Shown: positions 1 to 61,822 of the stretch, one piece after another | Numbering within the stretch: position 1 is the stretch's first letter | How the letters are laid out: every line of letters starts with the position of its first letter | Source of the DNA: Candidatus Shapirobacteria bacterium | GTDB lineage: Bacteria > Patescibacteriota > Microgenomatia > PFEM01 > JAPLYW01 | Length of the DNA: 61,822 nucleotides | Assembly (NCBI GenBank): GCA_026395335.1 | Contig: JAPLYW010000015.1 | Coordinates: forward strand, 1-61,822 | Direction of reading: 5' to 3' | The notes under the pieces: model-generated | Told to the model about the DNA's origin: nothing | Database searches by the model: none | The model's input: the letters and a program-made list of their open reading frames with translations, nothing else | Position numbers and translations under genes: made by a program

Positions 1-1608
1 AGTGGAAACACTGTAACAAATAATACTATCTCTAATAACGGTACAAACGGTATTGAGATATCAGCCGCAAGCAATAATACCATTACAGGCAACACTATAA
101 CAGGTAACTCAAACGGTCTTTTGGTAAGACGTACTTCAATTGTACCAGTAAATAATTCCATTAATGAAAATAATATTTCAGGCAACACGGGGTATGGTCT
201 TTCTACAGATATTACCGGGGCAGATCCAGCTATTGATGCCACCACCAACTGGTGGGGCGCAGTTTCAGGGCCAGGTGAAGTGGGTACTGGAACTGGCGAC
301 AAGGTGAGTACAGGTGTTTCTTTTAGCCCTTGGTATATAAATGCAGAAAAAACGACACGATCAAATTCAATAACTCTTACCGTTAATTCAGGAGGAAATG
401 GAACTGCCGGCCCCGCAGGAACCTATAGTTATGGAGATGTAGTCACCTTAACTAATTCACCAGCAACAAATTATCATTTTGTAAATTGGACTGGAGATGC
501 AGACTGTACAGATGGTTCAGTTACAATGAATGCAAATGTTACCTGTACTGCAAATTTTGCGATCGATACTCACATCGTTACTTTCGATAAAAATGGTGGA
601 ACTACTGAATCTGATCCAACAACAAGAACTACTAATTACAACACAACAGTAACCCTACCAACCGCTCCAACAAAAATAGGTTATACATTTGATAGTTGGA
701 AAACTGCAGCCGATGGTTCTGGTACTACGTTTAATGCCTCAACTCCTGTTACTGATAATGTAATAGTGTATGCAAAATGGATGGCAAATCAGACGATTAT
801 CTTTGGCACATTGGGAGGTAAGACTTATGGTAATATTGATTTTCTCGTGAGTGCAACAAGTGATTCAGGACTGACAGTAGCATTCGCTGCTCAGACTCTT
901 GGAGTATGTACGGTAACTGACACGACAGTTCACATTGTTTCTGCGGGTGATTGTACAATTAGAGCTTCACAAGCAGGAAATGGTATTTACAATCCCGCTG
1001 GCAATGTTGATCAAACATTTACAATTGCAAAAGCAACTCCAATTATTGTTGTTACCCCATATTCTGTAACGTATGATGCCAACCCTCATACTGCTTCGGG
1101 AACTGCAAAAGGTGTTTCGAATGAGGATTTGGTAGGGCTTGTTCTTACTGGAACGACACACACTAATGCTGGTGATTATCCAACTGATGCATGGGGTTAC
1201 ACCGATGTAACAGGTAATTACAATAATGCCAGTGGCACTGTACATGATGCAATTGCTCAAAAACAATTGACTATTGCTTCTCCTGATTTGACGCTGTCAA
1301 AGACATACGACGGAAGCACCACAGCGGTAGTGACAGCAGGTGCTTTGGGTGAAGTTATTAGTCCTGATGTTGTGACCGTTAGTGCAATCGCGAATTATGA
1401 TACCGATGCAATTGGAACTGGCAAGACTATAACAATTGTCTACACTTTGGGTGGCGCAAGTTTTGGTAACTATATCAAACCAGTGAACGGAACGAATGTA
1501 AATGGCATCATCCTTTCTGATGCGCAAGATATTCCTGATGAATCTGGCGATGCGACCCAACAATCGATGTCAGCGCGTTTGTTAGTGACAATGAAGAAGG
1601 AGGAGTAG
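1..1608 (+). CDS. Large secreted/surface adhesin-like protein, 5' end outside window (parallel beta-helix repeats, InlB-type B-repeats, MBG/YDG Ig-like repeats)
   Basis: Frame 1 is open from nt 1 (SGNTVTNNTISNNGTNGIEISAASNNTITGNTITGN...), so the ORF-track start at 121 is an internal TTG. NWWG motif after beta-helix turns; VTFDKNGG...GYTFDSWKT...VYAKW repeat; KTYDGSTTA repeat. Confidence 0.75.
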   Translation, partial: SGNTVTNNTISNNGTNGIEISAASNNTITGNTITGNSNGLLVRRTSIVPVNNSINENNISGNTGYGLSTDITGADPAIDATTNWWGAVSGPGEVGTGTGDKVSTGVSFSPWYINAEKTTRSNSITLTVNSGGNGTAGPAGTYSYGDVVTLTNSPATNYHFVNWTGDADCTDGSVTMNANVTCTANFAIDTHIVTFDKNGGTTESDPTTRTTNYNTTVTLPTAPTKIGYTFDSWKTAADGSGTTFNASTPVTDNVIVYAKWMANQTIIFGTLGGKTYGNIDFLVSATSDSGLTVAFAAQTLGVCTVTDTTVHIVSAGDCTIRASQAGNGIYNPAGNVDQTFTIAKATPIIVVTPYSVTYDANPHTASGTAKGVSNEDLVGLVLTGTTHTNAGDYPTDAWGYTDVTGNYNNASGTVHDAIAQKQLTIASPDLTLSKTYDGSTTAVVTAGALGEVISPDVVTVSAIANYDTDAIGTGKTITIVYTLGGASFGNYIKPVNGTNVNGIILSDAQDIPDESGDATQQSMSARLLVTMKKEE

Positions 1609-1643
1609 AAGGAATATTACCAAAAATTACCATTAATTCTGGT

Positions 1644-2642
1644 GTGGCTGATGTTGTTATTCCGGATGGAACAACTGTGGCAGGCCCTGCTGATTGGGAT
1701 GGAATAATCCAGGCGCCGATTTCCGGCACGCCAAGCGGAGGAAATGCTCCGGCAGGATTTAGTGTAGGCAGTACTGTTATTTCAGTTGGTTCGCCCGATG
1801 GGACGCTTACCTTCGATACTGCCGTTACCATAATGTTACCGGGTGTTACCGGAACTGTGGGTTACAGACCATCCGGGTCAGACACCTGGTATACGATAAC
1901 CACCTGCGGTGGAAGTTACGATACGCCAACTCTACCAACAGCTCCGGGCGAATGCGCAATCAATAATGGAACTGATACTAAAATTGTGACATATCACTTT
2001 ACGAGTTTTGGTTCATTAACGACTAATTCAACCAGCACTTCGAGTTCCACATCATCCGGGGGTGGGAGTGTAAGCGCTCCGGTTTGTAACGATACCAAGC
2101 CGGGAAGTGCTCCTACTCTTTTAAGCGCCATTGCCGGAGTTAATTCCGTGACCTTATCTTGGTCAAAAGCGACTAGTCCCGTCAGTTATTATTTGGTAGC
2201 TTACGGTAATACCTCTGGTGTTTATAGTTTTGGAAATCCTAATGTGGGTGATTTTAACACTACGAGCTATACGGTTAATGGTCTTTCCGGAAATACGACT
2301 TATTATTTTAAAGTCCGAGCAGGCAATGGTTGTATGCCGGGAGATTATTCCAATGAACTTTCTGCAACCCCAACCGGTGGTTTTGTTGCCGGTCCGGCGG
2401 CCGGTTTTGAAGAAGGAGTTTTAGGAACGACTACGACCACAGGGGAACAGACGACAGAAGAAGGCCAAGTTCTTGGAGGAGCCGGATCAACTCAAGCTGC
2501 GGTACAGAAAAATAATAATTTTGGACAAACTCTTATTTCGCAAGTTAGTCGTTTGGGTAAAATCAGAATTATTGGCATTATTATTCTTCTAATTGGACTA
2601 ACCTTTTTAATCTTTTCTCTTTTTAGAAAAAAACGTCAATAA
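1644..2642 (+). CDS. Fibronectin type III domain protein with C-terminal membrane anchor; probably the C-terminal part of the upstream adhesin, separated by a frameshift
   Basis: No N-terminal signal peptide and a GTG start. Fn3-like SVTLSWSKATSPVSYYLVAYG...YYFKVRAGN; C-terminal TM IRIIGIIILLIGLTFLIFSLF followed by RKKRQ. Its frame is already open from 1542, overlapping the upstream ORF tail. Confidence 0.7.
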   Translation: MADVVIPDGTTVAGPADWDGIIQAPISGTPSGGNAPAGFSVGSTVISVGSPDGTLTFDTAVTIMLPGVTGTVGYRPSGSDTWYTITTCGGSYDTPTLPTAPGECAINNGTDTKIVTYHFTSFGSLTTNSTSTSSSTSSGGGSVSAPVCNDTKPGSAPTLLSAIAGVNSVTLSWSKATSPVSYYLVAYGNTSGVYSFGNPNVGDFNTTSYTVNGLSGNTTYYFKVRAGNGCMPGDYSNELSATPTGGFVAGPAAGFEEGVLGTTTTTGEQTTEEGQVLGGAGSTQAAVQKNNNFGQTLISQVSRLGKIRIIGIIILLIGLTFLIFSLFRKKRQ

Positions 2643-2675
2643 AGTGGTTAAAAAGACAAGTTCCAAAAGAACCTG

Positions 2676-2704
2676 TTGACAGACAACTTTTTTTGTGTTA
2701 AATT
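2676..2704 (+). promoter_or_regulatory. Candidate sigma70-type promoter for rpoBC
   Basis: TTGACA (2676-2681), 16-17 nt spacer, TTAAAT/TAAATT (2698-2704). Followed by a 5' UTR with the GC-only hairpin AGCGCGC-ATA-GCGCGCT (2734-2750). Confidence 0.5.
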
Positions 2705-2778
2705 TTCTTTAATTAAATCTTTAAGTTAAGGATAGCGCGCATAGCGCGCTTAATTATTGTCGGGGAAAAAAATTATTA

Positions 2779-5700
2779 ATGATCTCCTTTAAAAAAGATA
2801 CAGGACGGGTTCTTTGGGGTAAAATTTATAAAAATCTACCCAAACTTGATTTGTTGTCCATTCAACAAGAATCCTATCGCTGGTTTATTGCGGAAGGATT
2901 AAATCAAGCTTTAGAAGAAATTTCCCCAATTAATGATTTTACCGGTAAAAACTGGGAAATCCAATTACAGAAACCGACTTTCGGTGATCCTCGTCATACA
3001 ATCGAACAGGCCTTGAGTAAAGGCCTTACTTATGATCGTCCTCTAAAAGTTGAAGCAATTTTAACCAATAAAAAAAACGGCAAGAAAAATAAACAAAAAG
3101 TCTTTTTAGGCGATATTCCTCATATGACTGAGACAGGGACTTTTATTATTAACGGTGTTGAGCGGGCAATTGTTAATCAACTAAGCCGTTCTTCTGGAGC
3201 ATTTTTTTCCGGTGAGGTTGATCGGGCTTCCGGTCGTATGCTTTATACATCGGATATTCGTCCCCTGCATGGTTCTTGGTTAGAAATAATGACTACCAGA
3301 AATAATATTATAAACGTTCGGGTTGATCGGCGCCGAAAATTCCCGATTACTACTTTATTGCGAATCTTTGGCTTTTCTACAGATGAAGAAATTTTATTAG
3401 CTTTTGCTGATGAGAAAAAAGCTAATGATTTTTTATTACCGACTTTAGAAAAAGATCAGACAAAAAATAGACAAGAGGCTCTTATTGAGTTTTATCAAAA
3501 ATTGAGACCTGGTGAACCGGTAGTTTTGGAAAATGCGCAAGAGTTGGTAGAAAATATGTTTTTTAACCGTCGTCGTTATAATTTAGGGAAAATCGGTCGC
3601 TTTAAAATTAACAAACGTTTAAATTTGGAAATTCCTAACGAGGCTGAAGGTTGGACTTTACAAAAACAAGATTTAATTGCCATTATTAAATATCTAATTA
3701 AATTACAAAACAATGAAGGTAAGGTTGATGATATTGATCATTTATCCAATCGAAGGATTAAAAGAGTAGGTGAACAATTAACGGAAGGCCCTTTTCGTAT
3801 TGGTTTTTTAAGATTAGAAAGAGCCATTAAAGAAAAAATGAGTTTGTTTTCACCAGAGGAAGAAGTAACTCCTTCTCGTTTGGTTAACGCTCGGTTATTG
3901 GTTGCCTCAATTAATGAATTTTTCCGCAGTAATCAACTTTCTACAATTTTAGATCAAACAAATCTTTTATCAGAAATTGATAATTTACGTAGAATTTCCG
4001 TCATGGGAAGTGGTGGCATCGCTCGGGAGAGAGCCTCTTTCTCTATTCGTGATATCCATTATTCTCAATATGGGCGTATTTGTCCGGTCAGAACTCCGGA
4101 AGGTCCTAACATCGGTTTAGTAACTTACTTTAGTTTATTTACCAAAATTAACGAATATGGCTTTTTGGAAGCCCCTTATTTTAAAGTTGAGAAAATTAAA
4201 GATGGCAAAAAAACTAAAATAAAAGTTATTTATGAAGCGATTTATTTAACCGCAGATGATGAACAAAAATATCATATTACTCATGCGGGGGTTAATGTTG
4301 ATGAAAATGGTTTTATTACTGATAACTGGGTCCCGGTTCGTTATAATGGAGAACTTTTAGAGGTAACTGCTGATAAAATAGATTTAATCGATATTGCTCC
4401 TATAGCTGTTTTTGGAACTTCTGCTTCTTTAATTCCTTTCTTATCTCACGATATGCCAGCCCGGGCTTTAATGGGAACACACATGCAATGTCAGGCTGTG
4501 CCTTTAATTAACCCGGAATCACCGATAATAGGAACTGGTATGGAAAAAGTTATCGCTCAAGCGATGAAGAGAGTAGTTTCAGCTCGTCACGATGGCAAAA
4601 TAACTTATGTCGATGCTGAAAAAATAGTTTTGAAAAAAAAAAAAAAAAAAACTGCAGAAGATACAGAGAATATTAAGATTAAAGGAAATGAAGAAACTTA
4701 TTCCTTAGTTAAATTTAAACGAACCAATCCTTATGGAACTTGTTTTTTACAAAAGCCTTTAGTCAAAGTTGGTGATGAGGTTAAAGTTGATGATCTTTTG
4801 ATTGACGGTCCTTGTTGCCAAAATGGGGAGCTAGCTTTAGGCCGTAATTTAATTATTGCTTATTGTTCTTTTCAAGGTTTGGAATATGAAGATGCAATTG
4901 TTATCTCTGATCGTTTAGCAAAAGAAGATGTTTTAACTTCCATTAGTATTGAAGAATACGAAACTTCTATGGTAGAAACAAAACTTGGGCCAGAAGAATT
5001 GACTCGTGATATTCCCAATGTTAGTGAAAATGATTTAGCTAATTTAGCTGAAGATGGTATCGTCATTGTTGGGAGCGAAATCGGGCCTAATGACATTTTG
5101 GTTGGGAAAATTGCCCCTAAAGGCGAAACAGAGTTGACAGCAGAAGAACGTTTATTAAGAGCTATTTTTGGCGAGAAAGCTAGGGAAGTTAAAGATACTT
5201 CTTTAAGAGTTCCTCATGGTGAATCAGGAACCGTTATCGATGTTCAAATTTTGGATCGTGATAAAGGAGATGAATTAGAAGCGGGTGCTATTAAAAAGGT
5301 GATTGTTCGTGTCGCTCAAATTAGAAAAATAATGGTTGGTGATAAAGTAGCCGGTCGTCATGGTAATAAAGGAGTTATTTCTAAAATTGTTTCTGCGGCC
5401 GATATGCCCTTCTTGCCAGATGGTACACCAATTGATATTATTATTTCGCCATTATCAGTTTTGGCCAGGATGAATTTAGGCCAATTATTTGAAACCCATT
5501 TAGGTTGGGCAGCTGCTAAATTAGGTTATAAAGTAGCTGCTCCGGTTTTTGAAAAAATTGATGAAAAGCAAATTATTGATGAGTTGAAAAAAGCTGGTTT
5601 ACCAATAGATGGTAAAGTCCGTTTACGCGATGGTCGAACAGGAGAACTTTCTCAAGAAAAAACTGTAGTTGGTATTAGCTATATTTTAAAATTAGTCCAT

Positions 5701-6135
5701 ATGGTTGAAGATAAAGTTCATGCTCGTTCCACAGGACCATATTCTTTAGTTACTCAGCAACCGTTGGGTGGTAAAGCGCAAATGGGGGGACAGCGTTTGG
5801 GAGAAATGGAAGTTTGGGCCCTAGAAGCTCATCGGGCCGCTTATACATTACAAGAAATGTTAACGGTTAAAAGTGATGATGTGGTTGGTCGAGCTAAAAC
5901 TTTTGAAGCTATTGTCAAGGGAATTGAAGTTCCTGAATCAACCATTCCTGAATCTTTTAAAGTTTTGGTTAAAGAGTTAAACAGTTTGTCTTTAGATATT
6001 ATTCCTTTAGACACTGTTCAATCTCATGTTAACGATGAAGAAGAAACAGAAGTAGTAAAAATGAAAGAAGAAGCTCAAGTTAAAGATAAAAAAGAAATAC
6101 AGGTAGAAAAAGAAAATAAAGAGGAAGAAAAATAA
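2779..6135 (+). CDS. rpoB: DNA-directed RNA polymerase subunit beta
   Basis: 1118 aa with conserved blocks GTFIINGVERAIVNQL, RISVMGSGG, GRHGNKGVISKIV, GGQRLGEMEVWALEAH. Acidic/K-rich C-terminal tail. Confidence 0.97.
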   Translation: MISFKKDTGRVLWGKIYKNLPKLDLLSIQQESYRWFIAEGLNQALEEISPINDFTGKNWEIQLQKPTFGDPRHTIEQALSKGLTYDRPLKVEAILTNKKNGKKNKQKVFLGDIPHMTETGTFIINGVERAIVNQLSRSSGAFFSGEVDRASGRMLYTSDIRPLHGSWLEIMTTRNNIINVRVDRRRKFPITTLLRIFGFSTDEEILLAFADEKKANDFLLPTLEKDQTKNRQEALIEFYQKLRPGEPVVLENAQELVENMFFNRRRYNLGKIGRFKINKRLNLEIPNEAEGWTLQKQDLIAIIKYLIKLQNNEGKVDDIDHLSNRRIKRVGEQLTEGPFRIGFLRLERAIKEKMSLFSPEEEVTPSRLVNARLLVASINEFFRSNQLSTILDQTNLLSEIDNLRRISVMGSGGIARERASFSIRDIHYSQYGRICPVRTPEGPNIGLVTYFSLFTKINEYGFLEAPYFKVEKIKDGKKTKIKVIYEAIYLTADDEQKYHITHAGVNVDENGFITDNWVPVRYNGELLEVTADKIDLIDIAPIAVFGTSASLIPFLSHDMPARALMGTHMQCQAVPLINPESPIIGTGMEKVIAQAMKRVVSARHDGKITYVDAEKIVLKKKKKKTAEDTENIKIKGNEETYSLVKFKRTNPYGTCFLQKPLVKVGDEVKVDDLLIDGPCCQNGELALGRNLIIAYCSFQGLEYEDAIVISDRLAKEDVLTSISIEEYETSMVETKLGPEELTRDIPNVSENDLANLAEDGIVIVGSEIGPNDILVGKIAPKGETELTAEERLLRAIFGEKAREVKDTSLRVPHGESGTVIDVQILDRDKGDELEAGAIKKVIVRVAQIRKIMVGDKVAGRHGNKGVISKIVSAADMPFLPDGTPIDIIISPLSVLARMNLGQLFETHLGWAAAKLGYKVAAPVFEKIDEKQIIDELKKAGLPIDGKVRLRDGRTGELSQEKTVVGISYILKLVHMVEDKVHARSTGPYSLVTQQPLGGKAQMGGQRLGEMEVWALEAHRAAYTLQEMLTVKSDDVVGRAKTFEAIVKGIEVPESTIPESFKVLVKELNSLSLDIIPLDTVQSHVNDEEETEVVKMKEEAQVKDKKEIQVEKENKEEEK

Positions 6136-9100
6136 ATGGATAATAAAATTATTGATTTTTCCAGATTAAAAATTAAGTTAGCCTCTCCAGAGACAATTCT
6201 TTCTTGGTCTAAAGGAGAAGTAACTAAACCAGAAACAATTAATTATCGAACATTAAAACCAGAAAAAGACGGTTTATTCTGTGAACGCATTTTTGGTCCA
6301 ACTAAAGATTGGGAATGTTATTGTGGTAAATATAAAAGAATTCGTTACAGAGGAATTATTTGCGATCGCTGTGGTGTTGAAGTAACCCAATCGCGTGTAC
6401 GCCGGGAAAGAATGGGCCATATTAATTTAGCTACGCCGGTGGCTCACATTTGGTTTTTTAAAGGTGGACCATCAAAACTTTCCTTGCTTTTAGATATTTC
6501 TCCTCATGAATTGGAATCTGTAATTTATTTTGCTCAATATTTAGTAACTGAAGCTGATCAGGAAAAGAAAAAAGAAATCTTAGCTCAAATAGATAAGGAA
6601 ACGGAAGAGAAGATCAAAGAGCTTAATAAAAATTTAGAAATTCAAATTAAAGAAATTGAAAAAGATAGCGAGAAAGGGATTAAAGAGACTCAGAAAAAAA
6701 TCAAAAATAAAGATCAAGAACTTTTAGCTTGTGAAGAACTTAAATTACGTGCTAAACAAAAAATTCAAAATTTAAGAGATGAAATAATTTTAGAACAGGA
6801 AAAACTTCATGAAAATGCTAAAGTCATGACAGAGTTGATCCAAAGAATTAAAGAATTAAGTCTTTTAAATGAAGAAGAATATTTCCGTTTGGCTTCTTAT
6901 AAAGCTTTATCTTTCTTTAAAATTGGTATGGGGGCTGAAGTCCTTTTGGAAGTTATAAAAAAACTTGATTTAGATAAACTTTTAGTTGATTTACGTCAAG
7001 AAGTTAAAGAAAGTACTGGGGCTCGTCATATTAAAGCCACTAAAAGGCTGATTCTAATTGAAGGAATGAGAAAAGCAGAAGTAAACCCAGCTTGGATGAT
7101 TATTCAAGTTTTACCGGTAATTCCTCCAGATTTACGGCCAATGGTTCAACTTTCTGGGGGTCGTTTTGCCACCAGTGATTTGAATGATCTTTATCGACGT
7201 GTTATTAATCGCAATAATCGTTTAAAACATTTAATTGATTTAGGAGCTCCGCAGATTATTTTAAGAAATGAAAAAAGAATGCTCCAGGAAGCTGTTGATA
7301 GTCTAATTGATGCCACTAAAAGTCCGGTTCAGCGTTTGCGCCGCCAAGTTAAACCTTCACGTTGTTTGTCCGATATTTTAAGAGGGAAACAAGGTCGTTT
7401 TCGTCAAAATCTTTTAGGGAAAAGAGTTGATTATTCCGGTCGTTCAGTTATTGTTGTCGGTCCTGATTTAAAGTTAACCCAGTGTGGTTTACCTAAAGAA
7501 ATGGCCTTAGAGATGTTTAAGCCTTTTGTTTTACATGAATTAATTTTGTCTGGTTTAGCTCCTAATGTTAAGAGCGCTAAATATTTTTTAGAACATCGTC
7601 CGCCGGAAGTTTATGATATTTTGGAAAAAATTACTAAAGATCATCTGGTTTTATTAAACCGGGCACCGACTTTACACAAATTAGGGATTCAAGCTTTTTA
7701 TCCAATTTTGGTTGAAGGTAATGCTATTAAGATTCATCCTTGTGTTTGTAAAGGTTATAATGCTGATTTTGACGGTGATCAGATGGCTGTTCATATTCCA
7801 TTAGGTAAAAAAGCTCAAGAAGAAGCTGTTAAATATTTAAGATCAGATAATAATCTTTTAAAACCTTCTGATGGTTCACCGGTGGCTATCCCGGATAAAG
7901 AAATGGCTTTAGGCTGTTATTTCCTAACTTCTGTTGATAGTCGTTTACCTCTATTTCCAACAATTTTCTCTGATAAAGAAGAAACAATTTTAGCTTATCA
8001 GGAAGAAAAAATAAATTTAAGACAATTTATTAAAGTTCGTTTAAATAAAGAAATTATTCAAACTACTGTTGGCCGAATTCTTTTTAACGAAGTCTTGCCG
8101 GAAGAAATGCCTTTTGTTAATGATAACATTCGTCAAAAAACTATTCAATCTTTAGTTACCAAAGCAATTCAAGTTTGTGAACGAGAAAAAGTGGTGAAAC
8201 TAATCGATAGTTTTAAAGATTTAGGCTTTTGTTTTTCAACAAAAGCTGGTTTATCAGCCGGTATTTTTGACTGTAAAATTTATCCACAAAAAAGTGAAAT
8301 TATTAAAGCCTCCAATGAAAAAGCTAACGTATTAGAGAAAAATTTTGCTGAAGGCTTAATTACAGAAGAAGAAAAACGTCGATTAGCTAAAGAAATTTGG
8401 ATGGATACTTCTGATGAGTTAGCTGATTTAACTTGGCAACAATTTGAACCAGAGAATAGCATCCGTTTAATTATTGACGCTGGTTTAGGTAGAACTTCTA
8501 AAGACCAAGTTAAACAACTTTCAGCGATGCAAGGTTTGGTAGTTGATCCAATGGGTAAAATTGTGGAGTTACCGATTAAGTCTAATTATCGGGAAGGTTT
8601 TTCCGTTTTTGAATACGTAACTTCTGCTCGCGGTTCGCGTAAAGGTTTAACTGATACTGCTTTGAAAACTTCTGATGCCGGTTATTTAACTCGTCGTTTA
8701 GTAGACGCAGTTCATGATCTTATTTTGCGAGAAGATGATTGTCATACAGATAAGGGAATTATTATCAGTCGTGAAAAAGGCAAAAAAAGAGCTGAGAAAT
8801 TTTTTGATCGTCTCAAGGGAAGAATTCTGGCAGCTTCGATAATTAATCCTAAAGATAAAAAAGTTTTATTAAAGAAAGGTGAATTAATAACTGAAGAAAA
8901 TATAGAAACCTTAGAACACCATAATATTTTAGAAGTTACGGTTCGTTCGCCTTTAACTTGTGAATCTAAATATGGTCTTTGTGTGGCTTGTTACGGTTGG
9001 GATCAAAGCAATAAAAAACTGGCTGAAATCGGAACTCCAGCTGGAGTTTTGGCCGCTCAATCAATTGGTGAACCAGGGACACAGTTAACTTTGAAGACTA

Positions 9101-9837
9101 AACACTTTGGTGGAATTGTTGTTTCTGATGTGACACAAGGTTTACCGAGAGTTGAAGAAATCTTTGAAGCACGTTTACCTAAAGTTGTTTCTCCGTTAGC
9201 CGAAATCGCCGGGAAAGTTAGTATTCTTGAAGAAGAAGATGGTTATAAGGTACGGGTTAAAACTACGAGTAAACCAGTGGAAGAAATGGAATATATAATT
9301 CCTTTAACAAGTAAGTTAAATGTTGAAGAAGGCCAATTAGTAGGTGTTGGGACTCAATTGGCTTCAGGGGCTTTAGATATTAAAGATATTTTACAAATTC
9401 GCGGTTTACAAGCAGCTCAAGAATATCTTATTGAGGAGTTACAGGCGGTTTATGAATCTCAAGGAATTCCAATTCATGATAAACATTTTGAAGTTATTGC
9501 TCGTCGTATGAGTGATAAAGTTCGTGTAGAAACAACTGGTGATACGGCTTTATTAGCTGGTGAATTTGTCAGTAAAGCGCGTTTCGAAGAAGAAAACTCT
9601 CGAATTTTAGCTGAAGGTGGTGAACCGTCTACAGCTCAAGTAGTAGTTCTTGGTTTAACTCGGGTTTCTTTATACACCGATTCTTGGTTGTCAGCCGCTT
9701 CTTTTCAAGAGACTACAAATATTTTGACCGATGCTGCTTTAGAAGGCAAAGAAGACAAATTGGTTGGTCTTAAAGAGAATGTTATTATTGGTCGACTAAT
9801 TCCAGTTATTCCAGAAAGAGCCAAAATTGAATCTTAA
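6136..9837 (+). CDS. rpoC: DNA-directed RNA polymerase subunit beta'
   Basis: 1233 aa. Zn-finger [20 protein letters not shown], catalytic [27 protein letters not shown]. Starts directly after the rpoB stop, with GAGGAAG upstream. Confidence 0.97.
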
Positions 9838-9863
9838 TTATAAATCTGTTAAAATTTAACGTC

Positions 9864-10304
9864 ATGCCAACAATTAACCAATTAGTCCGTAAGGGACGAA
9901 AAAAAATCAATAAAAAGATTCGGGCAACAGCTTTAAGAAAAAGTTTTAATTCTCGTATCCAAAAAATGAGTTCAACAATTAATCCGCAAAAACGTGGTGT
10001 GGTTTTATTGGTAAAAACTATGGTGCCAAAAAAACCTAATTCGGCCTTACGAAAAGTAGCTAGAGTTAAATTATCTAATAAACAAGAAGTAACAGCTTAT
10101 ATCCAAGGTGAAGGCCATAGTTTAGCTGAACACGGAATTGTTATGGTCAGAGGCGGTCGGGTTAAGGATCTGCCTGGGGTAAAATACCATTTAGTTAGAG
10201 GTAAATTTGATCTAGCTGGAGTCGAAGGACGGAAAAAAGCCAGATCAAAATATGGGACTAGAAAAGAAGGAGGAGCTGTTCGAGCGAAAGCGAAAACAGT
10301 TTAA
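9864..10304 (+). CDS. rpsL: 30S ribosomal protein S12
   Basis: [12 protein letters not shown]..., [31 protein letters not shown]. Confidence 0.96.
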
Positions 10305-10310
10305 TTTTAA

Positions 10311-10799
10311 ATGCCAAGAGCCGGAAAAGTTAAAAAAAGAACTTCAATACCTGATCCAATTTATCAAAGCTATCTAGTGGCTCATTTAATTAATCATTTA
10401 ATGATTAGCGGTAAAAAATCAATAGCTCAAAAACAAGTTTACCAAGCTTTAGAATTTTTAGTTAAAGAGAAAGAAAAAGAAAATCTTAAGGCTCTAGATA
10501 TTTTAAGTACGGCTTTAGAAAATATTAAACCAGCGATGGAAGTTCGTTCTCGTCGTATTGGCGGAGCGGCTTATCAAGTTCCGGCTCCAGTTAGAACCGA
10601 ACGCCGAGAATCTTTAGCTTTACGTTGGTTAATTAATGCGGCTAGGTCTCGTTCCAATAAAGAATACCATCACTTTTGGCAAAAATTGGCAGCGGAAATT
10701 TTGGATGCCTATAATAATACCGGAGCCGCGATTAAGAAAAAACAGGACGTTCATAAAATGGCAGATGCCAACAAAGCTTTTGCTCATTTCAGATGGTAG
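10311..10799 (+). CDS. rpsG: 30S ribosomal protein S7
   Basis: PDPIYQS..., VRSRRIGGAAYQVP, C-terminal ANKAFAHFRW. Confidence 0.96.
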   Translation: MPRAGKVKKRTSIPDPIYQSYLVAHLINHLMISGKKSIAQKQVYQALEFLVKEKEKENLKALDILSTALENIKPAMEVRSRRIGGAAYQVPAPVRTERRESLALRWLINAARSRSNKEYHHFWQKLAAEILDAYNNTGAAIKKKQDVHKMADANKAFAHFRW

Positions 10800-10878
10800 C
10801 CAGAGGCTGCCAGATGAAAAAAGGTTTTTGAACAAAGTGAAAAGTTCTTATTTTAGATGGTAAACTTCATTTTCTTTT

Positions 10879-12108
10879 ATGGAAACTGAAAATCTTCAGC
10901 CCAATCAAGAATTCACTCAAAAAGTGAAACAAGCAACTGAGTTTATTGGTCGTTCTATGGTCGAGGATTCGCTTCATTTAAAAGATAATCAAAAAATTCT
11001 TGTCATTTACGAACCTTTAGGCAAACCCTTAGCTGATGAAATTAAAAATTATTGTCGTGATTTTAAAAATCCGGCTAAAATTAATCTTTTTAAAAGAAAT
11101 TTAGAAGATGAAGTAGCGATTGCTTGTCAGGATTCTGACGAAGGCTTAGAAAAATATTTTGCCAGGTTAAAAGATTTAAATGATGAGGCTGATGCCGTTT
11201 TTCTTATCAGAGCTGATAAGAATCCGGAAATTTTTAATAAGATTCCTAAAAAAAGACAAGAGCTTTTTGAAAGTTTATCTCATCAAACTAACAAAAGGCG
11301 GATTGAAGGGACGGTTCCCTGGTGTTTGATTTATTGGCCGACACCTTATGAAGCCAAAAAAGAAAAATTAAAATATGAAGATTATTTTCAGGAGTTTATT
11401 GAATCCTGTAAACAGCCTTGGGAAAAGATTGCTAAAGCTCAGGAAAAATTAGTTAAAATTTTAGATCAAGGCAAGATTCTCGAATTTAAAGTTGATGAAG
11501 AAAATCGTGATCCTAAAAAAAGAACCAATTTAAAAATGAATATTGAAGGCATGAGTTTTTTAGGCACAACGATTGAGGCTAATTATCCTGGATCAGAAGT
11601 TTATTCCGCTCCGGTTTTAGATTCTGCCGAAGGCCAAGTTTACTTGACTGGTGAATATCTTTACGAGGGGAAAATGTTCAAAAATATTTATTTGCTTTTC
11701 AATCAAGGCAAAGTAGTTGGTTATTCAGCTGATAAAGGCGAACCTTTCTTAAAAGAGATTTTTGAGCGGACGGAGGCAAATCGTTATTTAGGTGAAATTG
11801 CTTTTGGGACAAACCCCGGTTTAGAAAAGAAATATTTTAGTGCTCTTTTGAATGAAAAAGTGGGTGGGAGTTTTCATTTTGCCTTAGGTCATTGCTATGA
11901 CAATGTTCAGAACCAAGATGGCAATTTAGTTAAAGTTAATAATGGTAATACTCAGGACAAGACTTCACTTCATTGGGATTTATCATCATTAATGCATCAA
12001 AAATATGGTGGAGGTCAAGTAATTTTAGATGGTAAAGTTATTCAGGAAAATGGTAGATTTTTAGATTCTGATTTGGGAATTTTAAACCTCAAGACTTTTG
12101 TTGTTTAA
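10879..12108 (+). CDS. Aminopeptidase, M29 (AmpS/PepS) family
   Basis: 409 aa with EIAFGTNPGL and LNEKVGGSFHFALGHCY motifs typical of M29 thermophilic metalloaminopeptidases. Inserted between rpsG and fusA. Confidence 0.75.
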   Translation: METENLQPNQEFTQKVKQATEFIGRSMVEDSLHLKDNQKILVIYEPLGKPLADEIKNYCRDFKNPAKINLFKRNLEDEVAIACQDSDEGLEKYFARLKDLNDEADAVFLIRADKNPEIFNKIPKKRQELFESLSHQTNKRRIEGTVPWCLIYWPTPYEAKKEKLKYEDYFQEFIESCKQPWEKIAKAQEKLVKILDQGKILEFKVDEENRDPKKRTNLKMNIEGMSFLGTTIEANYPGSEVYSAPVLDSAEGQVYLTGEYLYEGKMFKNIYLLFNQGKVVGYSADKGEPFLKEIFERTEANRYLGEIAFGTNPGLEKKYFSALLNEKVGGSFHFALGHCYDNVQNQDGNLVKVNNGNTQDKTSLHWDLSSLMHQKYGGGQVILDGKVIQENGRFLDSDLGILNLKTFVV

Positions 12109-12554
12109 AACAAACTTACAAAATCATAAAGATCTTTTCTGGCGATTTGGTAGCGCTCTTCTAAGTAATCAGCATTTTCTCCTTTATTTACCATTTCAGT
12201 AGCCTGATCAAAATCTCTGAAAAAATCACGATCTTTTTCGTTAGTTAAAGCCATAAAACCTCCCATTTCATCAAACTCTTCTTTTTTCCAACAGCTGAAC
12301 TCGTCATTAACTAATTCTTGAGCTAATTGAAAAAGGCTGACTTTTCTTAATATTTCTTTTCCAGTTAAATTTTCTAGATTAACCGTTTTTAAATGAGCTG
12401 CATTTAGGCTTTTTTTATTCCATCCCAACATTCCACCACCATGCACTAAACGGTAGCAAATGTCTCTTTCATTGGCATTTAAATCATCCCAAAGCCAAAA
12501 ACCATTTTTTTCACCTTTCCGCTCAACTGTTTGACTTTTTTGTTCAATACTCAT
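12105..12554 (-). CDS. Hypothetical protein; start uncertain, and the ORF-track version extends to 12731
   Basis: Start preferred at MSIEQKS (12554), which has TGATATAAT 10 nt upstream on the minus strand. The extra 59 N-terminal codons are low-complexity and overlap plus-strand promoter and terminator signals. No recognisable family. Confidence 0.45.
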   Translation of the reverse strand: MSIEQKSQTVERKGEKNGFWLWDDLNANERDICYRLVHGGGMLGWNKKSLNAAHLKTVNLENLTGKEILRKVSLFQLAQELVNDEFSCWKKEEFDEMGGFMALTNEKDRDFFRDFDQATEMVNKGENADYLEERYQIARKDLYDFVSLF

Positions 12555-12611
12555 TCTGGGTCTGATTATATCAAAATAACCGATAATAAAGTAAAAATAG
12601 CTAACGCTTTG

Positions 12612-12640
12612 TTGATTAAGGAATGATTTTCTGTTAAAAT
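12612..12640 (+). promoter_or_regulatory. Near-consensus extended -10 promoter upstream of a short hairpin-terminator
   Basis: TTGATT (12612-12617), 17-nt spacer ending in TGt, TAAAAT (12635-12640). Confidence 0.4.
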
Positions 12641-12656
12641 CAATTAGTTGAAGCAG

Positions 12657-12681
12657 CTGCTTCGGAAAGAAGCAGTTTTTT
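12657..12681 (+). terminator. Intrinsic-terminator-like hairpin with a competing upstream half-site
   Basis: CTGCTTC-GGAAA-GAAGCAG followed by TTTTTT. GAAGCAG at 12650-12656 can pair with the same CTGCTTC instead. Confidence 0.4.
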
Positions 12682-12687
12682 ATGCTC

Positions 12688-12700
12688 AAAGAGTTATAAT
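12688..12700 (+). promoter_or_regulatory. Conserved promoter motif AAAGAGTTATAAT (fusA proximal promoter)
   Basis: The identical 13-mer recurs at 32246-32258 and 32469-32481. TATAAT lies at 12695-12700. Confidence 0.5.
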
Positions 12701-12711
12701 TAAATTTAGAA

Positions 12712-12757
12712 TAAGAACCTGTGTTTTGCACAGAACCTTGTTTTTCGTAAACTTAAA
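12712..12757 (+). repeat. Junction repeat, hairpin type (copy before fusA)
   Basis: TAAGAACC-TGTG-TTTTG-CACA-GAACCTTGTTTTTCG-TAAACTTAAA-ATG. Confidence 0.8.
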
Positions 12758-14881
12758 ATGGCAGGAGAAAACAAAAACATCGAAAAAAGAGTTGTTCCGA
12801 TTGAAAAAGTTCGGAATATCGGTATCATTGCCCATATTGATGCCGGTAAAACTACTACCACTGAAAGAATTTTGTTTTATACCGGCCGCAGTTACAAAAT
12901 CGGTGATATTGATGAAGGAACAACCCAGATGGATTGGATGGTTCAGGAACGGGAAAGAGGTATTACTATTGTTTCCGCGGCCACGACCACTTTTTGGGAT
13001 GATCATCGGATCAATATTATTGACACCCCCGGACACGTTGATTTTACCGCTGAAGTAGAACGTTCCTTAAGAGTGTTGGATGGCGGGATTATTGTTTTTG
13101 ACGCTGAGGAAGGAGTTCAATCACAATCAGAAACAGTTTGGCGTCAGGCAGATCGTTATCATGTTCCCCGTTTGGCTTTTATTAATAAAATGGATAAACT
13201 TGGGGCTGATTTTGAACATACAGTGGGGATGATTGAAGACCGTTTGGAAGCTAATATTGCGGTGATTACCTATCCGATTGGCAGTGAGAAAGATTTTGTG
13301 GGCGTGGTTGATATTTTAAGTCAGAAAGCCTTAATTTGGGATGACCAAAAAGATAAATCCGGAGAAAAATTTGAAGAAAAAGAAATTCCAGCTGATTTGA
13401 AAGAGAAAGCTAAAAAATACAAAGAAAAGCTCGCTGAACAAGCCGCGGAGTTTGATGAAAAATTAACTGATAAATTTATTAATGGTGAAGAGATTAGTAA
13501 TGAAGAAATTATAGCTGGTTTACGTAAAGGTACAGTTGTTGGTAAGATTGTTCCGACTTACGCTGGGTCTTCTTTACGCAATAAAGGGGTTCAACCGATT
13601 TTAGATGGTGTGGTTAATTTTTTACCTTCACCTTTAGATATTCCGCCGGTTATGGGTATTAATCCCCAAACCAATCAAGAAGAAAAAAGAGTTAATGATC
13701 CTAATGGACCTTTAGCCGCTTTAGCTTTTAAAGTTCAAACCGATTCTCATGTTGGCCGTTTAACTTATTTACGGATTTATTCCGGAACAATCCGCTCCGG
13801 TATTGAAATTTACAATCCCACTCAGCGGAAAAAAGAAAGAGTTTCCCGTTTGCTTTTAATGCACGCTGACCAAAAAGAAACTATTGATAAGGCTGAAGCC
13901 GGAGAAATTGTGGCGGTGATTGGTTTTAAAGACACTACCACCGGAGATACTTTATGTGAGAAAGATAATCAAATTATTTTAGAATCAATTTCTTTTCCGG
14001 ATCCGGTTATTTCTTTAGCCATTGAGCCTAAAACCAAAGCTGATCAGGAAAAATTAGGCTATGCTTTGCGGGCTTTATCTGATGAAGATCCGACTTTCAG
14101 AATTAAATTTGATCCGGAAACCGGCCAGACCACGATTGCCGGTATGGGCGAGTTGCATTTGGAAATTTTAGTTGATCGTCTAAAGCGAGAATTTAATGTT
14201 TTGGCAAATACCGGCGCCCCTCAAGTTGCCTATAAAGAAACCATTAAAAAAACCGCCAAAGGTGAAGGTAAATACATTCGCCAATCTGGTGGTCGCGGTC
14301 AGTATGGCCATTGTTTAGTGCGGGTTGATCCTGTAAATCGGGGTGAAGGTTTTAAATTCTTAAATGAGATTAGAGGCGGAACTATTCCATCTGAATTTAT
14401 TCCGGCTGCAGAAAAAGGGATTAAAGAAGCCATGGGTAAAGGAGTTTTAGCTGGTTATCCTTTAGTCGATATGACAGTCGCTTTATATGACGGTTCTTTC
14501 CATGATGTTGATTCTTCGGAAATTGCTTTTAAGATTGCCGGTTCTATGGCTTTACAACAGGCTGTTATGGAAGCTGACCCAATTTTAATTGAACCGATTA
14601 TGAAACTGGAAGTGACGACTCCTGAAGATTTTATGGGAGATGTTATTGGTGATTTATCCAGTAAAAGAGCTCAAATTACCGAAACTCAGGATCGAGGGAA
14701 AATGAAAATCATTGTTTGTACAGTTCCTTTATCTGAACTTTCTGGCTATGCGACTTCTTTGCGAAGCTTAACTCAAGGACGGGCGACTTTTTATATGGAG
14801 CCAAGTCATTACGAAGAAGTTCCTTCCAATATTACTGAGAAAATTAAAGAAAAAAAGGTTGGTCAGCCAGTTATCAGATAG
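12758..14881 (+). CDS. fusA: Elongation factor G
   Basis: 707 aa with [34 protein letters not shown]. Confidence 0.97.
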
Positions 14882-14884
14882 GTC

Positions 14885-14913
14885 TTGAAAAGAACAATCT
14901 AATCTTGTAAAAT
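14885..14913 (+). promoter_or_regulatory. Candidate tuf promoter
   Basis: TTGAAA (14885-14890), 17 nt, TAAAAT (14908-14913). The GGAGG Shine-Dalgarno for tuf lies at about 14978. Confidence 0.5.
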
Positions 14914-14988
14914 ACAATAAGCTTGATTATAATTAGAAAATCTAGCTGTAGTTAATAAAATTATAAATTAAAAAAACGGAGGTAATTT

Positions 14989-16176
14989 ATGGCAGACAAA
15001 AATACTTATCAAAGAACTAAACCCCATTTAAATATTGGGACGATTGGTCATGTTGATCATGGAAAGACGACATTAACTTCAGCGATTACCAAAGTTTTAT
15101 CTGAAGCCGGTGGTGCTACTTTTAAAGCTTATGATCAGATTGACAGCGCTCCTGAAGAAAAAGCCAGAGGAGTAACGATTAATATTGCTCATATTGAATA
15201 TGAGACGGCTAATCGTCATTATGCTCATATCGATTGTCCTGGGCATAAAGATTATATCAAAAACATGATTACCGGCGCCGCCCAAATGGACGGAGCTATT
15301 TTAGTTGTGGCCGCTAATGATGGACCGATGCCTCAGACGCGGGAGCATATTTTATTAGCTCGTCAAGTGAACGTTCCGGCCGTTGTCGTTTTCTTAAACA
15401 AAACCGATATGGTTAAAGATCCGGAATTGCTTGATTTGGTTGAAATGGAAGTCCGGGAACTTTTGACTAAATATAAGTTTCCTGGTGATAAAGTTCCGTT
15501 TATCCGCGGCTCGGCTTTAAAAGCCTTGGAAGGTAATGCCGAAGATATAAAAGCCATCCAAGATTTAATGAAAGCGGTGGATGAATATATCCCAACTCCA
15601 GAAAGACCGTTAGATAAGCCGTTCTTGATGTCGATTGAGGATATTTTCTCGATTAAAGGTCGAGGGACAGTTGTTACCGGTCGTATTGAAAGAGGTATCG
15701 TTAAGGTTAACGATGAAATTGAAATCGTTGGTCTTCGCGAAACCAAAAAAACCATTGTTACCGGAGTAGAAATGTTCCGGAAGACCTTGGATCAAGGTCA
15801 GGCCGGAGACAATGTTGGTATTCTTTTGCGGGGTATTGAAAAAGATGATGTTGAACGAGGTCAAGTTTTAGCTAAACCCGGCAGTATTACTCCTCATACT
15901 CAATTTGAGGCAGAGGTTTATATTTTAACTAAAGAAGAAGGTGGTCGTCATACGCCCTTTTTCTCAGGTTATAGACCTCAATTTTTTATCCGGACAACCG
16001 ATGTTACTGGTGAAGTAACTTTAGCAACCGGAGTAGAAATGGTCATGCCTGGTGATAGCGCTAAAATGAATGTTAAACTCATTCAGCCAATAGCTATGGA
16101 AGAGGGTTTCCGTTTCGCTATTCGTGAAGGTGGCCATACGGTTGGAGCCGGAGTTATTTCAAAGATTATTGCTTAA
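14989..16176 (+). CDS. tuf: Elongation factor Tu
   Basis: 395 aa with [30 protein letters not shown] lies 7 nt upstream. Confidence 0.98.
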
Positions 16177-16188
16177 TCAAACTTAAGA

Positions 16189-16238
16189 TAAGAATCTGTC
16201 GCCTTAGGCGACAGAACCTTGTTTTTCGAAGAATCAAG
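16189..16238 (+). repeat. Junction repeat, hairpin type (copy before rpsJ)
   Basis: TAAGAATC-TGTCGCC-TTA-GGCGACA-GAACCTTGTTTTTCG-AAGAATCAAG-ATG. Confidence 0.8.
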
Positions 16239-16547
16239 ATGGCAAAAGGTAGAATAAGAGTACGTTTAAAATCGTATGATCATCGAGTTATCGATGAAAG
16301 CTGCGAAAAAATAATAGAAGTTGCTTTAGCTAGCGGATCTAAAGTAATTGGTCCTATTCCTCTTCCTTCCCAAAGAAAATTAATTTCCGTTATCTCTAGT
16401 CCTCATACTGATAAAAATTCCCAAGAACATTTTCAAATTATAACCCATAAGCGTTTAATTGACATTCTTGAACCGACAGAGAGAACAATTGACTCCTTAA
16501 TGCATTTAAATCTTCCTGCAGGTGTTGACATCGAAATTAGGATGTAA
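16239..16547 (+). CDS. rpsJ: 30S ribosomal protein S10
   Basis: 102 aa with [14 protein letters not shown] and [12 protein letters not shown]. Confidence 0.96.
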
Positions 16548-16611
16548 ATACGTTCAAAAAAATAACCTCTTTTTTTATTTACAAAATTCAAGCGTTTCGC
16601 TTTTTATTTGC

Positions 16612-16730
16612 TTGCAAAATCCAAGGTTTTACCTTATAATTACTCGTAATGGAGGTGAGGCTCTTCTAGAGTTAAACTATATTTTAAACAAAAGCACGTT
16701 TGCTTAAGAGTGCCTCCGGCGCTCTTTTTA
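16612..16730 (+). promoter_or_regulatory. Promoter plus structured leader plus terminator between rpsJ and rplC (candidate attenuator or small RNA)
   Basis: TTGCAA (16612-16617), 17 nt, TATAAT (16635-16640). GGAGGTGAGGCTCTT (16651-16665) can pair with AAGAGTGCCTCC (16706-16717), enclosing hairpins GTTAAA/TTTAAC and AAGCA/TGCTT. The competing hairpin AAGAGTGCC-TCC-GGCGCTCTT is followed by TTTTA. Confidence 0.5.
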
Positions 16731-16753
16731 GTGGTTAAAATCAAGATAAAAAT

Positions 16754-17383
16754 ATGCAAGGACAGACAATTGGAATTAAATTAAAAACAGTACAAAAATT
16801 TACTCAAGACGGAGTCAGAATTCCTGTAACTTATTTGCAGGTAGACTCTGTTGAAGGTTTTAAGCCTGGAGATTTAGTCAAAGTTACTGGTTGTTCTAAG
16901 GGTAAAGGCTTTACCGGAGTCGTTAAGCGTTGGGGATTTAAAGGTGGACCCAAAACTCATGGTCAATCTGATCGTCAGCGATCTCCTGGCTCAATTGGTC
17001 AAGGGACTACTCCAGGTAGAGTCTATAAAGGCAAGAAAATGGCCGGTCGCAGTGGCGGATTAAAAGTAACGATTAGTGGCTTAACATTAATGGATATTGA
17101 GATGAAAGAAAAACTTTTTTTAATAAAAGGTTTAATCCCCGGAGCTAAAAAAGGCAAAATTAGTCTTATAAAATATAAAGAAAATAAGAAATTTGTACCC
17201 TTAATGAAATTGGGCGAAACAGAAATTAAAGAAACAGAGGAAGAAAAAATCGAACGATTAAGAAAAGAAGATGAATTAAAAGAAAATTTAGAAGAAGCCA
17301 ATGAAGCTAAAACAGAAGAAATAGTTAGTGAAGAAAAAGCTAAAGAAGTAGTTGAAAAGGAAGAAAATAATGTTAAAAATTGA
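16754..17383 (+). CDS. rplC: 50S ribosomal protein L3 with E/K-rich C-terminal extension
   Basis: GKGFTGVVKRWGFKGGPKTHGQSDRQRSPGSIG; tail ETEEEKIERLRKEDELKENLEE... Confidence 0.93.
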   Translation: MQGQTIGIKLKTVQKFTQDGVRIPVTYLQVDSVEGFKPGDLVKVTGCSKGKGFTGVVKRWGFKGGPKTHGQSDRQRSPGSIGQGTTPGRVYKGKKMAGRSGGLKVTISGLTLMDIEMKEKLFLIKGLIPGAKKGKISLIKYKENKKFVPLMKLGETEIKETEEEKIERLRKEDELKENLEEANEAKTEEIVSEEKAKEVVEKEENNVKN

Positions 17384-18005
17384 TCTTTATACAATGGCTG
17401 GAGTTAAATCCGGCGAAATTGAATTACCAAAAGAAATTTTTGGGGTTAAAATTAACGAACCTTTGATGGCTCAAGCTGTTTTAGTCTTTCTAAGTAATCA
17501 AAGAAAAGCCGGAGCGAAAACTAAAACTCGGAGTGAAGTTGCTAAAACAACGGCTAAATGGTTTAAACAGAAAGGAACAGGCAGGGCTAGACATGGGAGT
17601 AAAAGCGCTCCTATTTTTGTGGGTGGAGGTGTTTCTCATGGTCCGAATGGAGAACAAAATTATCAATTAAAAATGCCAAAAAAAATGAAGCGACAAGCTT
17701 TGTTTTCCGCCCTAACAAGTAAATTAAAAGACAAAGAGATTTTAGTGATTAAAGATTTTGATAAGATTGAGGCTAAAACCAAGAAAATGAATGAGAGTTT
17801 GGAAAAATTAAAAATTAATGATAAAAAAAATAAAGTTTTAATTGTTTTAGATAAGAAAAATGAAAATATTATACGTGCCGGTCGTAATATTAAAAATTTA
17901 GATTTAGTTCAAGTGAATTATTTAAATACTTACAAAGTTCTTAATAGTGGAAAATTAGTTTTTACAAAAGAAGCAGTTGGAAAATTAAAAGAAATATGGA
18001 TTTAA
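17370..18005 (+). CDS. rplD: 50S ribosomal protein L4
   Basis: MLKIDLYTMAGVKSGEIELP..., KQKGTGRARHGS. The ATG at 17370 has AAGGAAG upstream; the ORF-track TTG at 17352 is the alternative start. Confidence 0.92.
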   Translation: MLKIDLYTMAGVKSGEIELPKEIFGVKINEPLMAQAVLVFLSNQRKAGAKTKTRSEVAKTTAKWFKQKGTGRARHGSKSAPIFVGGGVSHGPNGEQNYQLKMPKKMKRQALFSALTSKLKDKEILVIKDFDKIEAKTKKMNESLEKLKINDKKNKVLIVLDKKNENIIRAGRNIKNLDLVQVNYLNTYKVLNSGKLVFTKEAVGKLKEIWI

Positions 18006-18289
18006 ATTTTGTTTTAAAAAAACCATTAGTTACGGAAAAATCGACCTCTTTAAACAGCCAGGGTGGTTATATTTTTCAGGTTGATAGGCATGCAACAAAA
18101 GGAGAAATTAAAAAAGCGGTGGAAAGATTTTTTAAAGTTAAAGTTAATAGAGTAAGAACAATCAATGTCGCAGGTAAAAGCCGACGGGCTTTAAAAACCA
18201 GAAAAAAAATTCAACAAGCAGATTGGAAAAAGGCGATGGTTTTTCTTAAAGAAGGAGGGAAAATCGATTTATTTGAAACAGGAGAGTAA
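17996..18289 (+). CDS. rplW: 50S ribosomal protein L23
   Basis: 97 aa with PLVTEKS...FQVDRHATKGEIKKAVE..FKVKV. Confidence 0.93.
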   Translation: MDLNFVLKKPLVTEKSTSLNSQGGYIFQVDRHATKGEIKKAVERFFKVKVNRVRTINVAGKSRRALKTRKKIQQADWKKAMVFLKEGGKIDLFETGE

Positions 18290-18307
18290 TATCTAGATTT
18301 ATAGAAT

Positions 18308-19051
18308 ATGAGTAAAAAATTAAAAAACATTTTAGCTAAAAGTTCAGGTCGTAATTCTAGCGGCAAAATAACTGTGCGCCATCAAGGTGGTCGACATAAA
18401 AGATATTTAAGAGAAATTGATTTTAAACGCAATAAAATTGATATCATAGCAAAAGTAGCATCAATTGAATATGACCCTAATCGGGGGGCTGATATTGCCT
18501 TGCTTTTTTATACTGATGGAGAAAAAAAATATATCCTAGCGCCTGAAGGTTTAAAAACTGGTGATCAAGTTTCTTCCGGAGAAAAATCAGAGATTAAAAT
18601 TGGTAACGCTTTGCCTTTAGTTAATATTCCTTTAGGAACGGTTATTCACAATTTGGAAATTAAACCAGGTAAGGGAGCTCAAATGGTGCGTGGAGCTGGT
18701 AATGGGGCGATTTTAATGAATAAGGAAGAAAAATATGCAATTGTTAAACTTCCCTCTGGTGAACAGAAGAGAATTGAATTAAAATGTTATGCGACGATTG
18801 GTTCATTAGGAAATGTTAATCGTAAAAATCGATTTTTTGGTAAGGCTGGAGCTAAAAGACATATAGGTATAAGACCAACAGTTCGGGGAGTTGCTCAAAA
18901 CCCTCATTCTCATCCGCACGGTGGCGGTGAAGGTCGTTCCGGTATTGGTATGCCTTCGCCTAAGTCACCTTGGGGTAAGAAAACTTTAGGCAAGAAAACC
19001 AGATCAAAAAAGAAATATTCAAATAAATTAATTCTTAAAAAGAAAAAATAA
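18308..19051 (+). CDS. rplB: 50S ribosomal protein L2 (short form)
   Basis: [37 protein letters not shown]. Confidence 0.95.
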
Positions 19052-19063
19052 AGGAAAACTAAA

Positions 19064-19348
19064 ATGGCAAGATCATCTAAAAAAGGACCATACATTGATC
19101 AAAAATTATTAAAAAAAGTAGCTTTACAAAAAGCATCAGGTGAGAAGCAACCGATTAAGACTTGGGCTCGTCATAGTCAAATTCCGCCGGAATTTGTAAA
19201 TTATACTTTTCAAATTCATAATGGTCGCCAGTTTATTGAAGTTTTTATTAGTGAAGAAATGGTAGGCCATCGTTTAGGAGAATTTTCACCAACGAGAACT
19301 TTTAGAGGTCACGGTAAAATCGTTAAAAGGGTTATTAGTAAAACTTAA
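19064..19348 (+). CDS. rpsS: 30S ribosomal protein S19
   Basis: [11 protein letters not shown]..., [27 protein letters not shown]. Confidence 0.96.
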
Positions 19349-19355
19349 GGGAAAA

Positions 19356-19781
19356 ATGGAAGTTATCGCTAAATCAAAATTTGTTCGTATTAGTCATAAG
19401 AAATTAAATTTAATTTCTTGGGCTATTCGTGGTCTATCGGTAGCAGAAGCAGAAAAGGTTTTAGCTAGTTTAAATAAAAAAGGGAGCCGTTTATTATCCT
19501 TAGTTTTGAAACAGGGTATTGCTAATGCGGTTAAAAATTTTGGTTTAGTTAAAGAAACTTTAAAAATTAAGAGCTTACAAATTGGTAAAGGACCAAGTTA
19601 TAAAAGAGGACGAGCTGTTTCTCGTGGACAATGGCACCCGATTTTAAAAAGAACAAGTCATATTACTTTAATTCTTAATGGTGAAAAGGCTAAAGTTGTT
19701 AAAGAGCCAAAAGAAATTAAAGAAGTAAAAAAAACAGAAAAAGTTATTAAAAAGGAAAGGAAAAATGGGACAAAAAGTTAA
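19356..19781 (+). CDS. rplV: 50S ribosomal protein L22 with K-rich tail
   Basis: Position in the S10 cluster. RISHKKLNLISWAIRG, GPSYKRGRAVSRGQWHPILKRTSHI. Confidence 0.92.
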   Translation: MEVIAKSKFVRISHKKLNLISWAIRGLSVAEAEKVLASLNKKGSRLLSLVLKQGIANAVKNFGLVKETLKIKSLQIGKGPSYKRGRAVSRGQWHPILKRTSHITLILNGEKAKVVKEPKEIKEVKKTEKVIKKERKNGTKS

Positions 19782-20433
19782 TCCTATTAGTTTCAGATTG
19801 CCTTTGAATAAGGATTGGAAATCCCGTTGGTTTTCGGCGAATAAAAAACAATATCAGATTAATTTATTGGAAGATGTTCATTTGCGTAGGTTTTTATTGG
19901 GAAAATTAAAGTTGGCTGGCATTTCTCAAGTCCAGATTGAAAGATCAATCAACAAAATGAAAATTATTTTATTTGTCAGCCGTCCTGGAGTAGTTATCGG
20001 TCGGGGTGGTTCAGGTTTAGAACTTTTGAAAAAAGATGTCTGTAAGATGGTTTCTATGGCCCAGCCGGAGAAAAATCTGGAAATAGAAGCTGTGGAAGTT
20101 AAAAATCCCGATTTAAGCGCTTATTTAGTTGCCCAAAAAGTAGCAGAACAATTGGAAAGAAGATTTCCTTATCGTCGTGTTGTTAATAAAACAATTGAAA
20201 GTACTATGGCATCTGGAGCTAAAGGTATAAAAATTATTCTTGGGGGTCGGGTAGGCGGAGCAGAAATTAGTCGTCGGGAAAAATTTGGTGATAAAGGAAA
20301 AACCGGAAACATTCCTTCTCAAACTTTAAGAGCCAATATTGATTTTGCCAGTACCCCAGCTTTAACTAGATCAGGTTTTGTAGGAGTCAAAGTTTGGATT
20401 TATAAAGAAGATAATAAAAATAATCAGGAATAA
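19765..20433 (+). CDS. rpsC: 30S ribosomal protein S3
   Basis: MGQKVNPISFRL, KH-domain RPGVVIGRGGSGLE, GRVGGAEISRRE. Confidence 0.96.
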   Translation: MGQKVNPISFRLPLNKDWKSRWFSANKKQYQINLLEDVHLRRFLLGKLKLAGISQVQIERSINKMKIILFVSRPGVVIGRGGSGLELLKKDVCKMVSMAQPEKNLEIEAVEVKNPDLSAYLVAQKVAEQLERRFPYRRVVNKTIESTMASGAKGIKIILGGRVGGAEISRREKFGDKGKTGNIPSQTLRANIDFASTPALTRSGFVGVKVWIYKEDNKNNQE

Positions 20434-20436
20434 AAA

Positions 20437-20847
20437 ATGTTACAACCTAAAAAAACTAAATTTAAAAAACAATTTCGGGGAAAAAGAAGAGGTTTGGCAA
20501 CCCGTGGGGCTGATTTGGCTTTTGGTCAGTTTGGTTTAAAGAGTTTAGGTCGTAATTGGTTGACGGATCGACAAATTGAAGCTGCCAGAAAAGCCATTAG
20601 TCATCATACTAAAAGAGTTGGTAAAGTTTGGATTAGAGTTTTTCCTGATAAACCAATAACAAAGAAACCCAGCGGTGTGAGAATGGGTGGCGGTAAAGGT
20701 GATATTGTAGGCTGGGTTGTTCCAATTATTCCGGGTAAGATTATTTTCGAATTAGCAGGAGTTTCTCAAGAAATCGCTCAGATAGCTTTAAGAAGAGCCG
20801 GAGCTAAATTACCTTTTAAAACTAAAATTATTAATAAAATGGAATAA
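20437..20847 (+). CDS. rplP: 50S ribosomal protein L16
   Basis: [28 protein letters not shown]. Confidence 0.96.
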
Positions 20848-20854
20848 TATTTTT

Positions 20855-21058
20855 ATGAAAATAAAAGAGATTAAAGAATTACATCAAAAAAAGATAGAAG
20901 AGTTAAAAATTATGTTGGAAAAAATTGCTAAAGAAATAGTTAATTTTAGAATGGAAAAACAATCAGGCAAATTAAAAAATGTTAGTCTTTTAAATAAGAA
21001 AAAAAGAGAAGTTGCCAGAATTAAAACAATTATAAAAGAAAAGGAGATTAATTTATGA
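20855..21058 (+). CDS. rpmC: 50S ribosomal protein L29
   Basis: 67 aa coiled K/E-rich protein located between rplP and rpsQ. Confidence 0.88.
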   Translation: MKIKEIKELHQKKIEELKIMLEKIAKEIVNFRMEKQSGKLKNVSLLNKKKREVARIKTIIKEKEINL

Positions 21059-21315
21059 AGCAATTAATTGGTATTGTTTTAGCAAAAAAAATGACTAAGA
21101 CGGCTAAAGTTTTAGTAGACAGAATTAAAGTACACCCGCTTTACAAAAAAAGAATTAAGATTAAAAAATCTTATCAAGTTCATGATGAGCTTGGAACTAA
21201 AGTTGGTGATCGGGTTAAATTTCGGTCTTGTCGTCCTTTTAGTAAAACCAAAAGATGGAAAATTATAGAAGTTATTAATCTTAAGGAAAACAAAAAGAAA
21301 GACAAAAAGGTATGA
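21055..21315 (+). CDS. rpsQ: 30S ribosomal protein S17
   Basis: GIVLAKKMTKTAKVLVDRIKVHPLYKKRIKIKKSYQVHD; ATGA overlap with rpmC. Confidence 0.94.
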   Translation: MKQLIGIVLAKKMTKTAKVLVDRIKVHPLYKKRIKIKKSYQVHDELGTKVGDRVKFRSCRPFSKTKRWKIIEVINLKENKKKDKKV

Positions 21316-21680
21316 TTCAATTAAGAACAATTTTAACCCCAGCTGATAATACCGGCGCCAAAAGATTAATGGTTATCCATGTCTATGGTGGTTCCAGAAG
21401 GGCAATAGGGCATGTGGGAGATATAGTTATGGCTGTAGTTGATAGATCTGATGTTAACGGAATGGTTAAAGATAAAGAAAAAGTAAAAGCCTTAATAGTA
21501 AGAACCAGAAAAGAGCTTAAACGTGCAGATGGTTCTTATATCCGTTTTTCGGATAATGCTGGAATTATTATTGATAAAGACGGTAATCCAGTTGGTACTC
21601 GGGTTTTCGGTCCAATTGCCAGGGAGATTAAAGAGGCGGGATATGCTAAAATTGTTTCCTTAGCTACGGAGGTATTATGA
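21312..21680 (+). CDS. rplN: 50S ribosomal protein L14
   Basis: MIQLRTILTPADNTGAK, IRFSDNAGIIID. Confidence 0.96.
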   Translation: MIQLRTILTPADNTGAKRLMVIHVYGGSRRAIGHVGDIVMAVVDRSDVNGMVKDKEKVKALIVRTRKELKRADGSYIRFSDNAGIIIDKDGNPVGTRVFGPIAREIKEAGYAKIVSLATEVL

Positions 21681-21982
21681 AATTAAAAAAAGGCGATCAA
21701 GTTATTGTTCTTTATGGTAAAGATAAAGGGCGAAAAGGGAAAATTGAAAAAATTTTTCCAAAAACAGGGAAAATATTAATACCTGGAGTGAATATTTATA
21801 AAAAACATTTAAAGCCACAAGGTGAAGGTAAACCAGGTGGAATTATTGATAAAGTTTTTCCGCTACCTTTAGCTAATGTAGCTCTTTTATGTCCTAAATG
21901 TAATAAAAGAACCAGAATTGGTTATCAAATTGATAAAGAAAATAAATATCGAATTTGTCGAAAATGCGGTTCAATTTTATAA
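21677..21982 (+). CDS. rplX: 50S ribosomal protein L24 (Cys4 zinc-ribbon variant)
   Basis: KLKKGDQVIVLYGKDKGRKGKI; CPKCNK...CRKCG. Confidence 0.93.
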   Translation: MKLKKGDQVIVLYGKDKGRKGKIEKIFPKTGKILIPGVNIYKKHLKPQGEGKPGGIIDKVFPLPLANVALLCPKCNKRTRIGYQIDKENKYRICRKCGSIL

Positions 21983-22008
21983 ATTTTTTATAAATTTAAA
22001 AAAATAAT

Positions 22009-22548
22009 ATGACTTTGCAAGAAAAATATAAAAACGAGATTAATCAAAAATTAGCTAAGGAATTTTCATTAGATAATTTTTTAGCCGTTCCGGCAGTTAA
22101 AAAAGTGGTGATTAATATGGGGTTAGGAGAAATGGCTCGTGATAAAGGCTTAATTGAAAAGGCTACGGAAGATTTAAGAATTATTACTGGTCAGAAGCCA
22201 AGAATTAATAAAGCTCGTCTTTCTATCGCTGGTTTTAAATTAAGAAAGGGCGATCCGGTTGGCTTAATGGTGACATTAAGAGGAAAAAGGATGTATCAAT
22301 TTTTGGAAAAATTATTTAGAATTGTTTTGCCGAGATTTAGAGATTTTCGAGGTGTTCCTCTTTCTGGTCTTGATGGTCAGGGAAATTATAATCTAGGAAT
22401 TTCTGAACAAATCGTTTTTCCAGAAATTGATTATGCAAAAGTTGATAAGATTCGGGGATTACAAATTACTTTTGTAACTAGCGCTAGAAATAATCAGCAA
22501 GCTAAAAGATTATTAGAAGAATTAGGAATAGCTTTTGAGAAGAAATAA
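22009..22548 (+). CDS. rplE: 50S ribosomal protein L5
   Basis: [34 protein letters not shown]. Confidence 0.96.
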
Positions 22549-22553
22549 CCAAG

Positions 22554-22739
22554 ATGGCAAAAATTTCGAAAATTGTTAAAAATCAAAAAAAATTAAAATA
22601 CCCAGGCCGGAAACGTAATCGTTGTCAACTTTGTGGTCGACCAAGAGCCTATTTGGGACAGTTTGGCCTTTGCCGGCTTTGTTTTCGGGAATTAGCTAAT
22701 AAAGGAGAGTTACCTGGGGTAACTAAAGCATCATGGTAG
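22554..22739 (+). CDS. rpsN: 30S ribosomal protein S14, type Z (zinc-binding)
   Basis: 61 aa with [25 protein letters not shown]. Confidence 0.95.
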
Positions 22740-23131
22740 TTACAGATCCAATCGCTGATATGTTAATCAGAATTAAAAACGGTTATTTAGCCAGAAAAAA
22801 ACTGGTAGAGGTTCGCTGGTCTAAAATTAAAGAGAGAATTGCCACGATTTTAGTTAAAGAAGGATTTCTAAAAAATGTCAAATTAAAAATGAATGGCAAA
22901 TTTCAGATTATGGAAATGGAATTAATTTATCATGGTAAAGAAGCAGCGTTAATCCAAGTAAAAAGAATTTCTAAATCAAGCGTTAGAATTTATGCTAAAG
23001 CTAAAAAAGCCCCTCAGGCTAGGAGAGGTCTAAACGGGATTACGATTTTAACCACGTCTCAGGGGATAATGACTAGCAAGGAAGCAGCTAAGAAAAATAT
23101 TGGTGGAGAAGTTATTTGTCAAATTTGGTAA
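22733..23131 (+). CDS. rpsH: 30S ribosomal protein S8
   Basis: [26 protein letters not shown]. Confidence 0.96.
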
Positions 23132-23136
23132 AAAAA

Positions 23137-23189
23137 TAAGAACCCCCCGACGGTACGTCGGGAGAACCTTGTTTCTCGTAAAATTCGAA
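23137..23189 (+). repeat. Junction repeat, hairpin type (copy before rplF)
   Basis: TAAGAACC-CCCGACG-GTA-CGTCGGG-AGAACCTTGTTTCTCG-TAAAATTCGAA-ATG. Confidence 0.8.
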
Positions 23190-23759
23190 ATGTCAAGAAT
23201 AGGTAAACAACCAGTTATAATTCCTCAAGGAGTAACCGTAGAAATAAACGGTCAGTCTATTATTGTTAATGGGCCAAAAGGTTCTCTAACGATGAAATTT
23301 CGGCCGGAAATTAAAGTTATAATTGAGGGAGAAAAGATTATCGTTTCTACTAAAGATAATCAACGAGCCACTCGGGCTTTGTTTGGAACTGTCCGTAATT
23401 TAATTGCCAACATGATTGAAGGTGTGACTCAAGGTTTTATTAAAACTTTAAAGATTGTAGGAACTGGTTATCGGGTTAAATTAGAATCTGATTCCGAAGG
23501 AGAAAAAATTATTCTTTCTTTAGGTTTTTCTCATCCAGTAGAAGTAAGAGCTGTTGAAGGAACTAATTTTGAAATTGAAGGCAATGATTTAATCAAAATA
23601 AAAGGTTTAGATAAGGCCATAGTCGGACAATTGGCTGCCAAAATTAGAGACATTTATCCACCGGAAGTTTATAAAGGTAAAGGAATTCGTTATCAGGATG
23701 AAAAACCCAGAAGAAAAGCTGGCAAAGCCGGTAAAGCCGGAGCTGGAGGAGCTAAATAG
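23190..23759 (+). CDS. rplF: 50S ribosomal protein L6
   Basis: Starts MSRIGKQPVIIPQGV, the canonical L6 N-terminus. The ORF-track start at 23100 would translate the repeat element and overlap rpsH. Confidence 0.93.
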   Translation: MSRIGKQPVIIPQGVTVEINGQSIIVNGPKGSLTMKFRPEIKVIIEGEKIIVSTKDNQRATRALFGTVRNLIANMIEGVTQGFIKTLKIVGTGYRVKLESDSEGEKIILSLGFSHPVEVRAVEGTNFEIEGNDLIKIKGLDKAIVGQLAAKIRDIYPPEVYKGKGIRYQDEKPRRKAGKAGKAGAGGAK

Positions 23760-23761
23760 AA

Positions 23762-24064
23762 ATGAAAAAAAACATTCAACAAACAAGATTAAGATTAGCA
23801 GTTTATCGTTCTAGTAAAGCAATTTCAGCCCAAATTATTGACGATAAAAAGAGTTTGACTTTAGTAGCGGTTAGCGAAAAAGATTTAAAAGGCAAAACAA
23901 AAATAACTAAATTAGAGAAAGCGGCATTGCTTGGTGAAATTTTAGCCCAGAAAGCTATTAAAAAAGGATTAAAAAAAGTTAGATTTGATCGACGGAATTA
24001 TCATTATCATGGTCGCGTTCAGGCTTTAGCAGAAGCAGCTCGTAAAGGAGGCTTAGATTTTTAA
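23762..24064 (+). CDS. rplR: 50S ribosomal protein L18
   Basis: RLAVYRSSKAISAQIIDD, DRRNYHYHGRVQALAEAARKGGL. Confidence 0.94.
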   Translation: MKKNIQQTRLRLAVYRSSKAISAQIIDDKKSLTLVAVSEKDLKGKTKITKLEKAALLGEILAQKAIKKGLKKVRFDRRNYHYHGRVQALAEAARKGGLDF

Positions 24065-24529
24065 ATGTATAATAATCAACAAAAAGAATTTAAAGAATTT
24101 GAAGAAAAAATTGTCCAAATTAATCGGGTATCCAAAAAAACTAAGGGTGGTAATAGAATTAGTTTTTCTGTTTTAGTGATTGCAGGTGATAAAAAAGGTA
24201 AAATTGGAGTTGGTTTAGGTAAAGCTTTGGATGTTAACGGGGCCATGAAGAAAGCTATAAGTTTAGCTCAAAAGACGATGGTTCAAATTGAAATTAAAGG
24301 GACAACAATTGCCCATGAAATTTTAATAAAAAAAGGAGCTGCTAAAATTCTTTTAAAACCGGCTCCGGTAGGAACAGGTATTATTGCCGGCGGTGTTGTC
24401 CGTATGGTAATGGAAATTGTGGGAATTAGAGATATTGTTTCTAAAATTTTAGGTAGCAATAATAAAGCTAGTAATATTTATGCGACGATAGAAGCTTTAA
24501 AAAGTTTAAAAAATAAAAAAGAGAGCTAA
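24065..24529 (+). CDS. rpsE: 30S ribosomal protein S5
   Basis: INRVSKKTKGGNRISFSVLVIAGD, GTGIIAGG. Confidence 0.95.
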   Translation: MYNNQQKEFKEFEEKIVQINRVSKKTKGGNRISFSVLVIAGDKKGKIGVGLGKALDVNGAMKKAISLAQKTMVQIEIKGTTIAHEILIKKGAAKILLKPAPVGTGIIAGGVVRMVMEIVGIRDIVSKILGSNNKASNIYATIEALKSLKNKKES

Positions 24530-24537
24530 GATAAAAA

Positions 24538-25056
24538 ATGAAATTAAACCAATTACCAAAATCAATCACCAGAAACAAAAAAAGACTTGGTCGGGGTTAT
24601 GGTTCCGGCAAAGGTGGTCATACTTCTTCTCGTGGGGCTAAAGGCGATAACGCTCGGGGAAAAGTTGCCTTAATTTTTGAAGGTACAAAAATGAAAAAAT
24701 CTTTTTTAAAGCGATTACCTTTACGTCGGGGTAAAGGTAAATTTAAACCTCAACATAACAAACCATTAATTATTAACTTAGATCAATTAAACATTTTATC
24801 TAAAGAAAGTTTAGTGAATATTGAAACTTTAGTTAAGGTCGGTTTAGTCGTAGAAAAAGAAGCTAAAATTTATGGAGTCAAAATTTTAGGCAATGGAGAG
24901 TTAAAAATTGCTTTAAAAGTTGCATTACCCTGTTCTGGATCAGCTAAGAAAAAAATAGAAAAAGCTGGCGGAAAAATTATTGAGAAATTGGCTCCAGCGA
25001 TAAAAGAAACTCAGGTACTTCCTAAAAACAAAAAAAACTTAAAGAAAAAAGTTTAG
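24538..25056 (+). CDS. rplO: 50S ribosomal protein L15
   Basis: KRLGRGYGSGKGGHTSSRGAKG. Begins 8 nt after the rpsE stop, leaving no room for rpmD. Confidence 0.94.
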   Translation: MKLNQLPKSITRNKKRLGRGYGSGKGGHTSSRGAKGDNARGKVALIFEGTKMKKSFLKRLPLRRGKGKFKPQHNKPLIINLDQLNILSKESLVNIETLVKVGLVVEKEAKIYGVKILGNGELKIALKVALPCSGSAKKKIEKAGGKIIEKLAPAIKETQVLPKNKKNLKKKV

Positions 25057-25059
25057 AAG

Positions 25060-26349
25060 ATGAATAAAATTTTAACTACGATTTTAAACGCCTGGAAAGT
25101 CCCAGAGCTGAGGAAGCGTATTTTATTTACAGCTTTAATTTTTGTTATTTTTCGTTTAGCTGCTCATATTCCTGTTCCTTCAGTAAATCTCGTTGCTTTA
25201 AAAGAACTTTTTTCCAAAAATCAACTTTTGGGTTTGTTAGATATCTTCTCCGGCGGGACCTTGGCTAATTTTTCTATTATGGCTTTAGGTTTAAATCCTT
25301 ATATTAATTCTTCAATTATTTTCCAACTTTTAACAATGGTCGTTCCAAGTTTGGAAGCACTCCAAAAAGAGGGTGAATACGGCCGGAAAAAAATAAATCA
25401 ATATACCCGTATCCTTACAGTTCCTTTAGCTGCCTTACAGTCTTTTGGAATGTATGCTCTTTTAAGAAATCAAAAAATCATTATCGACCTTAATTTTATT
25501 AATATTATTGCTTTAATTGTAACTATGACTGCCGGAACACTTTTTTTGATGTGGTTGGGAGAGCTGATTTCCGAAAAAGGTATTGGTAATGGTATTTCCA
25601 TGCTTATCTTTGCCGGTATTGTGGGCCGTTTACCCGTTTCACTTGGTCAAACATTATCAGTTTTTAATCCGGAAAACTTTTTTAATTTAATAATATTTAT
25701 TGTTATGAGTTTAGGGGTCGTAGCCGGTATTGTTTATATAAATGAAGCTGCAAGAAAAATAAGAATTCAATATGCTCGTCGCATTTCCGGACAAAAAATG
25801 TATGGCGGTCAATCAACATATTTGCCTTTAAAAATTAACCAAGCTGGAGTTATTCCTATTATTTTTGCCGTTTCCTTAGTTCTTTTACCGTCAATGATTG
25901 GTAGTTTTCTTCAAAATGTTCCTAATGTGGCTATCGCTAGATTTGCCGGTGGTTTGGCTAAGTTTTTCCAACCAAATGGGGTTGTTTATAATTTATCCTA
26001 CTTTATTCTAGTTATTGGTTTTACCTATTTTTATACAGCCGTAGTTTTTAATCCTAAGAAAATTGCTGAAGAAATTAAAAAATATGGCGGTTTTATTCCT
26101 GGCATCAGGCCTGGTGAGCCAACGGTAATTTATTTAAATAAGATTTTAAACAGGATTACTTTAGTTGGAGCGATCTTTTTAGGTTTAATTGCTATCCTGC
26201 CTTCAATTGCTCAAGGTTTAACTGGAATTGCTACCATGAGTATTGGCGGTACCGGTATTTTAATCGTTGTTTCCGTTATTTTGGAAACAACTAAACAATT
26301 AGAGTCGATGATGGTAATGAGAAGTTACGATGGTTTCTTAAAAAAATGA
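25060..26349 (+). CDS. secY: Preprotein translocase subunit SecY
   Basis: 429 aa with 10 TM segments; [37 protein letters not shown]. Confidence 0.96.
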
Positions 26350-26987
26350 ACATTATTATTTTAGGTCCACAAGGTTCCGGGAAAGGCACTCAAGCTAATC
26401 TTTTAGCGCAAAAGAAAGAGCTGTTCCATTTGGAGACCGGTAAAATTTTAAGAGGATTAGCTGGTCAAAAGACAATTTTAGGAGAAAAAATCGCCGATTT
26501 TCAAAGACAAGGGAAATTGGTTCCCAATGAGATTACTATTGAGGCCTTAAAGTCTTTTTTAACCGAAGAAAATTTTAAAAAAGGTATTTTATTTGATGGT
26601 TTTCCTAGAAATTTAGTCCAAGCGGAATTATTAATAAAAGAATTAGCTAAGTATCATGGGGTTATTGATAAAGTAATCTTTTTAAAAATTTCTTTTGAAG
26701 AATCTTTAAGAAGACTTTTAGCTCGGCGAAATTGTCCCGTTTGTGGCCGTAGTTATAATTTGGTTACTTTACCGCCGAAAAATGGAGAAGTTTGTGATGA
26801 TTGCGGAGTCCAGCTAATCGCCAGAAAAGACGAAAATGAAGAAGCGATTAAACAGAGATTGGCTGCTTATCAAAAAGAAACAGTTCCTTTGATTGATTAT
26901 TATCGCCAGAAAAATCTTTTATTGGAAATTAATGGAGAACGTCCTATTGATGTGATCCATCAGGATATTTTGGAAAAAATAGGTTAA
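26346..26987 (+). CDS. adk: Adenylate kinase (zinc-lid type)
   Basis: [28 protein letters not shown]...CDDCG. Confidence 0.95.
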
Positions 26988-27002
26988 CATTTTAGTAAAA
27001 TT

Positions 27003-27761
27003 ATGATAACTATCAAAAGTAAAGAGGAAATTGAGATTATGCTTGAGGGAGGACGACGTTTAGCAGAAGTTATGGAAGAAGCGATTAATTTATCTAAAGC
27101 AGGTATTGCTCTTTATCAGCTTGAAGAAAATATTGAAAAATCAATTTTACAAAAGGGAGGACAACCTTCTTTTAAAATGGTGCCTAATTATCATTGGGCT
27201 AGTTGTTTGAATATTAACCAAGGTGTGGTTCATGGTATTCCTAATAAATACCATTTAAAAGAAAATGATTATCTAAGTTTGGATATTGGTTTTTTCTATA
27301 AAGATTTTCATACCGATATGTCCCGGACTATAAAAATTGAAAATGGGAAAGATAAAAAAAAAGAGGATAAATTTTTGGAAATCGGCAAAAAGGCTTTAGA
27401 AAAAGCTATTGAAGCAGCTAAATCCGGAAATCGCGTTGGTCATATTTCCGAAGCTATTGAAAAAACAGTCAGGATGGCTGGTTATAGTTCCGTAGAAGCT
27501 TTAACCGGGCATGGAATAGGTCATAGTTTACATGAAAATCCGCCAATCCCTTGTTTTTTGCCAGGTAATATTAAATCAACCCCTTTATTGAAAACAGGTA
27601 TGACTTTAGCTATAGAGGTTATTTATAATCAAGGTAGTTCCGATTTAGTTTTAGGTGAAGATAATTGGACGATTGAAACAGCTGATGGTAAATTAGCCGG
27701 ACTTTTTGAAGATACAGTGGCTATCTTTGAAGATAGGTCTATAGTTTTAACAAAAAAATAA
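27003..27761 (+). CDS. map: Methionine aminopeptidase type I
   Basis: VVHGIPN, DIGFFYKDFHTDMSRT, LTGHGIGHSLHE, AIEVIY. Confidence 0.95.
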   Translation: MITIKSKEEIEIMLEGGRRLAEVMEEAINLSKAGIALYQLEENIEKSILQKGGQPSFKMVPNYHWASCLNINQGVVHGIPNKYHLKENDYLSLDIGFFYKDFHTDMSRTIKIENGKDKKKEDKFLEIGKKALEKAIEAAKSGNRVGHISEAIEKTVRMAGYSSVEALTGHGIGHSLHENPPIPCFLPGNIKSTPLLKTGMTLAIEVIYNQGSSDLVLGEDNWTIETADGKLAGLFEDTVAIFEDRSIVLTKK

Positions 27762-27815
27762 GAACCTATCGAAGCGATAGAACCTTGTTTCTCTCCGGCG
27801 AAGCCGGATCGAAAT
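27759..27815 (+). repeat. Junction repeat, double-hairpin type (after map; its TAA is the map stop codon)
   Basis: TAAGAACC-TATCG-AAG-CGATA-GAACCTTGTTTCTC-TCCGGC-GAA-GCCGGA-TCGAAAT. Confidence 0.8.
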
Positions 27816-27850
27816 TAGCTTCTAGACTAAATGCTTTAGGTTTGGTAAAA

Positions 27851-27888
27851 TAAGAACCGTCCCCGACGTAATGTTGGGATAACCTTGG
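27851..27888 (+). repeat. Junction repeat, truncated hairpin type (immediately before infA ATG)
   Basis: TAAGAACC-GTCCCCGAC-GTAAT-GTTGGGAT-AACCTTGG-ATG. Confidence 0.7.
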
Positions 27889-28107
27889 ATGGATAAAAAA
27901 GAAAAAAAGTTAGAGTTTGAAGGTGAAGTGGTAGAAAGTCTACCAAATACTACTTTTCGCGTTAAGCTTAATGATACGCGGTTGGTTTTTTGTCATTTGG
28001 CAGGAAAAATGCGGCTGTATCATATAAAAGTTATGGCTGGGGATAAAGTTAGAGTAGAAATGACGCCTTACGATGAAACTAAGGGTAGAATTACACAAAG
28101 ATTTTAA
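27889..28107 (+). CDS. infA: Translation initiation factor IF-1
   Basis: 72 aa with [41 protein letters not shown]. Confidence 0.95.
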
Positions 28108-28166
28108 AATTCGAAATAAACAAGTTTGTTTCTCATAAAATTCGAAATAAACAAGTTTGTTTTTAA
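28107..28166 (+). repeat. Two tandem 30-nt hairpin-less junction-repeat units
   Basis: AAAATTCGAAATAAACAAGTTTGTTTCTCAT followed by AAAATTCGAAATAAACAAGTTTGTTTTTAAC, directly before the rpmJ ATG. Confidence 0.85.
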
Positions 28167-28170
28167 CAAA

Positions 28171-28284
28171 ATGAAAGTACAAGCAAGTGTAAAAAAAAGA
28201 TGTCGAAAATGTCGTTTAGTCCGGCGTCGCCGGAAGCTTTTTGTGATTTGCGAAAATCCGACTCATAAACAAAGACAAGGATAA
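28171..28284 (+). CDS. rpmJ: 50S ribosomal protein L36 (not in the ORF track; too short)
   Basis: Hand translation gives [37 protein letters not shown], the canonical L36 sequence and position between infA and rpsM. Confidence 0.93.
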
Positions 28285-28296
28285 AAAAATAAAATT

Positions 28297-28701
28297 ATGC
28301 CAAGAATTGCAGGGATTGATTTACCAAAAGAAAAAAGAACAGATATCGGTTTAACACTGATTTACGGTATTGGCCGAAAAAATGTGGTAAGAATTTTATC
28401 TGAAGCCAAAGTTGATCCAGCTAAAAGGATTATGCAGTTAAGTGATGAAGAATTGGCTAAGATCAATAAAGTAATGGAACATTTTTTGGTTGAGGGTGAT
28501 TTAAGAAAAAGAGTTTCTCAAAGTATTCAAAGGTTAAAAACGATAGGGGCTTATCGTGGTTCGCGTCATATTAAAGGATTACCGTCACGCGGTCAGCGAA
28601 CTCGTTCTAATGCCAGAACTAAAAGAGGTAAGAGAAAAACGATAGGCGCTTTAAAGAAAGAAGCCGCAGCTGCTAGAGTGACGGAAGGAAGCAATAAGTA
28701 A
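28297..28701 (+). CDS. rpsM: 30S ribosomal protein S13
   Basis: [40 protein letters not shown]. Confidence 0.96.
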
Positions 28702-28708
28702 AAAATTT

Positions 28709-29050
28709 ATGAAAGGAAAAGTTTTTATTAACGCTACTTTTAATAATACTTTAGTTACTTTTACTGATATGGAGGGTAAAGTTTTATGTTGGGGGTCTAC
28801 AGGTTCTTCTGGTTTTAAAGGGACGAGAAAATCTACTCCTTATGCTGCGACAACAGCAGTTGATACGGTATCAAAAAAAGCGCAGGAAAAAGGCGTTACA
28901 GAAATTGAAGTTTATATTAAAGGACCAGGACCAGGTAGAGATGCAGCTTTAAGAGCTTTAAGATCAGTTGGTTTAAAAATGAGTTTAATTGCGGATGTGA
29001 CTCCGATTCCCCATAACGGACCACGTCCAAGAAAAAGAAGGAGAGTATAA
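28709..29050 (+). CDS. rpsK: 30S ribosomal protein S11
   Basis: [45 protein letters not shown]. Confidence 0.96.
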
Positions 29051-29052
29051 AA

Positions 29053-29673
29053 ATGGCGAGATGTTTAGGATCAAAATGTAAACAGTGTCGTCGGGAGAAG
29101 ATGAAACTCTTTTTAAAAGGAGAGCGTTGCTATATTCATTGTCCGATTGATAAAAAAGGAGCGGTACCACCTGGACAAAAAGGATCAAGAACATCTTTTA
29201 AAAGAATGAGTGATTATGGACGTCAATTAAGAGAAAAACAAAAAATTAAAAAAATTTATGGGATTTCCGAAAAACAGCTTAAGAATTATTTTAAAAAAGC
29301 TTTTAAAAATAAGCAATCGACGAGTGAATTTCTTTTACAAATGTTAGAAACAAGATTAGATAATGTTGTCTATCGTTTAAAATTTGCTCCGTCTCGCAGT
29401 CTGTCTCGTCAGATTGTTGACCATAAACATGTTTTGGTTGATGGGAAAAAAGTAAATATTCCTTCATATCAATTAAAACCAGAACAAATTATTAGTTTGA
29501 ACTCAAAAATTTTAGAAACAGCAGCGATAAAAAAATCTTTAGCCGAAAAAGCCAAAATGCCTGATTGGCTTAAAAGAAAAGCGGCTGTAGGCCAAATTGT
29601 TAGATTTCCTAAAAGAGATGAAATTGAAGCTGATATTGACGATCAATTAATTGTAGAATACTATTCACGATAG
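29053..29673 (+). CDS. rpsD: 30S ribosomal protein S4
   Basis: CKQCRREKMKLFLKGERC, YGRQLREKQK, LETRLDNVVYRL, S4 domain. Confidence 0.95.
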   Translation: MARCLGSKCKQCRREKMKLFLKGERCYIHCPIDKKGAVPPGQKGSRTSFKRMSDYGRQLREKQKIKKIYGISEKQLKNYFKKAFKNKQSTSEFLLQMLETRLDNVVYRLKFAPSRSLSRQIVDHKHVLVDGKKVNIPSYQLKPEQIISLNSKILETAAIKKSLAEKAKMPDWLKRKAAVGQIVRFPKRDEIEADIDDQLIVEYYSR

Positions 29674-29695
29674 TGGATAGAAGAAAGGATAAAAA

Positions 29696-30622
29696 ATGAT
29701 CGAACCAATTTTTAATATTAAAAGTGAACAAGAAACTGCCAATTTCGGTAAATTTATTATAGAACCTTTAGAGGAAGGTTTTGGCCAAACTCTAGGGAAT
29801 TCTTTACGTCGTGTTCTTTTGGCGGGTTTACCTGGAGCTGCCATTACCCAGATAAAAATTAATGGAGTCAAACATAAATTCTCGACTCTGGAAGGTATGA
29901 GCCAGGACATTATTGACCTGATTTTAAATTTAAAACAGGTTAGATTTAAGTATGATGGTGAAAAACCAGTCAAACTTGAATTAGAAAAAACCGGACCTGG
30001 ACAAATTAAGGCTGGTGATATTAAAACTTCAGCAGTTATTGAAGTTGTTAATAAAGACTTGGTTCTAGCTGATTTGGCTGATAAAAAAAGCAAATTAAAG
30101 TTAGAAATGGTGGTTGAAAAAGGTTTTGGTTATTTACCGGCTGAAACTAAAAAAAGCGAAAAATTAGGTGTAATGTCGGTTGATGCCGCTTTTAGTCCGG
30201 TTAAAAGAGTTAATTATCAAGTTGAATCAACTCGTGTTGGTCAAAGAACCGATCTTGATAAATTAATTTTAGAGATTACAACTGATGGGACAATTAAACC
30301 GAAAGAGGCGTTAAAAGCTAGCGCTAAGATTTTAATTGCCTTTTTCAATCAAGTTATTCAACCTAAAAAGGTTAGTTTAAAAGAAGAAGTGAAGCCTCAA
30401 GCATATGAAGAGGCGACAAAACTAACTTTAGAAGAGTTGGATTTGCCAACGAGAATTGTTAATGCTTTGCGTAAGACCGGCTATGGAACAGTTGCCGATC
30501 TTTTAGCTATTAATCCTGATAACTTGGCCAGAATTAAAAATCTGGGCGAAAAATCAATTAAAACTGTCCAGGCAGCTTTAGCCAAAAAGAATATCAAGTG
30601 GGAACCTGGAGAAAAAAAATAA
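29696..30622 (+). CDS. rpoA: DNA-directed RNA polymerase subunit alpha
   Basis: FGKFIIEPLEEGFGQTLGNSLRRVLL; C-terminal domain ELDLPTRIVNALRKTGYGTVADL. Confidence 0.96.
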   Translation: MIEPIFNIKSEQETANFGKFIIEPLEEGFGQTLGNSLRRVLLAGLPGAAITQIKINGVKHKFSTLEGMSQDIIDLILNLKQVRFKYDGEKPVKLELEKTGPGQIKAGDIKTSAVIEVVNKDLVLADLADKKSKLKLEMVVEKGFGYLPAETKKSEKLGVMSVDAAFSPVKRVNYQVESTRVGQRTDLDKLILEITTDGTIKPKEALKASAKILIAFFNQVIQPKKVSLKEEVKPQAYEEATKLTLEELDLPTRIVNALRKTGYGTVADLLAINPDNLARIKNLGEKSIKTVQAALAKKNIKWEPGEKK

Positions 30623-30778
30623 ACAAGTTTGTTTTTCGTAAAACTCGAATAAACAAGTTTTTCTCTCCGCCAACTGGCGGATCGAAATAAACAAGTTTGT
30701 TTTTTAGCAAAATAATGTTTTTATCAAGATAAGTAAGCTTGTTTTCACAGGCTCAAATAAACAAGTTTTTTTAATAAA
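30619..30778 (+). repeat. Array of five junction-repeat units filling the rpoA-rplQ spacer
   Basis: Units start at 30619, 30649, 30687, 30729 (degenerate) and 30757 with ATAA(A/G)nAAG(T/C)TT. Unit 2 carries TCTCCGCC-AACT-GGCGGATCGAAAT. Confidence 0.8.
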
Positions 30779-31231
30779 ATGAGACATCAAATTAAAGGTA
30801 AAAAACTTTCGCGCAATTCATCTCAAAGAAAGGCTTTGTTTAAAGGTCTGATAAACTCTTTGTTTATTCATGGGGCGATTGAAACAACTGAGAGTAAAGC
30901 CAAAGCGATTAGAGGTTTGGTTGATAAATTAATTACTAAAGGGAAAAAAGGTACTCTTCATTCTCGAAGATTAATTGGTGCTTTTTTACAGAACAAAAAA
31001 GTTGTTAATAAAATTGTTGATGAATTTGGGCCTCTTTTTGTTAAAAGAAGCAGTGGTTTCAGCCGGATGATTCGTTTAGGAAAAAGACGGGGAGATGACG
31101 CAATGATGGTTAAGCTGGAACTAATAGAAAAACCAGTAGTTAAAGTTGTAGAAGAAAAAGCTATTGTTACTAAAGCTAAAGATAAAAAGGAACAACCAGT
31201 TACTAAAATTGTAAAAACTAAGAAGAAATAA
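30779..31231 (+). CDS. rplQ: 50S ribosomal protein L17 with K-rich tail
   Basis: MRHQIKGKKLSRNSSQRKALFKGL, ETTESKAKAIRGLVDKLIT. Confidence 0.95.
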   Translation: MRHQIKGKKLSRNSSQRKALFKGLINSLFIHGAIETTESKAKAIRGLVDKLITKGKKGTLHSRRLIGAFLQNKKVVNKIVDEFGPLFVKRSSGFSRMIRLGKRRGDDAMMVKLELIEKPVVKVVEEKAIVTKAKDKKEQPVTKIVKTKKK

Positions 31232-31272
31232 GAACCTGCCTACGGCAGAACCTTGTTTTTCGAAGACTCAAA
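31229..31272 (+). repeat. Junction repeat, hairpin type (its TAA is the rplQ stop codon; ends at rplM ATG)
   Basis: TAAGAACC-TGCC-TAC-GGCA-GAACCTTGTTTTTCG-AAGACTCAAA-ATG. Confidence 0.8.
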
Positions 31273-31764
31273 ATGAAATTTAAAACTAAAGCTACCAAAG
31301 CTAACGAAATTAAAAGAGAATGGCATTTAATCGATGCCAAGGATCAGATTTTAGGTCGTATGGCTGTTAAAATCGCTTCATTGCTAATGGGTAAAGAAAA
31401 AACTTACTTAGTCAATTATTTGGATTGTGGTGATTATGTTGTAGTTATTAATGCCGAAAAGGTTCAAGTTACCGGTAGAAAGAGAGAACAAACGATTTTT
31501 TACCGTCATTCCGGTTATCCCGGGGGTTTTAAAGAAGTTAGTTTTAAACAGCAAATGGCTAAAGACCCAACTCAAATTATTCGTCATGCTGTTTCCGGTA
31601 TGCTGCCGAAAAATAAATTACGCGATATGAGACTTGCCAGATTAAAAATTTTTGCTGGTTCTAAGTATGATTTTGAAGATAAATTTGTGGTTAGCCCTAA
31701 AAAAGAAATTGTTTTAGATAAAGAAAAAGAAAGTAAAAAAGATGGAAAAACCAAAAAAGATTAA
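31273..31764 (+). CDS. rplM: 50S ribosomal protein L13
   Basis: REWHLIDAKDQILGRMA, GDYVVVINAEKV, YRHSGYPGG. Confidence 0.95.
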   Translation: MKFKTKATKANEIKREWHLIDAKDQILGRMAVKIASLLMGKEKTYLVNYLDCGDYVVVINAEKVQVTGRKREQTIFYRHSGYPGGFKEVSFKQQMAKDPTQIIRHAVSGMLPKNKLRDMRLARLKIFAGSKYDFEDKFVVSPKKEIVLDKEKESKKDGKTKKD

Positions 31765-32221
31765 AAAGATCAAACCAATAAAAGAAGTAAAAGAAAAAGT
31801 CAAAAAAACTTATATTTTTGCGGTTGGTCGTCGGAAAACGGCAGTCGCGCGAGTAAAATTAATCCGTGGTAAAGGCGAAACGCTTGTTAATGATAAAAAA
31901 ATTGCCGAATATTTTCCTGGCGAAATTTCTAAAAATGCTTATTCTCGTCCTTTTCAAGCTACAGAAACATTAGGTAAATATTATGCGATTATTAAAGTTA
32001 GCGGTTCCGGTCAAAATAGCCAATTAGGAGCGGTTGTTCATGGTTTATCCAGAGCTTTAGACAAAGATGATAAGCAAAGCTTGCTACTTCATAATAAAGA
32101 AACCTTTCATTCTTTATTAAAAAAAGAAAAACTTTTGACTCGTGATGGTCGTCAGCGGGAAAGAAGAAAAATCGGTCAAATGGGTCGGGCGAGGAAGAAA
32201 AAACAATCTCCAAAACGCTAA
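31742..32221 (+). CDS. rpsI: 30S ribosomal protein S9
   Basis: AVGRRKTAVARVKL, GSGQNSQLGAVVHGLSRAL, C-terminal KKKQSPKR. Overlaps the rplM tail. Confidence 0.93.
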   Translation: MEKPKKIKKIKPIKEVKEKVKKTYIFAVGRRKTAVARVKLIRGKGETLVNDKKIAEYFPGEISKNAYSRPFQATETLGKYYAIIKVSGSGQNSQLGAVVHGLSRALDKDDKQSLLLHNKETFHSLLKKEKLLTRDGRQRERRKIGQMGRARKKKQSPKR

Positions 32222-32245
32222 TCTTCTGTAATAGATAATTTTTTC

Positions 32246-32258
32246 AAAGAGTTATAAT
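32246..32258 (+). promoter_or_regulatory. AAAGAGTTATAAT promoter motif, 5 nt before ATG (leaderless architecture)
   Basis: TATAAT at 32253-32258, then TAGTT, then ATG at 32264. Confidence 0.5.
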
Positions 32259-32263
32259 TAGTT

Positions 32264-32455
32264 ATGAAATATCTAAAATTTATATTTCTAAACATATTAA
32301 ATGTAGTTATCCTTTATTTAATAGCTAAATTCTTCTTTTATCGTTTTGTTTATGACGAAAGAACGGCTGGAAATTTTTTATTATGTGTAATACTAATTTA
32401 TCCACCTCTTTGTGTTTTTCTATTTTATAGACTTAAATCTAAACTCCACCAATAA
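32264..32455 (+). CDS. Small hydrophobic membrane protein, hypothetical
   Basis: 63 aa with two predicted TM stretches and its own promoter motif. Confidence 0.45.
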   Translation: MKYLKFIFLNILNVVILYLIAKFFFYRFVYDERTAGNFLLCVILIYPPLCVFLFYRLKSKLHQ

Positions 32456-32468
32456 ATTTCTTGTTTTT

Positions 32469-32481
32469 AAAGAGTTATAAT
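32469..32481 (+). promoter_or_regulatory. AAAGAGTTATAAT promoter motif, 5 nt before ATG (leaderless architecture)
   Basis: TATAAT at 32476-32481, then CAGTT, then ATG at 32487. Confidence 0.5.
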
Positions 32482-32486
32482 CAGTT

Positions 32487-32951
32487 ATGTCCTTTACTGA
32501 TTTTTTTATGGAGAAAGAAAATAAATCTTTAATTTTAACAATCACTCAGGCAGTAGCGATGGTTTTGGCTCTTTTTACCGGACCTTTAATATCCAGTAAT
32601 CTTTTTTTTAGCTTTTTAGCTCTTTTAGGTTTAGGTATTTGGATTTGGTCTTTTGTAATTATGGTTCGTGAGGGGAGCTATAATATTCTGCCAAACCTAA
32701 GTAAAAAAAATAAATTAGTAACTAAAGGTCCTTATCATTTTGTTCGCCATCCAATTTACACTGGTATGTTTTTATTAGCCGGTTCTCTTTTATTGAATTA
32801 TTTAACAGTTTGGCGAATTGGTTTTTTCTTAGTTTTATTATTCAGTACCATACTTAAGTTGGAAGAAGAAGAAAAGATTTTAAATAAAAGTTTTGAAGAT
32901 TACCATCAATATCAGAAAAAGACAAAACGTTTAATCCCTTTTGTTTATTAA
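32487..32951 (+). CDS. Isoprenylcysteine carboxyl / phospholipid methyltransferase (ICMT/PEMT) family membrane protein
   Basis: LVTKGPYHFVRHPIYTGMFLL...EEEEKILNKSFEDYHQYQKKTKRLIP. Confidence 0.7.
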   Translation: MSFTDFFMEKENKSLILTITQAVAMVLALFTGPLISSNLFFSFLALLGLGIWIWSFVIMVREGSYNILPNLSKKNKLVTKGPYHFVRHPIYTGMFLLAGSLLLNYLTVWRIGFFLVLLFSTILKLEEEEKILNKSFEDYHQYQKKTKRLIPFVY

Positions 32952-33024
32952 AAATTCTTAAAAGAATTAATTATTTGGGACTAGTGGATTATAGGGGTTA
33001 TTCTCTTTTCTTAATTTTTAATAT

Positions 33025-34833
33025 TTAACGGCTATTTAATTTATTTGATAGCGCTTCTTGTTCTTTATAAAGAACCTCGTCTTGAGAAATATAATCATTT
33101 TCTGCTTTTGACAACCATTGATTAGCCTCCATTCGACTAATTATGGCTGTTATATTGGCAATTCTTTGTGAAATTATATTGTTTATCTTATCTACATCCG
33201 TCTTGTTTTCTTGATAGAATTTTTGATAGTTTTTTAAACCTGCCCATCCAGATTGAATTCCTTTTAATCCAGCCAAAGAAGGCTTCCAGGAATCTATATC
33301 AGTTTGTTTATAATTAGGTGGCACATAGCCTGCAAAGTGTTGAACGATTACTTGAGTGGGACAACCGTTTATTTCTCCCTCGACTTCGGCAATTCCTACT
33401 TCTTGGTAAGTTTTATCTAGTAAAAACTTTTTAGACTCTGGGAATTGGAATTGGTTATCAATCAGTTCTTCTGCTTCGTAGTAACCCTGCGTAGGTGCTT
33501 CTCCCCATACGATATTGGAGTAGTTAGCATCTCTCATGGCTTTCGACATTGTGTATCCGCTTTGGGTTGCTTCAAAGGAAAAGTCATCAAACTTTAAGAT
33601 AGTTTCACCTCGTTTATTAGCTGATTCTTCTAACTTTGGCTGATATTTTATTGGCTTGTCTCCAGCTTCTTTGCGTTTTTCATTGAGTAGTTCTAAGTAT
33701 TTGTCTTTATCAAGCTTAATTTTTGAAGCTTCGTCAAGGTCTTTTGAGGTATCTCTCCAGCCCTTATCCAGAATCCCAACTTGGTTTTTAAGAGGAAGAA
33801 CATGATTTATTGCTTCAATACTAACAAAACCTATTTCTCTAGAATCTCCGCTTCCTTTCCTATTGTCTCCCATAAAAAACACTGAATTTTCAGGTATAGT
33901 TACCCTCTTACATTCACTCAGAAAAGACTCTCCAAAAGTCGAACGTGCTTTTGCTGTGTATTGTTCTTTTAAAGGTTCGTCATTAAGATAAACAATGCCA
34001 CCTTTAAGTTCGATATTATCTCCAGGAAGCCCTATTATTCTTTTAATCCAACCTCCGTCAGTTCCGAACGATTCCTGATTTATCTCCCTTATTTTTTCAT
34101 TTTCAACAACCACTATATCTCCTCTGCCAATCTGATATCCAAAATACCTTTTCCCACCGATTACCAGCCCATTTGGGTAACGGATCATTCCTGGAGTTCC
34201 TACAATCTCTTTCGCCAGTTCTTTAGGGTCTTTCCCTTGTCCTTTGGGGAAAGTTGGAAACATTGAACCTGTACCCGCAACGGTTATTATTTCTGTCCCA
34301 TAATTCAGCCCCTCTTTAATTAACATTCCGGCGATAAAATATCCACCGACCCACATAGGGAGTAATGTTGCTGATATAGCAATAATTCCAACTAGTCTAC
34401 TAATTAGAGCCTTAGAGTTTATGGGTTTCAGATGTGAAAATTTGAACTCTTTCTTCTTAATCTTTAGGATGAAGTCTTTAACCCCGCTGACGTTGTAAAG
34501 CAAGAATAGAGGGAGAAAAGCTAATAGTATAATGGTTTTCAGGAGGAATTTGGATACTCCCTTAAATGATCTTTCAAATTTAATTATCTTCATTTTTAAT
34601 AAGGCATCTATAATAATCGAAAGTATTAATATCCCAAAAGATAGAACACCCAGACCTACTAACGAAAGAGAAAGTGTTGTAAATAGTTTAGAATTTCCCA
34701 GCTGCGTATCCTGAATTATTCCAGTAAACCATTTAGTCGCTGCTCCGAAAAGAATAATTACGGTGACGATACAGAAGATCCAAAGAACCGTAGAAATACG
34801 GGTAGACCAAAATAAAAATTTGTTTAGTTTCAT
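33025..34833 (-). CDS. lepB: Signal peptidase I (S26) fused to an N-terminal polytopic membrane domain and a C-terminal CAP/SCP-like domain
   Basis: GTGSMFPTF, RGDIVVV, IKRIIGLPGD, GDNRKGSGDSREIGFV. The C-terminal ~250 aa include LNEKRKEAG...YQPKLEESANKRGE...GEAPTQGYYEAEELIDNQF...VGIAEVEGEINGCPTQVIVQHFAG. Confidence 0.75.
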   Translation of the reverse strand: MKLNKFLFWSTRISTVLWIFCIVTVIILFGAATKWFTGIIQDTQLGNSKLFTTLSLSLVGLGVLSFGILILSIIIDALLKMKIIKFERSFKGVSKFLLKTIILLAFLPLFLLYNVSGVKDFILKIKKKEFKFSHLKPINSKALISRLVGIIAISATLLPMWVGGYFIAGMLIKEGLNYGTEIITVAGTGSMFPTFPKGQGKDPKELAKEIVGTPGMIRYPNGLVIGGKRYFGYQIGRGDIVVVENEKIREINQESFGTDGGWIKRIIGLPGDNIELKGGIVYLNDEPLKEQYTAKARSTFGESFLSECKRVTIPENSVFFMGDNRKGSGDSREIGFVSIEAINHVLPLKNQVGILDKGWRDTSKDLDEASKIKLDKDKYLELLNEKRKEAGDKPIKYQPKLEESANKRGETILKFDDFSFEATQSGYTMSKAMRDANYSNIVWGEAPTQGYYEAEELIDNQFQFPESKKFLLDKTYQEVGIAEVEGEINGCPTQVIVQHFAGYVPPNYKQTDIDSWKPSLAGLKGIQSGWAGLKNYQKFYQENKTDVDKINNIISQRIANITAIISRMEANQWLSKAENDYISQDEVLYKEQEALSNKLNSR

Positions 34834-34931
34834 TGTTTAATTATAAGTCTGGAGTTTAAGCTTTATCAAACTAAAGCAAAGTTTACCCAATCTTCGACAG
34901 AACTGACTACTACAATTTATTTTTCAGAAGT

Positions 34932-34959
34932 TTTACAGCCGAGGATTTTCTGATAAAAT
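34932..34959 (+). promoter_or_regulatory. guaA promoter with extended -10, 5 nt before ATG
   Basis: TTTACA (34932-34937), 16 nt, TGaTAAAAT (34951-34959), then GAAAT and ATG at 34965. Confidence 0.45.
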
Positions 34960-34964
34960 GAAAT

Positions 34965-36497
34965 ATGGTTGCCGTTTTAGATTTTGGCTCTCAATACACT
35001 CATCTTATCACAAGAAGGATTAGAGGATTAGGAGTAAAAGCTGAAATCTTTGATCATAACGTTAGCCGGAAAACTTTAGAAAAGTCCTCTATTGAAGGAA
35101 TAATTTTATCTGGTGGTCCTTCTTCCGTTTATAAAAAGAACTCTCCTCAAATAAAAAAGGATATTTTAGAACTCAATATTCCTATTTTAGGTATCTGCTA
35201 TGGATGTCAACTCTTAGTTTATTCTCTGAAGGGTTTGGTTAAATCAGGAAAGACTAGAGAATACGGTGAAGAAATAATCACAATTAAAAAAAATGACACA
35301 ATTTTTCAAGGTTTGAACAGAAAAGAACAAGTTTGGTTTTCTCATGGTGATACTGTTAAAAAACTTCCCAGTGGTTTTAAGGTTTTAGCAACCACCAAAA
35401 ATGCTCCAATAGCTGCTTATGCAAATTTAGATAAGAATATTTATGGTGTTCAATTTCATCCAGAGGTAGTACATACACCAAAAGGAAATAAAATATTAAA
35501 GAATTTTTTATTTAGAATTTGCCATGCTAAAAAAACTTGGAAAATAGATGACATTAAAAACGACTTAATTAAAAATCTAAAAAATGAAATAGGAGATCGA
35601 AAAGTTATATTAGGCGTTTCGGGTGGGGTTGATTCGACAGTTGCGGCACAACTTTTGTATAGGGCCATTAAAGATAATTTATATTGTGTTTTTATTGATA
35701 CAGGTCTTTTAAGGAAAAATGAGACTAATGAAGTGAGCGGGTTTTTTGAGAAATTAGGTTTTGGGAATTTTCGAAAAATTTCTGCGGAAGATAAATTCTT
35801 ATCTGCCTTGAAGGGAATTGTTGATCCTGAGCAAAAAAGAAAAATTTTTGCTAAAGTTTACTTTCAGGTTTTTATTGATGTTGTTAAAAAATTAGAGAAA
35901 AAGCATCAATTCCATTTTTTAGCTCAGGGGACAATTTACCCAGACCGGGTTGAATCGGGTAAAACTTCAAAAACTTCATCGCTTATTAAAACCCATCATA
36001 ATTTATCTGTCCCCAAAAAATTAGGATTGCAAATTATTGAACCTTTGAAGGATTTGTATAAGGATGAAGTACGTGAGCTAGGAAGAAGCATGGGCATTTC
36101 TGAACAATTATTAGGAAGACATCCTTTTCCGGGCCCTGGATTGGCTATAAGAATTTTAGGAGAGATTACTAAAGACAAAATTAAGATTTTACAAGAAGCT
36201 GATGCTATTTTTATTGAAGAATTAAAAAATTATGGATATTACCATAAAGTTTGGCAAGCTTTTGCTGCTCTTCTTCCGATAAAAGCTGTTGGGGTGATGG
36301 GTGATGAAAGAACGTATGATTTTATTGTTACTTTAAGAGCGGTAACAAGCCGAGATGCGATGACCGCTGATTGGGCAAATTTACCGAATGAACTTCTTAA
36401 GAAAATTTCCTCAAGGATTGTTAATCAAGTTAAGGGAGTTAATAGAGTGGTGTATGATATTTCTCAGAAACCTCCTGCCACTATCGAATATGAATAA
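34965..36497 (+). CDS. guaA: GMP synthase (glutamine-hydrolysing)
   Basis: 510 aa with VLDFGSQYTHLITRRIR, GICYGCQLL, GVSGGVDSTVAA, C-terminal SQKPPATIEYE. Confidence 0.96.
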   Translation: MVAVLDFGSQYTHLITRRIRGLGVKAEIFDHNVSRKTLEKSSIEGIILSGGPSSVYKKNSPQIKKDILELNIPILGICYGCQLLVYSLKGLVKSGKTREYGEEIITIKKNDTIFQGLNRKEQVWFSHGDTVKKLPSGFKVLATTKNAPIAAYANLDKNIYGVQFHPEVVHTPKGNKILKNFLFRICHAKKTWKIDDIKNDLIKNLKNEIGDRKVILGVSGGVDSTVAAQLLYRAIKDNLYCVFIDTGLLRKNETNEVSGFFEKLGFGNFRKISAEDKFLSALKGIVDPEQKRKIFAKVYFQVFIDVVKKLEKKHQFHFLAQGTIYPDRVESGKTSKTSSLIKTHHNLSVPKKLGLQIIEPLKDLYKDEVRELGRSMGISEQLLGRHPFPGPGLAIRILGEITKDKIKILQEADAIFIEELKNYGYYHKVWQAFAALLPIKAVGVMGDERTYDFIVTLRAVTSRDAMTADWANLPNELLKKISSRIVNQVKGVNRVVYDISQKPPATIEYE

Positions 36498-36537
36498 GAA
36501 TTTGTTGGGATTATGCAACTATTTTACGACCTTTCCC

Positions 36538-36594
36538 TATAAGCGTAGCTTGCAAACTTTGTTTATAAGCGTAGCTTGCAAACTTCGTTTATAA
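36538..36594 (+). repeat. 2.2 copies of a 26-nt tandem repeat, each containing the near-palindrome AGCTTGCAAACT
   Basis: TATAAGCGTAGCTTGCAAACTTTGTT, then TATAAGCGTAGCTTGCAAACTTCGTT, then TATAA. Confidence 0.85.
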
Positions 36595-36679
36595 TGATTG
36601 TTTCACAATTTTAATAGGTTGTTTAATTTTTTTACTGAGGTTAATGAGAGAAAAAGTAAATTAAAATTTGTTTGTTAGC

Positions 36680-36949
36680 TTAATCGATGTTAATGTCCGG
36701 ATAAGATTTTTGAGCATATTTTTCTGAACATTCGTTTGCCCTTATAATATATGGTTCACTCATATGGCCTAGCGTTTCTTGTAAATTCTCTATTTGTCGA
36801 TCAGAAATTAATTGTCCTGTAGATAAGTTTCTAAGAGTTTTTTTCCATCCCTCTATATTAAGACGAATTTTATTTATTTTTTTATCAGTTATTTTCTCAT
36901 CAGCTTTAATTTGTTTGGGGAAAACTTCTCTTATTATTTTTTCTGGGTC
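36680..36949 (-). other. 89-codon stop-free continuation in the same frame as the upstream ORF, beyond its TAA (split gene, readthrough candidate, or non-ATG-initiated ORF)
   Basis: Hand translation gives DPEKIIREVFPKQIKADEKITDKKINKIRLNIEGWKKTLRNLSTGQLISDRQIENLQETLGHMSEPYIIRANECSEKYAQKSYPDINID*. The only ATG/GTG/TTG before it is 27 codons from the end. Confidence 0.45.
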
Positions 36950-37234
36950 TTAGTGTTTTTCTATACGTTTAAGGATTGGATAGTCTGACCCTTTTTCAAT
37001 TATTTCCAAATCTTCTTCTAAATCTTTTTCTAAAAATTCGTATCCTTCAGATAGTAAATCTTTTACTCCTTCGATTGAGTCTCCCAGTCTAAACAGACCT
37101 AATCCAAGAGCGCCATCTGCTGCTCTAGAACCAATATTTATGAGCTGTTTTTTTTCTTTTAATAATTCATCGTCTGATTCTACTTTTGGTAAAAATCCTA
37201 CGGTGTTTCTTAAATATTCTTTATGATTTGGCAT
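36950..37234 (-). CDS. Hypothetical acidic protein (94 aa)
   Basis: ORF with a consensus promoter 6 nt upstream of its ATG. No recognisable family. Confidence 0.5.
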   Translation of the reverse strand: MPNHKEYLRNTVGFLPKVESDDELLKEKKQLINIGSRAADGALGLGLFRLGDSIEGVKDLLSEGYEFLEKDLEEDLEIIEKGSDYPILKRIEKH

Positions 37235-37240
37235 AGTTAG

Positions 37241-37269
37241 AGTATAAAATAAAAAAAATTTAAATTCAA
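37241..37269 (-). promoter_or_regulatory. Consensus promoter 6 nt upstream of the 37234 ATG (leaderless architecture)
   Basis: Minus strand reads TTGAAT, 17 nt, TATACT, CTAACT, ATG. Confidence 0.5.
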
Positions 37270-37310
37270 TCTTATAATATTTTTTGCTTTTACTCGACTG
37301 AATAGATTAG

Positions 37311-37384
37311 TCGGGGTGGCCGGTTCCGCCCCGGCGACCTCACGCACCCCATGCGTGCACTCTACCTATCTGAGCTACACCCCG
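37311..37384 (-). tRNA. tRNA-Pro (anticodon GGG) with a non-canonical T-loop; no encoded CCA
   Basis: Hand-folded cloverleaf: CGGGGTG/CACCCCG acceptor, GCTC/GAGT D-stem, CACGC/GCGTG anticodon stem, loop AT-GGG-GT, GCCGG/CCGGC T-stem. The T-loop reads GGCGGAA instead of TTCRANY. Confidence 0.75.
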
Positions 37385-37445
37385 ATTTATTTTTTCTAAA
37401 AGACCACTTGAATTTTAGCATAATTTCTGTGAAAATTAAATTAAT

Positions 37446-38444
37446 ATGACACAGACCGATCAAAAAGCTCAAGCTGTTAAAATGGCGATGGATCAGATTG
37501 AAAAACAATATGGTAAAGGGGCGATTATGAGAATGGGAGACAAAGCGATTATTCGTCAAATTGATGTTGTTCCTACAGGTTCCATTGCTTTAGATATTGC
37601 TTTAGGCGTTGGTGGTTTTCCTCGAGGCAGAATTATTGAAATATTTGGGCCAGAAGCTTCGGCAAAAACTTCATTAGCTCTAAGTGTGGTGGCTCAAGCC
37701 CAGAAAAGCGGCGGAGTGGCGGCTTTTGTGGATGCAGAGCATGCTATGGATCCAACTTGGGCAGAAATGATTGGCGTTAATTTGAATGAACTTTTAATTT
37801 CTCAGCCAGATACTGGTGAGCAAGCTTTGGAAATTGTGGAAACGTTAGTTCGTTCCGGAGCTATTGATATTGTGGTTGTTGATTCAGTTGCGGCTTTAGT
37901 ACCAAGAGCGGAAATTGAAGGGGAAATGGGTGATGCCATGATTGGTGTGCAAGCCCGTTTAATGTCTCAGGCTTTAAGAAAATTAACCGCAGCTATTTCT
38001 AAATCTAAAACCATTGTGGTTTTTACTAATCAGCTGCGTCATAAAATCGGCGTTATGTTTGGTAATCCCGAGACGACTCCTGGCGGTTTGGCTTTAAAAT
38101 TTTATGCTACTTTAAGATTAGATATGCGGAAAATTGAAGCCATTAAAGATGGGGAAGTTGTTATTGGTTCCCGCCATCGGGTACGAGTGGTTAAAAATAA
38201 AGTGGCGGCACCTTTTAGGACTGCGGAGTTTGATATCATGAATAATATCGGTATTTCTAAAAGCGCGGATCTTTTGTCAGTGGCGGTAGAGTTTGGTTTG
38301 GTTGATAAAGCCGGCGCCTTTTTCAAATATGGCAAGGAATTAATCGGTCAGGGAGCTCAAGCAGCGAAAATTTACCTCGACGAAAATCCCAAATTTGCCA
38401 AACAACTTGAGGCGGAAATTTGGAAAAAGATCAAAAAAGAATAA
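37446..38444 (+). CDS. recA: Recombinase RecA
   Basis: [58 protein letters not shown]. Confidence 0.97.
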
Positions 38445-38908
38445 AATCAACTCAGAGTTTGGAAAAAATCTTTCAAAAAACCTTACATTTTATTGGTTTG
38501 CGTCCTCGTAGTCAAAAAGAAATTTTGTTTTATCTTCATAAAAAAACCGCTGATGAAAAAATTATTGCCAAAATTATGCAGGATTTAACCAATTTGGGTT
38601 TGATGGATGATGCAGCTTTTCTTGACTGGTGGCTGGAGCAAAGAGCCGCTTTTCGACCTAAAGGTAAAAGAGCTCTAATAATGGAGCTAAGACAAAAGGG
38701 TATTGATAATAATCTTATTCAAAAAGCCATGGTGGAAAAGGTAGATGAAAAAGGAGCGGCGACTTCTTTAGTGGAAAAAAAATTAAGAGTTTGGTCTAAA
38801 TTACCCCAAGAAATCTGTTGGGAGAAATTAACAGGCTTTTTAGCCAGAAGAGGTTTCAATTGGGAAACGATTAAGGTTGTACTTGATGAAAAGCTTAAAA
38901 AGCAGTAA
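38420..38908 (+). CDS. recX: Recombination regulator RecX
   Basis: Position after recA and a three-helix repeat pattern: [15 protein letters not shown]...[17 protein letters not shown]...[14 protein letters not shown]. Confidence 0.75.
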
Positions 38909-39066
38909 AATAAAAATATTAATCATGCTTTTGGAAAATGCTTGATAACCAAAATACTTTTATGAAAAAGATAATCAATATTCTTCTTTCAAAACTTTCA
39001 AAAGAAATTTAATTTCTGGTTTAGGTTATTAATTTTTTCAAAAGCGCTTTTTAAAAAGGAGTTTTT

Positions 39067-40467
39067 ATGGGTATTTTTGATAGTTTATTGACTAAAATTA
39101 TTGCTAATGAAGAAGAGAAGATTGAAGGAAAAAAATCAACAGGCAAGAAAGTTAAAGAAACTATTAGTAGTGAAGAAAAATTATTAGCAAAAGAATTAGC
39201 TTTTAAGATTGCTGAGTTAGAGAGAAAAGACGGAGCTTTGGAAGAAAGAGAAAAATTAATTAAAATAAAAGAAGAAGAGTTAACTAAAAATAAAGTTGAG
39301 ATAGAAGAAATTAAGAAAAAAGAAGTTGAGAAATTAGAAAAAATTTCCGCTTTAACCAAACAAGAAGCCAAAGATTTAATCTTAGCGGCAACAGAAAAAA
39401 GAATTGCTGAAGATTTGGCCCGGAAAATTAATGAAGCTGAAGAGGAAGTCAAAGCTCATGCTGATGAAAAAGCCAAAGAAATTTTAATTGAGGCAATTCA
39501 GCATGGAGTGACTGATTTGGTGGCCGAATATACGGTTTCTACCCTTCATTTACCTGATGATGATATGAAAGGACGGATTATTGGGAGAGAAGGCAGAAAT
39601 ATCCGGACTTTTGAGCGAGCGACTGGAGTGGAAATTGAAATTGACGAAACTAATGATATTCGCCTTTCTTCTTTTGATCCAGTCAGACGGGAAATTGCCC
39701 GCCGTTCTATTGAGAAATTAATTAAGGATCGTCGTATTCAGCCTTCCAGAATTGAAGAAATTATCGAAAAGACCAAGCAGGAAGTGGAGAAAATCATGTT
39801 TGAAGAAGGAGAAAAACTTTGTCATGCTGTCCAAGTTTATCGTCTCCACCCGGAATTAGTTAAGCTTTTAGGCCGTTATAAATTTCGTTTTTCTTATGGT
39901 CAAAATATGATTATTCATACTTTGGAGGAAACGAAAATTGGTATTCAGCTGGCTTATGAAGTTAAAGCTAATGTAAATACGGTTCGTTTAGGTTGTTTAC
40001 TTCATGATATCGGTAAAATTGTAACCGAAGAGGAAGGAACTCATATCCAATTGGGAGTTGACTTGGCCCGTAAATATCGGATTCCCGAAGAAGTTGTAGC
40101 CTGTATTGCCGAGCATCACGAAGACAAGCCTTTTTCTTCGCCGGAGTCACGTGTTGTTTGGGTTGCTGATGCCGCCTCCGGTTCTCGACCAGGAGCTCGT
40201 TATGAACCTCATGGTGAATATGTTGAGCGAATGAGCCAAATTGAAGAAATCGCCAGAGAATTTCCGGAAGTCGAAGAAGCTTTTGCTTATCAAGCTGGTC
40301 GTGATGTAAGAGTTTTGGTAAAACCGGAAAAAGTTAATGATAATGAACTAGTGATTTTAGCCAGTAAAATTACGAAATCTTTAGAAGAAAGAGCTTCTTA
40401 TGCTGGTCAAATTAAAGTGACTTGCATTCGGGAAATACGTGCCAGCGAAGTGACTAAAGCTAAGTGA
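39067..40467 (+). CDS. rny: Ribonuclease Y (no N-terminal TM helix in this ORF)
   Basis: KH domain MKGRIIGREGRNIRTFE, HD domain LLHDIGK...AEHHED, C-terminal VTCIREIRASE. AAGGAG Shine-Dalgarno upstream. Confidence 0.93.
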   Translation: MGIFDSLLTKIIANEEEKIEGKKSTGKKVKETISSEEKLLAKELAFKIAELERKDGALEEREKLIKIKEEELTKNKVEIEEIKKKEVEKLEKISALTKQEAKDLILAATEKRIAEDLARKINEAEEEVKAHADEKAKEILIEAIQHGVTDLVAEYTVSTLHLPDDDMKGRIIGREGRNIRTFERATGVEIEIDETNDIRLSSFDPVRREIARRSIEKLIKDRRIQPSRIEEIIEKTKQEVEKIMFEEGEKLCHAVQVYRLHPELVKLLGRYKFRFSYGQNMIIHTLEETKIGIQLAYEVKANVNTVRLGCLLHDIGKIVTEEEGTHIQLGVDLARKYRIPEEVVACIAEHHEDKPFSSPESRVVWVADAASGSRPGARYEPHGEYVERMSQIEEIAREFPEVEEAFAYQAGRDVRVLVKPEKVNDNELVILASKITKSLEERASYAGQIKVTCIREIRASEVTKAK

Positions 40468-40495
40468 TTCTTTTATTTTTAGAATAGATTTAGCT

Positions 40496-40524
40496 TTGAC
40501 AAAATCTCAAAATTGTTGTAAAAT
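40496..40524 (+). promoter_or_regulatory. Consensus promoter for hup, 9 nt before ATG
   Basis: TTGACA (40496-40501), 17 nt, TAAAAT (40519-40524). Confidence 0.6.
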
Positions 40525-40533
40525 CTATTACGC

Positions 40534-40806
40534 ATGACAAAAAATCAAATCATTAATTTGGTGGCTAATAAAGCCCACTCAACCAAAAAAGCTACGGAAG
40601 AAGTGATCGATGTTTTTCTTAATGAAATCATCAAATCCTTAGCTAAAGGTGAAAAAGTTGTCCTTTCTGGTTTTGGGACTTTTAAAATTGTTAAAGTTAA
40701 AGATAAACCTGTGATTATTCCTGTGACTAAAGAGAAAAGAATTGTTAAAGGTCATCGTGCTCCTCGTTTTTCTCCGGGTAAACCTCTTAAAAAAGCAGTT
40801 CGCTAA
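40534..40806 (+). CDS. hup: DNA-binding protein HU
   Basis: 90 aa with MTKNQIINLVA, GFGTFKIVKVKDK, RAPRFSPGKPLK. Confidence 0.93.
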   Translation: MTKNQIINLVANKAHSTKKATEEVIDVFLNEIIKSLAKGEKVVLSGFGTFKIVKVKDKPVIIPVTKEKRIVKGHRAPRFSPGKPLKKAVR

Positions 40807-40891
40807 AAATTAATTTCTTTGAATGTTAAAATAAGCCATGAAGAAAAAGATTATTTTTTGGCTTTTGTGGTAAAAAGAGGAGTGGATAAAA

Positions 40892-41926
40892 ATGAAAAAT
40901 AAAACTTATTTTATTAAAACTTTCGGTTGTCAAATGAACGTTTCTGATGAAGAAATGATTTCTGGTTGGTATAAAGAAAAAGGTTGGCAAGCCGCAAAAT
41001 TAATTAATAGAGCGGATGAGATTATTATAATAAGCTGTTCTGTCCGTCAAACGGCAGAAGATAGAGTTTACGGTTTAATTAATAATTTGAAAAAGCTGAA
41101 GAAAAACCCAGAAGGTTTTTTAATAAGTCATCCGAAAATTATTCTTACCGGTTGTATGTTACGTTATCCTTTACGTTGGTTAAAAGAAAAAATGCCGGTG
41201 GTTGATGAATTTATAAAAATAGAGAAATTTAAAACCAAAAAAATAATCAGAAAAGAAAAGTTGCCGGCTTTGGTTTCGATTATGGAAGGCTGCAATCAAT
41301 TCTGTTCTTATTGTGTTGTTCCTTATGCTCGGGGTCGAGAAAAGAGCAGGCCTTTTAAAGAGATTGTTTGCGAAATAAAAAAATTAGCCCAAAATGGTTG
41401 TCAAGAAGTAATGCTACTAGGACAGAATGTTAATTCTTACGGCAAAGATTTAAAGAAAAATAATAATTTTGCCGAGTTATTGAAAACTATTCACCGAATT
41501 GAAGGAATTAAAAAAATTGCCTTTTTTACTTCTAATCCATGGGATTTAAGTCAAAAGATTATTGAAGCCCTAAAGTTACCCAAAATTGATCGTTATTTAC
41601 ATTTACCGGTTCAGTCAGGCGATGATGATATTTTAAAAAAAATGAATCGGCATTACACCGCCAAAGATTATTTGACATTAGTAAAAAATATTAAAAAAGA
41701 AATTCCTGATATTAAAATTGGTACGGATATTATTGTTGGTTTTCCTGGAGAAACAGAAGGTCAATTTAAAAATACCCTTAATCTTTGTAAAAAGGTTGGT
41801 TTTGTTAAGGCTTATGTATCTATGTATTCTCCCAGACCACAAACTAAAGCTTATCAGCTTGAAGACGATGTTCCCCTAAAAGAAAAAAGACGCCGTTGGA
41901 AAATTTTAGACGATTTAATCAATTAA
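40892..41926 (+). CDS. Radical-SAM methylthiotransferase, MiaB/RimO family, apparently without a TRAM domain
   Basis: FIKTFGCQMNVSDEEM (MTTase N-domain), GCNQFCSYCVVPYARGRE (radical SAM). The protein ends about 344 aa, soon after the radical-SAM core. Confidence 0.8.
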   Translation: MKNKTYFIKTFGCQMNVSDEEMISGWYKEKGWQAAKLINRADEIIIISCSVRQTAEDRVYGLINNLKKLKKNPEGFLISHPKIILTGCMLRYPLRWLKEKMPVVDEFIKIEKFKTKKIIRKEKLPALVSIMEGCNQFCSYCVVPYARGREKSRPFKEIVCEIKKLAQNGCQEVMLLGQNVNSYGKDLKKNNNFAELLKTIHRIEGIKKIAFFTSNPWDLSQKIIEALKLPKIDRYLHLPVQSGDDDILKKMNRHYTAKDYLTLVKNIKKEIPDIKIGTDIIVGFPGETEGQFKNTLNLCKKVGFVKAYVSMYSPRPQTKAYQLEDDVPLKEKRRRWKILDDLIN

Positions 41927-41952
41927 ACCGTCTAAAAATAAAAGCAAGATGT

Positions 41953-42168
41953 TTATAAAGCTGGCTCTGGATTATTTTTTTCTTCTGTTATTGTTTCTGG
42001 AACTGGCGGCATTTCTTCTATTTTTATTTCAGGTGCAGCTGCTGGCATTGTTTCAATGATTAATTCTATTGGTTGGCCACAGCAAACTAAAGTACCAATA
42101 CCTGTTTGTAAAATTTTAACTACATTCCCACAAACATTACATTTATAGCTTTGATTTAATTCTGTCAT
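41953..42168 (-). CDS. Desulforedoxin-like Cys4 iron protein with P/E-rich tail
   Basis: YKCNVCGNVVKILQTGIGTLVCCGQP matches the desulforedoxin / Dfx N-domain signature. GGGGG Shine-Dalgarno upstream. Confidence 0.75.
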   Translation of the reverse strand: MTELNQSYKCNVCGNVVKILQTGIGTLVCCGQPIELIIETMPAAAPEIKIEEMPPVPETITEEKNNPEPAL

Positions 42169-42253
42169 TTTTATTTACCCCCTTCCTTTTAAAATTTAAG
42201 ATTATTTATTTTTAACATTTATTAATTCAAACTGTCAATGATTTTATCTTTAC

Positions 42254-42262
42254 TGATATAAT
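42254..42262 (+). promoter_or_regulatory. Extended -10 (TGaTATAAT) 5 nt before miaA ATG
   Basis: TGATATAAT-TAGTT-ATG, the same -10-to-ATG geometry as at 32253 and 32476. Confidence 0.45.
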
Positions 42263-42267
42263 TAGTT

Positions 42268-43224
42268 ATGAAAAAATTATTGATTATCTGTGGTCCAACT
42301 GCTACTGGTAAAACCGGTTTGGGATTAAAACTAGCTAAAAGATTTAATGGAGAGATTATTTCAGTTGATTCCCGACAGATTTATCAAGGGATGGATATTG
42401 CTACCGGTAAAGATATTAAAAATGGAAAATGGACCAATGATCATTGGGAACTTGAGGGAATACCTATTTGGTTGCTAGATATAATTTTACCTAACCAAGA
42501 ATTTTCTGTAGCTTATTATACTGATTTGGCTTGGAAAGCGATTAGGGATATTTGGGATAGGGAGAAACTACCGATTTTAGTCGGTGGCACTGGTTTTTAT
42601 ATTAAAGCTGTTTTAGAAAATATCCCTAGCCAGGGGATTCCGCCAAATTGGTTATTAAGGAAGAAATTGGAGAAAAAATCAGTTAAGGCGCTTTTTGGAG
42701 AATTAATAAAGTTTGATTCTTGTCGGGCTAAACAAATGAATGTTTCTGACAGACAAAATAAAAGACGTTTGATAAGGGCAATTGAAATTGCTAAATGGCT
42801 GTTAAAGAATCCTTTACCGGAAAAACAAAAATTGCCAACAGCAGAAACTATTTTTATCGGCTTAAAAACTTCTTTAGAGAAACTTTATCAAATAATTGAT
42901 CAAAGAATTGAAGAACATCTTAAAATGGGGGCAAAAAAAGAAGTGAAAGAATTATTAAAAAAAGGTTTTTCTTGGGAATTACCCTCGATGAGTGCTATGG
43001 GTTATCAGGAATGGCAACCTTTTTTAGAAGGAAAATCAGAAATTCAAGAAGTTTTAGCCCGCTGGAAATTTAATGAACATGCTTATGCTCGTCGTCAGAT
43101 GACTTGGTTTAGAAAAAATAAAAAAATTAATTGGTTTGACATTAGCTGTAAAGGATGGGAAAATAAAGTAGAAAATAAAATTATAATTTGGTACAATAAA
43201 AACAAAGATGCCAAGAAAAATTGA
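42268..43224 (+). CDS. miaA: tRNA dimethylallyltransferase
   Basis: ICGPTATGKTGLGLKLA, SVDSRQIYQGMDIATGK, YARRQMTWFRK. Confidence 0.94.
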   Translation: MKKLLIICGPTATGKTGLGLKLAKRFNGEIISVDSRQIYQGMDIATGKDIKNGKWTNDHWELEGIPIWLLDIILPNQEFSVAYYTDLAWKAIRDIWDREKLPILVGGTGFYIKAVLENIPSQGIPPNWLLRKKLEKKSVKALFGELIKFDSCRAKQMNVSDRQNKRRLIRAIEIAKWLLKNPLPEKQKLPTAETIFIGLKTSLEKLYQIIDQRIEEHLKMGAKKEVKELLKKGFSWELPSMSAMGYQEWQPFLEGKSEIQEVLARWKFNEHAYARRQMTWFRKNKKINWFDISCKGWENKVENKIIIWYNKNKDAKKN

Positions 43225-44206
43225 AATTTCTCACAAAACGATTGTCTTCACGGTTATTTTTTTGCTTTCTTTATGGCTTCTGTATTACTTGCGTAGCGTT
43301 CTTGTCACATTATTTTTAGCAGTTATTTTAATGTCGGCTTTGGATCCTTTGGTTGAAGATTTAGCAAAATGGCGTTTCCCACGTGCTTTGAGTATTGTTT
43401 TGATTTATATTCTTATTTTTGCTGCGATTGGTTTTACCATTGCTGGTATAATTCCGCCTTTGGTTGAACAAATTCAAAATTTAGTTGCCAATTTTCCTTC
43501 CTATCTTGAATCACTACGTTGGTTAGGAGTTGATCAGAATATGGTTTACACTCAAGCTAATCAGTTAACAGAGAAATTGGGGATTATCTCCGGTGGTCTT
43601 ATCAAAACCGCGGCTAGTTTTTTTCAGAATATTGTTAGTATTGTTGTTTTGATGGTTATTAGTTTTTATCTTGTTTTGGAAAGAAAAAATTTAAACAAAT
43701 ATCTTTTGCGTTTTTTTGGTGAAAATGCTGCTAATAACGGGGTGAGAATTGTGGATAAAATCGAGAAAAGATTAGGCGGTTGGGTCAGGGCAGAATTATT
43801 ATTGATGTTGATAATTGGCGTGTTGTCTTATATTGGCTTAAGTCTTTTAGGGATTGATTATGCTTTGCCTCTAGCTATTTTAGCTGGCTTTTTAGAAATT
43901 ATTCCCAGTATCGGACCTTTTATTTCCGCTATTCCAGCAATTTTAGTGGCTTTGCTGGTTTCTCCTTTAATGGCCTTGGCAGTAGCAGCTTTATATATTC
44001 TTGTTCAACAGCTGGAAAATAATTTAATTGTTCCTCAGGTTATGGCTAAAGAATGCGGATTAAAACCCTTAGTAACTATTATAGCCTTGATTATTGGTTT
44101 CAAAATGGGAGGGATAGCTGGAGCGATTTTAGCAGTACCGATTGTTCTTTTACTGGAAGTTATCTTAACAGAAGTTTCTTCTTCAGAAAAATTCAAAAAA
44201 ATTTAG
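43208..44206 (+). CDS. AI-2E family transporter (PerM/UPF0118)
   Basis: 332 aa polytopic membrane protein with the typical LEIIPSIGPFISAIPAILVAL and LENNLIVPQVM blocks. Confidence 0.75.
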   Translation: MPRKIEISHKTIVFTVIFLLSLWLLYYLRSVLVTLFLAVILMSALDPLVEDLAKWRFPRALSIVLIYILIFAAIGFTIAGIIPPLVEQIQNLVANFPSYLESLRWLGVDQNMVYTQANQLTEKLGIISGGLIKTAASFFQNIVSIVVLMVISFYLVLERKNLNKYLLRFFGENAANNGVRIVDKIEKRLGGWVRAELLLMLIIGVLSYIGLSLLGIDYALPLAILAGFLEIIPSIGPFISAIPAILVALLVSPLMALAVAALYILVQQLENNLIVPQVMAKECGLKPLVTIIALIIGFKMGGIAGAILAVPIVLLLEVILTEVSSSEKFKKI

Positions 44207-44216
44207 GTATTAAAAA

Positions 44217-44520
44217 GCCTAGAAAGCTCATAAGCCAGATTTTGTTTAAACAGTCATCTATCTTTGCCCTCGAACATCGACACTCGGAAAAGACTCCTAA
44301 TAGCGTGTCAGTCGGAGGTTGCAGCGGGGAGGGTTACCTCGTTTCACCCCCTCCATAGCTTTAGGCGACGGAGGGACTCGTCTCTGTGGCCCTATCTAGT
44401 TCCAACTCACCAGGGGGTTGGAATGCCGTTTTGCAACGGCCACCCTGTCTTTTAGCTGTCTGGACTTTCCTCCCGCCTAAATATTTAATTTTTGGCGGGC
44501 AACTGTCCGGCTTTCTAGGC
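44217..44520 (-). ncRNA. rnpB: RNase P RNA (bacterial type A-like, compact)
   Basis: Minus strand contains GGGAGGAAAGTCCAGACAGC (P4 5' strand region) and ACAAAATCTGGCTTATGAGC (P4 3' strand). The P1 helix GCCTAGAAAGC/GCTTTCTAGGC closes the molecule. It is a GC-rich island in AT-rich DNA with a U-run after the 3' end. Confidence 0.88.
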
Positions 44521-44526
44521 CTCCTG

Positions 44527-44555
44527 ATAATAGCAAAAAATTGCTAAATTTTCAA
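44527..44555 (-). promoter_or_regulatory. Consensus promoter of rnpB
   Basis: Minus strand reads TTGAAA, 17 nt, TATTAT, 6 nt, then the G at 44520 that starts P1. Confidence 0.65.
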
Positions 44556-44575
44556 CTTTTACTTACAATTAATCA

Positions 44576-45346
44576 ATGAATTTTTGGCAAGCAATTTTTT
44601 TAGCAATAGTCCAGGGTTTAACGGAATTTTTACCGGTTTCGTCTTCCGGTCATTTAGCTATCTTTCAAAAAATTTTTCATCTTGGTTCTCCTGTTATTTT
44701 TGACGTTTTTCTTCATGTGGGAACATTGGGATCAATTATCTTTTTCTTTAGAAAAGAATTAATCCAAATTATAAAAGGTATTTTTAAAAAAGATAAAAAT
44801 TACTGGCATCTTTTTTGGTTATTAGCTATAGGAACAATCCCTGCCGTTATGGTTGGTTTATTTTTAAATGACAAAATTGAAATGATTTTTTCTTCCTTAA
44901 AATTAATTAGCCTTTCTTTTTTTATTACCGGTTTTTTCCTTTTAATGACATTTTTCCTAAAAGAAGGAAAAAAACAATTTAAAAATACTAATTGGTTTGA
45001 TAGTTTAATTATTGGTGTTTTTCAGGCAATTGCTATTTTGCCGGGAGTTTCCCGTTCTGGTTCAACAATTTTTGGTTCTTTGTTGAGAAATTTTAAAAAA
45101 GAAAAAGCTTTCGAATTTTCTTTCCTTTTAGCAATTCCGGCAATTTTAGGAGCTTTAGTCTTACAAATTCCCAATTTAGCTAATAATCAATTTCTTTTGT
45201 TTGTTCCGTCAATTTTTGGTATGGTTGTTGCTGGTTTTGTTGGTTATTTTTCTTTAAAAATTTTTAAAAAAGTTTTATTAAATTCCCGTCTTTGGCTTTT
45301 TAGTTTTTATTGTTTTTTTGTTAGTTTAATTTTGCTTATTTTTTAA
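44576..45346 (+). CDS. uppP: Undecaprenyl-diphosphate phosphatase
   Basis: VQGLTEFLPVSSSGHL, PGVSRSGSTI. Confidence 0.94.
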   Translation: MNFWQAIFLAIVQGLTEFLPVSSSGHLAIFQKIFHLGSPVIFDVFLHVGTLGSIIFFFRKELIQIIKGIFKKDKNYWHLFWLLAIGTIPAVMVGLFLNDKIEMIFSSLKLISLSFFITGFFLLMTFFLKEGKKQFKNTNWFDSLIIGVFQAIAILPGVSRSGSTIFGSLLRNFKKEKAFEFSFLLAIPAILGALVLQIPNLANNQFLLFVPSIFGMVVAGFVGYFSLKIFKKVLLNSRLWLFSFYCFFVSLILLIF

Positions 45347-45526
45347 AAAAAATAGGTTCAAATTCATCATTAATTTAAACTAATACTTGACAAACTTTTT
45401 AATTAATATAAATTTAAGTTTAGATTTAAAAACTAGATTTTTTTTGAAAAATAATTTAACAAAAAAAGATAAATTTATTAAAATGAAAACCCTGCCTTTA
45501 GCAGAAAATTGTTTGTAAGACATAAA

Positions 45527-46564
45527 ATGGAAAAACCCCCCGGGGGAAACCCCACGTCTACTCTTTTAAATAACATCCCTCTAGTGGAACTGCCACAAAA
45601 GGAAATTGTTTCTGTTGTTAAAAAAATCTTTAACGGTGTCAGTAAAGATTTAATGTTTAAAGTGGAGGCTGATTTAGAAAGGTGTCATGAACTTTGGGAA
45701 ATTTTTTCTCCAAAAAAGAGTTTATTTGATTTGTGGGATTTCCGCTTAGCTTTTTGGAAAGGTTATCATTTTGACCCTTATTTTATAACTCTTTCTTTTC
45801 AGGGTAAACCAATATCGGTTTTACCACTTTGGTTTGATACTGATGATCAACAATATTCTTGGTTTGGTGGCAACTGGCCTGAAGAAAATAAATTTTTTAC
45901 TACTATGGAATCAACCGTACCTTTGTTATTAAAATTAATTCCTGGTAAAGCCAAACTACAATGTATTTCTCCCCAAGCCGGTATTACTGACCAGCCAAAA
46001 ATCTTTGCTGTGGATGAAGAAAAATATGTATTGCCGATTGAAAATTTTAAAACTATGGATGATTATTGGGCGACTTTAAAAAAGAAAAAACGTTATAATC
46101 TGAAAAGAGATTTTAAAAGAATTGAAGCTCTTAACCCCCAGACTGTTTATAATGATTTTTCTCATTTAGAAAATTTGTTTAAATTAAATATTTCTCGTTT
46201 TGATGGCATGGTTCTTGATGATGGTAAATCGACCTTTCTTCCTAAAGAAAAGCAAGTTGTTTTTCGGGAAATTGTTAAATTGGCTGGTGACTATCAAGTA
46301 AGAATGATTTCCACTTTAATCAAGAATAAAATTGTCGCGGTTGATTTAGTGGTTCTTTATAATCAAGCTTACTATTGTTTGGCTGGGGGTTGTGCTGTTG
46401 GTGATTATTCCGGCTTGGGAAGTTTTGCTAATCTTCAATTAATCAAAGACGCTATTTCTTTAGGGGATATGAAAGCCGTTGATTTTCTTCAAGGAGATTT
46501 AAACTGGAAATCTTCATGGAAGTCTTTGCCGAAACCATTATATAAATTTGAAAAAGAAACTTAG
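45527..46564 (+). CDS. GNAT-like acetyltransferase (CelD/BioF2-like Acetyltransf_6 type), tentative
   Basis: Central KKKRYNLKRDFKRIE and the overall layout resemble this family. The ATG at 45527 is preferred over the TTG at 45509. Confidence 0.4.
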   Translation: MEKPPGGNPTSTLLNNIPLVELPQKEIVSVVKKIFNGVSKDLMFKVEADLERCHELWEIFSPKKSLFDLWDFRLAFWKGYHFDPYFITLSFQGKPISVLPLWFDTDDQQYSWFGGNWPEENKFFTTMESTVPLLLKLIPGKAKLQCISPQAGITDQPKIFAVDEEKYVLPIENFKTMDDYWATLKKKKRYNLKRDFKRIEALNPQTVYNDFSHLENLFKLNISRFDGMVLDDGKSTFLPKEKQVVFREIVKLAGDYQVRMISTLIKNKIVAVDLVVLYNQAYYCLAGGCAVGDYSGLGSFANLQLIKDAISLGDMKAVDFLQGDLNWKSSWKSLPKPLYKFEKET

Positions 46565-46596
46565 TTTTTAGTTAAAATTTTAAATTAAAAAACAAG

Positions 46597-46617
46597 CCGG
46601 AGGAAATCCGGTTTTTT
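46597..46617 (+). terminator. Intrinsic terminator abutting the comM start
   Basis: CCGGA-GGAAA-TCCGG followed by TTTTTT, preceded by an A-run. The ATG at 46618 follows immediately. Confidence 0.55.
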
Positions 46618-48147
46618 ATGTTAGCAAAAGTTTTTTCTGGCGCCACTTTTGGTTTAGAAGCTGTTTTAATTGAAGTTGAAGTTGATGTTGCTTCTCAAGG
46701 CCTGCCTTGTTTCACTATTGTTGGTCTACCGGATAAAGCGGTAGAAGAGGCTAAGGAAAGAGTGCGGGCAGCTTTAAAAAATTCTGGGGCTGATTTTCCT
46801 CAACATCGAATTACTGTTAATTTAGCGCCGGCGGATTTGCCAAAAGTTGGTCCGGCTTATGATTTGCCAATTGCTTTAGGTTTATTAATCGCTTCCGGAC
46901 AATTGAAAACCGACATTGCTGATGTTTTGGTTTTAGGAGAACTTTCTTTGGATGGTTCATTACGTTTTACTAATGGTATTTTACCGATAACTTTACTGGC
47001 TAAAAAGGAAAAATTTAAACGATTATTTCTACCGGAAGTCAATGCTAAAGAAGCGGCCGTAGTTAGGGGTTTAAAAATTTTTCCAATTAATTCACTCTTA
47101 AGTTTATTTCATCATCTTAACGGTTTGGGAGAAATTAAACCACAGTTTTTAACGAAATATTCTTCTATAAAAGAAAATGTTGAAGCTGAGTTTGATATGT
47201 CAGAGATTAAGGGTCAAGAACAAGCAAAGAGGGCTTTGGAAATTGCTGCAGCTGGCGGTCACAACATTTTTCTTAAAGGTATACCGGGAGCAGGAAAAAC
47301 AATGTTGGCTCGGGCTTTACCGGGTATTTTACCTGATTTAAGTGAGGAAGAAGCTTTAGAAGTTACTAAAATTTATTCCATTACTGGTCATTTACCAACA
47401 GGAGAAGCTTTATTTAGACGACGACCATTTTGTAGTCCTCATCATACGGTTTCACGAGTCGGTTTAATTGGCGGTGGTTTTCATCTTTTACCAGGAGAAA
47501 TTTCTTTGGCTCATCGAGGCGTTTTATTTTTGGATGAATTTCCGGAGTTTCCACGTCATGTTTTAGAAGCTTTAAGACAACCTTTGGAAGATGGAGTGGT
47601 AACGATTTCTAGAGCTGCAGGTAGAGTTACTTATCCGGCCCGTTTTATTTTAGTGGCGGCAGCTAATCCTTGTCCTTGCGGATTTTTAGGTGACGAGAAA
47701 AGAGCCTGTCGTTGTTCTCCTGGACAAATTATTCATTATCAAAAACGTTTATCCGGTCCTTTGTTGGATAGAATTGATTTACATTTAGATGTACCTGCAG
47801 TAAGTATGGAAAAATTAACTGACGAAGAAATTAAATCAGAAAAGTCTAAAGAAATTAAAAAAAGAGTTCAAATTGCCCGTAACTATCAACAAAAAAGATT
47901 TCGAGGAATAAAATTAACTTGCAATAGTGAAATGTCACCTAGGGAAATTAAAGTTTTTTGTCCATTAAGCCCGGATTGTTTGAATTTAATGCGTCAAGCT
48001 GTTTCACAAATGAATTTATCAGCCCGAAGTTTTTATCGTATCATTAAAATTGGGCGTACTATTGCTGATTTGGAAAATGAAAAAGAAATTAAATTAGTGC
48101 ATTTAGCAGAAGCTCTTCAATATCGTCCGAAGTTAGAATCTTTCTAA
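46618..48147 (+). CDS. comM: Mg-chelatase-like ATPase YifB/ComM
   Basis: 509 aa with an N-terminal Lon-like domain, GIPGAGKTMLA, GVLFLDEFPEF, AAANPCPCG. Confidence 0.92.
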   Translation: MLAKVFSGATFGLEAVLIEVEVDVASQGLPCFTIVGLPDKAVEEAKERVRAALKNSGADFPQHRITVNLAPADLPKVGPAYDLPIALGLLIASGQLKTDIADVLVLGELSLDGSLRFTNGILPITLLAKKEKFKRLFLPEVNAKEAAVVRGLKIFPINSLLSLFHHLNGLGEIKPQFLTKYSSIKENVEAEFDMSEIKGQEQAKRALEIAAAGGHNIFLKGIPGAGKTMLARALPGILPDLSEEEALEVTKIYSITGHLPTGEALFRRRPFCSPHHTVSRVGLIGGGFHLLPGEISLAHRGVLFLDEFPEFPRHVLEALRQPLEDGVVTISRAAGRVTYPARFILVAAANPCPCGFLGDEKRACRCSPGQIIHYQKRLSGPLLDRIDLHLDVPAVSMEKLTDEEIKSEKSKEIKKRVQIARNYQQKRFRGIKLTCNSEMSPREIKVFCPLSPDCLNLMRQAVSQMNLSARSFYRIIKIGRTIADLENEKEIKLVHLAEALQYRPKLESF

Positions 48148-48155
48148 TTAACAAG

Positions 48156-48187
48156 CAAAAACCGTTCTTCAAAGAAGAAGGTTTTTG
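48156..48187. terminator. Bidirectional hairpin terminator between convergent comM and the DUF5679 gene
   Basis: CAAAAACCGTTCTTC-AAA-GAAGAAGGTTTTTG, with A/T runs built into the stem ends. Confidence 0.6.
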
Positions 48188-48211
48188 CCGGATTTAAAAT
48201 CCTAAAAACTT

Positions 48212-48349
48212 TTAACCAATACGGAACATTTTTGTACCGCAAGTTTCACAAGTCGCTTTTCGAGCTGGCTTGCCGTTTTTTAAAGTTACATTTTCAACGT
48301 CTTTCCCGTTTCTTTTAGTACGGCATTTAACACAATAAAAATCTGGCAT
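48212..48349 (-). CDS. DUF5679-type zinc-ribbon small protein (not in the ORF track)
   Basis: Hand translation gives MPDFYCVKCRTKRNGKDVENVTLKNGKPARKATCETCGTKMFRIG. A strong GGAGGTG Shine-Dalgarno lies 7 nt upstream. Confidence 0.8.
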   Translation of the reverse strand: MPDFYCVKCRTKRNGKDVENVTLKNGKPARKATCETCGTKMFRIG

Positions 48350-48384
48350 TTAATTTTCACCTCCTCTCTTTTTTAGATAGAGAA

Positions 48385-48675
48385 CTATCTTAGCTTCAAG
48401 TATAGCACAACTTCAAGGCTGGTAATAAAAAAGGTAATGAAGAGTGTTTTAAATAGATCTTTTTTGATTAGCTTCAAATCAGTTAAATTAGCCGAAATAT
48501 CGGAAATTTTTGTTGTTTTTTCCGGTTGAAATTTAATTTGAGGTTCCAAAAAAACTTCCTCTTGACTTGCTTCAGATTCAATGGTTTTAAGAGACGGTAA
48601 TAAAGGTTTTTCCTTTAATTCTCTTTTAAGTTGAAGTATAATTTTTTTTTGACGAGTTTTTCTTTTTTTACTCAT
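48385..48675 (-). CDS. Hypothetical protein, basic N-terminus and C-terminal TM helix
   Basis: 96 aa: MSKKRKTRQKK... with TM LFKTLFITFFITSLEVVLYL. Confidence 0.5.
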   Translation of the reverse strand: MSKKRKTRQKKIILQLKRELKEKPLLPSLKTIESEASQEEVFLEPQIKFQPEKTTKISDISANLTDLKLIKKDLFKTLFITFFITSLEVVLYLKLR

Positions 48676-48684
48676 TTTCTATGA

Positions 48685-48713
48685 TTGACAATAGCATGAA
48701 AGGCTTTTAAAAT
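48685..48713 (+). promoter_or_regulatory. Consensus promoter 6 nt before the 48720 ATG (leaderless architecture)
   Basis: TTGACA, 17 nt, TAAAAT, CAATGT, ATG. Confidence 0.6.
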
Positions 48714-48719
48714 CAATGT

Positions 48720-49190
48720 ATGGCCAATTTGGGGCAATTAGATTTGGTAATTGTGGGTGTCATTTTTTTTTGGCTAGTATTTTTGTCAGTTATTTTTTAT
48801 AATCTTTATAATCACTATCAAAAGTTAACTAAAGGGATTAATAAAAAAAATTTAAAGACAGTTTTAGACGAAATTTTAGAGAATCTTAATAAAGAAACGC
48901 TTAGAATTGAAGATTTAACCGGAGAGTTGCAAAAAATTCAAAAGGAAAATCTTTATAATATTCAAAAATTGGGTTTAGTTCGTTTTAATCCTTTTGCTGA
49001 AACAGGAGGGAACCAAAGTTTTTCTTTAGCAATTTTGGATGGTGAGGATAGCGGTTTAGTTTTAACCAGTTTACATAGTCGGGAAATAACTAGAATTTAT
49101 TCAAAAACAGTTAAAAAAGGGAAAGCTGATAATTATGAATTATCAGCCGAAGAAAAACAAGCGCTTAAAAACGCTAAAAAAATTAAGTAA
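48720..49190 (+). CDS. DUF4446 family protein
   Basis: N-terminal TM; VRFNPFAETGGNQSFSLAILDGEDSGLVLTSLHSREITRIYSK. Confidence 0.7.
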   Translation: MANLGQLDLVIVGVIFFWLVFLSVIFYNLYNHYQKLTKGINKKNLKTVLDEILENLNKETLRIEDLTGELQKIQKENLYNIQKLGLVRFNPFAETGGNQSFSLAILDGEDSGLVLTSLHSREITRIYSKTVKKGKADNYELSAEEKQALKNAKKIK

Positions 49191-49201
49191 TTATTATATT
49201 T

Positions 49202-50359
49202 ATGAAGAGAAAAATATTTTTAATCAGCGGCGGTTTAATTCTTTATTTAGTATCAGCGGGAATTGCTTATGGAACTTTTCATTATCTTAGTAGCAATGAT
49301 AATTTAATTTCCCCTGTAAAAAATTCTGGAAGTGGTCAATCCAAGATTGATCTTAGCGCACCTAAGACTGAGCAATGTCCGTTAAATGGTGCTTTATATA
49401 CTAAAGCAGAAGAACAAATTTGGGGGAAAAGACGACCTTTAAATGTGATGATTGAAAATCATATAGATTCTCGGCCTCAATCCGGACTTTCTAAGGCGGA
49501 TGTAGTTTATGAAGCTATCGCTGAAGGCGGCATTACCCGTTTTATGGCTGTTTTTTATTGTGGAGCTTCAGCTGAGGAAGTTACTATTGGTCCGGTTCGT
49601 TCTGCCCGTACTTATTTTATGGATTTTGTTTCAGAATATGGTGATTATCCTTTATATGTTCATGTTGGTGGAGCTAATCTTTCCGGTCCGGCTAATGCTT
49701 TAGGCCAAATTGGTGATTATGGTTGGTTAACTAAAGGGAATGATATGAATCAATTCTCTTTAGGTTTTCCGGTTTTTTGGCGTGATTATGAAAGAGTTGG
49801 GCATGAGGTAGCAACTGAACACACAATGTATTCAACTACTGAAAAACTTTGGGAAGTGGCCGCTAAAAGAGGTTTAAGCAATGTTGATGAAGAAGGTAAT
49901 AAATGGGATGAAAATTTTTCAGAATGGAAATTTAAAGATGATGAAAAACTGGAAAATCGTGGTGATAAAACTAGTATTGAATTCTCTTTTTGGAAAAATA
50001 ATGATGATTATACTGTTCGTTGGGAATATAACAAGGATTCCAATCAATACTTACGTTTTAATGCTAATCAGGTTCATAAAGATTTAGATACTGATTCACA
50101 GATTCAGGCAAAAACAATCATTATTCAATATATGAAAGAAAAAGGACCAATTGATGCAGTTAAACATATGCTTTATACCACTATAGGTACCGGTAAAGCG
50201 CTTATTTTCCAAGACGGTAAGGCTACAGAAGCAAATTGGACTAAAGAAAAAAGACAATCAAGAACTAAATTCACCGACAAAAACGGTAAAGAAATTTCTC
50301 TAAATCGCGGCCCAATTTGGATTGAAATTGTTCCTGTTGGTGGTGAAGTTAAATATTAA
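49202..50359 (+). CDS. DUF3048 (YerB-like) secreted/lipoprotein
   Basis: N-terminal TM/signal; PLNVMIENHIDSRPQSGLSKADVVYEAIAEGGITRFMAVF. Confidence 0.7.
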   Translation: MKRKIFLISGGLILYLVSAGIAYGTFHYLSSNDNLISPVKNSGSGQSKIDLSAPKTEQCPLNGALYTKAEEQIWGKRRPLNVMIENHIDSRPQSGLSKADVVYEAIAEGGITRFMAVFYCGASAEEVTIGPVRSARTYFMDFVSEYGDYPLYVHVGGANLSGPANALGQIGDYGWLTKGNDMNQFSLGFPVFWRDYERVGHEVATEHTMYSTTEKLWEVAAKRGLSNVDEEGNKWDENFSEWKFKDDEKLENRGDKTSIEFSFWKNNDDYTVRWEYNKDSNQYLRFNANQVHKDLDTDSQIQAKTIIIQYMKEKGPIDAVKHMLYTTIGTGKALIFQDGKATEANWTKEKRQSRTKFTDKNGKEISLNRGPIWIEIVPVGGEVKY

Positions 50360-50366
50360 AAAAACT

Positions 50367-50942
50367 ATGCTCCAAGATTTAATGGTTTCCAAAGTTCGGG
50401 CGAAACTTCTTCAGACATTTTTTGCACAGCCTAAAGAAATGTTCTATATTCGTCAGTTAGTGCGTTTAAATAACGAAGAGATTAATGCTATTCGTCAGGA
50501 ATTAAAACGGATGGAAAGATTGGATATGGTTAAAAAAGAAAACCGGGGGAATAGAATTTATTATTGGTTTAACAAAGAATACCCATTGTATCAAGAAATT
50601 CTTTCTATGGTTTGTAAGACTATTGGTTTGGGAGGAGAGATATTAAAGAAAAAAAATAAATTAGGCAATATTAAATATGCTTTAATTTCTGGTCGTTTGG
50701 CAAAGAGTTTAAGTCCAAGACCTGGAGGAGTAGACTTATTAATAGTTGGGGAAATTAATTTACCAAGTTTAGCAGTTATTATTCGGGAAGAAGAAAGTAA
50801 ACTAAAAAGGGAAATTAATTATAGTGTTATGACAAAAGAAGAATTTGATTTTCGTAAGAAAAGGAGAGACCCTTTTTTATTGGGCATTTTAGCTGATTCT
50901 AAAATTATGTTAATTGGAGAAGAAGAAAACTTGTTTGTTTAG
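50367..50942 (+). CDS. Winged-helix transcriptional regulator with a C-terminal nucleotidyltransferase-like remnant, tentative
   Basis: SKVRAKLLQTFF...YIRQLVRLNNEEINAIRQELKRMERLDMV (wHTH); GGVDLLIVGE. The ATG at 50367 is preferred over the ORF-track start at 50322, which overlaps the upstream gene. Confidence 0.45.
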   Translation: MLQDLMVSKVRAKLLQTFFAQPKEMFYIRQLVRLNNEEINAIRQELKRMERLDMVKKENRGNRIYYWFNKEYPLYQEILSMVCKTIGLGGEILKKKNKLGNIKYALISGRLAKSLSPRPGGVDLLIVGEINLPSLAVIIREEESKLKREINYSVMTKEEFDFRKKRRDPFLLGILADSKIMLIGEEENLFV

Positions 50943-50944
50943 GT

Positions 50945-51142
50945 ATGGCAAAACAAAAAATTATTAAAACCGGTCACAGTTTGGCCGTGACCGTTCCTTT
51001 TGAATTTGCTAAGTCTTTGGGAATAAAAGCCGGTCAAGAAGTTGAAGTAAAGATTGAACCGGAAACCGGTCGGGTTATCTACACTTTTTCCGGCAACAAA
51101 CAATTATCTCTTTCTGGAAATTTCATAAAAAAGGTAAAATAA
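50945..51142 (+). CDS. AbrB/MazE/SpoVT-type DNA-binding protein
   Basis: KTGHSLAVTVPFEFAKSLGIKAGQEVEV swapped-hairpin motif; 65 aa. Confidence 0.65.
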   Translation: MAKQKIIKTGHSLAVTVPFEFAKSLGIKAGQEVEVKIEPETGRVIYTFSGNKQLSLSGNFIKKVK

Positions 51143-51149
51143 ATCAAAG

Positions 51150-52520
51150 ATGAAATCACGTCGTTTTTTAATTTGGTTAATAATTATTTTAATTGTAGGT
51201 TCAATTTATGTTGATTTACCGACTAAAATCCATTTAAAATTTGATTGGTCTTTTAATCAGAAAAATTTAAGTTGGTTAAAAATAGATAAAGAAATCCAAC
51301 GTTCTCCAATTGATTTACAATTGGGGAGTAAAAATTTTCATAATGATTTAGAAATTAAAAAAGGTATTGATTTGGCTGGCGGAGCTCATCTGGTTTTTCA
51401 GGCCGATATGAAAGATGTTCCTGAAAGTAATCGTAATGAAGCAATTGAAGCAGCTAAAAATAATATTGAGAAAAGAATAAATCTTTTTGGTATTTCTGAA
51501 CCGGTTATCCAAACTTCTAAAATTAGTGAAGACTATCGTTTGATTGTTGAGTTGGCAGGTATCAAAGATATTAATCAAGCTATTGATTTAATTGGTCAAA
51601 CTGCCCAACTCGATTTTAGAGAATTATCCAAAGAATCAACTCAAGCTGCTATTCTTACGGATTTTAAAACAACCGGTTTGACTGGTAAAGATTTATCTAA
51701 ATCAGAAGTTAAATTTGATCCTAATAGCGGCCAGCCAAGAGTGAGTTTGGAGTTTTCTTCCCAAGGAGCTCAAAAATTTGCTGAAGTTACCGGTCGGAAT
51801 GTTGGCAAACCGGTAGCAATTTTTTTGGATGAAAATCCTATTGAAATACCTACTGTTAATGAGAAAATTAATGATGGTAAAGCTGTTATCGAAGGGAACT
51901 TTACGACAGATACAGCTAAAAATTTAGTAAAACTACTTCATGCCGGATCTCTACCGGTCCCTATTAAAATAATTGAACAGAGGAATGTTGGGGCAACATT
52001 AGGAGCAGAATCAGTTCAGCGAAGTCTTCAAGCCGGTTTGATTGGGTTAGGAATGGTAATTCTTTTTATGGCTATTTATTATGGATTTTTGGGAATTTTA
52101 GCTGATATTGCTTTGATTATTTACGGTTTGTTGACATTAGCTTTATATAAATTAATACCGGTTACTTTAACCCTACCGGGAATTGCCGGATTTATTCTTT
52201 CCATTGGCATGGCGGTTGATGCTAATATCCTGATTTTTGAGAGGATGAAAGAAGAAATAAGGGCCGGTAAAAGTAGAGCAGTCGCTATGGAATTAGGTTT
52301 CGGTCGGGCTTGGGATTCTATTCGCGATGCCAATGTTTGTACTATTATTACTTGTTTTATTCTTTTTAATCCCTTTAACTGGTCATTCTTGAATTCTTCA
52401 GGAATGGTTAGAGGTTTTGCTCTAACTTTGTTTTTAGGAGTAGTTTTAAGTTTGTTCACTGGAATTGTGGTAACGAGAACCTTAATAAGGACTTTTTACC
52501 GAAAGGAAAAAATTAAATGA
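51150..52520 (+). CDS. secD: Protein translocase subunit SecD
   Basis: GIDLAGGAHLVFQ, GEPVIQ-like ISEPVIQTS, VGATLGAES, C-terminal 6-TM domain. Confidence 0.94.
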   Translation: MKSRRFLIWLIIILIVGSIYVDLPTKIHLKFDWSFNQKNLSWLKIDKEIQRSPIDLQLGSKNFHNDLEIKKGIDLAGGAHLVFQADMKDVPESNRNEAIEAAKNNIEKRINLFGISEPVIQTSKISEDYRLIVELAGIKDINQAIDLIGQTAQLDFRELSKESTQAAILTDFKTTGLTGKDLSKSEVKFDPNSGQPRVSLEFSSQGAQKFAEVTGRNVGKPVAIFLDENPIEIPTVNEKINDGKAVIEGNFTTDTAKNLVKLLHAGSLPVPIKIIEQRNVGATLGAESVQRSLQAGLIGLGMVILFMAIYYGFLGILADIALIIYGLLTLALYKLIPVTLTLPGIAGFILSIGMAVDANILIFERMKEEIRAGKSRAVAMELGFGRAWDSIRDANVCTIITCFILFNPFNWSFLNSSGMVRGFALTLFLGVVLSLFTGIVVTRTLIRTFYRKEKIK

Positions 52521-52633
52521 TAAAGTGGATGAAATATAAATGGTTCTATTTCGAGTCTTCGAGAAACAAAACCATTTATTTCGATTTTTCTAAAAACAAG
52601 TTTCTTATTTTAAAAGGATATAAAAATGATTAA
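52517..52633 (+). other. Relic secF start fused to inserted repeat: a 38-codon bridging ORF from the secD ATGA overlap to a TAA overlapping the present secF ATG
   Basis: MIKWMKYKWFYF... duplicates the secF N-terminus MINWMKFKWFYF. The frame stays open through the 74-nt insert and ends in aATGATTAA. Confidence 0.6.
52552..52625 (+). repeat. Junction-repeat insert between the duplicated secF starts
   Basis: The reverse complement of 52549-52572 is TTGTTTCTCGAAGACTCGAAATAG, 21/24 identical to the rplM copy. A forward TCGATTTTTCTAAAAACAAGTTTCTT module follows. Confidence 0.7.
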
Positions 52634-53504
52634 CTGGATGAAATTTAAATGGTTTTATTTTTTAATCTCCGCTTTGGTGATTATTCCTGGTATGGTTTCT
52701 TTATTTATGTTTGGTTTAAAACCAGGTATTGATTTTACCGGTGGTAGTTTGCTGGAATATAAATTTTCCTCGCCAGTAAATATTGAAGATTTGCAAAAAT
52801 CTTTAACGGAAAAAGATTTTCAGGTTTATTCAATTCAGGAATCAGGTAATAATACTTATCTTTTACGGATGCCAAGTTTGGAAAAGGGGAAAGCTGCGGA
52901 AGTTAAAAATATTTTATCAGCAAAATTTAATCAAGTACCTGAAGAAATCCGTTTTGAAGTGGTTGGTCCGACTTTAGGCAAAGAACTTTTGACTAAAACA
53001 ATTGTGGCGATAATTTTGGCAGCCGCTTTTATTCTAGGTTATGTTGGCTGGCGTTTTAAAAATAATAAATTCGGTATTTGTGCAATTTTGGCCATGTTTC
53101 ATGATAGTCTTGTTATGTTGGGATCTTTTTCCTTATTAGGTTATTTTTTGGGAGTGGAAGTTGATACTCTATTCGTTACTGCGCTTTTAACAACTCTTTC
53201 TTTCTCTGTCCATGATACCGTCGTGGTTTATGATCGGATAAGGGAATCACAAAAATTATTTCCCAAAGTTGATTTTGAATCGTTAGTTAATAAAGCGATT
53301 ACGGAAACACTGTCGCGGTCTTTAAATAATTCTTTGACGATTATTTTTATGCTGATTGCTTTACTTTTGTTGGGCGGGGTGACAGTGAAATGGTTTGTGG
53401 CAGCTTTGCTGATTGGCACGGTTTCCGGAACTTATTCTTCAACTTTTACCGCTGCCCCGCTTTTGGTTCTTTGGGAAAATTTAGCCCAAAGAAAAAAGCA
53501 TTAA
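52626..53504 (+). CDS. secF: Protein translocase subunit SecF
   Basis: GIDFTGGSLLEY, FHDSLVMLG, SVHDTVVVYDRIRE. AAAGGA Shine-Dalgarno 7 nt upstream. Confidence 0.94.
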   Translation: MINWMKFKWFYFLISALVIIPGMVSLFMFGLKPGIDFTGGSLLEYKFSSPVNIEDLQKSLTEKDFQVYSIQESGNNTYLLRMPSLEKGKAAEVKNILSAKFNQVPEEIRFEVVGPTLGKELLTKTIVAIILAAAFILGYVGWRFKNNKFGICAILAMFHDSLVMLGSFSLLGYFLGVEVDTLFVTALLTTLSFSVHDTVVVYDRIRESQKLFPKVDFESLVNKAITETLSRSLNNSLTIIFMLIALLLLGGVTVKWFVAALLIGTVSGTYSSTFTAAPLLVLWENLAQRKKH

Positions 53505-53508
53505 AAAT

Positions 53509-53537
53509 TTGACTTTTTAATTAATTATCTTTATCAT
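53509..53537 (+). promoter_or_regulatory. Consensus-like promoter 4-7 nt before the ATGATG start
   Basis: TTGACT, 17 nt, TATCAT, TAAA, ATGATG. Confidence 0.5.
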
Positions 53538-53541
53538 TAAA

Positions 53542-54741
53542 ATGATGAAAAAAATAGCCATCTTTTTATCTTTTTTCCTAGGCCTTTCTTTCTTTTTTGT
53601 TCCCCAAACATTAGCAGCTGATAAACAGGCAACTGACTCTTCGAACACAAAAATTGTTGAGGTTAAAAAAGGTGAAGTTATTAATCATGATTTTTTTGCG
53701 GCTGGTTCTGATGTCAATATTAGTGGTTTAGTTAATGGTGATGTTTTTGCCGCTGGTGGCAATATTAATGTTGATGGCAAAATCAACGGAGACTTGATTG
53801 CCGGTTCCGGTAATATTGTGGTTAACGGTGAAGTTGTCGGTAATATGCGGGTTGGCGGAGGGACAGTCACTATTAATGGTTTGGTCGGTCGAAATGTAAC
53901 GGTTGGAGGTAGTAATGTTTTTATTGATGAAAAAGCCCAAATAAAAGGTAGTTTGCTTGGTTTTAGTAGTAATATTAAAGTTAATGGCTTAGTTGGAAAA
54001 GATGTCCGGATTTATGCCAACCAAGCCAATATCAATTCGACGGTTGGTGGCAATGTTCAGGGCTCAATGGCCAGTTTGATTCTAGATGCTAAAGCTAAAA
54101 TTTTAGGTGATTTGGATTATCAAGCTAAAACTGAAGCTCAAATAGTTCAAGGAGCCGTGGTTATGGGTAAGACCGTTTATCAGCCATTAGCTAATAATAG
54201 TAATAATTGGGCTAATTGGAAACCAGCTAAGATGATACCGGTTTTCTTTGGTCTTTATGGTTTAGGTCTTTATTTTGCTTTTGTTTCCATTTTAATGGCC
54301 TTAGTTTTTGGTTTGATTTTCCTTTACTTTTTCTCCAAGAGAATGGAAAACATGGCGGTTATTATCCGTACCAGATTTTGGGCTTGTTTGGGCTGGGGAT
54401 TGTTGATGCCGATTATCTTTCTTTTTATCATTATCTTTTTAGCTATTAGTTTAGTTGGCATCCCTTTTATCTTTATTGTTTTGCCTCTTTTTGGTGTTTT
54501 GATTTATTTTGCCAAAATTTTTACGGCTTTTGCTTTAGGCCGAAGAATTTTAGGAGAAAAGAAAGCCTGGGGTTGGGTTTTAGCTCTTGGCCTTTTAATC
54601 TATTTTGCCTTAGGTCTTATTTGGGGAATAAATGGCATTGCCGGTTGTGTTTTTACCACAGTTGGTTTGGGAGCTTTCTTTCTTGATCAGAAATCCCGTC
54701 GTCAACCCGCTAAAGTTATTGTAAATACCTCAAAAAAATAA
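53542..54741 (+). CDS. Bactofilin-like (polymer-forming beta-helix repeat) protein with N-terminal signal peptide and C-terminal polytopic membrane domain
   Basis: Signal peptide ending FFVPQTLA/AD; repeats of the type GDVFAAGGNINVDGKINGDLIAGSGNIVVNGEVVGN; 5-6 TM helices after residue ~230. Confidence 0.55.
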   Translation: MMKKIAIFLSFFLGLSFFFVPQTLAADKQATDSSNTKIVEVKKGEVINHDFFAAGSDVNISGLVNGDVFAAGGNINVDGKINGDLIAGSGNIVVNGEVVGNMRVGGGTVTINGLVGRNVTVGGSNVFIDEKAQIKGSLLGFSSNIKVNGLVGKDVRIYANQANINSTVGGNVQGSMASLILDAKAKILGDLDYQAKTEAQIVQGAVVMGKTVYQPLANNSNNWANWKPAKMIPVFFGLYGLGLYFAFVSILMALVFGLIFLYFFSKRMENMAVIIRTRFWACLGWGLLMPIIFLFIIIFLAISLVGIPFIFIVLPLFGVLIYFAKIFTAFALGRRILGEKKAWGWVLALGLLIYFALGLIWGINGIAGCVFTTVGLGAFFLDQKSRRQPAKVIVNTSKK

Positions 54742-54770
54742 GATCATATAATCCTCATAAATTTTATTTA

Positions 54771-54825
54771 TTTCGATCCGCCAACTGGCGGAGAGAAACA
54801 AGGTTCTGCCGAAGGCAGATTCTTA
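54771..54825 (-). repeat. Junction repeat, double-hairpin type, minus strand (its TAA is the cca stop codon)
   Basis: Minus strand reads TAAGAATC-TGCC-TTC-GGCA-GAACCTTGTTTCTC-TCCGCC-AGTT-GGCGGA-TCGAAA. Confidence 0.8.
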
Positions 54826-56247
54826 TTTAATATCTTTAGTGATTTGTTTAAGATGTTTAAGAAGCGCTGATTTTTCGTTTTTAATTTTTTTATCAACCAC
54901 AGCCTCAAAAAGCTGGTTTAAAAGTTGGCCGATTAATGGGCCTGGAGTGATCTTAAGAGTTTTCATAATATCTAATCCGTTAATTTTTAAATCAGTGATC
55001 AGGAAGGGCTCTTTTTGGACTTCAATAATCTTTTTCTTGAAAAGCTCCATACGCCAAGAGGTTTCTCTGGCACCGCCGCCTAATCGGTCGGCAGTTCTCA
55101 ATTGAATCATATCTTCTATATTTTTTTTGCCAACATTTTTGATAAAGCGGCGAATAGCTTTATCGGTTTGATTTTCATCAACTGAAAATTGATGCCAACG
55201 GACTAAAGTTATTAATCTTTCCGATTGAATTTTAGAAAGTCTTAATTTTTCAGCAATATTTTTTGCCAAAGAAGCACTAATCATTTCATGATTATAAAAA
55301 GTGATTACTCCATCTTTTTGGACGCGGGCAACTGTTGGTTTGCCTACATCATGAAGTAAAATAGCCAGATTAACAATGGGATCGATTGATTTGGATGATT
55401 TTAAAGATTGGACTGAATGATTACCGACATCCAAAATATGATGACGGCCTGGGCTTTTTTGCTCGACACCAAAACCTTTTTCAACTTCCGGTAAAATTTT
55501 TTCCGCTAAGCCGGAATTACGTAAAAGCAAGTAACCATCAGCAGCGAAAGGGTAGGATAAAAGTTTTAATAGCTCATCTCTTACTCTTTCGGCACTAATT
55601 TTATCTAAAAGGTTAACGTTATCTTTAATGGCTTGGAAAGTTTTTTCTTCAATTGAAAAACCTAATTGAGTAGTAATACGTATGGCTCGCAACATCCTCA
55701 AAGCATCTTCTTGAAATCTTTCTCGAGTATTACCAACGGCTTTAACTAATTTATTTTTAATATCTTTTTGTCCTTGATGAGGATCAATTAATTCAAAATT
55801 AATAATATTTTTTTTATCATCAATAATTGGTTTTAAAGCCATGGCATTTATCGTAAAATCGCGGCGGATTAAATCTTCTTTTAAAGTTTTTCCCCAACTG
55901 ACTTTATCTGGATGACGACCATCAGTATATCCCATTTCTTTACGGAAAGTGGTAATTTCGTAAACTGGAATTTTGACACTGGAGGTTTTCCCTTGCCTAT
56001 CGGCAGGCAGGTTTTTTTCATCGACAGGATTAATAATACCGACGGTGCCAAAATTATTATCATAAAAACCATCAGGGAAAAGACTTAAGATAATTTCTGG
56101 TGAGGCATTAGTAGTGAAATCCCAATCATGAATTGTTTTATCCATCATTAAATCACGAACGGCTCCACCAACAATATAAATTTCCTGATTATTTTCCAAA
56201 AATTTTTTAATAATTTCTTTAACAAATGGCGGTAAATTAATTCTCAT
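54823..56247 (-). CDS. cca: CCA-adding tRNA nucleotidyltransferase with HD domain
   Basis: IYIVGGAVRDLMM, RRDFTINAMA, HD block LLHDVGKP. Consistent with the tRNA gene lacking an encoded CCA. Confidence 0.92.
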   Translation of the reverse strand: MRINLPPFVKEIIKKFLENNQEIYIVGGAVRDLMMDKTIHDWDFTTNASPEIILSLFPDGFYDNNFGTVGIINPVDEKNLPADRQGKTSSVKIPVYEITTFRKEMGYTDGRHPDKVSWGKTLKEDLIRRDFTINAMALKPIIDDKKNIINFELIDPHQGQKDIKNKLVKAVGNTRERFQEDALRMLRAIRITTQLGFSIEEKTFQAIKDNVNLLDKISAERVRDELLKLLSYPFAADGYLLLRNSGLAEKILPEVEKGFGVEQKSPGRHHILDVGNHSVQSLKSSKSIDPIVNLAILLHDVGKPTVARVQKDGVITFYNHEMISASLAKNIAEKLRLSKIQSERLITLVRWHQFSVDENQTDKAIRRFIKNVGKKNIEDMIQLRTADRLGGGARETSWRMELFKKKIIEVQKEPFLITDLKINGLDIMKTLKITPGPLIGQLLNQLFEAVVDKKIKNEKSALLKHLKQITKDIK

Positions 56248-56306
56248 TTTAATTATATTTTATCTTTTAAAAAAAGAGCTTATAAATGTAGTATAATTTT
56301 ACCACA

Positions 56307-56360
56307 ATAAGGAAACCCTTGTTTTTCGAAGATTCAAAATAAGGAAACCCTTGTTTTAAA
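56307..56360 (+). repeat. Junction repeat, tandem hairpin-less form, in the recJ 5' UTR
   Basis: AATAAGGAAACCCTTGTTTT occurs at 56307-56326 and 56338-56357, separated by TCGAAGATTCA. TATAAT lies at 56292-56297. Confidence 0.75.
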
Positions 56361-58019
56361 ATGAAGTGGCATATTTTAGCTAAAATCAAAGAGCAAAAAA
56401 CAAAATTCAAAAATGAAGAAATAATTAAAATTCTTCTGAAAAATCGTGGTCTGAAAACCCCAAAAGAAATTGATAATTTTTTAAATCCCAAAAAGCCTGA
56501 AGAATTAAGTTTAAAGGAAGTCGGGCTTGATCCTTCAGAGATGAAGAAAGCAATTAAAAGAATTCAAAAAGCGATTGAAAAAAAAGAAAAAATTATTGTT
56601 TATGGTGATTATGATGCTGATGGTCTTTCTGGGACGGCGATTTTATGGGAAGCCCTTCATAACTTAAAAGCTCAAGTATTGCCTTTTATTCCAAGAAGAG
56701 AAGATGGGTACGGTTTAAAGATTGAAAAAATTAAAGAATTAGCCAGGGAAGGAGTTGGCTTGATTATTACGGTTGATCAGGGTATTGTTGCTAATCAGCA
56801 AGTGAGAGAAGCCAATAAACTCGGTATTGATGTCATTATCACCGACCATCATATTTTAAGTGACAAAAAACCAAAAGCTTTAGCGATTATTCATACGACT
56901 CAGTTAGCCGGTTGCGGTGTGGCCTGGTTTCTGGCGCAAGAATTATTTTTTATTTTTAAAGGAGAAAAAAATGAAAAAGGTTTAGATTTAGTAACAATAG
57001 GGACGATTGCCGATATGGTTCCTTTACTTGGTCCAAACCGCTGTTTAATGAAATACGGATTAAAGCTTTTACAGAAAACTAAACGCCCAGGCCTTTTGGC
57101 TTTATATGATTTTGCTAGTTTAAAAAAAGAAACCATTGATACTTTTGAGGTTAGTTATATTATTGGCCCGCGCTTAAATGCCGTTGGCCGTATGGATGAT
57201 CCTATGGAAGCTTTGAGACTACTTTGTACTTTCAATGAAGATCAGGCGATTAATTTGGCTCAAAAGATTAATCAAAAAAACGAAGAAAGAAAATCTTTAA
57301 TGGGGAAAATGACGATTTATGCTCGCAATCTTTGGTTGAAACAAGACCAAGAAAAATCTTTAATTTTTATTGATCATAATTCTTTCCATGAAGGAGTTAT
57401 TGGTCTAGTAGCTGGTAAATTAATGGAAGAGTTTTATCGACCGGCAGTTATAATTTCTCGGGGAGAAAAGTTTTCCAAAGGTTCAGCCCGTTCCATTAAT
57501 GAGTTTAATATAATTGAGGCGGTTAGAAGCTGTGCGGAAATTTTAGGACCTCACGGTGGACATCCTAAGGCTGCTGGTTTTACCATTGAAACCGAAAAAA
57601 TAACTCTTTTTAAGGAAAAACTGATGCTTTTGGCTGAAGAAAAATTAAAAGGTCAAAAGCTCTCACCGACTTTGAGAGTTGATTTAGAATTAGGTTTGGA
57701 AAATTTAACTTTTGATTTTTATAAAGATCTTGCTAAATTTGAGCCTTTTGGAGAAGGTAATCCTCAACCAGTTTTTTTAACCAAAGATGTTAAAATGGCT
57801 GATGCCAGAATTGTCGGTAAAGAAAAACAGCATTTAAGTTTGAAATTAAGAAGTTTAAGTGGCAAAATAATTTTTGAAGGGATTGGTTTTAATCTTGGAA
57901 AATTTTATTCAGATTTAAACCCGGATAAAAAAATTGATTTAGTTTATCAATTATTTTTAGACGAATGGCATAATGAAAAACATTTAAAGTTGAAAATAAA
58001 AGATTTAAAAACCTTTTAA
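56361..58019 (+). CDS. recJ: Single-stranded-DNA-specific exonuclease RecJ
   Basis: VYGDYDADGLSGTAIL, ITVDQG, VIITDHH, GGHPKAAGF. Confidence 0.94.
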   Translation: MKWHILAKIKEQKTKFKNEEIIKILLKNRGLKTPKEIDNFLNPKKPEELSLKEVGLDPSEMKKAIKRIQKAIEKKEKIIVYGDYDADGLSGTAILWEALHNLKAQVLPFIPRREDGYGLKIEKIKELAREGVGLIITVDQGIVANQQVREANKLGIDVIITDHHILSDKKPKALAIIHTTQLAGCGVAWFLAQELFFIFKGEKNEKGLDLVTIGTIADMVPLLGPNRCLMKYGLKLLQKTKRPGLLALYDFASLKKETIDTFEVSYIIGPRLNAVGRMDDPMEALRLLCTFNEDQAINLAQKINQKNEERKSLMGKMTIYARNLWLKQDQEKSLIFIDHNSFHEGVIGLVAGKLMEEFYRPAVIISRGEKFSKGSARSINEFNIIEAVRSCAEILGPHGGHPKAAGFTIETEKITLFKEKLMLLAEEKLKGQKLSPTLRVDLELGLENLTFDFYKDLAKFEPFGEGNPQPVFLTKDVKMADARIVGKEKQHLSLKLRSLSGKIIFEGIGFNLGKFYSDLNPDKKIDLVYQLFLDEWHNEKHLKLKIKDLKTF

Positions 58020-58069
58020 ACAAAATTAAAATGACCGAAAGATTTAAAAACCTTTTAAATAAAATTAAA
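57999..58069 (+). repeat. 39-nt-period tandem duplication spanning the recJ stop and the RSH start
   Basis: AAAGATTTAAAAACCTTTTAAA(C/T)AAAATTAAA occurs at 57999-58030 and 58038-58069, with 31/32 identity. Confidence 0.9.
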
Positions 58070-59506
58070 GTTTATCAATCTATAGAGAATGTTACTCTGA
58101 TTGAAAAAGCTTTTGTTTTTGCCCAAAAAGCTCATGAAGGTCAAAAAAGAATTAATGGTAAGGATTTTATCGTTCATCCTTTAGGAGTGGCGGAAATCTT
58201 GGTTTCCTGGCATTTGGATGCTGGTTCGATTATGGCTGGTTTACTTCATGATGTGGTGGAAGATGGAGGTGTTACTTTGGAACGTTTGGGAAAAGAATTT
58301 GGTAAAGATATTACTCAATTGGTTAATGGGGTGACTAAAATTGGAGAAATTAAATTAAGAGGTACAGACGATGATATTTTTGTGGAAAATTTAAGAAAAA
58401 TGATTGTGGTAATGGCTCATGATCTAAGAGTTATTTTAGTTAAACTAGCTGATCGTTATCATAATCTAAAAACTCTTTATGTTTTGCCGTTAGAAAAACA
58501 AAAACGGATTGCTAAAGAAACTTTAGAAGTTTATGCTCCTTTGGCTGAGCGTTTGGGTATGGGAGAAATCAAGGGGCAATTGGAAGATATGGCTTTTCCC
58601 TATGCCGAGCCGGAAAAATATAAACATTTAAAAAAACAAACAGCTTCTTATTATAAACAAGCTAGTGAAGATATTAAAGATTTTAAACGGGAGGTTTTAA
58701 AAAATTTAGTTACAAAAGGAATTAAGGCACAAGTTAATGGTCGGCAAAAACATCTTTATAGTTTATTTAAAAAGCTTTACCGTCCGAAAGTTAATAAAGA
58801 TATTAATAAAATCTATGATCTGATGGCGTTGCGGATTATCGTTAATACTATCGAAGAATGTTATATTGCTTTAGGTCTAATACATAATCTTTATAAACCT
58901 GTTCCTTCAGTGGGAGTAAGAGACTTTATTGCTCAGCCAAAACCTAATGGTTATCAATCAATTCATACTAATGTTTTTGCCCGTGGTCGAATTATTGAAA
59001 TTCAAATCAGAACCAGAAAAATGCATGAGGAAGCGGAAAACGGAATTGCTGCTCATTGGTATTATGCCCAACAGAAGATGAAAAAAGTTGATAATCCTCA
59101 AATTAAAGTTGGTTTTTTTGCTCCAACAGAAAAAATGAGTTGGGTTAATGAATTAGTTCAATGGCAAAAGGAAATTGTTGGTTCTAAAGAATTTCTGGAT
59201 TCTTTAAAATTTGATGCTCTTAATCATCGAATTTTCGTTTTTTCTCCTAAAGGTGATGTCTATGATTTACCGGCTGATGCGACACCGGTTGATTTTGCTT
59301 ATGCGGTTCATTCTGATTTAGGAGATCAATGTGCCGGAGCTAAAGTTGATGGGCGTATGGTAGGGTTAGATTTTAAACTTAAAAGCGGTCAGGTGGTGGA
59401 AATTTTGACGGATAAAAATAAAAAGAAACCCTCAACTGATTGGCTTAATTTTGTCATGACCCAACAGGCACGGCGTAAGATTGCAAAACACATCCACAGC
59501 AGTTAA
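58031..59506 (+). CDS. relA: Bifunctional (p)ppGpp synthetase/hydrolase (RSH; HD + synthetase + TGS, no distal regulatory domains)
   Basis: HPLGVAEIL...LLHDVVEDG (HD), DLMALRIIV...YQSIHTNV (synthetase), IFVFSPKGDVYDLPADATPVDFAYAVHSDLG (TGS). Ends at 491 aa. Confidence 0.92.
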   Translation: MTERFKNLLNKIKVYQSIENVTLIEKAFVFAQKAHEGQKRINGKDFIVHPLGVAEILVSWHLDAGSIMAGLLHDVVEDGGVTLERLGKEFGKDITQLVNGVTKIGEIKLRGTDDDIFVENLRKMIVVMAHDLRVILVKLADRYHNLKTLYVLPLEKQKRIAKETLEVYAPLAERLGMGEIKGQLEDMAFPYAEPEKYKHLKKQTASYYKQASEDIKDFKREVLKNLVTKGIKAQVNGRQKHLYSLFKKLYRPKVNKDINKIYDLMALRIIVNTIEECYIALGLIHNLYKPVPSVGVRDFIAQPKPNGYQSIHTNVFARGRIIEIQIRTRKMHEEAENGIAAHWYYAQQKMKKVDNPQIKVGFFAPTEKMSWVNELVQWQKEIVGSKEFLDSLKFDALNHRIFVFSPKGDVYDLPADATPVDFAYAVHSDLGDQCAGAKVDGRMVGLDFKLKSGQVVEILTDKNKKKPSTDWLNFVMTQQARRKIAKHIHSS

Positions 59507-59540
59507 AATAAGTAAAGATTAATTAATAATTAAATTTTTT

Positions 59541-60926
59541 ATGGAAAGAACTTTAATTAAAGATACTCCAAAAAAAATCGGTGAAAAAGTCCGCCTTTGT
59601 GGTTGGGTTAATACCCGTCGTGATCATGGTAAGATGGTTTTTATCGATTTGCGTGATCGAACTGGCCTTGTTCAAATTGTTGGTGATGAAAAATTAGGTA
59701 ATTTACGTTCAGAATATGTGATAGAAGTCGAAGGTCTAATTAAAAAACGTCCAGCAAACATGACTAATGATAAAATAGCCACTGGTGAAGTAGAAATTGA
59801 GGTAGAAAAAGTAAATATTTTAGCCAAGTCTAAAGAATTGCCTTTTCCTATAGAAACCGATGGATATGAGATTAATGAAGAAAAACGTTTAAAATATCGT
59901 TTTTTAGATTTACGCCGGTCGCGGTTATTAAAAAATCTTATTAATCGTCATCAATTCATTAAGTCTGTCCGTTTATGGTTTAATGATGAAGGTTTTATAG
60001 AAGTTGAAACGCCCATTTTAACTAAATCTACTCCAGAAGGAGCTCGTGATTTTATCATTCCTTCTAGACTCCAACAAGGAAAATTTTATGCCTTGCCTCA
60101 ATCTCCACAGCAGTATAAACAGCTCTTAATGGTAGCTGGATTGGAAAAATATTTCCAAATTGCTCGCTGTTTTCGTGATGAAGATTTAAGAGCTGACCGT
60201 CAATTAGAATTTACCCAGCTTGATATTGAAATGTCTTTTGTTGAAAGAGAAGATATTTTAAATTTAATTGAGAAACTAATGATTGATTTAGTAGAAGCTT
60301 ATGGTAAGAAAATTTATCAGAAACCTTTTCCTAGAATTTCCTATCAAGAAGCAATGAAAAAATACGGTGATGATAAATTTGATTTAAGAGAAAAAAAAGA
60401 AGATGATGTTTTAGCTTTTGCTTTTGTTATTGATCAACCGCTTTTCAGTTGGAAAAAAGAAGAAAAACGTTGGGATTCCTCTCATCATCCTTTTACTGCG
60501 CCAAACCCTAAAGATCTTAAATTTCTTGAAAACGGAGAAATTGAGAAAGTCCGTTCTTGGCAATACGATTTAGTCTGTAATGGTTCAGAAGTTGGCGGTG
60601 GAAGTATCAGAATTACTAATGCTAAGCTTCAAGAAAAAATTTTTGAAATTCTAGGTCATAAAAAAGAACAAATAAAAAATAAATTTGGTCATTTACTTGA
60701 AGCTTTTGAATATGGTGTTCCTCCGCATGGTGGAGTAGCTTTTGGTTTAGATAGATTAATTGCTATTTTTAATAATGAAGATTCAATACGTGAGGTTATT
60801 GCTTTCCCGGTTACATCTTCAGGTGAAAGTTCAGTAATGGATGCTCCTTCAGAAGTTGATCAAGAACAATTGAAAGAATTAGGGATTCAAATTACTCCAA
60901 CTCAAAAGGATGTCAAAAAAAAGTAA
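59541..60926 (+). CDS. aspS: Aspartate--tRNA ligase, bacterial-type core lacking the GAD insertion domain
   Basis: GWVNTRRDHGKMVFIDLRD, FQIARCFRDEDLRADRQLEFTQLDIEMSF, GGGSIRI, GLDRL. Only about 20 residues separate KFDLRE from HHPFTAP. Confidence 0.93.
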   Translation: MERTLIKDTPKKIGEKVRLCGWVNTRRDHGKMVFIDLRDRTGLVQIVGDEKLGNLRSEYVIEVEGLIKKRPANMTNDKIATGEVEIEVEKVNILAKSKELPFPIETDGYEINEEKRLKYRFLDLRRSRLLKNLINRHQFIKSVRLWFNDEGFIEVETPILTKSTPEGARDFIIPSRLQQGKFYALPQSPQQYKQLLMVAGLEKYFQIARCFRDEDLRADRQLEFTQLDIEMSFVEREDILNLIEKLMIDLVEAYGKKIYQKPFPRISYQEAMKKYGDDKFDLREKKEDDVLAFAFVIDQPLFSWKKEEKRWDSSHHPFTAPNPKDLKFLENGEIEKVRSWQYDLVCNGSEVGGGSIRITNAKLQEKIFEILGHKKEQIKNKFGHLLEAFEYGVPPHGGVAFGLDRLIAIFNNEDSIREVIAFPVTSSGESSVMDAPSEVDQEQLKELGIQITPTQKDVKKK

Positions 60927-61822
60927 AATTTCTTCTTTGAAAGTTAAACGAGCTTTTCTTTTTTTTCTTTGTTTTCTTTTTTTCTTTGTTCCCGGACAGA
61001 ATTGGTATGCTGTTGCTCAAACTAATTATCAATTTTCACCAATTCGTGATTTGAATTTTTCCCTACCACCTTCTGCTGACTATCCGGTTAATTTAAATAA
61101 AATATCGATGCCGAATTTAACGGCAAGAGCTTTAATAGTTATTGATCATGATTCAGCCGTAGTTTTAGAAAGTCGTAATCAGCAGCTTAGAGTTTTACCA
61201 GCTTCAACAGTTAAATTAATGACAGCTTTAGTTGTTTTTGACAATTACTCTCTAAAAGATGTTTTAACAGTTGGTCCAATCGAAAAAAATGGTCAAGGGA
61301 TTGACTTAATAAAAGGAGAAAAAATGACAGTTAGGAATTTACTTTATGGTTTATTAGTTGCCTCAGGTAATGATGCTGCTTTGGTTTTAGCTCAAAATTA
61401 TCCTGGCGGTGAAAAAAATTTTGTTGATGCTATGAACCAAAAAGCTCAAGCTTTGAATCTTAAATCAACTTATTTTGCTAATCCGACTGGTTTGGATAGC
61501 GATAAAGAGGGTAAAATTTTAACAGATTTTTCTTATACTACAGCTTTGGATTTAGCCCATTTAGCAGCTTACGCTTTACAAAATGAAACTTTGAGACAAA
61601 TTGTTTCGACTAAAGAAATTATGATTAGCGATATTACCGGTAGGGGAATACATAAACTTTATAATGTTAATGAACTTTTAGATAAATTATCGGGAATGAA
61701 AGGTTTAAAAACCGGTTGGACAGAGGAAGCTGGTGAATGTTTAATCGGTTATACAGAAAGAGATAATCGGGGAATTATTACTGTTATTTTAGGTAGCCAG
61801 GATCGTTTTGGCGAAACAGAAA
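60910..61822 (+). CDS. dacB: D-alanyl-D-alanine carboxypeptidase (S11), 3' end outside window (not in the ORF track)
   Basis: Hand translation gives MSKKSKISSLKVKRAFLFFLCFLFFFVPG... (signal/TM), then PASTVKLMTA (SxxK), ASGNDAA (SxN) and KTGWT (KTG). No stop before the window end. Confidence 0.85.
   Translation, partial: MSKKSKISSLKVKRAFLFFLCFLFFFVPGQNWYAVAQTNYQFSPIRDLNFSLPPSADYPVNLNKISMPNLTARALIVIDHDSAVVLESRNQQLRVLPASTVKLMTALVVFDNYSLKDVLTVGPIEKNGQGIDLIKGEKMTVRNLLYGLLVASGNDAALVLAQNYPGGEKNFVDAMNQKAQALNLKSTYFANPTGLDSDKEGKILTDFSYTTALDLAHLAAYALQNETLRQIVSTKEIMISDITGRGIHKLYNVNELLDKLSGMKGLKTGWTEEAGECLIGYTERDNRGIITVILGSQDRFGETE

Follow-up and report, generated by a model that had tools for sequence, protein, structure and literature searches.

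In Escherichia coli, the leader of the S10 operon is subject to L4-mediated, NusA-dependent attenuation. Ribosome-mediated attenuators include the trp, his, and pyrBI leader peptides and antibiotic-responsive upstream open reading frames (uORFs), and Bacillus cryIIIA carries a 5' stabilizer of the STAB-SD type. To our knowledge, the balance of ribosomal protein (r-protein) synthesis is understood in only a few model bacteria, with regulators that are narrowly distributed, and nothing is known for CPR bacteria. The Bacillus subtilis rplJL (L10(L12)4) and infC-rpmI-rplT (L20) leaders are protein-dependent attenuators built from 3 structures (PMC4538822). Leaderless polycysteine short ORFs in mycobacteria act as ribosome-mediated attenuators (10.1101/834739), and Bacillus hbs provides a 5' stabilizer that works through an initiating ribosome (PMC5737220).

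We analyzed a window of 61,822 nucleotides from a Candidatus Shapirobacteria bacterium (contig JAPLYW010000015.1), in which rpsJ (16239-16547) and rplC (start at 16754) are separated by a gap of 206 nt, the spacing given in the preliminary description. From 5' to 3' on the forward (+) strand, which carries all the features described here, the gap holds a weak hairpin with a T-run (16590-16609), a promoter (16612-16640), and a leader of about 80 nt; TATAAT, the end of the promoter, is followed by eight bases, ATGGAGGTGAGGCTCTTCTAG, 2 small hairpins, and a strong intrinsic terminator (16706-16729; as DNA, AAGAGTGCC-TCC-GGCGCTCTT-TTT). AGTGG follows the terminator, with the rplC ATG 19 nt further on. 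Sequence and gene calls place the rplC ribosome-binding region, comprising AGUGG and the start codon (16754-16756), at 16730-16756; its counterpart in relatives is GGUGG or GGUGCC lying 5-8 nt before AUG, a weak GGUG-type Shine-Dalgarno (SD) sequence. The operon downstream begins rplC-rplD. The anatomy and position of this element, its conservation, its alternative folds, and the lineage-specific complementarity between its parts are matters of observation, and from them we infer where transcription starts, that the mini-ORF described below is translated, what the leader senses, and in which direction the operon responds.

Promoter, leader, and competing terminator together make up the architecture of a transcription attenuator, a reading supported by class-wide conservation, by nascent folding, and by permutation tests. 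Like the E. coli S10 leader, the element precedes rplC-rplD genes, and only a few tens of nucleotides separate its intrinsic terminator hairpin from the first cistron; regulated read-through, which serves r-protein feedback in E. coli, is proposed to do so here. Unlike the S10 leader, which lies before rpsJ, the element lies after it, has its own promoter, travels with rplC, and combines a leaderless mini-ORF, a perfect SD, and an explicit antiterminator, with no match in Rfam. An Rfam 15 scan of the window at gathering thresholds found only RNase P and no family at the leader, and at E<=10 nothing, r-protein leaders included, was found on the + strand between 16500 and 16800. There was no Rfam family for a second leader type either, ARAGORN predicted no tRNA or tmRNA in the element, and a literature search found no description of an rplC-leader element. 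Judged from its sequence, the element is of a known kind, an r-protein operon transcription attenuator, and stands outside the described families; the leader very likely throttles transcription of the rplC operon.

The promoter consists of a -35 box, TTGCAA (16612-16617), and a -10 box, TATAAT (16635-16640), separated by 17 nt, just as had been claimed, and it is conserved in relatives. An upstream -10 box was present in 95 of the 98 related leaders with enough flank, mostly 8 nt or 14 nt before NUG, and 88 of these 95 also had TTG at a spacing of 16-18 nt. Within the AT-rich window itself such a consensus match is not rare, with 40 promoter-like sites found against 41.2 expected. The transcription start is predicted at about 16647-16649.

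A DNA search of relatives showed the second half of the gap to be 72-97% identical in many families of the same order, which is striking in comparison with the L3 proteins of the same genomes, only 55-75% identical. A covariance model recovered exactly 1 copy per genome in 21 of the 23 genomes of the order, a second, broader model raised this to 22, and the first and second models together yielded about 16 further genomes, scattered over other orders of the class Microgenomatia. Every covariance-model copy inspected lay directly upstream of rplC. Pattern scans of species genomes, metagenomes, and loci fetched earlier returned 107 distinct sequences, 103 of them with L3 downstream on the same strand, while of the other 4, 2 were cut by contig ends and 2 were chance matches; because these scans required TGGAGGTGA, they inflate apparent invariance, and only the covariance-model matches are unbiased. 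Pattern matches in a Puniceicoccales MAG and in one metagenome lacked L3 downstream and were set aside as chance, as were 4 weak matches from a phylum-wide covariance-model search, none of which was upstream of rplC and which we regard as chance terminators. The genomes carrying the leader belong to the Patescibacteria, Microgenomates group, including Woesebacteria and Shapirobacteria. Pooled from genomes and metagenome contigs, the set comprised 105 distinct leaders.

Across these genomes the conserved parts are a TTG -35, the TATAAT -10, NUGGAGGUGA located 7-15 nt after the -10 box, a terminator with 5-8 U, the weak GGUG-type SD, and the rplC AUG. The middle of the leader is unconserved, spanning 55-70 nt and varying between families in both sequence and length. 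Extra genes lie between rpsJ and the promoter in some relatives, where promoter and leader stay beside rplC, which indicates that the element travels with rplC; the distance from the U-tract to the rplC AUG is typically about 10-25 nt even with other genes between the element and rpsJ. This bears on the alternative raised in the preliminary description, that the unit is an independent sRNA of about 80 nt, and on a variant of it in which the same stretch between rpsJ and rplC is a micropeptide gene made up of promoter, MEVRLF, and terminator. The unit does run completely from promoter to terminator, and its terminated product would be abundant. However, the terminator always abuts the rplC start, the peptide is unconserved beyond MEV, the middle of the RNA is unconserved, and rplC has no other promoter, so that such a gene is unlikely as the sole function and very improbable as an explanation of the locus. 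The same variable middle separates the 2 halves of the earlier proposal of an attenuator or riboswitch: the attenuator architecture stood, whereas a riboswitch-like ligand pocket is not supported, there being no conserved core for ligand binding in the stretch that leads from the 5' end to the expression platform.

The preliminary description had passed over the invariant 5' block, AUGGAGGUGA, whose start codon lies 8 nt after TATAAT. This codon opens a leaderless mini-ORF, ATG GAG GTG AGG CTC TTC TAG (MEVRLF*; 16649-16669), identified from the sequence and from homologous leaders, which overlaps the antiterminator 5' strand (16651-16665). Across the leaders the start codon is ATG in 98 and GTG in 7, with TTG in a diverged family (f24; L050 and L227), and the mini-ORF has 6-8 codons in 102 of 105, with all three stop codons in use. 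Divergence of the block has not removed NUG or the short ORF: class members lacking GGAGG have the -10 box, then 7-14 nt, AUG or GUG, and an ORF of 6-13 codons. The distance from the -10 box to the AUG is 12-15 nt in about one third of the leaders, so these are not strictly leaderless. Peptides vary beyond MEV (MEVRLF, MEVIGKV, MEVRNF, and others), and the MEV codons, GAG-GUG, are fixed at the nucleotide level, from which it appears that the SD and the act of translation matter, not the peptide. Among the mini-ORF peptides we found no regulatory codon run and no conserved arrest motif; only the internal SD is conserved. The mini-ORF is probably translated.

Within the block, all 8 nt of GGAGGUGA (16651-16658) are complementary to the 16S 3' tail. 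We used the 16S of relatives, whose 3' end, GGAUCACCUCCUUUCU, is the exact complement of GGAGGUGA; the 16S rRNA gene is absent from this MAG. In the alignment of the order ATGGAGGT does not vary, and GA comes next in nearly all rows. GGAGGUGA also has the form of the strong SDs of this genome, where intergenic GGAGGTGA has ATG at 8-10 nt, whereas the leader block has no start codon at SD spacing downstream and the AUG instead overlaps its 5' side. We also looked at how the genome starts its genes. TANAAT lies 5-10 nt before ATG in 69 of 423 long ORFs, a position that accounts for 36% of all upstream -10 matches compared with 11% in an internal-ATG control, and an SD-like sequence was found at only about 12% of ORFs. 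These sequence statistics suggest that leaderless initiation is evidently common in this genome, and since the spacing of the leader AUG is that of the leaderless-type gene starts, the AUG has a leaderless layout.

In having a short ORF at the transcript start that overlaps alternative pairings deciding downstream expression, the element resembles ribosome-mediated attenuators, and the mycobacterial cases, which are also leaderless, are its nearest relatives in logic (10.1101/834739). It differs from ribosome-mediated attenuators in that the ORF, rather than a regulatory codon run or a conserved arrest peptide, embeds a perfect SD, and in that the regulated genes are those of the ribosomal proteins themselves. 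The mycobacterial ORFs mask a ribosome-binding site; in the present element an intrinsic terminator takes that place.

The terminator, AAGAGUGCC-UCC-GGCGCUCUU followed by UUU, was identified by folding and conservation at 16706-16729, and it is part of the full-length minimum free energy (MFE) structure. On its own it folds with -12.3 kcal/mol. Its loop holds CCUCC (16713-16717), which resembles the anti-SD. The hairpin, GAGUGCCUCCGGCACUC, is about 90% identical across families of the order; the very high conservation of the whole hairpin within the order also fits a sequence-specific protein. Other orders combine a GGUGCC/GGCACC stem with varied loops. Of 30 class genomes that the covariance models did not match, 21 had a hairpin with a T-tract in the 100 nt before rplC, against 2.9 expected from shuffles, and the stems in these genomes are unrelated (GGCGCC/GGCGCC, GGCCCC/GGGGUC, AGCGCC/GGCGCU, and GUGAUC/GGUCAC). 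On this comparative evidence, the terminator hairpin is a real, selected structure.

The leader folds in 2 mutually exclusive ways, as had been proposed. When the nascent RNA is truncated before the terminator 3' arm, the MFE structure (-17.7 kcal/mol) is the closing helix, in which the antiterminator 5' strand GGAGG...CUCUU (16651-16665) pairs with 16706-16717 through GGAGG (16651-55) with CCUCC (16713-17) and CUCUU (16661-65) with AAGAG (16706-10), exactly the pairs described before. At full length the MFE structure is the terminator fold, at -23.4 kcal/mol compared with -19.2 kcal/mol for the antiterminator fold, a difference of 4.2 kcal/mol. Of the 2 inner hairpins in the earlier account, AAGCA-CGUU-UGCUU (16692-16705) is exact in both sequence and folding, whereas GUUAAA/UUU(A)AAC has one bulged A and forms no perfect 6-bp stem; this was the only slip in a set of coordinates that was otherwise right throughout. 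The GCAC of the exact hairpin has a possible second partner in GUGC of the terminator 5' arm, and a (G)GCAC motif 15-25 nt upstream of the terminator recurs in many lineages. The full-length MFE also contains a local anti-antiterminator hairpin (16654-16678), formed by GGCUCU-UCU-AGAGUU (16659-16673) with GGU:ACU, which sequesters the CUCUU strand and part of the 5' block. Its equivalent in family relatives is a conserved ACUC-UUUU-GAGU, and the equivalent P1 of other families pairs GGUG with CACC.

Among the 105 leaders, the terminator 5' arm or loop pairs with upstream RNA in 102 truncated MFE structures, with the 5' block in 78 and with the middle segment (of the UUGGCAC:GUGCCAA type) in 24, and has no such partner in 3; 97 of the full-length MFE structures contain the terminator. 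Like the B. subtilis L10 and L20 leaders, this is a set of 3 mutually exclusive structures, here predicted, before an r-protein operon, with read-through as the default because the antiterminator is the first of the two to form. A short translated leader peptide is also encoded in the B. subtilis rplJL leader; it lies downstream, has its own SD, and counters Rho, whereas the present ORF is at the 5' end, leaderless, and overlapping the antiterminator strand. Further, the B. subtilis leaders mimic the rRNA site of the protein, and sequence comparison with the 16S and 23S rRNA of relatives detected no such mimicry in the present element.

The single-sequence folding z-score was only -1.07 and was not used as evidence; significance rests instead on conservation and on lineage-specific complementarity, not on folding energy. 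Conservation in relatives, which the preliminary description had proposed as a check along with covariation, extends across the order and the class, whereas covariation was nearly absent: RNAalifold on 2 small subfamilies recovered the terminator and the local hairpin only, with almost no covariation. As the near-invariant block leaves no classical covariation for its pairing with the loop, we used permutation tests, in which the pairing energies of leader segments with their own terminator top were compared with those for the tops of other lineages, across 30 distinct terminator tops. The mini-ORF region paired with its own terminator 5' arm and loop at -8.66 kcal/mol when matched and -7.57 kcal/mol when permuted (p~0.001), and the middle segment with its own arm top and loop at -9.92 and -7.91 kcal/mol, respectively (p~0.001). 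With the 3' arm, equal in composition, as the target, the middle segment gave no signal (p=0.61) and the mini-ORF region was borderline (p=0.053). A second grouping repeated the permutation result. In distant lineages a changed block still fits its own terminator when paired by eye, UUGGAGGAAAAA with ..CGUUUCC.. in one case and GGAGGUGU with GCGCUUCC in another. A CCUCC loop and a CACC 3' arm are both complementary to the block, and by raw count one or the other occurs in 101 of 105 leaders; the association of CCUCC versus CACC, at only 3 phylogenetically independent contrasts, was not significant.

These results bear on a reading without any sensing, in which the 5' SD and mini-ORF would park a ribosome that shields the long operon mRNA from 5'-to-3' decay by RNase J in the STAB-SD manner, and the hairpin with its U-tract would be a constitutive partial terminator or a structure at the rplC ribosome-binding site, giving a fixed expression level. 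As in Bacillus STAB-SD, there is an SD near the 5' end that is unused for the downstream gene start and lacks a start codon at SD spacing, and the organism has an RNase J homologue (E=1e-115). In some class members the terminator between rpsJ and rplC comes without a visible promoter. Stabilizers that act through a 5' SD or an initiating ribosome are documented in Bacillus (PMC5737220). However, the present SD is complementary to the downstream terminator with lineage-specific support, which a stabilizer does not need; stabilization predicts neither this complementarity of the mini-ORF region and the middle segment nor the antiterminator as the MFE of the nascent RNA, and a promoter leading straight into a strong terminator would be wasteful without regulation. 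We consider this reading improbable.

The preliminary description had suggested L4 or L3 as the ligand of the element, a possibility on which the evidence is neutral. In this version of the same attenuator, an operon r-protein (L4, L3, or another) in excess over rRNA would bind the 5' hairpin or the terminator hairpin and promote termination. The layout of anti-antiterminator, antiterminator, and terminator is that of the B. subtilis rplJL leader (PMC4538822), the controlled operon starts with rplC-rplD, the terminator hairpin is conserved across families to a degree beyond what pairing alone requires, and the antiterminator is thermodynamically weak by itself. Against a protein ligand, the conserved blocks have no similarity to the 16S or 23S rRNA of relatives, where searches for shared 9-mers and searches allowing mismatches gave only AT-rich chance matches, and there is no match to an r-protein leader in Rfam. 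Loops and bulges, the usual protein targets, are not conserved in the middle of the leader, and the reading leaves unexplained an invariant SD with a start codon at leaderless spacing. An r-protein sensor is thus possible and, on balance, unlikely. Given the start codon, the perfect SD, and the anti-SD-like loop, the ribosome is at least an equally likely sensor.

We asked how a ribosome on the mini-ORF would affect the competing folds. Counting paired 5'-arm bases with and without a ribosome footprint did not discriminate, as a free arm always pairs somewhere, and these counts were replaced by energy gains compared with shuffles. Masking the mini-ORF footprint lowered the antiterminator gain from 6.1 to 3.8 kcal/mol, with a shuffled background of 3.4 kcal/mol, and this drop to the shuffled level favors negative feedback. 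The gain of about 6 kcal/mol is well below the terminator stability of about -12 kcal/mol, so a stabilizing factor may be needed.

Our preferred reading, held tentatively and at somewhat less than an even chance, is a conserved cis-acting attenuator of the Microgenomatia rplC-led operon that exerts negative feedback from idle ribosomes. The dedicated promoter would fire and the transcript would begin essentially at the first base with AUGGAGGUGA; about 55 nt downstream lies the strong terminator, with a 5' arm and loop (..GUGCCUCC) complementary to the 5' block. While the block is free, it would form the long-range closing helix with the terminator 5' arm, here GGAGG:CCUCC and CUCUU:AAGAG, and in other lineages helped or replaced by the middle segment, for instance through UUGGCAC:GUGCCAA. 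The terminator would then be pre-empted, and RNA polymerase would read into rplC-rplD and beyond. The block could instead be sequestered by a 70S ribosome on the leaderless AUG, which presumably would reach the stop codon 8-14 nt downstream while tethered by the SD and be held at the end of the mini-ORF by SD-anti-SD pairing. Alternatively, a 30S subunit on the SD or the local anti-antiterminator hairpin could take up the block. With the block sequestered, the terminator would form and transcription would stop after about 80 nt, and the net effect would be negative feedback from idle ribosomes on r-protein transcription. A stronger form of this idea, that the leader is a ribosome counter in which idle 70S or 30S particles on the AUG and the SD decoy prevent the loop pairing and so cause termination, is less likely than not. 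If true, assembled free ribosomes, and not free r-protein, would feed back directly on r-protein transcription. Microgenomatia-type cells reportedly hold only tens of ribosomes.

The polarity could also be the reverse, in the style of trp, pyrBI, and the antibiotic-responsive uORFs. Without translation P1 would hide the block and the terminator would form, and a ribosome actively translating or stalled on the mini-ORF would melt P1 and bring about antitermination and read-through. In many lineages the GGUG:CACC pairing of P1 lies inside the mini-ORF, with the stop codon at or just after its 3' strand, and in the permutation design the block showed lineage-specific complementarity to the rest of the mini-ORF, that is, for the anti-antiterminator hairpin (p~0.001). 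Leaderless short-ORF attenuators are known in mycobacteria (10.1101/834739). However, a ribosome that terminates after 6-8 codons still encloses or tethers the block, which is never freed, the window's own family has no CACC partner, the antiterminator energy falls instead of rising when the mini-ORF is masked, and positive feedback on r-protein synthesis would be an odd control logic. We therefore hold antitermination by the leader ribosome to be quite improbable. Where P1 is strong, a ribosome could affect termination in either direction.

Compared with known r-protein leaders, what appears to be new in this element is its position after rpsJ, the leaderless mini-ORF, and a switching helix that mimics SD-anti-SD pairing. 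It is a class-wide leader before the largest r-protein operon of the Microgenomatia, ultra-small CPR bacteria, and the sequence-based evidence that leaderless initiation is common there matters for gene calling and for expression tools in the CPR. The anatomy suggests a control principle in which the ribosome itself is possibly the ligand. The anti-SD is universal, and the principle can therefore be put to a direct test in vitro with ribosomes of E. coli or B. subtilis. If the ribosome is indeed the ligand, this would be a new control principle for ribosome homeostasis.

The spacer of the rplC-leader promoter (16615-16635) has a diverged tandem copy at 16582-16602, just upstream of the real promoter, with 16 of 21 positions identical and with the hairpin AAGCG-TTT-CGCTT included in it. 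Several relatives carry a covarying inverted repeat within the spacer between the -35 and -10 elements, with the paired arms AAGCG/CGCTT, AAGGC/GCCTT, and AAGGT/ACCTT. The spacer repeat may be a remnant of an rpsJ terminator, or it may be an operator.

The interval between rpsJ and the leader was found to be expanded in 3 relatives (loci L008, L009, and L016), with insertions of 584-963 nt. The ORFs that these insertions carry are 140, 154, and 307 aa long, and the 307-aa ORF lies on the opposite strand. At L016, part of the 3' end of rpsJ, encoding S10 residues 83-103, is also repeated beside the leader. Further, rpsJ, leader, and rplC were present as 2 inverted copies on a 6490-nt single-amplified genome contig of G013 (L012/L062), probably a chimeric artefact of single-cell amplification.

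A different conserved leader was identified directly upstream of rplC at 4 loci (L205, L208, L218, and L219) from families f12, f35, and f39. It comprises a hairpin, GGUGGGAC-ACCUGAAGACAUCUAAGGA-GUCCUGCC, followed by U5-6, and its large loop, CCUGAAGNCAUCUAAGG, is conserved. An Rfam search with this second type of leader returned no match; the element could be a protein-binding attenuator.

Within the window, a promoter-like site firing into the terminator element GAAGCAG-CUGCUUC-GGAAA-GAAGCAG-U6 was also located upstream of fusA (12612-12681); this promoter-then-terminator arrangement, with its competing half-site, resembles that of the rplC leader but lacks the SD-like block. The hairpin between tuf and rpsJ (16195-16215), TCTGTCGCC-TTA-GGCGACAGA followed by ACCTTGTTTTTCG, is unrelated to the rplC leader, and no promoter was visible between it and rpsJ in the window sequence or in the scan for promoter-like sites. 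A class A bacterial RNase P RNA was annotated at 44215-44518 on the minus strand (119 bits).

Among public MAG records, several with the title "uncultured Gammaproteobacteria" and 1 with the title "Nevskiaceae" (L055, L058, L059, L061, L064, L066, L068, L070, L071, and L074) look mislabelled, because they carry the Microgenomatia-specific leader and gene order.

Across the whole source genome (G000), 69 of 423 long ORFs, among them those at 42268, 32487, and 9864 of the window, had an ATG preceded by TANAAT at a distance of 5-10 nt, a 3.2-fold enrichment over internal ATGs. SD-like sequences were present at only about 12% of ORFs. Together, the TANAAT enrichment and the scarcity of SD-like sequences suggest that leaderless mRNAs are widespread in this Microgenomatia genome.

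Follow-up and report, generated by a model that had tools for sequence, protein, structure and literature searches.

A family of probable miniature insertion elements at the gene junctions of Patescibacteria

Introduction

The repeat described here resembles several known families of small bacterial repeats. Like the REP/BIME/REPIN-RAYT repeats of Proteobacteria, it is a short, hairpin-forming, high-copy sequence that is mostly extragenic and lies at gene ends; both form modular mosaics and are non-autonomous, with the enzyme, if any, supplied in trans, and recognition of a single-stranded structure is plausible. With the Rickettsia palindromic elements (RPEs), it has in common that palindromic, selfish repeats lie in frame in essential genes as well as in intergenic DNA. 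The IS200/IS605 elements (IS608, ISDra2) and PATEs lack terminal inverted repeats (TIRs), cause no target duplication, insert 3′ of a short target and have hairpins near both ends, all of which also applies to the repeat, and their internal guides complementary to the cleavage sites (GL/GR) may have a counterpart in an internal segment of its sequence. MIRUs are likewise tandem units (40–100 bp) in operons, between co-directional genes, with stop and start codon overlap and strain-variable copy number. Integron attC sites are recognised as a folded single strand with a conserved foot and a variable terminal structure and mark gene boundaries, and the pneumococcal BOX and neisserial Correia repeats are modular, small and intergenic, have a stable structure and can affect transcript processing.

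CPR bacteria (Patescibacteria) are considered to have extremely streamlined genomes with little mobile DNA. A preliminary description of the window, by which we mean the whole stretch of 61,822 nt analysed here, had noted a modular repeat at gene junctions and preferred to read it as a selected RNA that combines operon punctuation with a start region independent of a Shine-Dalgarno (SD) sequence, with a miniature mobile element that targets gene junctions as the alternative. Here, we report that the element is not a conserved regulator of ribosomal-protein operons and that the junction repeat is probably a family of miniature, non-autonomous insertion elements acting at the DNA level.

Results

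The repeat unit and its copies in the window

A unit begins directly 3′ of (A)AAT and itself ends in AAAT. After the preceding aaaT it consists of AAGAACC, a variable hairpin (hp1), AGAACCTTGTTTYTC, a variable mini-hairpin (V2) and TCRAAAT, and the segments between hp1 and V2 are AGAACC and then TTGTTTYTC. The element measures ~48 nt (42–81 nt with a mode of 48 among the copies in the loci listed), with long forms of ~45–60 nt and hairpin-less short forms of ~22–38 nt. The copies in the window, together with one promoter that bears on them, are as follows.

12713..12759, plus strand: long-form unit of 47 nt (AAGAACC-TGTGTTTTGCACA-GAACCTTGTTTTTC-GTAAAC-TTAAAAT; 59.8 bits, E 2e-10) after the fusA promoter (TATAAT, 12695-12700); its terminal AT belongs to the fusA ATG
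16190..16240, plus strand: long-form unit between tuf and rpsJ (hp1 TGTCGCCTTAGGCGACA; 37.2 bits), ending in the AT of the rpsJ ATG
23138..23191, plus strand: long-form unit between rpsH and rplF (hp1 CCCCGACGGTACGTCGGGA; 42.8 bits), ending in the AT of the rplF ATG
27760..27815, plus strand: long-form unit whose second hairpin, TCCGGCGAAGCCGGA, is GC-rich (50.6 bits), following AAAT at the map end; the preceding T and the unit's AA form the map stop codon TAA
27823..27851, plus strand: infA promoter from a promoter scan, outside the element (TAGACT, 17 nt, TAAAAT, with TG upstream) and conserved in all relatives; the following unit is inserted at the AAAT that ends the promoter
27852..27890, plus strand: truncated, degenerate unit downstream of the infA -10 box and upstream of the infA ATG, made up of AAGAACC, an imperfect hairpin and TAACCTTGG (10.8 bits) and lacking TTGTTTYTC...AAAT
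28108..28172, plus strand: short-form array in the infA-rpmJ spacer that opens with a 3′ fragment, AATTCGAAAT, and continues with two units lacking the hairpin (AAACAAGTTTGTTTYTC...AAAT)
30621..30780, plus strand: six units, all short or degenerate, arrayed in the rpoA-rplQ junction; one contains the hairpin TCCGCCAACTGGCGGA, the initial unit overlaps with the rpoA TAA, and the final unit finishes with the AT of the rplQ ATG
31230..31274, plus strand: long-form unit of 45 nt (50.8 bits) that occupies precisely the rplQ-rplM junction; the T before it and its AA form the rplQ stop, and its terminal AT plus G the rplM start
52527..52606, minus strand: two short units and a fragment (24.6 bits), antisense to both flanking plus-strand genes
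54770..54824, minus strand: long-form unit with a second hairpin, TCCGCCAGTTGGCGGA (53.8 bits), which follows a minus-strand cca-like gene and supplies its TAA stop
56309..56362, plus strand: two tandem short units (AAGGAAACCCTTGTTTT...; 25.4 bits) between a promoter-like TATAAT and the recJ ATG

The repeat exceeds chance expectation: GAACCTTGTTTYTC occurs six times exactly in the window and nine times with up to two mismatches, compared with 2.6 ± 1.5 in shuffled sequences (none of 100 shuffles reached nine), and AAACAAGTTTGTTT has 19 matches compared with 4.7 ± 2.1. A covariance-model search, which that description had proposed, was carried out with a model built from 14 copies, all from other genomes; it recovered six full copies at 37–60 bits (E ≤1e-5) and some short-form units, and matched the truncated infA copy weakly (E ~4). 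All seven copies that had been described as full were found where they had been placed, and six of them are indeed full, the infA copy being the truncated one; the units at 56309..56362 and 52527..52606 had been missed. The 3′ end lies further out than had been described: the unit continues through V2 to TCRAAAT, and the stretch of 10–11 nt before the ATG is thus part of the element. The stop codons of map, rplQ and cca had rightly been read as the leading TAA, which at map and rplQ is made of the preceding T and the element's AA, and we also find both the tandem pair before rpmJ (28106-28172; period 31, 2.2 copies by TRF) and the array before rplQ.

The conserved flanks of hp1 are AAGAACC and AGAACCTTGTTTYTC, and the palindrome between them differs between copies of one genome, with 105 distinct hp1 sequences in 141 copies among those in the loci listed. 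The covariation of the hairpins is genuine: changes on both sides were found in four of five modelled hp1 pairs, both V2 pairs and two of three P2 pairs, and 94.9% of cells are paired versus 82.8% in shuffles, which bears out the earlier observation of self-complementary, covarying stems within fixed flanks. The hp1 stems contain 11 G·U and 19 A·C combinations, hence no G·U excess, and the antisense strand is the better RNA fold in 93 of 119 copies in the loci listed. Near the left end of the unit lies hp1 and near its right end V2; the hairpin feet have conserved symmetric internal loops (AAC/AAC and TC/TC), and the distal stems vary freely.

The central CTTGTTTY is complementary to both boundaries (AAAT/AAG on the left and RAAAT/AA on the right, the slash marking the boundary) by way of a conserved T·G wobble that is kept in 121 of 123 and 118 of 121 copies in the loci listed. 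P1 is 92% paired and P2-extended 87%, and both use this same segment; its Y does not covary with the pairing (fourth) flank position (p = 0.59). In the flank profile, the four nucleotides preceding TAAG are 60–85% A, and TCRAAA is followed by T and then A or G. The two ends of the unit, AAGAACC... and ...TCRAAAT, do not form an inverted repeat, and in a search for a target-site duplication the longest shared flank string was as long as in shuffled sequences, with nothing but AAAT, AT or T in common. Neighbouring units are direct tandem repeats, and in the consensus unit, read from the copies, no further ATG occurs from the TAA to the terminal ATG.

Insertion polymorphism between relatives

Junctions that are filled in the window are empty (taaGTTatg) in close relatives. 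At the end of map, L116 and L119 have flanks that are ~96% identical and differ by exactly one 53-nt unit after AAAT. This AAAT/TAG site is empty in L109, L111, L117, L119, L120, L126 and L127 and filled by different units in L112, L113, L114, L116 and L129; L112 and L114 have a second, different unit at an upstream AAAT near the map end, and the window has yet another variant at the same site. The orthologous hp1 of L116 has acquired mutations without compensation and is in decay.

At the fusA site, L094 has three identical tandem units, and in the same relative (EF-Tu identity 81%) the tuf-rpsJ junction is empty (GCTTAAGAGATAATG). None of seven relatives has the element between rpsH and rplF. 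Between the infA -10 box and the ATG, L112 has two full units and L114 none, and between infA and rpmJ relatives have taaGAGatg or taaAAatg, with one unit in L116. The number of units between rpoA and rplQ is zero in most relatives, one in L113 and L129, four in L123 and seven in L114. At rplQ-rplM, all 13 listed relatives with a spacer have a short element-free sequence, and in the remaining relatives the genes abut or overlap. Between rplX and rplE, L114 has one long unit, L119 has none, and L112, L113 and L129 have three short units, even though the rplE DNA of these three is 96% identical to that of L114. Near-identical genomes therefore differ in both the number (0–7) and the type of units; relatives without the element at the same junctions share 66–86% protein identity. 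In an alignment of four genomes, element units make up many of the indels of at least 10 nt at ribosomal-protein gene junctions.

Copies inside genes

Copies were also found within lepA, rplR, priA, rseP, nfo and a MEMO/AMMECR1 fusion gene, and LepA of Aquifex (2ywe) shows a 17-aa gap at the exact position of the lepA copy. The ten copies that are clearly internal all measure 48 or 54 nt, a multiple of three, and are in frame; of all 120 copies in the loci listed, only 42% have a length divisible by three. Because the intragenic copies are strictly in frame and free of stop codons, a tiny intron or another form of excision at the RNA level was ruled out.

Orientation and coincidence with codons

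Among the copies in the loci listed, 69 are co-oriented with both of the nearest two ORFs, 32 are opposed to both and 21 are mixed, and ~30% are antisense to neighbouring genes. Intergenic copies are mostly co-oriented with both neighbours (54 versus 14 by a crude ORF call, with 28 in-ORF copies set aside). Of the copies, ~27% contribute the stop codon of the gene upstream, ~10% abut a start codon and seven do both.

The bias follows from the target. At co-directional junctions of element-poor relatives, AAAT and ATTT occur on the sense strand in a ratio of 144:57 (72%), which makes AAAT 2.5 times as common, and AAAT is found once per 56 nt at such junctions versus once per 133 nt in coding sequence. 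The coincidences with TAA and ATG arise because insertion after AAAT recreates both. Several copies lie directly after a promoter -10 box, where the 5′ strand of P1 would remain untranscribed. In 72 of 123 loci the element lies on the strand with positive GC skew, which in loci of 8 kb indicates the direction of replication only crudely.

Distribution and search for a mobilising gene

Exact matches to the core were found at no fewer than 107 loci in at least ~50 MAGs, mostly of Patescibacteria and also of Desantisbacteria; a single viral contig is among the matches listed. When RpoA relatives were surveyed, none of 27 distant ones had a copy and 6 of 26 close ones had any. A 'Pacearchaeota' contig with the element encodes bacterial pilins and LigA and is for this reason probably a mis-binned CPR contig, so that we do not count it as archaeal.

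No transposase or other recurrent gene was found near the copies (~0.77 Mb of flanks) or in the window, no RAYT among 804 ORFs in the 107 loci listed or between inverted element pairs, and no TnpA (Y1_Tnp) in the flanks examined. Left ends without right ends were sought and revealed no autonomous longer version. The preliminary description had recognised no Rfam, REP, attC or MITE family in the repeat, and this stands: the Rfam search that it had suggested (Rfam 15, with gathering as well as E-value thresholds; the window and eight loci) gave no family matching the units, the best hit being RAGATH-30 at 18 bits versus a cutoff of 59.5, and a literature search by sequence and topic gave no description of the element. 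We also considered pairing of ACCTTGTT with 16S rRNA 1499–1506 (the 1492R primer site), to which it would be complementary and which we take to be part of the buried decoding-centre region; this candidate was dropped because the region is buried and the pairing is unneeded once the insertion behaviour is seen.

Discussion

Insertion polymorphism, defined boundaries, coding insertions and a target-driven orientation bias are documented for this repeat. As a mobile element it would insert so that each insertion after AAAT recreates the target on both sides, and repeated insertions at the recreated AAAT would give tandem arrays of unlike units. Since AAAT/AAG makes TAA and AAAT/G remakes ATG, the element can fit into AAATAA stops, AAATG starts, AAATGA overlaps and TAAAAT -10 boxes without damage; outside such sites it would survive only as an in-frame, stop-free and mostly antisense insertion in tolerant protein loops. 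We infer that a trans-acting, structure-specific single-strand DNA enzyme mobilises it, perhaps similar to the HUH/Y1 transposases of REP-RAYT and IS200/IS605 MITEs, which would recognise the element by the feet of its hairpins and locate AAAT with the help of the internal guide. The hairpin sequences vary, unlike the conserved hairpins bound by known Y1 transposases, and this counts against the mobile-element explanation. So do the negative searches for a linked transposase in the flanks and the window and for an autonomous longer version, the absence of a consistent target-site duplication beyond AAAT, AT or T, the lack of covariation between the Y of the guide and its flank position, and the weak agreement of element strand with GC skew. 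It is also unusual for selfish repeats to have a 23-nt core that hardly varies across phyla; a host function could be the reason instead.

A further-reaching version of the mobile-element reading, which we put forward only tentatively, sees a self-guided mini-element that is the substrate of an undescribed mobilisation system across Patescibacteria and other candidate phyla and that has also been shaped, or domesticated, to be safe for operons. Through the T·G wobble, a single 8-nt guide, CTTGTTTY, would pair with the AAAT target as well as with the two ends of the element itself, and recognition by a trans-acting enzyme, or even by an RNA or a ribozyme-like activity, would be limited to the mismatched feet of the hairpins. 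With stop and start restored, the fold would set UAA beside AUG and might permit SD-independent re-initiation in streamlined genomes.

That the repeat is an operon-punctuation RNA, be it primarily or by secondary acquisition, is in our view unlikely. Its sense hairpins would serve as signals for processing, stability or partial termination and UCRAAAUG as an SD-independent start or re-initiation site, and this would agree with the prevailing co-orientation of intergenic copies, with the stop and start codons that units supply or abut, with the essential fusA, rpsJ, rplF and rplM that directly follow a unit and have no SD, with the base pairing and compensatory changes of P1, P2, hp1 and V2 and with the presence of an RNase Y gene in the window. 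However, the element is not conserved at orthologous junctions, where taaGTTatg suffices for relatives, many copies are antisense or intragenic, and the AAAT target accounts for both the orientation bias and the codon coincidences. Also against this role are the better folding of the antisense strand as RNA, the hp1 stems without G·U enrichment, the 5′ strand of P1 that transcripts would lose where the unit follows a -10 box, and the uncompensated decay in L116. The preference of the preliminary description thus gives way to the alternative that it had named, which is strongly supported by filled and empty sites, unit-number polymorphism, in-frame insertions in genes and a wide but patchy spread.

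Dispersed bidirectional intrinsic terminators or attenuators, similar to DUS or REP pairs that double as terminators, are a quite improbable explanation: a loose consensus scan flags most long units on both strands (tails TTCTTATTTT antisense and ACCTTGTTTT sense) and two copies bearing the second hairpin (hp2) lie at gene 3′ ends, after map and cca, but termination would do harm at most copies, whose neighbours are essential genes transcribed together, stem and T-run are separated in the sense orientation by AGAACC, a 6-nt spacer, the short forms have no GC-rich stem, and canonical terminators in the window are of another design (e.g., 46590-46617 and 12655-12683). Pure slippage of VNTR/MIRU-like repeats, in which units expand and contract in place without transposition, could produce the range of zero to seven units at rpoA-rplQ, the three identical units in L094 and the period-31 pair at 28106-28172. 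It cannot seed new sites, whereas units are found at many unrelated junctions and inside genes, arrays combine units with unrelated hairpins, and the same core occurs in at least ~50 genomes, which makes slippage very unlikely as the whole explanation. We give hardly any credence to a double-strand DNA protein-binding site or a DNA-uptake signal enriched by biased uptake or recombination in competent CPR bacteria, despite a high-copy, short, conserved core that occurs in both orientations, sometimes in coding sequence, and is common to related lineages, because the repeat arrives as a block of 45–55 nt and not by point mutation, its conserved mismatched internal loops and T·G wobble indicate a folded single strand and not duplex symmetry, and just one viral contig is among the matches listed.

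The 48-nt element is among the commonest differences at ribosomal-protein operon junctions between close genomes and also lies inside essential genes. Annotation needs to mask or model it, since it creates false ORF extensions, altered stop codons and extra protein loops. It can serve as a fine-scale strain marker in the manner of MIRU-VNTR, and the identity of its core across phyla provides a tractable marker of horizontal exchange among candidate phyla of groundwater and sediment. Its design, with an AAAT target, restoration of stop and start and a guide complementary to both ends, shows how insertions are tolerated in operons nearly without spacers, and it points to a structure-specific enzyme acting on single-stranded DNA (or RNA) in organisms that are hard to culture.

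The differences from known systems are as clear as the likenesses. REP and REPIN-RAYT repeats have a GTAG-type 5′ tetranucleotide that the element lacks, and they form inverted REPIN pairs, whereas its units are direct tandems; its hairpins vary within a genome, it has intragenic in-frame copies, its core is conserved across phyla in contrast to the lineage-specific REPs, and no RAYT was found in the flanks examined. RPEs, compared here by size and host, are 100–150 bp long and confined to Rickettsia, whereas the element is ~48 nt long, occurs in Patescibacteria and Desantisbacteria and has a defined AAAT insertion site and tandem arrays. Compared with IS200/IS605, it has a single central guide that pairs with both ends, its stems are not conserved, no TnpA was found in the flanks examined, and the strong replication-strand bias reported for IS608 is not seen (72/123 by the crude measure of GC skew); it is far smaller than PATEs. 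The small ORFs of MIRUs couple translation, whereas the consensus unit as read has no internal ORF, and the element is unrelated in sequence and also occurs intragenically and in antisense. Its consensus has no R''/R' boxes (RYYYAAC / GTTRRRY) of attC sites on either strand, it lacks an integrase and a cassette organisation, and it is inserted inside genes. Correia elements have TIRs and a TA duplication and BOX elements the boxA, boxB and boxC modules, and neither has its core or AAAT site; classical MITEs differ from it in their terminal inverted repeats and fixed-length target-site duplication. The best reading is therefore a new mobile mini-element similar to REPs, RPEs and IS200/IS605-derived MITEs.

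Anatomy and Copies of the Junction Repeat

The seven junction-repeat copies listed in the preliminary description are all present in the window as described, and six of them are full copies; the infA-proximal one is a truncated remnant. The 14-mer GAACCTTGTTTYTC has six exact matches and nine with up to two mismatches (2.6 ± 1.5 in shuffled sequences, 0 of 100 shuffles attaining nine), and the core of the hairpin-less short forms, AAACAAGTTTGTTT, has 19 matches versus 4.7 ± 2.1 in shuffles. TRF calls a 31-nt tandem pair upstream of rpmJ. Two further sets of units, absent from the original list, were found by reading all intergenic spacers of the window:

52527-52606, minus strand: unit set, antisense to both neighbors
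56309-56362: a pair of short units upstream of recJ

Within the window, every significant copy falls in an intergenic spacer. Alignment of copies yields the full unit aaaT^AAGAACC-[hp1]-AGAACC-TTGTTTYTC-[V2]-TCRAAAT^(A/G), where carets mark the unit boundaries, hp1 is the variable first hairpin, and V2 is usually a mini-hairpin of 6-8 nt (e.g., GCTTCGC) and occasionally a longer GC hairpin, previously reported as a second hairpin. Conserved flanks with variable hairpins had been recognized correctly, but the unit is bigger than described. Units are frequently arranged in tandem. In Desantisbacteria, a lineage-specific module of 21-24 nt, G-N5-7-RAMGTCGTGGG-N3-4-GTC, replaces the mini-hairpin (loci L006, L014, L042, L044, L051, L056, L057, L063, L070, L096, and L103).

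A covariance model built from 14 copies, all from genomes other than that of the window, assigns 37-60 bits to all six full copies of the window, recovers several short forms more weakly, and identifies 123 copies across 100 sources (the window and loci L001-L099).

Distribution among Genomes

The element is not confined to the genome of the window. Scanning one genome per GTDB species with the pattern TAAGAAYC-N8-34-AGAACCTTGTTTYTC, we found at least 116 copies at no fewer than 107 loci, from at least about 50 assemblies. Among the matches listed, the hosts are mostly Patescibacteria (Shapirobacteria, Parcubacteria/Paceibacterota, Berkelbacteria, Tagabacteria, Wildermuthbacteria, and many other MAGs), together with two MAGs of Desantisbacteria, a phylum outside the Patescibacteria group according to NCBI, that have many copies, and a few further taxon labels. 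A "Pacearchaeota" contig with the element is probably a mis-binned bacterial contig. Many element-bearing MAGs are labeled "uncultured Gammaproteobacteria"; these labels look wrong because at least four such assemblies (binchicken_co34_426, ERP108616_co1_405, SRP067234_co1_244, and binchicken_co134_900) encode proteins 70-81% identical to tuf, rpoB, rpoC, rpsL, and other products of the window. Single copies are found in a GC-rich non-CPR contig of a MAG labeled Clostridia (L069; GC 0.58) and within a 929-aa tail-fibre-like ORF of an IMG/VR viral contig (L161); either horizontal transfer or a chimeric assembly could account for them.

Filled and Empty Sites in Relatives

Relatives fetched via RpoA comprise 26 loci (L108-L133) with 68-86% RpoA identity to the window. 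The covariance model detects copies in only 6 of these 26, and none in 27 more distant relatives (35-46% RpoA identity). The rplQ-rplM junction, whose TAA and ATG are separated by a 41-nt unit in the window, is element-free in every relative, with either a short spacer (taaGTTatg, taaGCCatg, taaTTatg) or genes that abut or overlap. No relative has the element at rpsH-rplF, and a relative whose EF-Tu is 81% identical lacks it at tuf-rpsJ. The infA-rpmJ junction reads taaGAGatg or taaAAatg in relatives, except that L116 has a single unit; the window has two, and rpoA-rplQ carries 0, 1, 4, 5, or 7 short units.

The cleanest filled/empty pair is the end of map: in L119 gacgcctttAAAT is followed directly by TAGgttctggac, whereas in L116 AAGAACCTCCCGACGTAGTGTCGAGAGAACCTTGTTTCTCGAAGACTCGAAAT lies between the same two flanks, which differ by two mismatches. 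A single unit is present in L113 and L129; L112 and L114 add a different unit at the upstream AAAT, and a third variant occupies the same site in the window. The rplX-rplE junction has one long unit in L114, three short units in L112, L113, and L129, whose rplE DNA is 96% identical to that of L114, and none in L119. In a MAFFT alignment of the four loci L112, L113, L114, and L129, element units make up many of the junction indels of at least 10 nt within the ribosomal-protein operon.

Near-identical relatives also differ in a second, unrelated family of junction-inserted hairpin repeats, CCTGAGC...GTCGAAGG in type (rpmJ-rpsM junction of L113/L129; L114 near alignment columns 1326-1413; flanks of L032), and a 21-nt in-frame hairpin insertion, CCTATCTGCCGACAGGCAGGG, lies near the infA N-terminus in L112/L113/L129 (alignment columns 6636-6657) and is absent in L114.

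The AAAT Target and Copies inside Genes

Each of the four positions preceding TAAG is 60-85% A, and TCRAAA is followed by T (95%) and then by A, G, or T. Because of this flank profile, and because no longer flank duplication was found, the most fitting notation for the element is AAG...AAAT, with insertion 3' of (A)AAT. Insertion after AAAT creates a TAA at the AAAT^AAG boundary and remakes ATG where the target continues with G; an AAATGA stop-start overlap split in this way gives exactly the rplQ-TAA-unit-ATG-rplM layout of the window. About 27% of copies supply the upstream stop, about 10% abut the start, and seven do both. The -10 boxes TAAAAT/TACAAT are targeted as well, at infA (window and L112), rpsL (L102), and fusA (L094).

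Several copies lie deep within long ORFs, mostly antisense; this orientation is open in all three frames, but a TAA is present on the sense strand:

LepA
MEMO/AMMECR1 fusion
RseP-like protease
PriA
Endonuclease IV, sense orientation
Ribosomal protein uL18, sense orientation

In alignment, Aquifex LepA (2ywe) lacks 17 residues precisely where the element lies, and uL18 has extra residues at its copy. The 10 clearly internal copies all measure 48 or 54 nt, whereas of all 120 copies 42% have a length divisible by three; the inserts therefore appear to be translated rather than spliced out.

RNA Structure or Mobile Element

The preliminary description preferred an operon-punctuation RNA over a miniature mobile element targeting gene junctions. 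The covariation it described is present: in the model alignment both sides change at four of five modeled hp1 pairs, both V2 pairs, and inner P2 pairs (e.g., TTAT/ATAA, TTAC/GTAA, TTGC/GCAA), with 94.9% paired cells versus 82.8% in shuffles. The central CTTGTTTY can pair with upstream AAAUAAG (P1, 92% paired) and with downstream RAAAUAAG (P2-extended, 87%); a T·G wobble is nearly invariant in both (121/123 and 118/121), and the hairpin feet hold conserved symmetric mismatch loops, G-AAC-C/G-AAC-C and TC/TC. Signs of a selected sense RNA are missing, however: hp1 stems are almost wholly Watson-Crick (472 pairs, with 11 G·T and 19 A·C), and RNA folding favors the reverse strand in 93 of 119 copies (means -13.8 vs. 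-12.3 kcal/mol); with DNA parameters both strands are equal. At -10 boxes the 5' strand of P1 would not be transcribed. Copies are mostly co-oriented with genes (54 vs. 14 for intergenic copies by a crude call; 69 vs. 32 opposed by the nearest two ORFs), but this bias matches the AAAT strand excess in element-poor relatives, where sense-strand AAAT:ATTT at co-directional junctions is 144:57 (72%) and AAAT is 2.4 times denser than in coding sequence, so that RNA-level selection is not needed to explain it.

With relatives' junctions empty, the preferred RNA reading is not supported, and the mobile alternative is supported by filled and empty sites, unit-number differences, and copies inside genes. 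The comparisons establish site-specific insertion after AAAT with target regeneration, rapid turnover, and filtering by selection, and arrays grow by repeated insertion of unlike units. Units could have a secondary RNA role as stabilizer, processing site, or re-initiation aid, as essential genes start directly after them without an SD sequence, and they look terminator-like, a loose scan flagging them on both strands; nothing in the comparative data requires either role.

Other Features of the Window

12105-12656, minus strand: 183-aa ORF without a Pfam match, taking up the bulk of the 649 nt that separate the M29 peptidase gene from fusA
12686-12700, 32222-32263, 32456-32486: repeated promoter-like box AAAGAGTTATAAT
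16548-16753: 206-nt rpsJ-rplC spacer with a strong promoter-like site (TTGCAA-17 nt-TATAAT) and a GGAGGTGA motif, unusual within the S10 operon
36538-36594: 26-nt direct repeat TATAAGCGTAGCTTGCAAACTTCGTT, 2.2 copies, 96% identity, in a 452-nt gene-poor spacer
37311-37384, minus strand: tRNA (RF00005, 44.5 bits, E 1e-8)
44215-44518, minus strand: bacterial RNase P RNA, class A (119 bits)

The tRNA, missed by ARAGORN and by the whole-window Rfam gathering scan, has the anticodon loop AUGGGGU (Pro-GGG) and an unusual T-loop (GGCGGAA, not TTCGAAT). The AAAGAGTTATAAT box, which also precedes the fusA unit, lies only 5-6 nt upstream of the ATG of two small genes, which suggests leaderless mRNAs for them.

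Comparison with Known Systems

The units match no Rfam family, and a literature search found no description of them. Among elements of the REP/RPE/MITE kind it is a variant not described before, unusual in its AAAT targeting, codon-restoring design, and core conserved across phyla. A straightforward assignment to HUH/Y1 systems is weakened because 804 flanking ORFs contain no transposase or recurrent neighbor gene, the window itself has none, no autonomous version was found, phage carriage is almost nil, element strand agrees weakly with GC skew, and the Y of the guide does not covary with the flank position. Nevertheless, by combining the lack of both TIRs and target duplication with hairpins close to the two ends, each with a conserved mismatched foot and a free distal stem, and with internal sequence complementary to both junctions, the element appears most similar to substrates of HUH/Y1 single-strand transposases (IS200/IS605 MITEs and REP-RAYT). 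With attC sites it shares the logic of a conserved foot and variable top.

Follow-up and report, generated by a model that had tools for sequence, protein, structure and literature searches.

Dispersed junction repeats stacked between rpoA and rplQ in a Candidatus Shapirobacteria genome

Why do the genes for the RNA polymerase alpha subunit (rpoA) and ribosomal protein L17 (rplQ) stand 156 nt apart in a Candidatus Shapirobacteria genome, and what is the DNA that fills the space between them? CPR bacteria are regarded as extremely streamlined. The window, by which we mean the whole stretch of 61,822 nt analysed here, is contig C12 of a genome (G000) of 457 kb in 30 contigs, with 34% G+C and an estimated completeness of 93.6%. 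A first-pass annotation had read the spacer as five head-to-tail repeat units produced by tandem reiteration of a stop/start junction cassette. The locus is laid out as follows:

29696-30622, forward strand: rpoA (RNA polymerase alpha, 308 aa; Pfam RNA_pol_A_bac, RNA_pol_L and RNA_pol_A_CTD)
30619-30648, forward strand: unit 1, 30 nt, ATAAACAAGTTTGTTTTTCGTAAAACTCGA, a palindromic head with a plain 'type i' tail
30649-30686, forward strand: unit 2, 38 nt, a head with a 'type ii' tail that carries a GC hairpin
30687-30711, forward strand: unit 3, 25 nt, ATAAACAAGTTTGTTTTTTAGCAAA
30712-30728, forward strand: unit 4, 17 nt, a short form, ATAATGTTTTTATCAAG
30729-30756, forward strand: unit 5, 28 nt, degenerate, ATAAGTAAGCTTGTTTTCACAGGCTCAA, with the hairpin AGCTTGT-TTTC-ACAGGCT
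30757-30778, forward strand: unit 6, 22 nt, ATAAACAAGTTTTTTTAATAAA, adjoining the rplQ ATG
30779-31231, forward strand: rplQ (ribosomal protein L17, 150 aa; Pfam Ribosomal_L17)

The repeat structure is real and lies as it had been described. Exact copies of the 12-mer ATAAACAAGTTT number six in the window, where 100 dinucleotide shuffles, none of which reached six, give an expectation of 0.08 ± 0.27; these copies start at 30619, 30649, 30687 and 30757 between rpoA and rplQ, and at 28116 and 28147 between infA and rpmJ. The degenerate head at 30729, ATAAGTAAGCTTGTTT, is likewise present. The number of units had to be revised from five to six, as what had been taken for one 42-nt unit at 30687 consists of the 25-nt unit 3 and the 17-nt unit 4, a pair also seen in arrays of a sister species. 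Together, the six head-to-tail units cover 160 nt (30619-30778), of which 30623-30778 form the spacer proper, and the TAA stop of rpoA (30620-30622) is the TAA within the ATAA head of unit 1. The rpoA C-terminus, ...WEPGEKK*, can be aligned with that of relatives whose rpoA ends in an ATGA overlap. All six units start with ATAA and end RA(A/G); their closing sequences are, in order, CTCGAAT, ATCGAAAT, GCAAAAT, CAAGAT, CTCAAAT and TAAAAT, so that the endings TCGAAT, TCGAAAT or CTCAAAT once ascribed to every unit hold for three of the six and fail for the other three.

The units differ from one another in make-up. Unit 2 contains the hairpin TCCGCC (30666-30671)-AACT-GGCGGA (30676-30681), with an outer stem of TTTC (30660-30663) and GAAA (30684-30687), which was found as an inverted repeat; about 13 hairpins of this type occur across the G000 genome. 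Two further copies of this module had been proposed within the window. The one at 54771-54795 does have an identical stem, with a complementary loop, whereas 27794-27808 holds a covarying variant, TCCGGC-GAA-GCCGGA as against TCCGCC-AACT-GGCGGA. Unit 4 equals a long form minus ACAAGTT, that is, minus one arm of the head palindrome, and its ATG (30715) begins a 5-codon mini-ORF whose stop is the TAA of unit 5. Unit 6 is an A/U-rich, unstructured leader of rplQ (-1.2 kcal/mol) without a Shine-Dalgarno sequence.

These units belong to a dispersed family of the form (A)TAA-head ... YCRAA(A)T-tail, which occupies dozens of junctions, in each case between a stop codon and an ATG. Two further members lie in the window:

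28116-28170, forward strand: a sister array in the infA-rpmJ spacer, two units (31 and 24 nt) of the same subfamily; TRF period 31, 2.2 copies
31232-31272, forward strand: a canonical hairpin-type junction cassette between rplQ and rplM, TAAGAACC-CTGCCTACGGCAG-AACCTTGTTTTTCGAAGACTCAAA-ATG

IF-1 and L36, which flank the former, were confirmed by Pfam; the infA-rpmJ gap is 0-8 nt in most of the relatives examined and about 33 nt, with a degenerate unit, in G005. Genome-wide, the commonest 11-mers of G000 are fragments of a single cassette, (A)TAAGAACC - variable covarying hairpin - AGAACCTTGTTT(T/C)TCGAAGACTC(A/G)AA - ATG. The main subfamily has the head GAACC-hairpin-GAACCTTGTTT, and in a second form the tail is swapped for CTC-TCCGCC-AGCT-GGCGGA-TC(A/G)AA. 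The rpoA-rplQ units represent a subfamily without the hairpin, whose head, AAACAAG(Y)TTGTTT, is nearly palindromic. In total, the 457 kb hold about 38 AACCTTGTT cassettes and about 15 AACAAG-type units, most of which span from TAA to ATG and are co-directional with the genes. The 30-nt unit of the array, for instance, runs elsewhere from a TAA directly into a real ATG (C18 5493, C5 16855 and C5 5073), which bears out the idea that the units are stop/start junction cassettes. Other arrays in G000 comprise four to five units (C30 6766-6900), three units (C18) and two units each (C2, C17 and C27), and relatives carry arrays of three units, two of them identical (G016:C6; 47 nt, in tandem), and of four units sharing one tail (G002:C38).

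Beyond this genome, 41 genomes of the class were searched for exact 15-mers of both subfamilies; 11-12 of them contain such 15-mers, and the copy number per genome ranges from 0 to 26. In the control over the same 41 genomes, one of the reversed patterns matched once and the other never. The family is thus distributed patchily among genomes of the same class. In the tails of the G000 copies, the pyrimidine and the purine of UUUY...RAAA are associated (T-A 14, C-G 11, C-A 6, T-G 1; p 0.001), as they are in the other genomes (p 1.5e-8, a statistic inflated by related copies), which hints at a stem that is recognised in DNA or RNA.

Could the array be an artefact of assembly, with repeats collapsed or expanded? 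Assemblies do break at this repeat family: Logan contigs that carry L17 all end inside the rplQ-rplM cassette that follows it. The array itself lies within contigs that cover both rpoA and L17, however, and in seven independent Logan assemblies (at least two studies, different runs) the sequence is 100% identical to the window over 211 nt across the array, with the same 156-nt spacer. Furthermore, the array units are all different, which makes a collapse impossible. Because the seven independent assemblies agree, we conclude that the array is not an artefact, a possibility that the first-pass annotation had raised and that we now regard as negligible. The exact L17 protein is present on 10 contigs from other assemblies. 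Within the G000 strain we saw no variation in copy number among the seven assemblies, although contigs hide rare variants.

That rpoA and rplQ are normally adjacent was borne out among relatives at the family and order level. The genes overlap by ATGA in G001, G002 and G003, all of the same family, and are separated by 2 nt in G011; in about 30 of 41 metagenomic or genomic relatives they overlap or leave a gap of 6 nt or less. Most informative is a sister species that is about 75% identical to G000 in rpoA and L17 DNA and whose strains are 98-100% identical to one another, as compared over about 490 nt of rpoA and 334 nt of L17. The number of units at the rpoA/rplQ junction in these strains is 0, 1, 5 or 8, so that the comparison of unit number in close genomes that had been proposed as a check gave a positive outcome:

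L048: empty, GAGAAAAAATGAGACAT
L043/L044: one 17-nt unit, exactly at the point of the L048 empty site
L050: five units
L051: eight units, among them a higher-order repeat of two units (52 nt) in about 2.5 copies

The boundaries of the insertion are precise, the filled site reading GAGAAAAAAT[AATTTTTCTATCGAAAT]GAGACAT against GAGAAAAAATGAGACAT for the empty one. The same species shows further states at another ATGA overlap, that of rpsM/rpsK, where, depending on the strain, there is no insertion, a hairpin cassette together with one unit, or a set of three units. G016, which belongs to a different family of the order, carries a single hairpin-type cassette at rpoA/rplQ, where its relative G022 has a GTGA overlap. 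On the basis of the sister-strain series, the rpsM/rpsK states and the contrast between G016 and G022, stop/start overlaps have been invaded repeatedly, and the arrays change at the level of strains. Insertion points lie after (A/G)AAT, and units end in AAT or AAAT.

Where did the units come from? None of the units of the G000 array is closest to its neighbour: the most similar copy is found on a different contig or within the array of another species (80-96%; 71-76% for unit 4). Unit 1 is closest to C18 5493 and to units of L050 and L051 (90%), unit 2 to unit b of C17 (82%) and unit 5 to C5 16855 and C5 5073 (80%). Unit 3 shares 96% identity with units of L050 and L051 and with the one unit that L052 has, and 92% with infA-rpmJ unit 2, which is also the closest copy of unit 6 (88%); unit 4 resembles the short forms of L043, L050 and L051. 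Because each unit resembles a copy elsewhere and not its neighbour, the array is best described as a mosaic built by repeated insertion. We consider it probable that the spacer is a lineage-specific insertion, an array of dispersed miniature junction repeats that is selfish or neutral and is tolerated, and that it holds no dedicated regulator.

The first-pass annotation had envisaged a different origin, in which replication slippage duplicates the local rpoA stop/rplQ start junction in place. Local duplication does occur in this family, as in the 52-nt repeat of L051, the identical 47-nt tandem units of G016:C6 and the four same-tail units of G002:C38. Even so, the six G000 units vary in subtype and in length (17-38 nt), with their nearest copies elsewhere; the sequence inserted in L043 is foreign to the empty site of L048, from which the first inserted unit is not derived; and the same units also occur at unrelated junctions. 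Slippage as the sole cause is thus highly improbable, and it is this part of the earlier proposal that we set aside.

In the insertion model that we favour, a unit would enter between the T and the G of an AATGA stop/start overlap, where it would provide the upstream gene with a new TAA that is in frame with the former TGA, and would rebuild the ATG of the downstream gene. Junctions could accumulate units because both genes would survive such an insertion. Each unit would probably recreate an (A)AAT-R junction at its own 3' end, on which later units could stack in the same orientation. Unequal recombination or slippage, along with the loss of one arm of the palindrome, would then alter the arrays, and traces of such changes are seen in the sister species, in the form of duplication as a higher-order repeat and of short forms that equal long forms minus ACAAGTT. 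Insertion would thus seed the arrays, and local duplication and deletion would remodel them.

Some observations sit less easily with this model. Between lineages that share only about 75% identity in the flanking genes, unit sequences are nearly identical. In addition, a pair consisting of an AGCAAA-type unit and the short ATAATGTTT unit is found at rpoA/rplQ in two lineages, with closer relatives lacking an array, and this sharing is not predicted by random, independent insertion. The near-identity of units across lineages, together with the Y...R association of the tails, may stem from selection for some function in the host and not from constraints that mobility imposes, and the strict co-orientation of units and genes would also fit a role at the level of the transcript.

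How insertion would proceed is a separate matter. One possible, if doubtful, route needs no transposase at all: microhomology-mediated template switching or short-patch gene conversion from other junction cassettes, which would use the A-rich ...AAAT and ...AAAATG microhomologies that all junctions share, with copy-choice errors enlarging the arrays. Each boundary indeed shows a direct repeat of 3-5 nt (AAT or AAAT) that is equally usable as microhomology, no transposase co-occurs with the repeats, and the truncated and recombinant units (tails that have been swapped, and long versus short forms set apart by ACAAGTT) are those expected from template switching; moreover, 17-nt units without a fold seem too small for transposase recognition sites. 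On the other hand, identical 15-mers with a patchy distribution over different orders of the class are easier to reconcile with an element that moves between lineages and bursts, and hairpin subfamilies with covarying stems suggest a structure that is recognised.

We looked for a mobilising enzyme. Three RAYT-like Y1 genes are encoded in G000:

C15 5035-5721: RAYT-like Y1 gene
C7 11849-12523: RAYT-like Y1 gene
C17 2151-2933: RAYT-like Y1 gene

With the NCBIfam model REP_Tyr_transpos they score 33-51 bits, below its 80-bit cut-off, and each is flanked by a hairpin of its own (AAGGCCNGGCCTT, CACATCGGATGTG and AAGGTGGCACCTT) that is found only at the respective locus. Nor does the presence of Y1 genes track the repeat load: G016 has 20 repeat copies and G022 has 14, both without a Y1 gene, against 2 copies and 13 Y1 genes in G038, and among the 41 genomes, which are incomplete MAGs, Y1 genes occur in 26 and a cassette 15-mer in 12. 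Mobilisation by these RAYT-like proteins was rejected on these grounds. The only RVT_1 gene of the genome (C7 14606-15619) lies just downstream of a gene for a 420-aa protein whose Gly/Ser/Trp-rich C-terminus we take to be the variable region of a DGR; the reverse transcriptase was accordingly assigned to a DGR and regarded as unrelated to the cassettes. A guide array of the TIGR-Tas or CRISPR-like kind was also dismissed: no protein of G000 matches a Nop domain, as a Tas protein would, and the units are 17-38 nt long and form a small repertoire that also occurs singly at junctions. Overall, neither the genes of G000 nor co-occurrence across the 41 genomes pointed to a mobilising enzyme linked to the units.

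Although a literature search returned no paper linking Patescibacteria or Microgenomates with repetitive extragenic elements, several known systems invite comparison. Among these, REP/BIME clusters and BOX elements are the nearest analogues. REP/BIME clusters and their RAYT (Y1 HUH) transposases are described from Proteobacteria (PMC2817692, PMC3116915). Like the junction units, they are short, abundant and mostly extragenic, some forming hairpins with covarying stems, and they cluster in arrays whose unit number varies among strains; that G000 also encodes RAYT-like Y1 proteins adds to the likeness. REP sequences, however, have a conserved GT(A/G)G tetranucleotide head (PMC2817692), whereas the heads of the junction units are (A)TAA(A/G)CAAG or TAAGAACC in the copies listed. 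REP is a stem-loop palindrome of 20-40 bp, and only units 2 and 5 of our array fold stably (-13.3 and -7.2 kcal/mol). BIMEs alternate in orientation, whereas the six units, and those of all the other arrays, run head to tail in one orientation. A RAYT gene lies between inverted copies of the dispersed REP and co-occurs with it across genomes; the Y1 genes of G000 have private hairpins instead, and such co-occurrence is absent for the junction units. Finally, the junction units carry a stop and rebuild a start exactly at gene overlaps, which is not a property of REP.

The pneumococcal BOX element (boxA-boxB(n)-boxC) resembles the junction arrays in being a modular, small interspersed repeat with a strain-variable number of tandem modules, in being transcribed intergenic DNA, and in its uncertain mobilising enzyme (PMC3049150). 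BOX has terminal modules that form inverted ends, whereas the junction arrays begin and end with ordinary head-and-tail units; BOX is not tied to stop/start overlaps, and its sequence and host are unrelated to those of the junction units. MITEs have terminal inverted repeats, unlike the junction units, whose ends (ATAAAC... and ...CTCGAAAT) are not inverted copies of each other; the AAT/AAAT direct repeat of 3-4 nt at the junction units could be either a target-site duplication or the end of the element.

IS200/IS605 elements insert in a fixed orientation 3' of a fixed tetra- or pentanucleotide, without duplication, by means of a cognate Y1 transposase and of subterminal hairpins at both ends. 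The junction units are similarly orientation-specific, lie directly 3' of (A)AAT with no clear target duplication, and have the same short sequence as their right end, which would permit head-to-tail stacking. Units of 17-30 nt, however, have neither the left-end nor the right-end hairpin that IS200/IS605 enzymes need, and hairpins occur in some subfamilies only; the apparent (A)AAT target may be mere microhomology or a filter imposed by selection.

It is conceivable, at rather long odds, that the junction cassettes are an undescribed mobile or self-copying CPR element, which would specifically recognise the AATGA overlaps of co-translated genes, supply its own stop and restore the start, and use no transposase of a known family; with translational coupling broken, the length of the array would then tune the amount of L17 strain by strain.

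What would such an array do to the expression of rplQ? ATGA overlaps couple translation by termination and reinitiation. This is the ancestral state of rpoA/rplQ, and the units keep its logic in that they begin with TAA and end with AA-ATG; with the overlap pulled 156 nt apart in G000, direct coupling has probably been lost. Its place would be taken by a transcribed, A/U-rich and mostly unstructured spacer with one GC hairpin. We infer that rplQ is co-transcribed with rpoA and would start on the A/U-rich leader supplied by the last unit. Shine-Dalgarno signals are weak across the G000 genome, and the 16S gene that would serve to check the anti-Shine-Dalgarno sequence is absent from this MAG.

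Another reading makes the array a functional cis-regulatory module for rplQ or for the alpha operon. The palindromic heads AAACAAGYTTGTTT would then be iterated operators for a dimeric DNA-binding protein or, alternatively, the units would determine how much L17 is made, as an RNA leader, attenuator, processing site or internal promoter. Such a role would fit the 14-nt head palindrome, which is near-perfect and becomes perfect in AAGCTT variants, and the conservation of unit sequence between lineages, as well as a whole-spacer RNA fold with a z-score of -3.4 against shuffles and the base-pair-like association of the tails.

The individual signals, however, speak against regulation. No intrinsic terminator (a GC hairpin followed by a T-run) lies inside 30623-30778, and a promoter scan (-35/-10 hexamers at 16-18 nt) gave one weak 9/12 match, TAAACA-17-AATAAT, with a regional count equal to the shuffle expectation; a promoter or terminator reading was discarded, as consensus scans gave nothing above chance. 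The fold z-score follows trivially from the repeated palindromes: unit 2 (-13.3 kcal/mol, z -3.9) and the weaker hairpin of unit 5 (z -2.8) fold, and units 1, 3, 4 and 6, that is, four of the six, are not stably folded on their own (-2.6 kcal/mol or weaker, z > -1.1; unit 1, -2.6 kcal/mol, z -0.3), which led us to abandon a structured RNA. No Rfam family matches the spacer, the sole match in the window above the gathering score being RNase P at 44215-44518, and orthologous junctions in relatives are spacer-less, so a ribosomal-protein leader or another known cis-regulatory RNA was excluded as well.

The comparison among genomes points in the same direction. With relatives that have no spacer, there is no conserved regulation at rpoA/rplQ; the number and order of units vary among strains of one species; and the same units precede unrelated genes. 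We thus judge a dedicated regulatory module to be improbable. The array is fast-changing inserted repeat DNA and not a conserved regulator.

These findings bear on how CPR genomes are viewed. A genome of 457 kb tolerates stacks of repeats inside its alpha and spc ribosomal operons, at the very overlaps by which translation is normally coupled; in related strains, such stacks come and go rapidly. In practical terms, the repeats break short-read assemblies of CPR genomes and give spurious 'intergenic regulatory' signals, which annotators should recognise. If the units are mobile, they would represent a compact element that is made harmless at gene junctions, since it supplies a stop and restores a start. 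And if the reading of the cassettes as an undescribed element is true, it would place hypervariable head-to-tail arrays within the most conserved operons.

In the sister species, strain polymorphism extends to a second junction, rpsM-rpsK: on contig L051 the two genes share an ATGA overlap (L051:400-403), on L043 and L044 three units lie head-to-tail between them, and on L048 the junction holds a hairpin cassette and one unit. The ATG in unit 4 of the rpoA-rplQ array starts a 5-codon mini-ORF, MFLSR (window 30715-30732), whose stop is the TAA of unit 5, and on L050, another sister-species contig, comparable short units make mini-ORFs that overlap the rpoA stop (TAATG) and the rplQ start (ATGA).

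In the relative L052, rpoA terminates in GGAGACTCAAAATAA (L052:~500-520), and the resemblance of its final codons to the cassette tail GACTCAAAAT makes this end look as if it had been replaced by repeat sequence. Separately, the tail of L17, the rplQ product, differs between L050/L051 and L048/L043 by an in-frame, Lys/Glu-rich indel of 30 nt, which lies ~600 nt past the L17 start (C-terminal) in strains that are elsewhere 98-100% identical.

Head-to-tail arrays similar to that between rpoA and rplQ are also present in other genera:

G016:C6:3850-4150 (L137), three hairpin cassettes of 47 nt each, of which two are identical, ahead of a gene
G002:C38:1300-1520 (L154), four 24-nt AACAAG-type units, ahead of another gene

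Three Y1 (HUH) transposase-like genes, with products of 224-260 aa, are encoded in the 457-kb genome G000 (loci L091-L093), each flanked by its own locus-specific hairpin:

C15:5035-5721, minus strand, Y1 (HUH) transposase-like gene
C7:11849-12523, minus strand, Y1 (HUH) transposase-like gene
C17:2151-2933, plus strand, Y1 (HUH) transposase-like gene

Across the class, 26 of 41 genomes carry genes of this type, the highest count in one genome being 13. Outside the window, locus L092 is adjoined by what we take to be a DGR-like cassette, 0.5 kb from the RAYT-like gene:

C7:13033-15619, gene for a 420-aa protein, then an RVT_1 reverse transcriptase gene (337 aa)

The C-terminus of the 420-aa protein is rich in Gly/Ser/Trp (...FGGGWSDSCVACGSRGSAWYRAPLG...), and the hairpin CACATCGGATGTG, at C7 11827, 12578 and 15675, brackets both the RAYT-like gene and the cassette.

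Within the window, ARAGORN called no tRNA, and a single Rfam match exceeded the gathering score:

44215-44518, minus strand, RNase P RNA, bacterial class A

All seven Logan contigs that carry this L17 protein (L031-L037) stop 26-43 nt past the L17 stop codon, with every break point falling within the next junction cassette (window 31232-31272). The junction repeat family breaks short-read assemblies.

Follow-up and report, generated by a model that had tools for sequence, protein, structure and literature searches.

How does a gene pair that normally overlaps come to be separated by 105 bases, as secD and secF are in one lineage, represented here by an uncultured Candidatus Shapirobacteria bacterium, and how could the downstream gene still be translated? 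Selection for the coupled, stoichiometric translation of complex subunits is believed to maintain stop/start overlaps, and SecD and SecF make up a heteromeric 1:1 complex. The junction lies on a metagenome-assembled contig, of which a stretch of about 62 kb was analysed (hereafter the window). Its features are as follows.

51150-52520, + strand: secD, 456 aa, from the ORF list.
52502-52507, + strand: Shine-Dalgarno-like AAAGGA within the 3′ end of secD, 9 nt upstream of the relic ATG.
52517-52551, + strand: copy 1, the relic of the ancestral secF start, ATGATAAAGTGGATGAAATATAAATGGTTCTATTT, with the ATGA shared with secD kept.
52517-52633, + strand: bridge ORF of 38 aa, MIKWMKYKWFYFESSRNKTIYFDFSKNKFLILKGYKND, running from the relic ATG through the insert to the TAA at 52631-52633.
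52552-52625, − strand: insert between the copies, 74 nt (only 52552-52612 if the duplication takes in the Shine-Dalgarno; about 60-74 nt).
52613-52618, + strand: AAAGGA Shine-Dalgarno, 7 nt before the functional secF ATG.
52626-52660, + strand: copy 2, the working secF 5′ end, ATGATTAACTGGATGAAATTTAAATGGTTTTATTT.
52626-53504, + strand: secF, 292 aa, intact, from the ORF list.

SecD orthologues are 449-457 aa long in four relatives (L001, L014, L015 and L020), with Pfam SecD domains, and SecF has the same length and N-terminus (MINWMKFKW) as in relatives. The deposited SecF protein (P0002) carries Pfam Sec_GG and SecD_SecF_C; it is 288 aa long and begins at Met5, the PGAP start being an internal Met. 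An exact-sequence look-up of the 292-aa SecF gave no match.

The initial annotation had proposed that the 5′ end of secF is duplicated, and re-alignment bears this out: the two copies are identical at 31 of 35 positions, and a repeat search extends the pair to 37 nt at 89% (52515-52551 and 52624-52660). Local shuffling, repeated 100 times, gave best 35-mer identities of 23-26 of 35 within 250 nt, and never 31. It is also evident, as had been claimed, that the upstream copy keeps its overlap with the secD stop (TGA, 52518-52520; ATGA, 52517-52520) and that the relic start opens a stop-free frame across the insert, whose stop shares 8 nt with the secF start (ATGATTAA, 52626-52633). The AAAGGA preceding secF had been called new; it is certainly there, but it may not be new, since AAAGGA also stands in the secD 3′ end, so that the duplication may span about 50 nt. 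That upstream AAAGGA is conserved in all close relatives and is the ancestral secF ribosome-binding context. In this AT-rich sequence the secF Shine-Dalgarno is possibly duplicated rather than new.

We compared all recovered secD-secF junctions of nine distinct relatives whose SecF is 70-91% identical to that of the window. As the initial annotation had predicted, all nine have an uninterrupted, ATGA-coupled secF and lack the insert, from L001/L007 (70%), L006 (75%) and L004/5 (81%) to the closer L020/L021 (88%), L003 (90%) and L014/L015 (91%). The 109-nt arrangement is therefore derived. In the more distant L002-type genomes (60%) the two genes are separated by some 50 nt of unrelated sequence, with no duplication. 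The single junction of the relatives aligns to both copies in the window (for example L003, 2993-3035). Relative to the sister consensus of L014/L015, copy 1 carries four changes and copy 2 one. Three of the four copy-1-specific bases are the state of the more distant L004/5, which weighs against the history proposed below. The four-fold-site divergence of the window lineage from its sisters is 0.34-0.37. To judge from the sequence, the relic is evolving freely.

Two other origins were tried and rejected. A decayed simple tandem duplication does not account for the spacer, which is not homologous to the adjoining native sequence (P = 0.72 against the last 74 nt of secD; P = 0.60 against secF nt 36-109); at most its last 15 nt or so, the AAAGGA region, could be duplicated sequence. 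Nor is this a large-scale recombinant or chimeric junction, as both flanks are nearest to the same relatives (in L003, 80% on the secD side and 83% on the secF side).

What, then, is the insert? The window holds a family of intercistronic hairpin repeats, with cassettes in ribosomal protein operons and the recJ leader, and at secDF and the 3′ end of cca. The family usually occupies the spacer between a stop and the next start, filling it exactly; its inner stems vary among copies, with compensatory changes at 4 pairs, while its flanks are invariant (AAAUAAG..AAC / AAC..CUUGUUU). The following parts of the junction concern this family.

52553-52569, − strand: module GAGTCTTCGAGAAACAA, the reverse complement of TTGTTTyTCGAAGAnTC, the start-proximal part of the family.
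52574-52584, − strand: module ATTTATTTCGA, the reverse complement of TCGAAATAAAT.
52594-52610, − strand: module AAACAAGTTTCTTATTT, both outer-stem arms of the family abutting, with the GC hairpin missing.
52536-52579, no strand assigned: inverted repeat of 16 bp over 44 nt, joining ATAAATGGTTCTATTT of copy 1 to AAACAAAACCATTTAT of the insert.

The view that the insert is built from repeat modules is upheld, the similarity being statistically solid for both the 17-mer and the stem-arm pattern. The 17-mer GAGTCTTCGAGAAACAA has three other matches in the window at up to 2 mismatches (16219, 31253 and 56319), all on the opposite strand, with none expected, and it matches both copies in the sister locus L016 at 17/17. 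The pattern AAACAAGKTTC-N0-20-TTATTT has 4 matches against 0.01 expected, the other three enclosing hairpins. ATTTATTTCGA has an exact second copy at 54766-54776 within a two-hairpin cassette, TCGAAATAAA occurs five times in the window, and AAACAAGTTT is located at 52594-52603. All three family modules (TTGTTTyTCGAAGAnTC; TCGAAATAAA; the AAATAAG...CTTGTTT arms) are thus found in the insert, where the − strand carries them in the forward orientation of the family, antisense to secDF. The GC-rich inner hairpin between AAC/AAC loop halves, sense to the transcript, is missing; all other copies are sense-oriented. The inverted copy of the repeat upstream of rplM, reported at 52549-52572, is similar as stated (16/17 in the core GAGTCTTCGAGAAACAA), but its reverse complement matches 31250-31273 at 19/24 ungapped and not at 21/24.

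No full-length donor of the insert was found in the window with 23- and 39-nt patterns at up to 3 mismatches or with a strict three-module pattern; the long patterns matched only themselves or the 54766 cassette, and Smith-Waterman comparison of the insert with the window is dominated by AT-rich low-complexity matches. TCGAAATAAATGGTTTTGTTTCTCGAAGACTCG and the whole 59-74 nt insert are sequences by which a donor locus could be recognised. Scans found no sigma-70-like promoter or terminator-like site in the insert, and no GC-rich stem-loop with a U tract, as in an intrinsic terminator, in 52517-52660; the terminator scan does flag a family hairpin at 54805-54819, on both strands. A covariance-model scan of the whole window against Rfam 15 gave no match, and a permissive scan of 52400-52750 gave a single match of 16.9 bits, to a model with a gathering score of 211.

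The secD-secF junction is thus a real and well-documented evolutionary scar, not a new kind of system. We consider it probable that it reflects a lineage-specific structural mutation of an ancestrally overlapping secD/secF pair, most likely a single template switch with a translational relay as its consequence. The event would have been one microhomology-guided template switch or illegitimate recombination: at TATTT(C) in secF, whose reverse complement is the family GAAATA of TCGAAATA, the nascent strand would have left its template. It could then have copied a family array from elsewhere and re-entered upstream of the secF start, recopying the junction. In bacteria, quasipalindrome and slipped-strand mutagenesis are forms of microhomology template switching that leave templated insertions and flanking duplication. 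The secF junction resembles these in its direct duplication bracketing DNA from another locus, in the microhomology (TATTTC / GAAATA) at its left end and in its 16-bp inverted repeat. Since no donor locus was identified in the window, we infer templating from family similarity only, and the absence of a donor for the whole insert from the window weighs against a one-step event.

It is possible, though on balance we think it unlikely, that the same structure arose in two steps: a tandem duplication first (for example of about 52 nt, from the secD Shine-Dalgarno to secF nt 35), neutral and with a short bridge ORF, and later the acquisition of a family array in the dispensable stretch that separates the relic from the second Shine-Dalgarno. 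The family normally sits between a stop and the next start, AAAGGA stands before both copies, and 109 = 52 + 57, a 57-nt insert keeping the bridge in frame. The recJ/relA-like junction also carries a duplication (57999-58030 / 58038-58069) that has no family module and is present at lower identity in L014/L015; such duplications therefore arise and persist by themselves, and duplication and cassette acquisition can be separate events. However, the intermediate, a duplication lacking the insert, is found in none of the nine relatives; the 13-15 nt leading up to each ATG share no clear homology apart from AAAGGA; the secD 3′ end shows no similarity to the insert taken whole; and the left junction falls in the TATTTC / TCGAAATA microhomology, as expected if secF and family DNA were joined directly. 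Both routes would be viable mechanisms for the duplication. The earlier proposal that a repeat event produced a long target duplication therefore stands in part: the duplication does flank family DNA, but that event is one of two viable mechanisms, and the recJ/relA-like duplication shows no family sequence.

Following a template switch, secF would now be translated from its own AAAGGA-N7-ATG. In addition, ribosomes ending secD could use the relic ATG to reinitiate (−4 overlap) and then read the 38 bridge codons before terminating 8 nt into secF (−8 overlap), giving a two-step termination-reinitiation relay that could substitute for the lost direct secD-secF coupling; the bridge peptide itself would have no function. 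Retained coupling through the two overlaps is plausible from their arrangement. By the overlap criteria of PMC10666635, co-directional genes overlapping by −4, −1 or −8 nt are candidates for termination-reinitiation, and such overlaps are found at both 52517-52520 and 52626-52633. The −4 and −8 overlaps are the first and third commonest arrangements in prokaryotes and lie within the range taken to indicate termination-reinitiation; coupling is lost with spacers of about 20 nt, and heteromeric complexes are enriched among overlapping gene pairs (PMC10666635). The secD/relic and bridge/secF pairs thus resemble coupled pairs (ATGA, ATGNNTGA; PMC10666635) in their overlaps, their common direction and their place in a heteromeric-complex operon; unlike those pairs, any coupling here would run through a non-functional ORF made by mutation and not through a direct overlap. 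The relay may be without importance, given that secF has its own good Shine-Dalgarno. A literature search on relic starts at coupled junctions found nothing relevant.

Alternatively, the bridge ORF might be no neutral relic but a coupling leader kept by selection, on which secF depends; we regard this as doubtful. The relic ATG, the ATGA overlap and the open frame have outlasted four substitutions in 35 nt, and among the six frames of the insert the one in use is the only one free of stops. Its stop falls at a −8 overlap, inside the termination-reinitiation range, its translation would melt the 52536-52579 hairpin, and a 1:1 SecD/SecF complex would suit such control. Yet the chance of an open bridge frame is 0.10 by shuffling and 0.21 with real intergenic 74-mers, which is not significant, and in two of the three phases the frame would in any case stop at or beside the secF ATG. 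The fold predicted for 52500-52660 leaves the secF Shine-Dalgarno, which is strong and well spaced, unpaired. The 44-nt inverted repeat is unusually stable (−12.4 kcal/mol on the + strand, z −4.2; −16.8 kcal/mol on the − strand, z −5.8), but this stability is local, as the whole junction folds no more stably than its shuffles (z −0.29). The arrangement is moreover represented by just two, near-identical sequences. Leader-peptide relays are well established in plasmids, as tap-repA of R1, where repA depends on tap, and as repY-repZ of IncI/IncB plasmids. Like these leaders, the bridge is a short upstream ORF ending at or over a downstream start, whose translation may deliver ribosomes or open structure; the plasmid leaders, however, are conserved and controlled by antisense RNA, whereas the secF bridge is a recent relic with no sign of conservation or regulation.

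Beyond secF, the repeat family is dynamic and has gained copies in the window lineage. It is not present in some 55 kb of sister-lineage DNA around secDF (L003, L014, L015, L020 and L021), although it is present in a sister ribosomal-protein locus (L016); and rpoA/rplQ, rplQ/rplM, infA/rpmJ and rpsH/rplF, which overlap or abut in the more distant relatives L017/L019, are split by cassettes in the window. The suggestion of the initial annotation that the family moves or expands at gene junctions gains support from its absence from the orthologous intergenic regions of the sisters. We regard the family as a more novel object than the secF scar; a literature search on intergenic hairpin repeats in the Candidate Phyla Radiation found nothing relevant.

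A bolder and, in our estimation, improbable reading is that the family is an undescribed non-autonomous mobile or self-propagating intercistronic element of the Candidate Phyla Radiation. It would prefer the stop/start overlaps of coupled genes, and its copying by template switch or through RNA would leave target duplications that are long and vary in length; the secF scar would be the one insertion whose traces have not yet eroded, and the bridge would be selected for SecD:SecF stoichiometry.

Conventional transposition, in which a MITE- or REP-like element entered secF codon 12 and staggered cleavage produced a target-site duplication, seems very unlikely. Host direct repeats do bracket family-derived DNA, the family has gained copies in the window lineage, and there is a second case in the 20-nt perfect repeat that flanks TCGAAGATTCAA at 56303-56357 and is missing in L014/L015. 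However, the flanking repeats vary with the site (35-50 nt at secF, 20 nt at 56303-56357, at most 5 nt at rpsH/rplF and infA/rpmJ), whereas transposases give a fixed length. MITEs such as Correia/NEMIS, RUP and ERIC lie in or beside genes and, like the insert, are small, non-coding, multi-copy and sometimes co-translated with host ORFs; the insert differs in being mosaic and truncated, not of unit length, and its ends (CGAGTC... / ...CTTATTTT) are not inverted repeats. The REP/BIME/REPIN elements of proteobacteria have a conserved palindrome and move by means of the RAYT transposase (Y1 HUH). The window family resembles them as a set of short, multi-copy, sometimes mosaic hairpins in operon intergenic regions and 3′ ends, varying in copy number between related lineages. 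It shows the opposite pattern of conservation, with conserved flanks, a free hairpin and no shared palindromic core, and it fills the space from stop to start exactly. REP/REPIN elements need RAYT; no transposase, RAYT or reverse transcriptase was found by Pfam among ten selected window ORFs lacking an obvious function.

A false duplication made in assembly, from reads collapsed or chimeric at a repeat, is extremely unlikely. The contig is metagenome-assembled and the region contains repeat-family sequence, but the same 109 nt, base for base, recur in L013, a contig that comes from another SRA run and was assembled independently (Logan); it is 99.18% identical over 2446 nt and has none of its 20 differences within 52517-52660. 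The misassembly that the initial annotation had allowed for is thus excluded as far as can be done without reads; in addition, the copies differ at 4 of 35 sites, unlike assembler stutter, and both flanking genes are intact and full length. The arrangement is demonstrably younger than the split from the nearest sequenced relatives and older than the 0.8% strain divergence. Translational bypass, in which ribosomes that start at the relic ATG would hop out of copy 1 onto the matching codons (AAA TGG TT. TAT) of copy 2 and make a normal SecF without using the second ATG, much as ribosomes hop over 50 nt in phage T4 gene 60, can practically be dismissed despite a hairpin that begins at the potential take-off site, because the take-off codon is not followed by a stop, the gap is 109 nt, copy 2 has its own Shine-Dalgarno and ATG, and nothing requires a hop.

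The secD-secF junction is therefore a natural and datable broken overlap, of which both the ancestral and the derived states are sampled, and in the derived state there are two routes by which the downstream gene may survive: its own Shine-Dalgarno, and a relay through an ORF that overlaps secD (−4) and secF (−8). The scar is the clearest footprint of the lineage-specific spread of hairpin cassettes in a very small, streamlined genome, a spread that turns tight or overlapping junctions into structured spacers. If the family is not mobile, the locus would still be useful for annotation, as the relic start could mislead start-site prediction; if the family proves to move actively, few short interspersed repeats of the Candidate Phyla Radiation would have been characterised before it.

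The window is a metagenome-assembled contig of 61,822 nt from a Candidatus Shapirobacteria bacterium. At its secD-secF junction a conserved overlap of the two genes has been broken by a real, lineage-specific duplication with a repeat insertion, which does not amount to a new system. The initial annotation had inferred that a repeat inserted into, or recombined at, the start of secF and duplicated it, and this is supported by comparison with the junctions of related genomes. The features of the locus are:

51150-52520, + strand, secD (ORF list)
52517-52551, + strand, copy 1, relic of the ancestral secF start
52517-52633, + strand, bridge ORF of 38 codons (ORF list)
52552-52625, 74-nt spacer
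52626-52660, + strand, copy 2, working 5′ end of secF
52626-53504, + strand, secF (ORF list)

As first described, the two copies are identical at 31/35 positions; in a repeat search the match grows to 37 nt, with 89% identity, and when the window was shuffled locally 100 times the best 35-mer pair no more than 250 nt apart reached 23-26/35. Copy 1 does keep the ATGA overlap with the secD stop, and its frame is open across the 74-nt spacer by both the ORF list and the sequence, ending at the TAA at 52631-52633, which gives the bridge ORF an 8-nt overlap with secF (ATGATTAA). The secD stop is 105 nt from the secF ATG, which has AAAGGA 7 nt upstream. The deposited SecF (P0002; 288 aa) is begun at an internal Met5 (52638), and the ATG at 52626 would give 292 aa; on the relatives and the Shine-Dalgarno spacing we favour 52626 as the probable true start.

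Junctions were collected by scanning species-representative genomes and JGI metagenomes and by exact-protein look-ups of SecF homologues, which gave nine distinct relatives. Their SecF identities are:

L014, L015: 91%
L003: 90%
L020, L021: 88%
L004/L005: 81%
L006: 75%
L001/L007: 70%

All nine show one secF start, in ATGA overlap with the secD stop, and in none of their junctions is there an insert between the genes; remoter genomes (L002, L008-L011; 60%) have an unrelated secD-secF spacer of ~50 nt. By blastn, L003 103-3035 aligns with window 49626-52551 and L003 2993-5400 with window 52618-55066; the single L003 junction thus matches both window copies, the signature of duplication in the window lineage. 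The same relatives are nearest to the window on either flank (L003 at 80% and 83%), which excludes the junction being a seam between two diverged genomes.

An assembly artefact is ruled out by the same arrangement in L013, a 2,446-nt Logan contig from a separate run (SRR20698651). This contig is 99.18% identical to window 52353-54797, with 20 differences, none of them inside 52517-52660, and has both copies and the spacer base for base; independent assemblies of at least two slightly different strains therefore have the arrangement. Relative to the sister sequence (ATGATTAAC/TTGGATGAAATTTAAATGGTTATATTT) there is one change in copy 2 and four in copy 1, an excess that fits a relic released from constraint; three of the four positions changed in copy 1 alone show the base of the remoter L004/L005, for which chance is the sole explanation that we offer. 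Between the window and L014/L015, secF divergence at four-fold-degenerate sites is 0.34-0.37. By this divergence and the changes in the copies, the duplication postdates the split from L014/L015 and predates by far the 0.8% strain divergence.

In the window's intercistronic repeat family the core unit folds into a GC-rich inner hairpin, a 3x3 internal loop (AAC/AAC) and an outer stem of 7 bp (AAAUAAG/CUUGUUU, one pair being U.G). The outer stem is invariant across hairpin-bearing units; the inner hairpin varies in sequence among copies, and at four of its pairs the changes are compensatory. After the unit there usually comes either TCGAAGAnTCAAAATG or a second hairpin and TCGAAATAAAC. Cassettes are found at:

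12710-12757, 16187-16238, 23135-23189, 27757-27815, 27849-27890, + strand
28105-28172, 30608-30778, 31227-31272, 56290-56357, + strand
54764-54828, - strand

Two of these (28105-28172 and 56290-56357) hold family modules without the GC hairpin, and all hairpin-bearing units are in sense relative to the host transcript. Cassettes often occupy exactly the space from stop codon to ATG, and the genes downstream of them are not preceded by a Shine-Dalgarno. By the features tested the family is neither REP/REPIN nor MITE; the most apt description is a new variant among the short interspersed hairpin repeats of intergenic DNA. Degenerate family-like sequence occurs at 10817-10852, upstream of an M29 aminopeptidase gene (10879-12108) lying between rpsG and fusA in the str operon region. 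A separate 26-nt repeat, TTTTyAAAGAGTTATAATyAGTTATG (92%; 32241-32266 and 32464-32489), precedes two consecutive small genes and looks like a duplicated promoter whose -10 box is TATAAT and whose leader is very short.

The spacer holds three family modules, each opposite in orientation to the hairpin-bearing units. Module GAGTCTTCGAGAAACAA has three other matches in the window at no more than two mismatches (0 expected) and is 17/17 identical to copies in the sister ribosomal-protein locus L016; ATTTATTTCGA has an exact second copy within the cassette at 54766; and AAACAAGTTTCTTATTT comprises the outer-stem arms without the hairpin, a pattern with four matches against 0.01 expected. Read on the - strand, the spacer runs from AAATAAG, the end of a unit that lies nearest the stop, to CTCGAAGACTCG, the start-proximal end, and looks like a complete, hairpin-less family array. 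The match first put at 21/24 between the reverse complement of 52549-52572 and the copy upstream of rplM was found to be 19/24 ungapped, with a core of 16/17. Decayed adjacent coding DNA was rejected as the source of the spacer (P = 0.72 for secD and 0.60 for secF). In scans, including whole-window Rfam, the spacer showed no match to an Rfam family and neither a promoter-like nor a terminator-like site; the sole whole-window match at gathering thresholds was a bacterial class A RNase P RNA (44215-44518, -; 119 bits). A tRNA at 37311-37384 (-; RF00005, 44.5 bits; apparent anticodon GGG, Pro), which neither ARAGORN nor the gathering scan of the whole window detected, has an unusual T-loop, GGCGGAA in place of UUCGAAU; the tRNA is conserved in L016.

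We propose that a single microhomology-guided template switch could have made the whole structure at once, by exiting secF, copying a family array in inverted orientation and rejoining upstream of the start. The left junction lies in TATTT(C), the reverse complement of GAAATA in family TCGAAATA (5-6-nt microhomology), and a 16-bp inverted repeat (52536-52579) ties copy 1 to the spacer (- strand fold -16.8 kcal/mol, z -5.8). Tandem duplication followed by arrival of a cassette is a viable second route: AAAGGA stands upstream of both secF copies, and the recJ/relA-like junction has a 32-nt duplication without a family module. There, 57999-58030 (the last recJ codons and spacer) matches 58038-58069 (codons 3-13 of the next, RelA/SpoT-like gene) at 31/32 in the window; as L014/L015 share this layout at ~75-80%, that duplication is old, and its copies were re-homogenised in the lineage of the window. 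Insertion of a classical transposon is unlikely, as flanking repeats range from no more than 5 nt to 35-50 nt, terminal inverted repeats are lacking, the inserted DNA is a mosaic, and ten selected window ORFs without obvious function included none that was transposase-like.

The relatives have AAAGGA 12-13 nt upstream of the secF ATG, and their secF initiation probably depends on the ATGA overlap. Reporter work has found that termination-reinitiation collapses as soon as the spacer reaches ~20 nt (PMC10666635); across the 105-nt gap of the window, direct secD-secF coupling would thus be lost. It may be substituted in two ways: by the well-placed secF Shine-Dalgarno, which is predicted to be unpaired; and by the bridge ORF, which would join secD to secF via -4 and -8 overlaps. 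Overlaps of -4, -1 and -8 are the coupling-associated geometries, enriched in heteromeric-complex genes (PMC10666635). The relic ATG is almost certainly in use as a start because its ancestral context is kept. The bridge frame is the only open one of the spacer's six; the chance of a stop-free frame through the spacer is 0.10 (shuffles) or 0.21 (real intergenic 74-mers), and in two of the three phases the frame would in any case end at the secF start.

No family modules were found around secDF in the sister lineages (~55 kb in L003, L014, L015, L020, L021) or in 34 kb of ribosomal-protein loci of the remoter relatives L017-L019; they do occur in L016, where module TTGTTTCTCGAAGACTCAAAAT lies inside the rplQ 3′ coding end (461-482; GVVSRRLKIT) and again downstream in an intergenic cassette (544-565). 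At the cca 3′ end the window has gained, relative to L003/L014/L021, the two-hairpin cassette 54764-54828, which is 91-92% identical to parts of the cassettes at rpoA-rplQ and rplQ-rplM in the window; its second-hairpin loop is inverted (AGTT, against AACT in the near-identical hairpin 30668-30683, in family forward sense). Between secF and cca lies a gene for a 399-aa membrane protein (53542-54741) with no Pfam match; L015 lacks the gene (3133-3154), and the window, L003, L013, L014 and L021 have it. In the recJ leader (56303-56357) the 12-nt module TCGAAGATTCAA lies between two identical 20-nt direct copies of AATAAGGAAACCCTTGTTTT; L014/L015 have a single diverged copy (AATAAAGAAAATCTTTTTT) and no module, and the window has gained the module, a second family insertion with flanking duplication. 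Four further junctions of the window are parted by cassettes; their L017/L019 counterparts are a 17-nt overlap at rpoA/rplQ, ATGA overlaps at rplQ/rplM and infA/rpmJ, and a gap of a few bases at rpsH/rplF:

rpoA/rplQ: window 30623-30778; L019 9960-10030
rplQ/rplM: window 31232-31272; L019 10440-10460
infA/rpmJ: window 28105-28172; L019 7560-7575
rpsH/rplF: window 23132-23189; L019 2700-2710

The family is thus dynamic in the window lineage. At secD-secF, unlike the other split junctions, the break lies 35 nt within the downstream gene, and secF was rescued by duplication of its own start.
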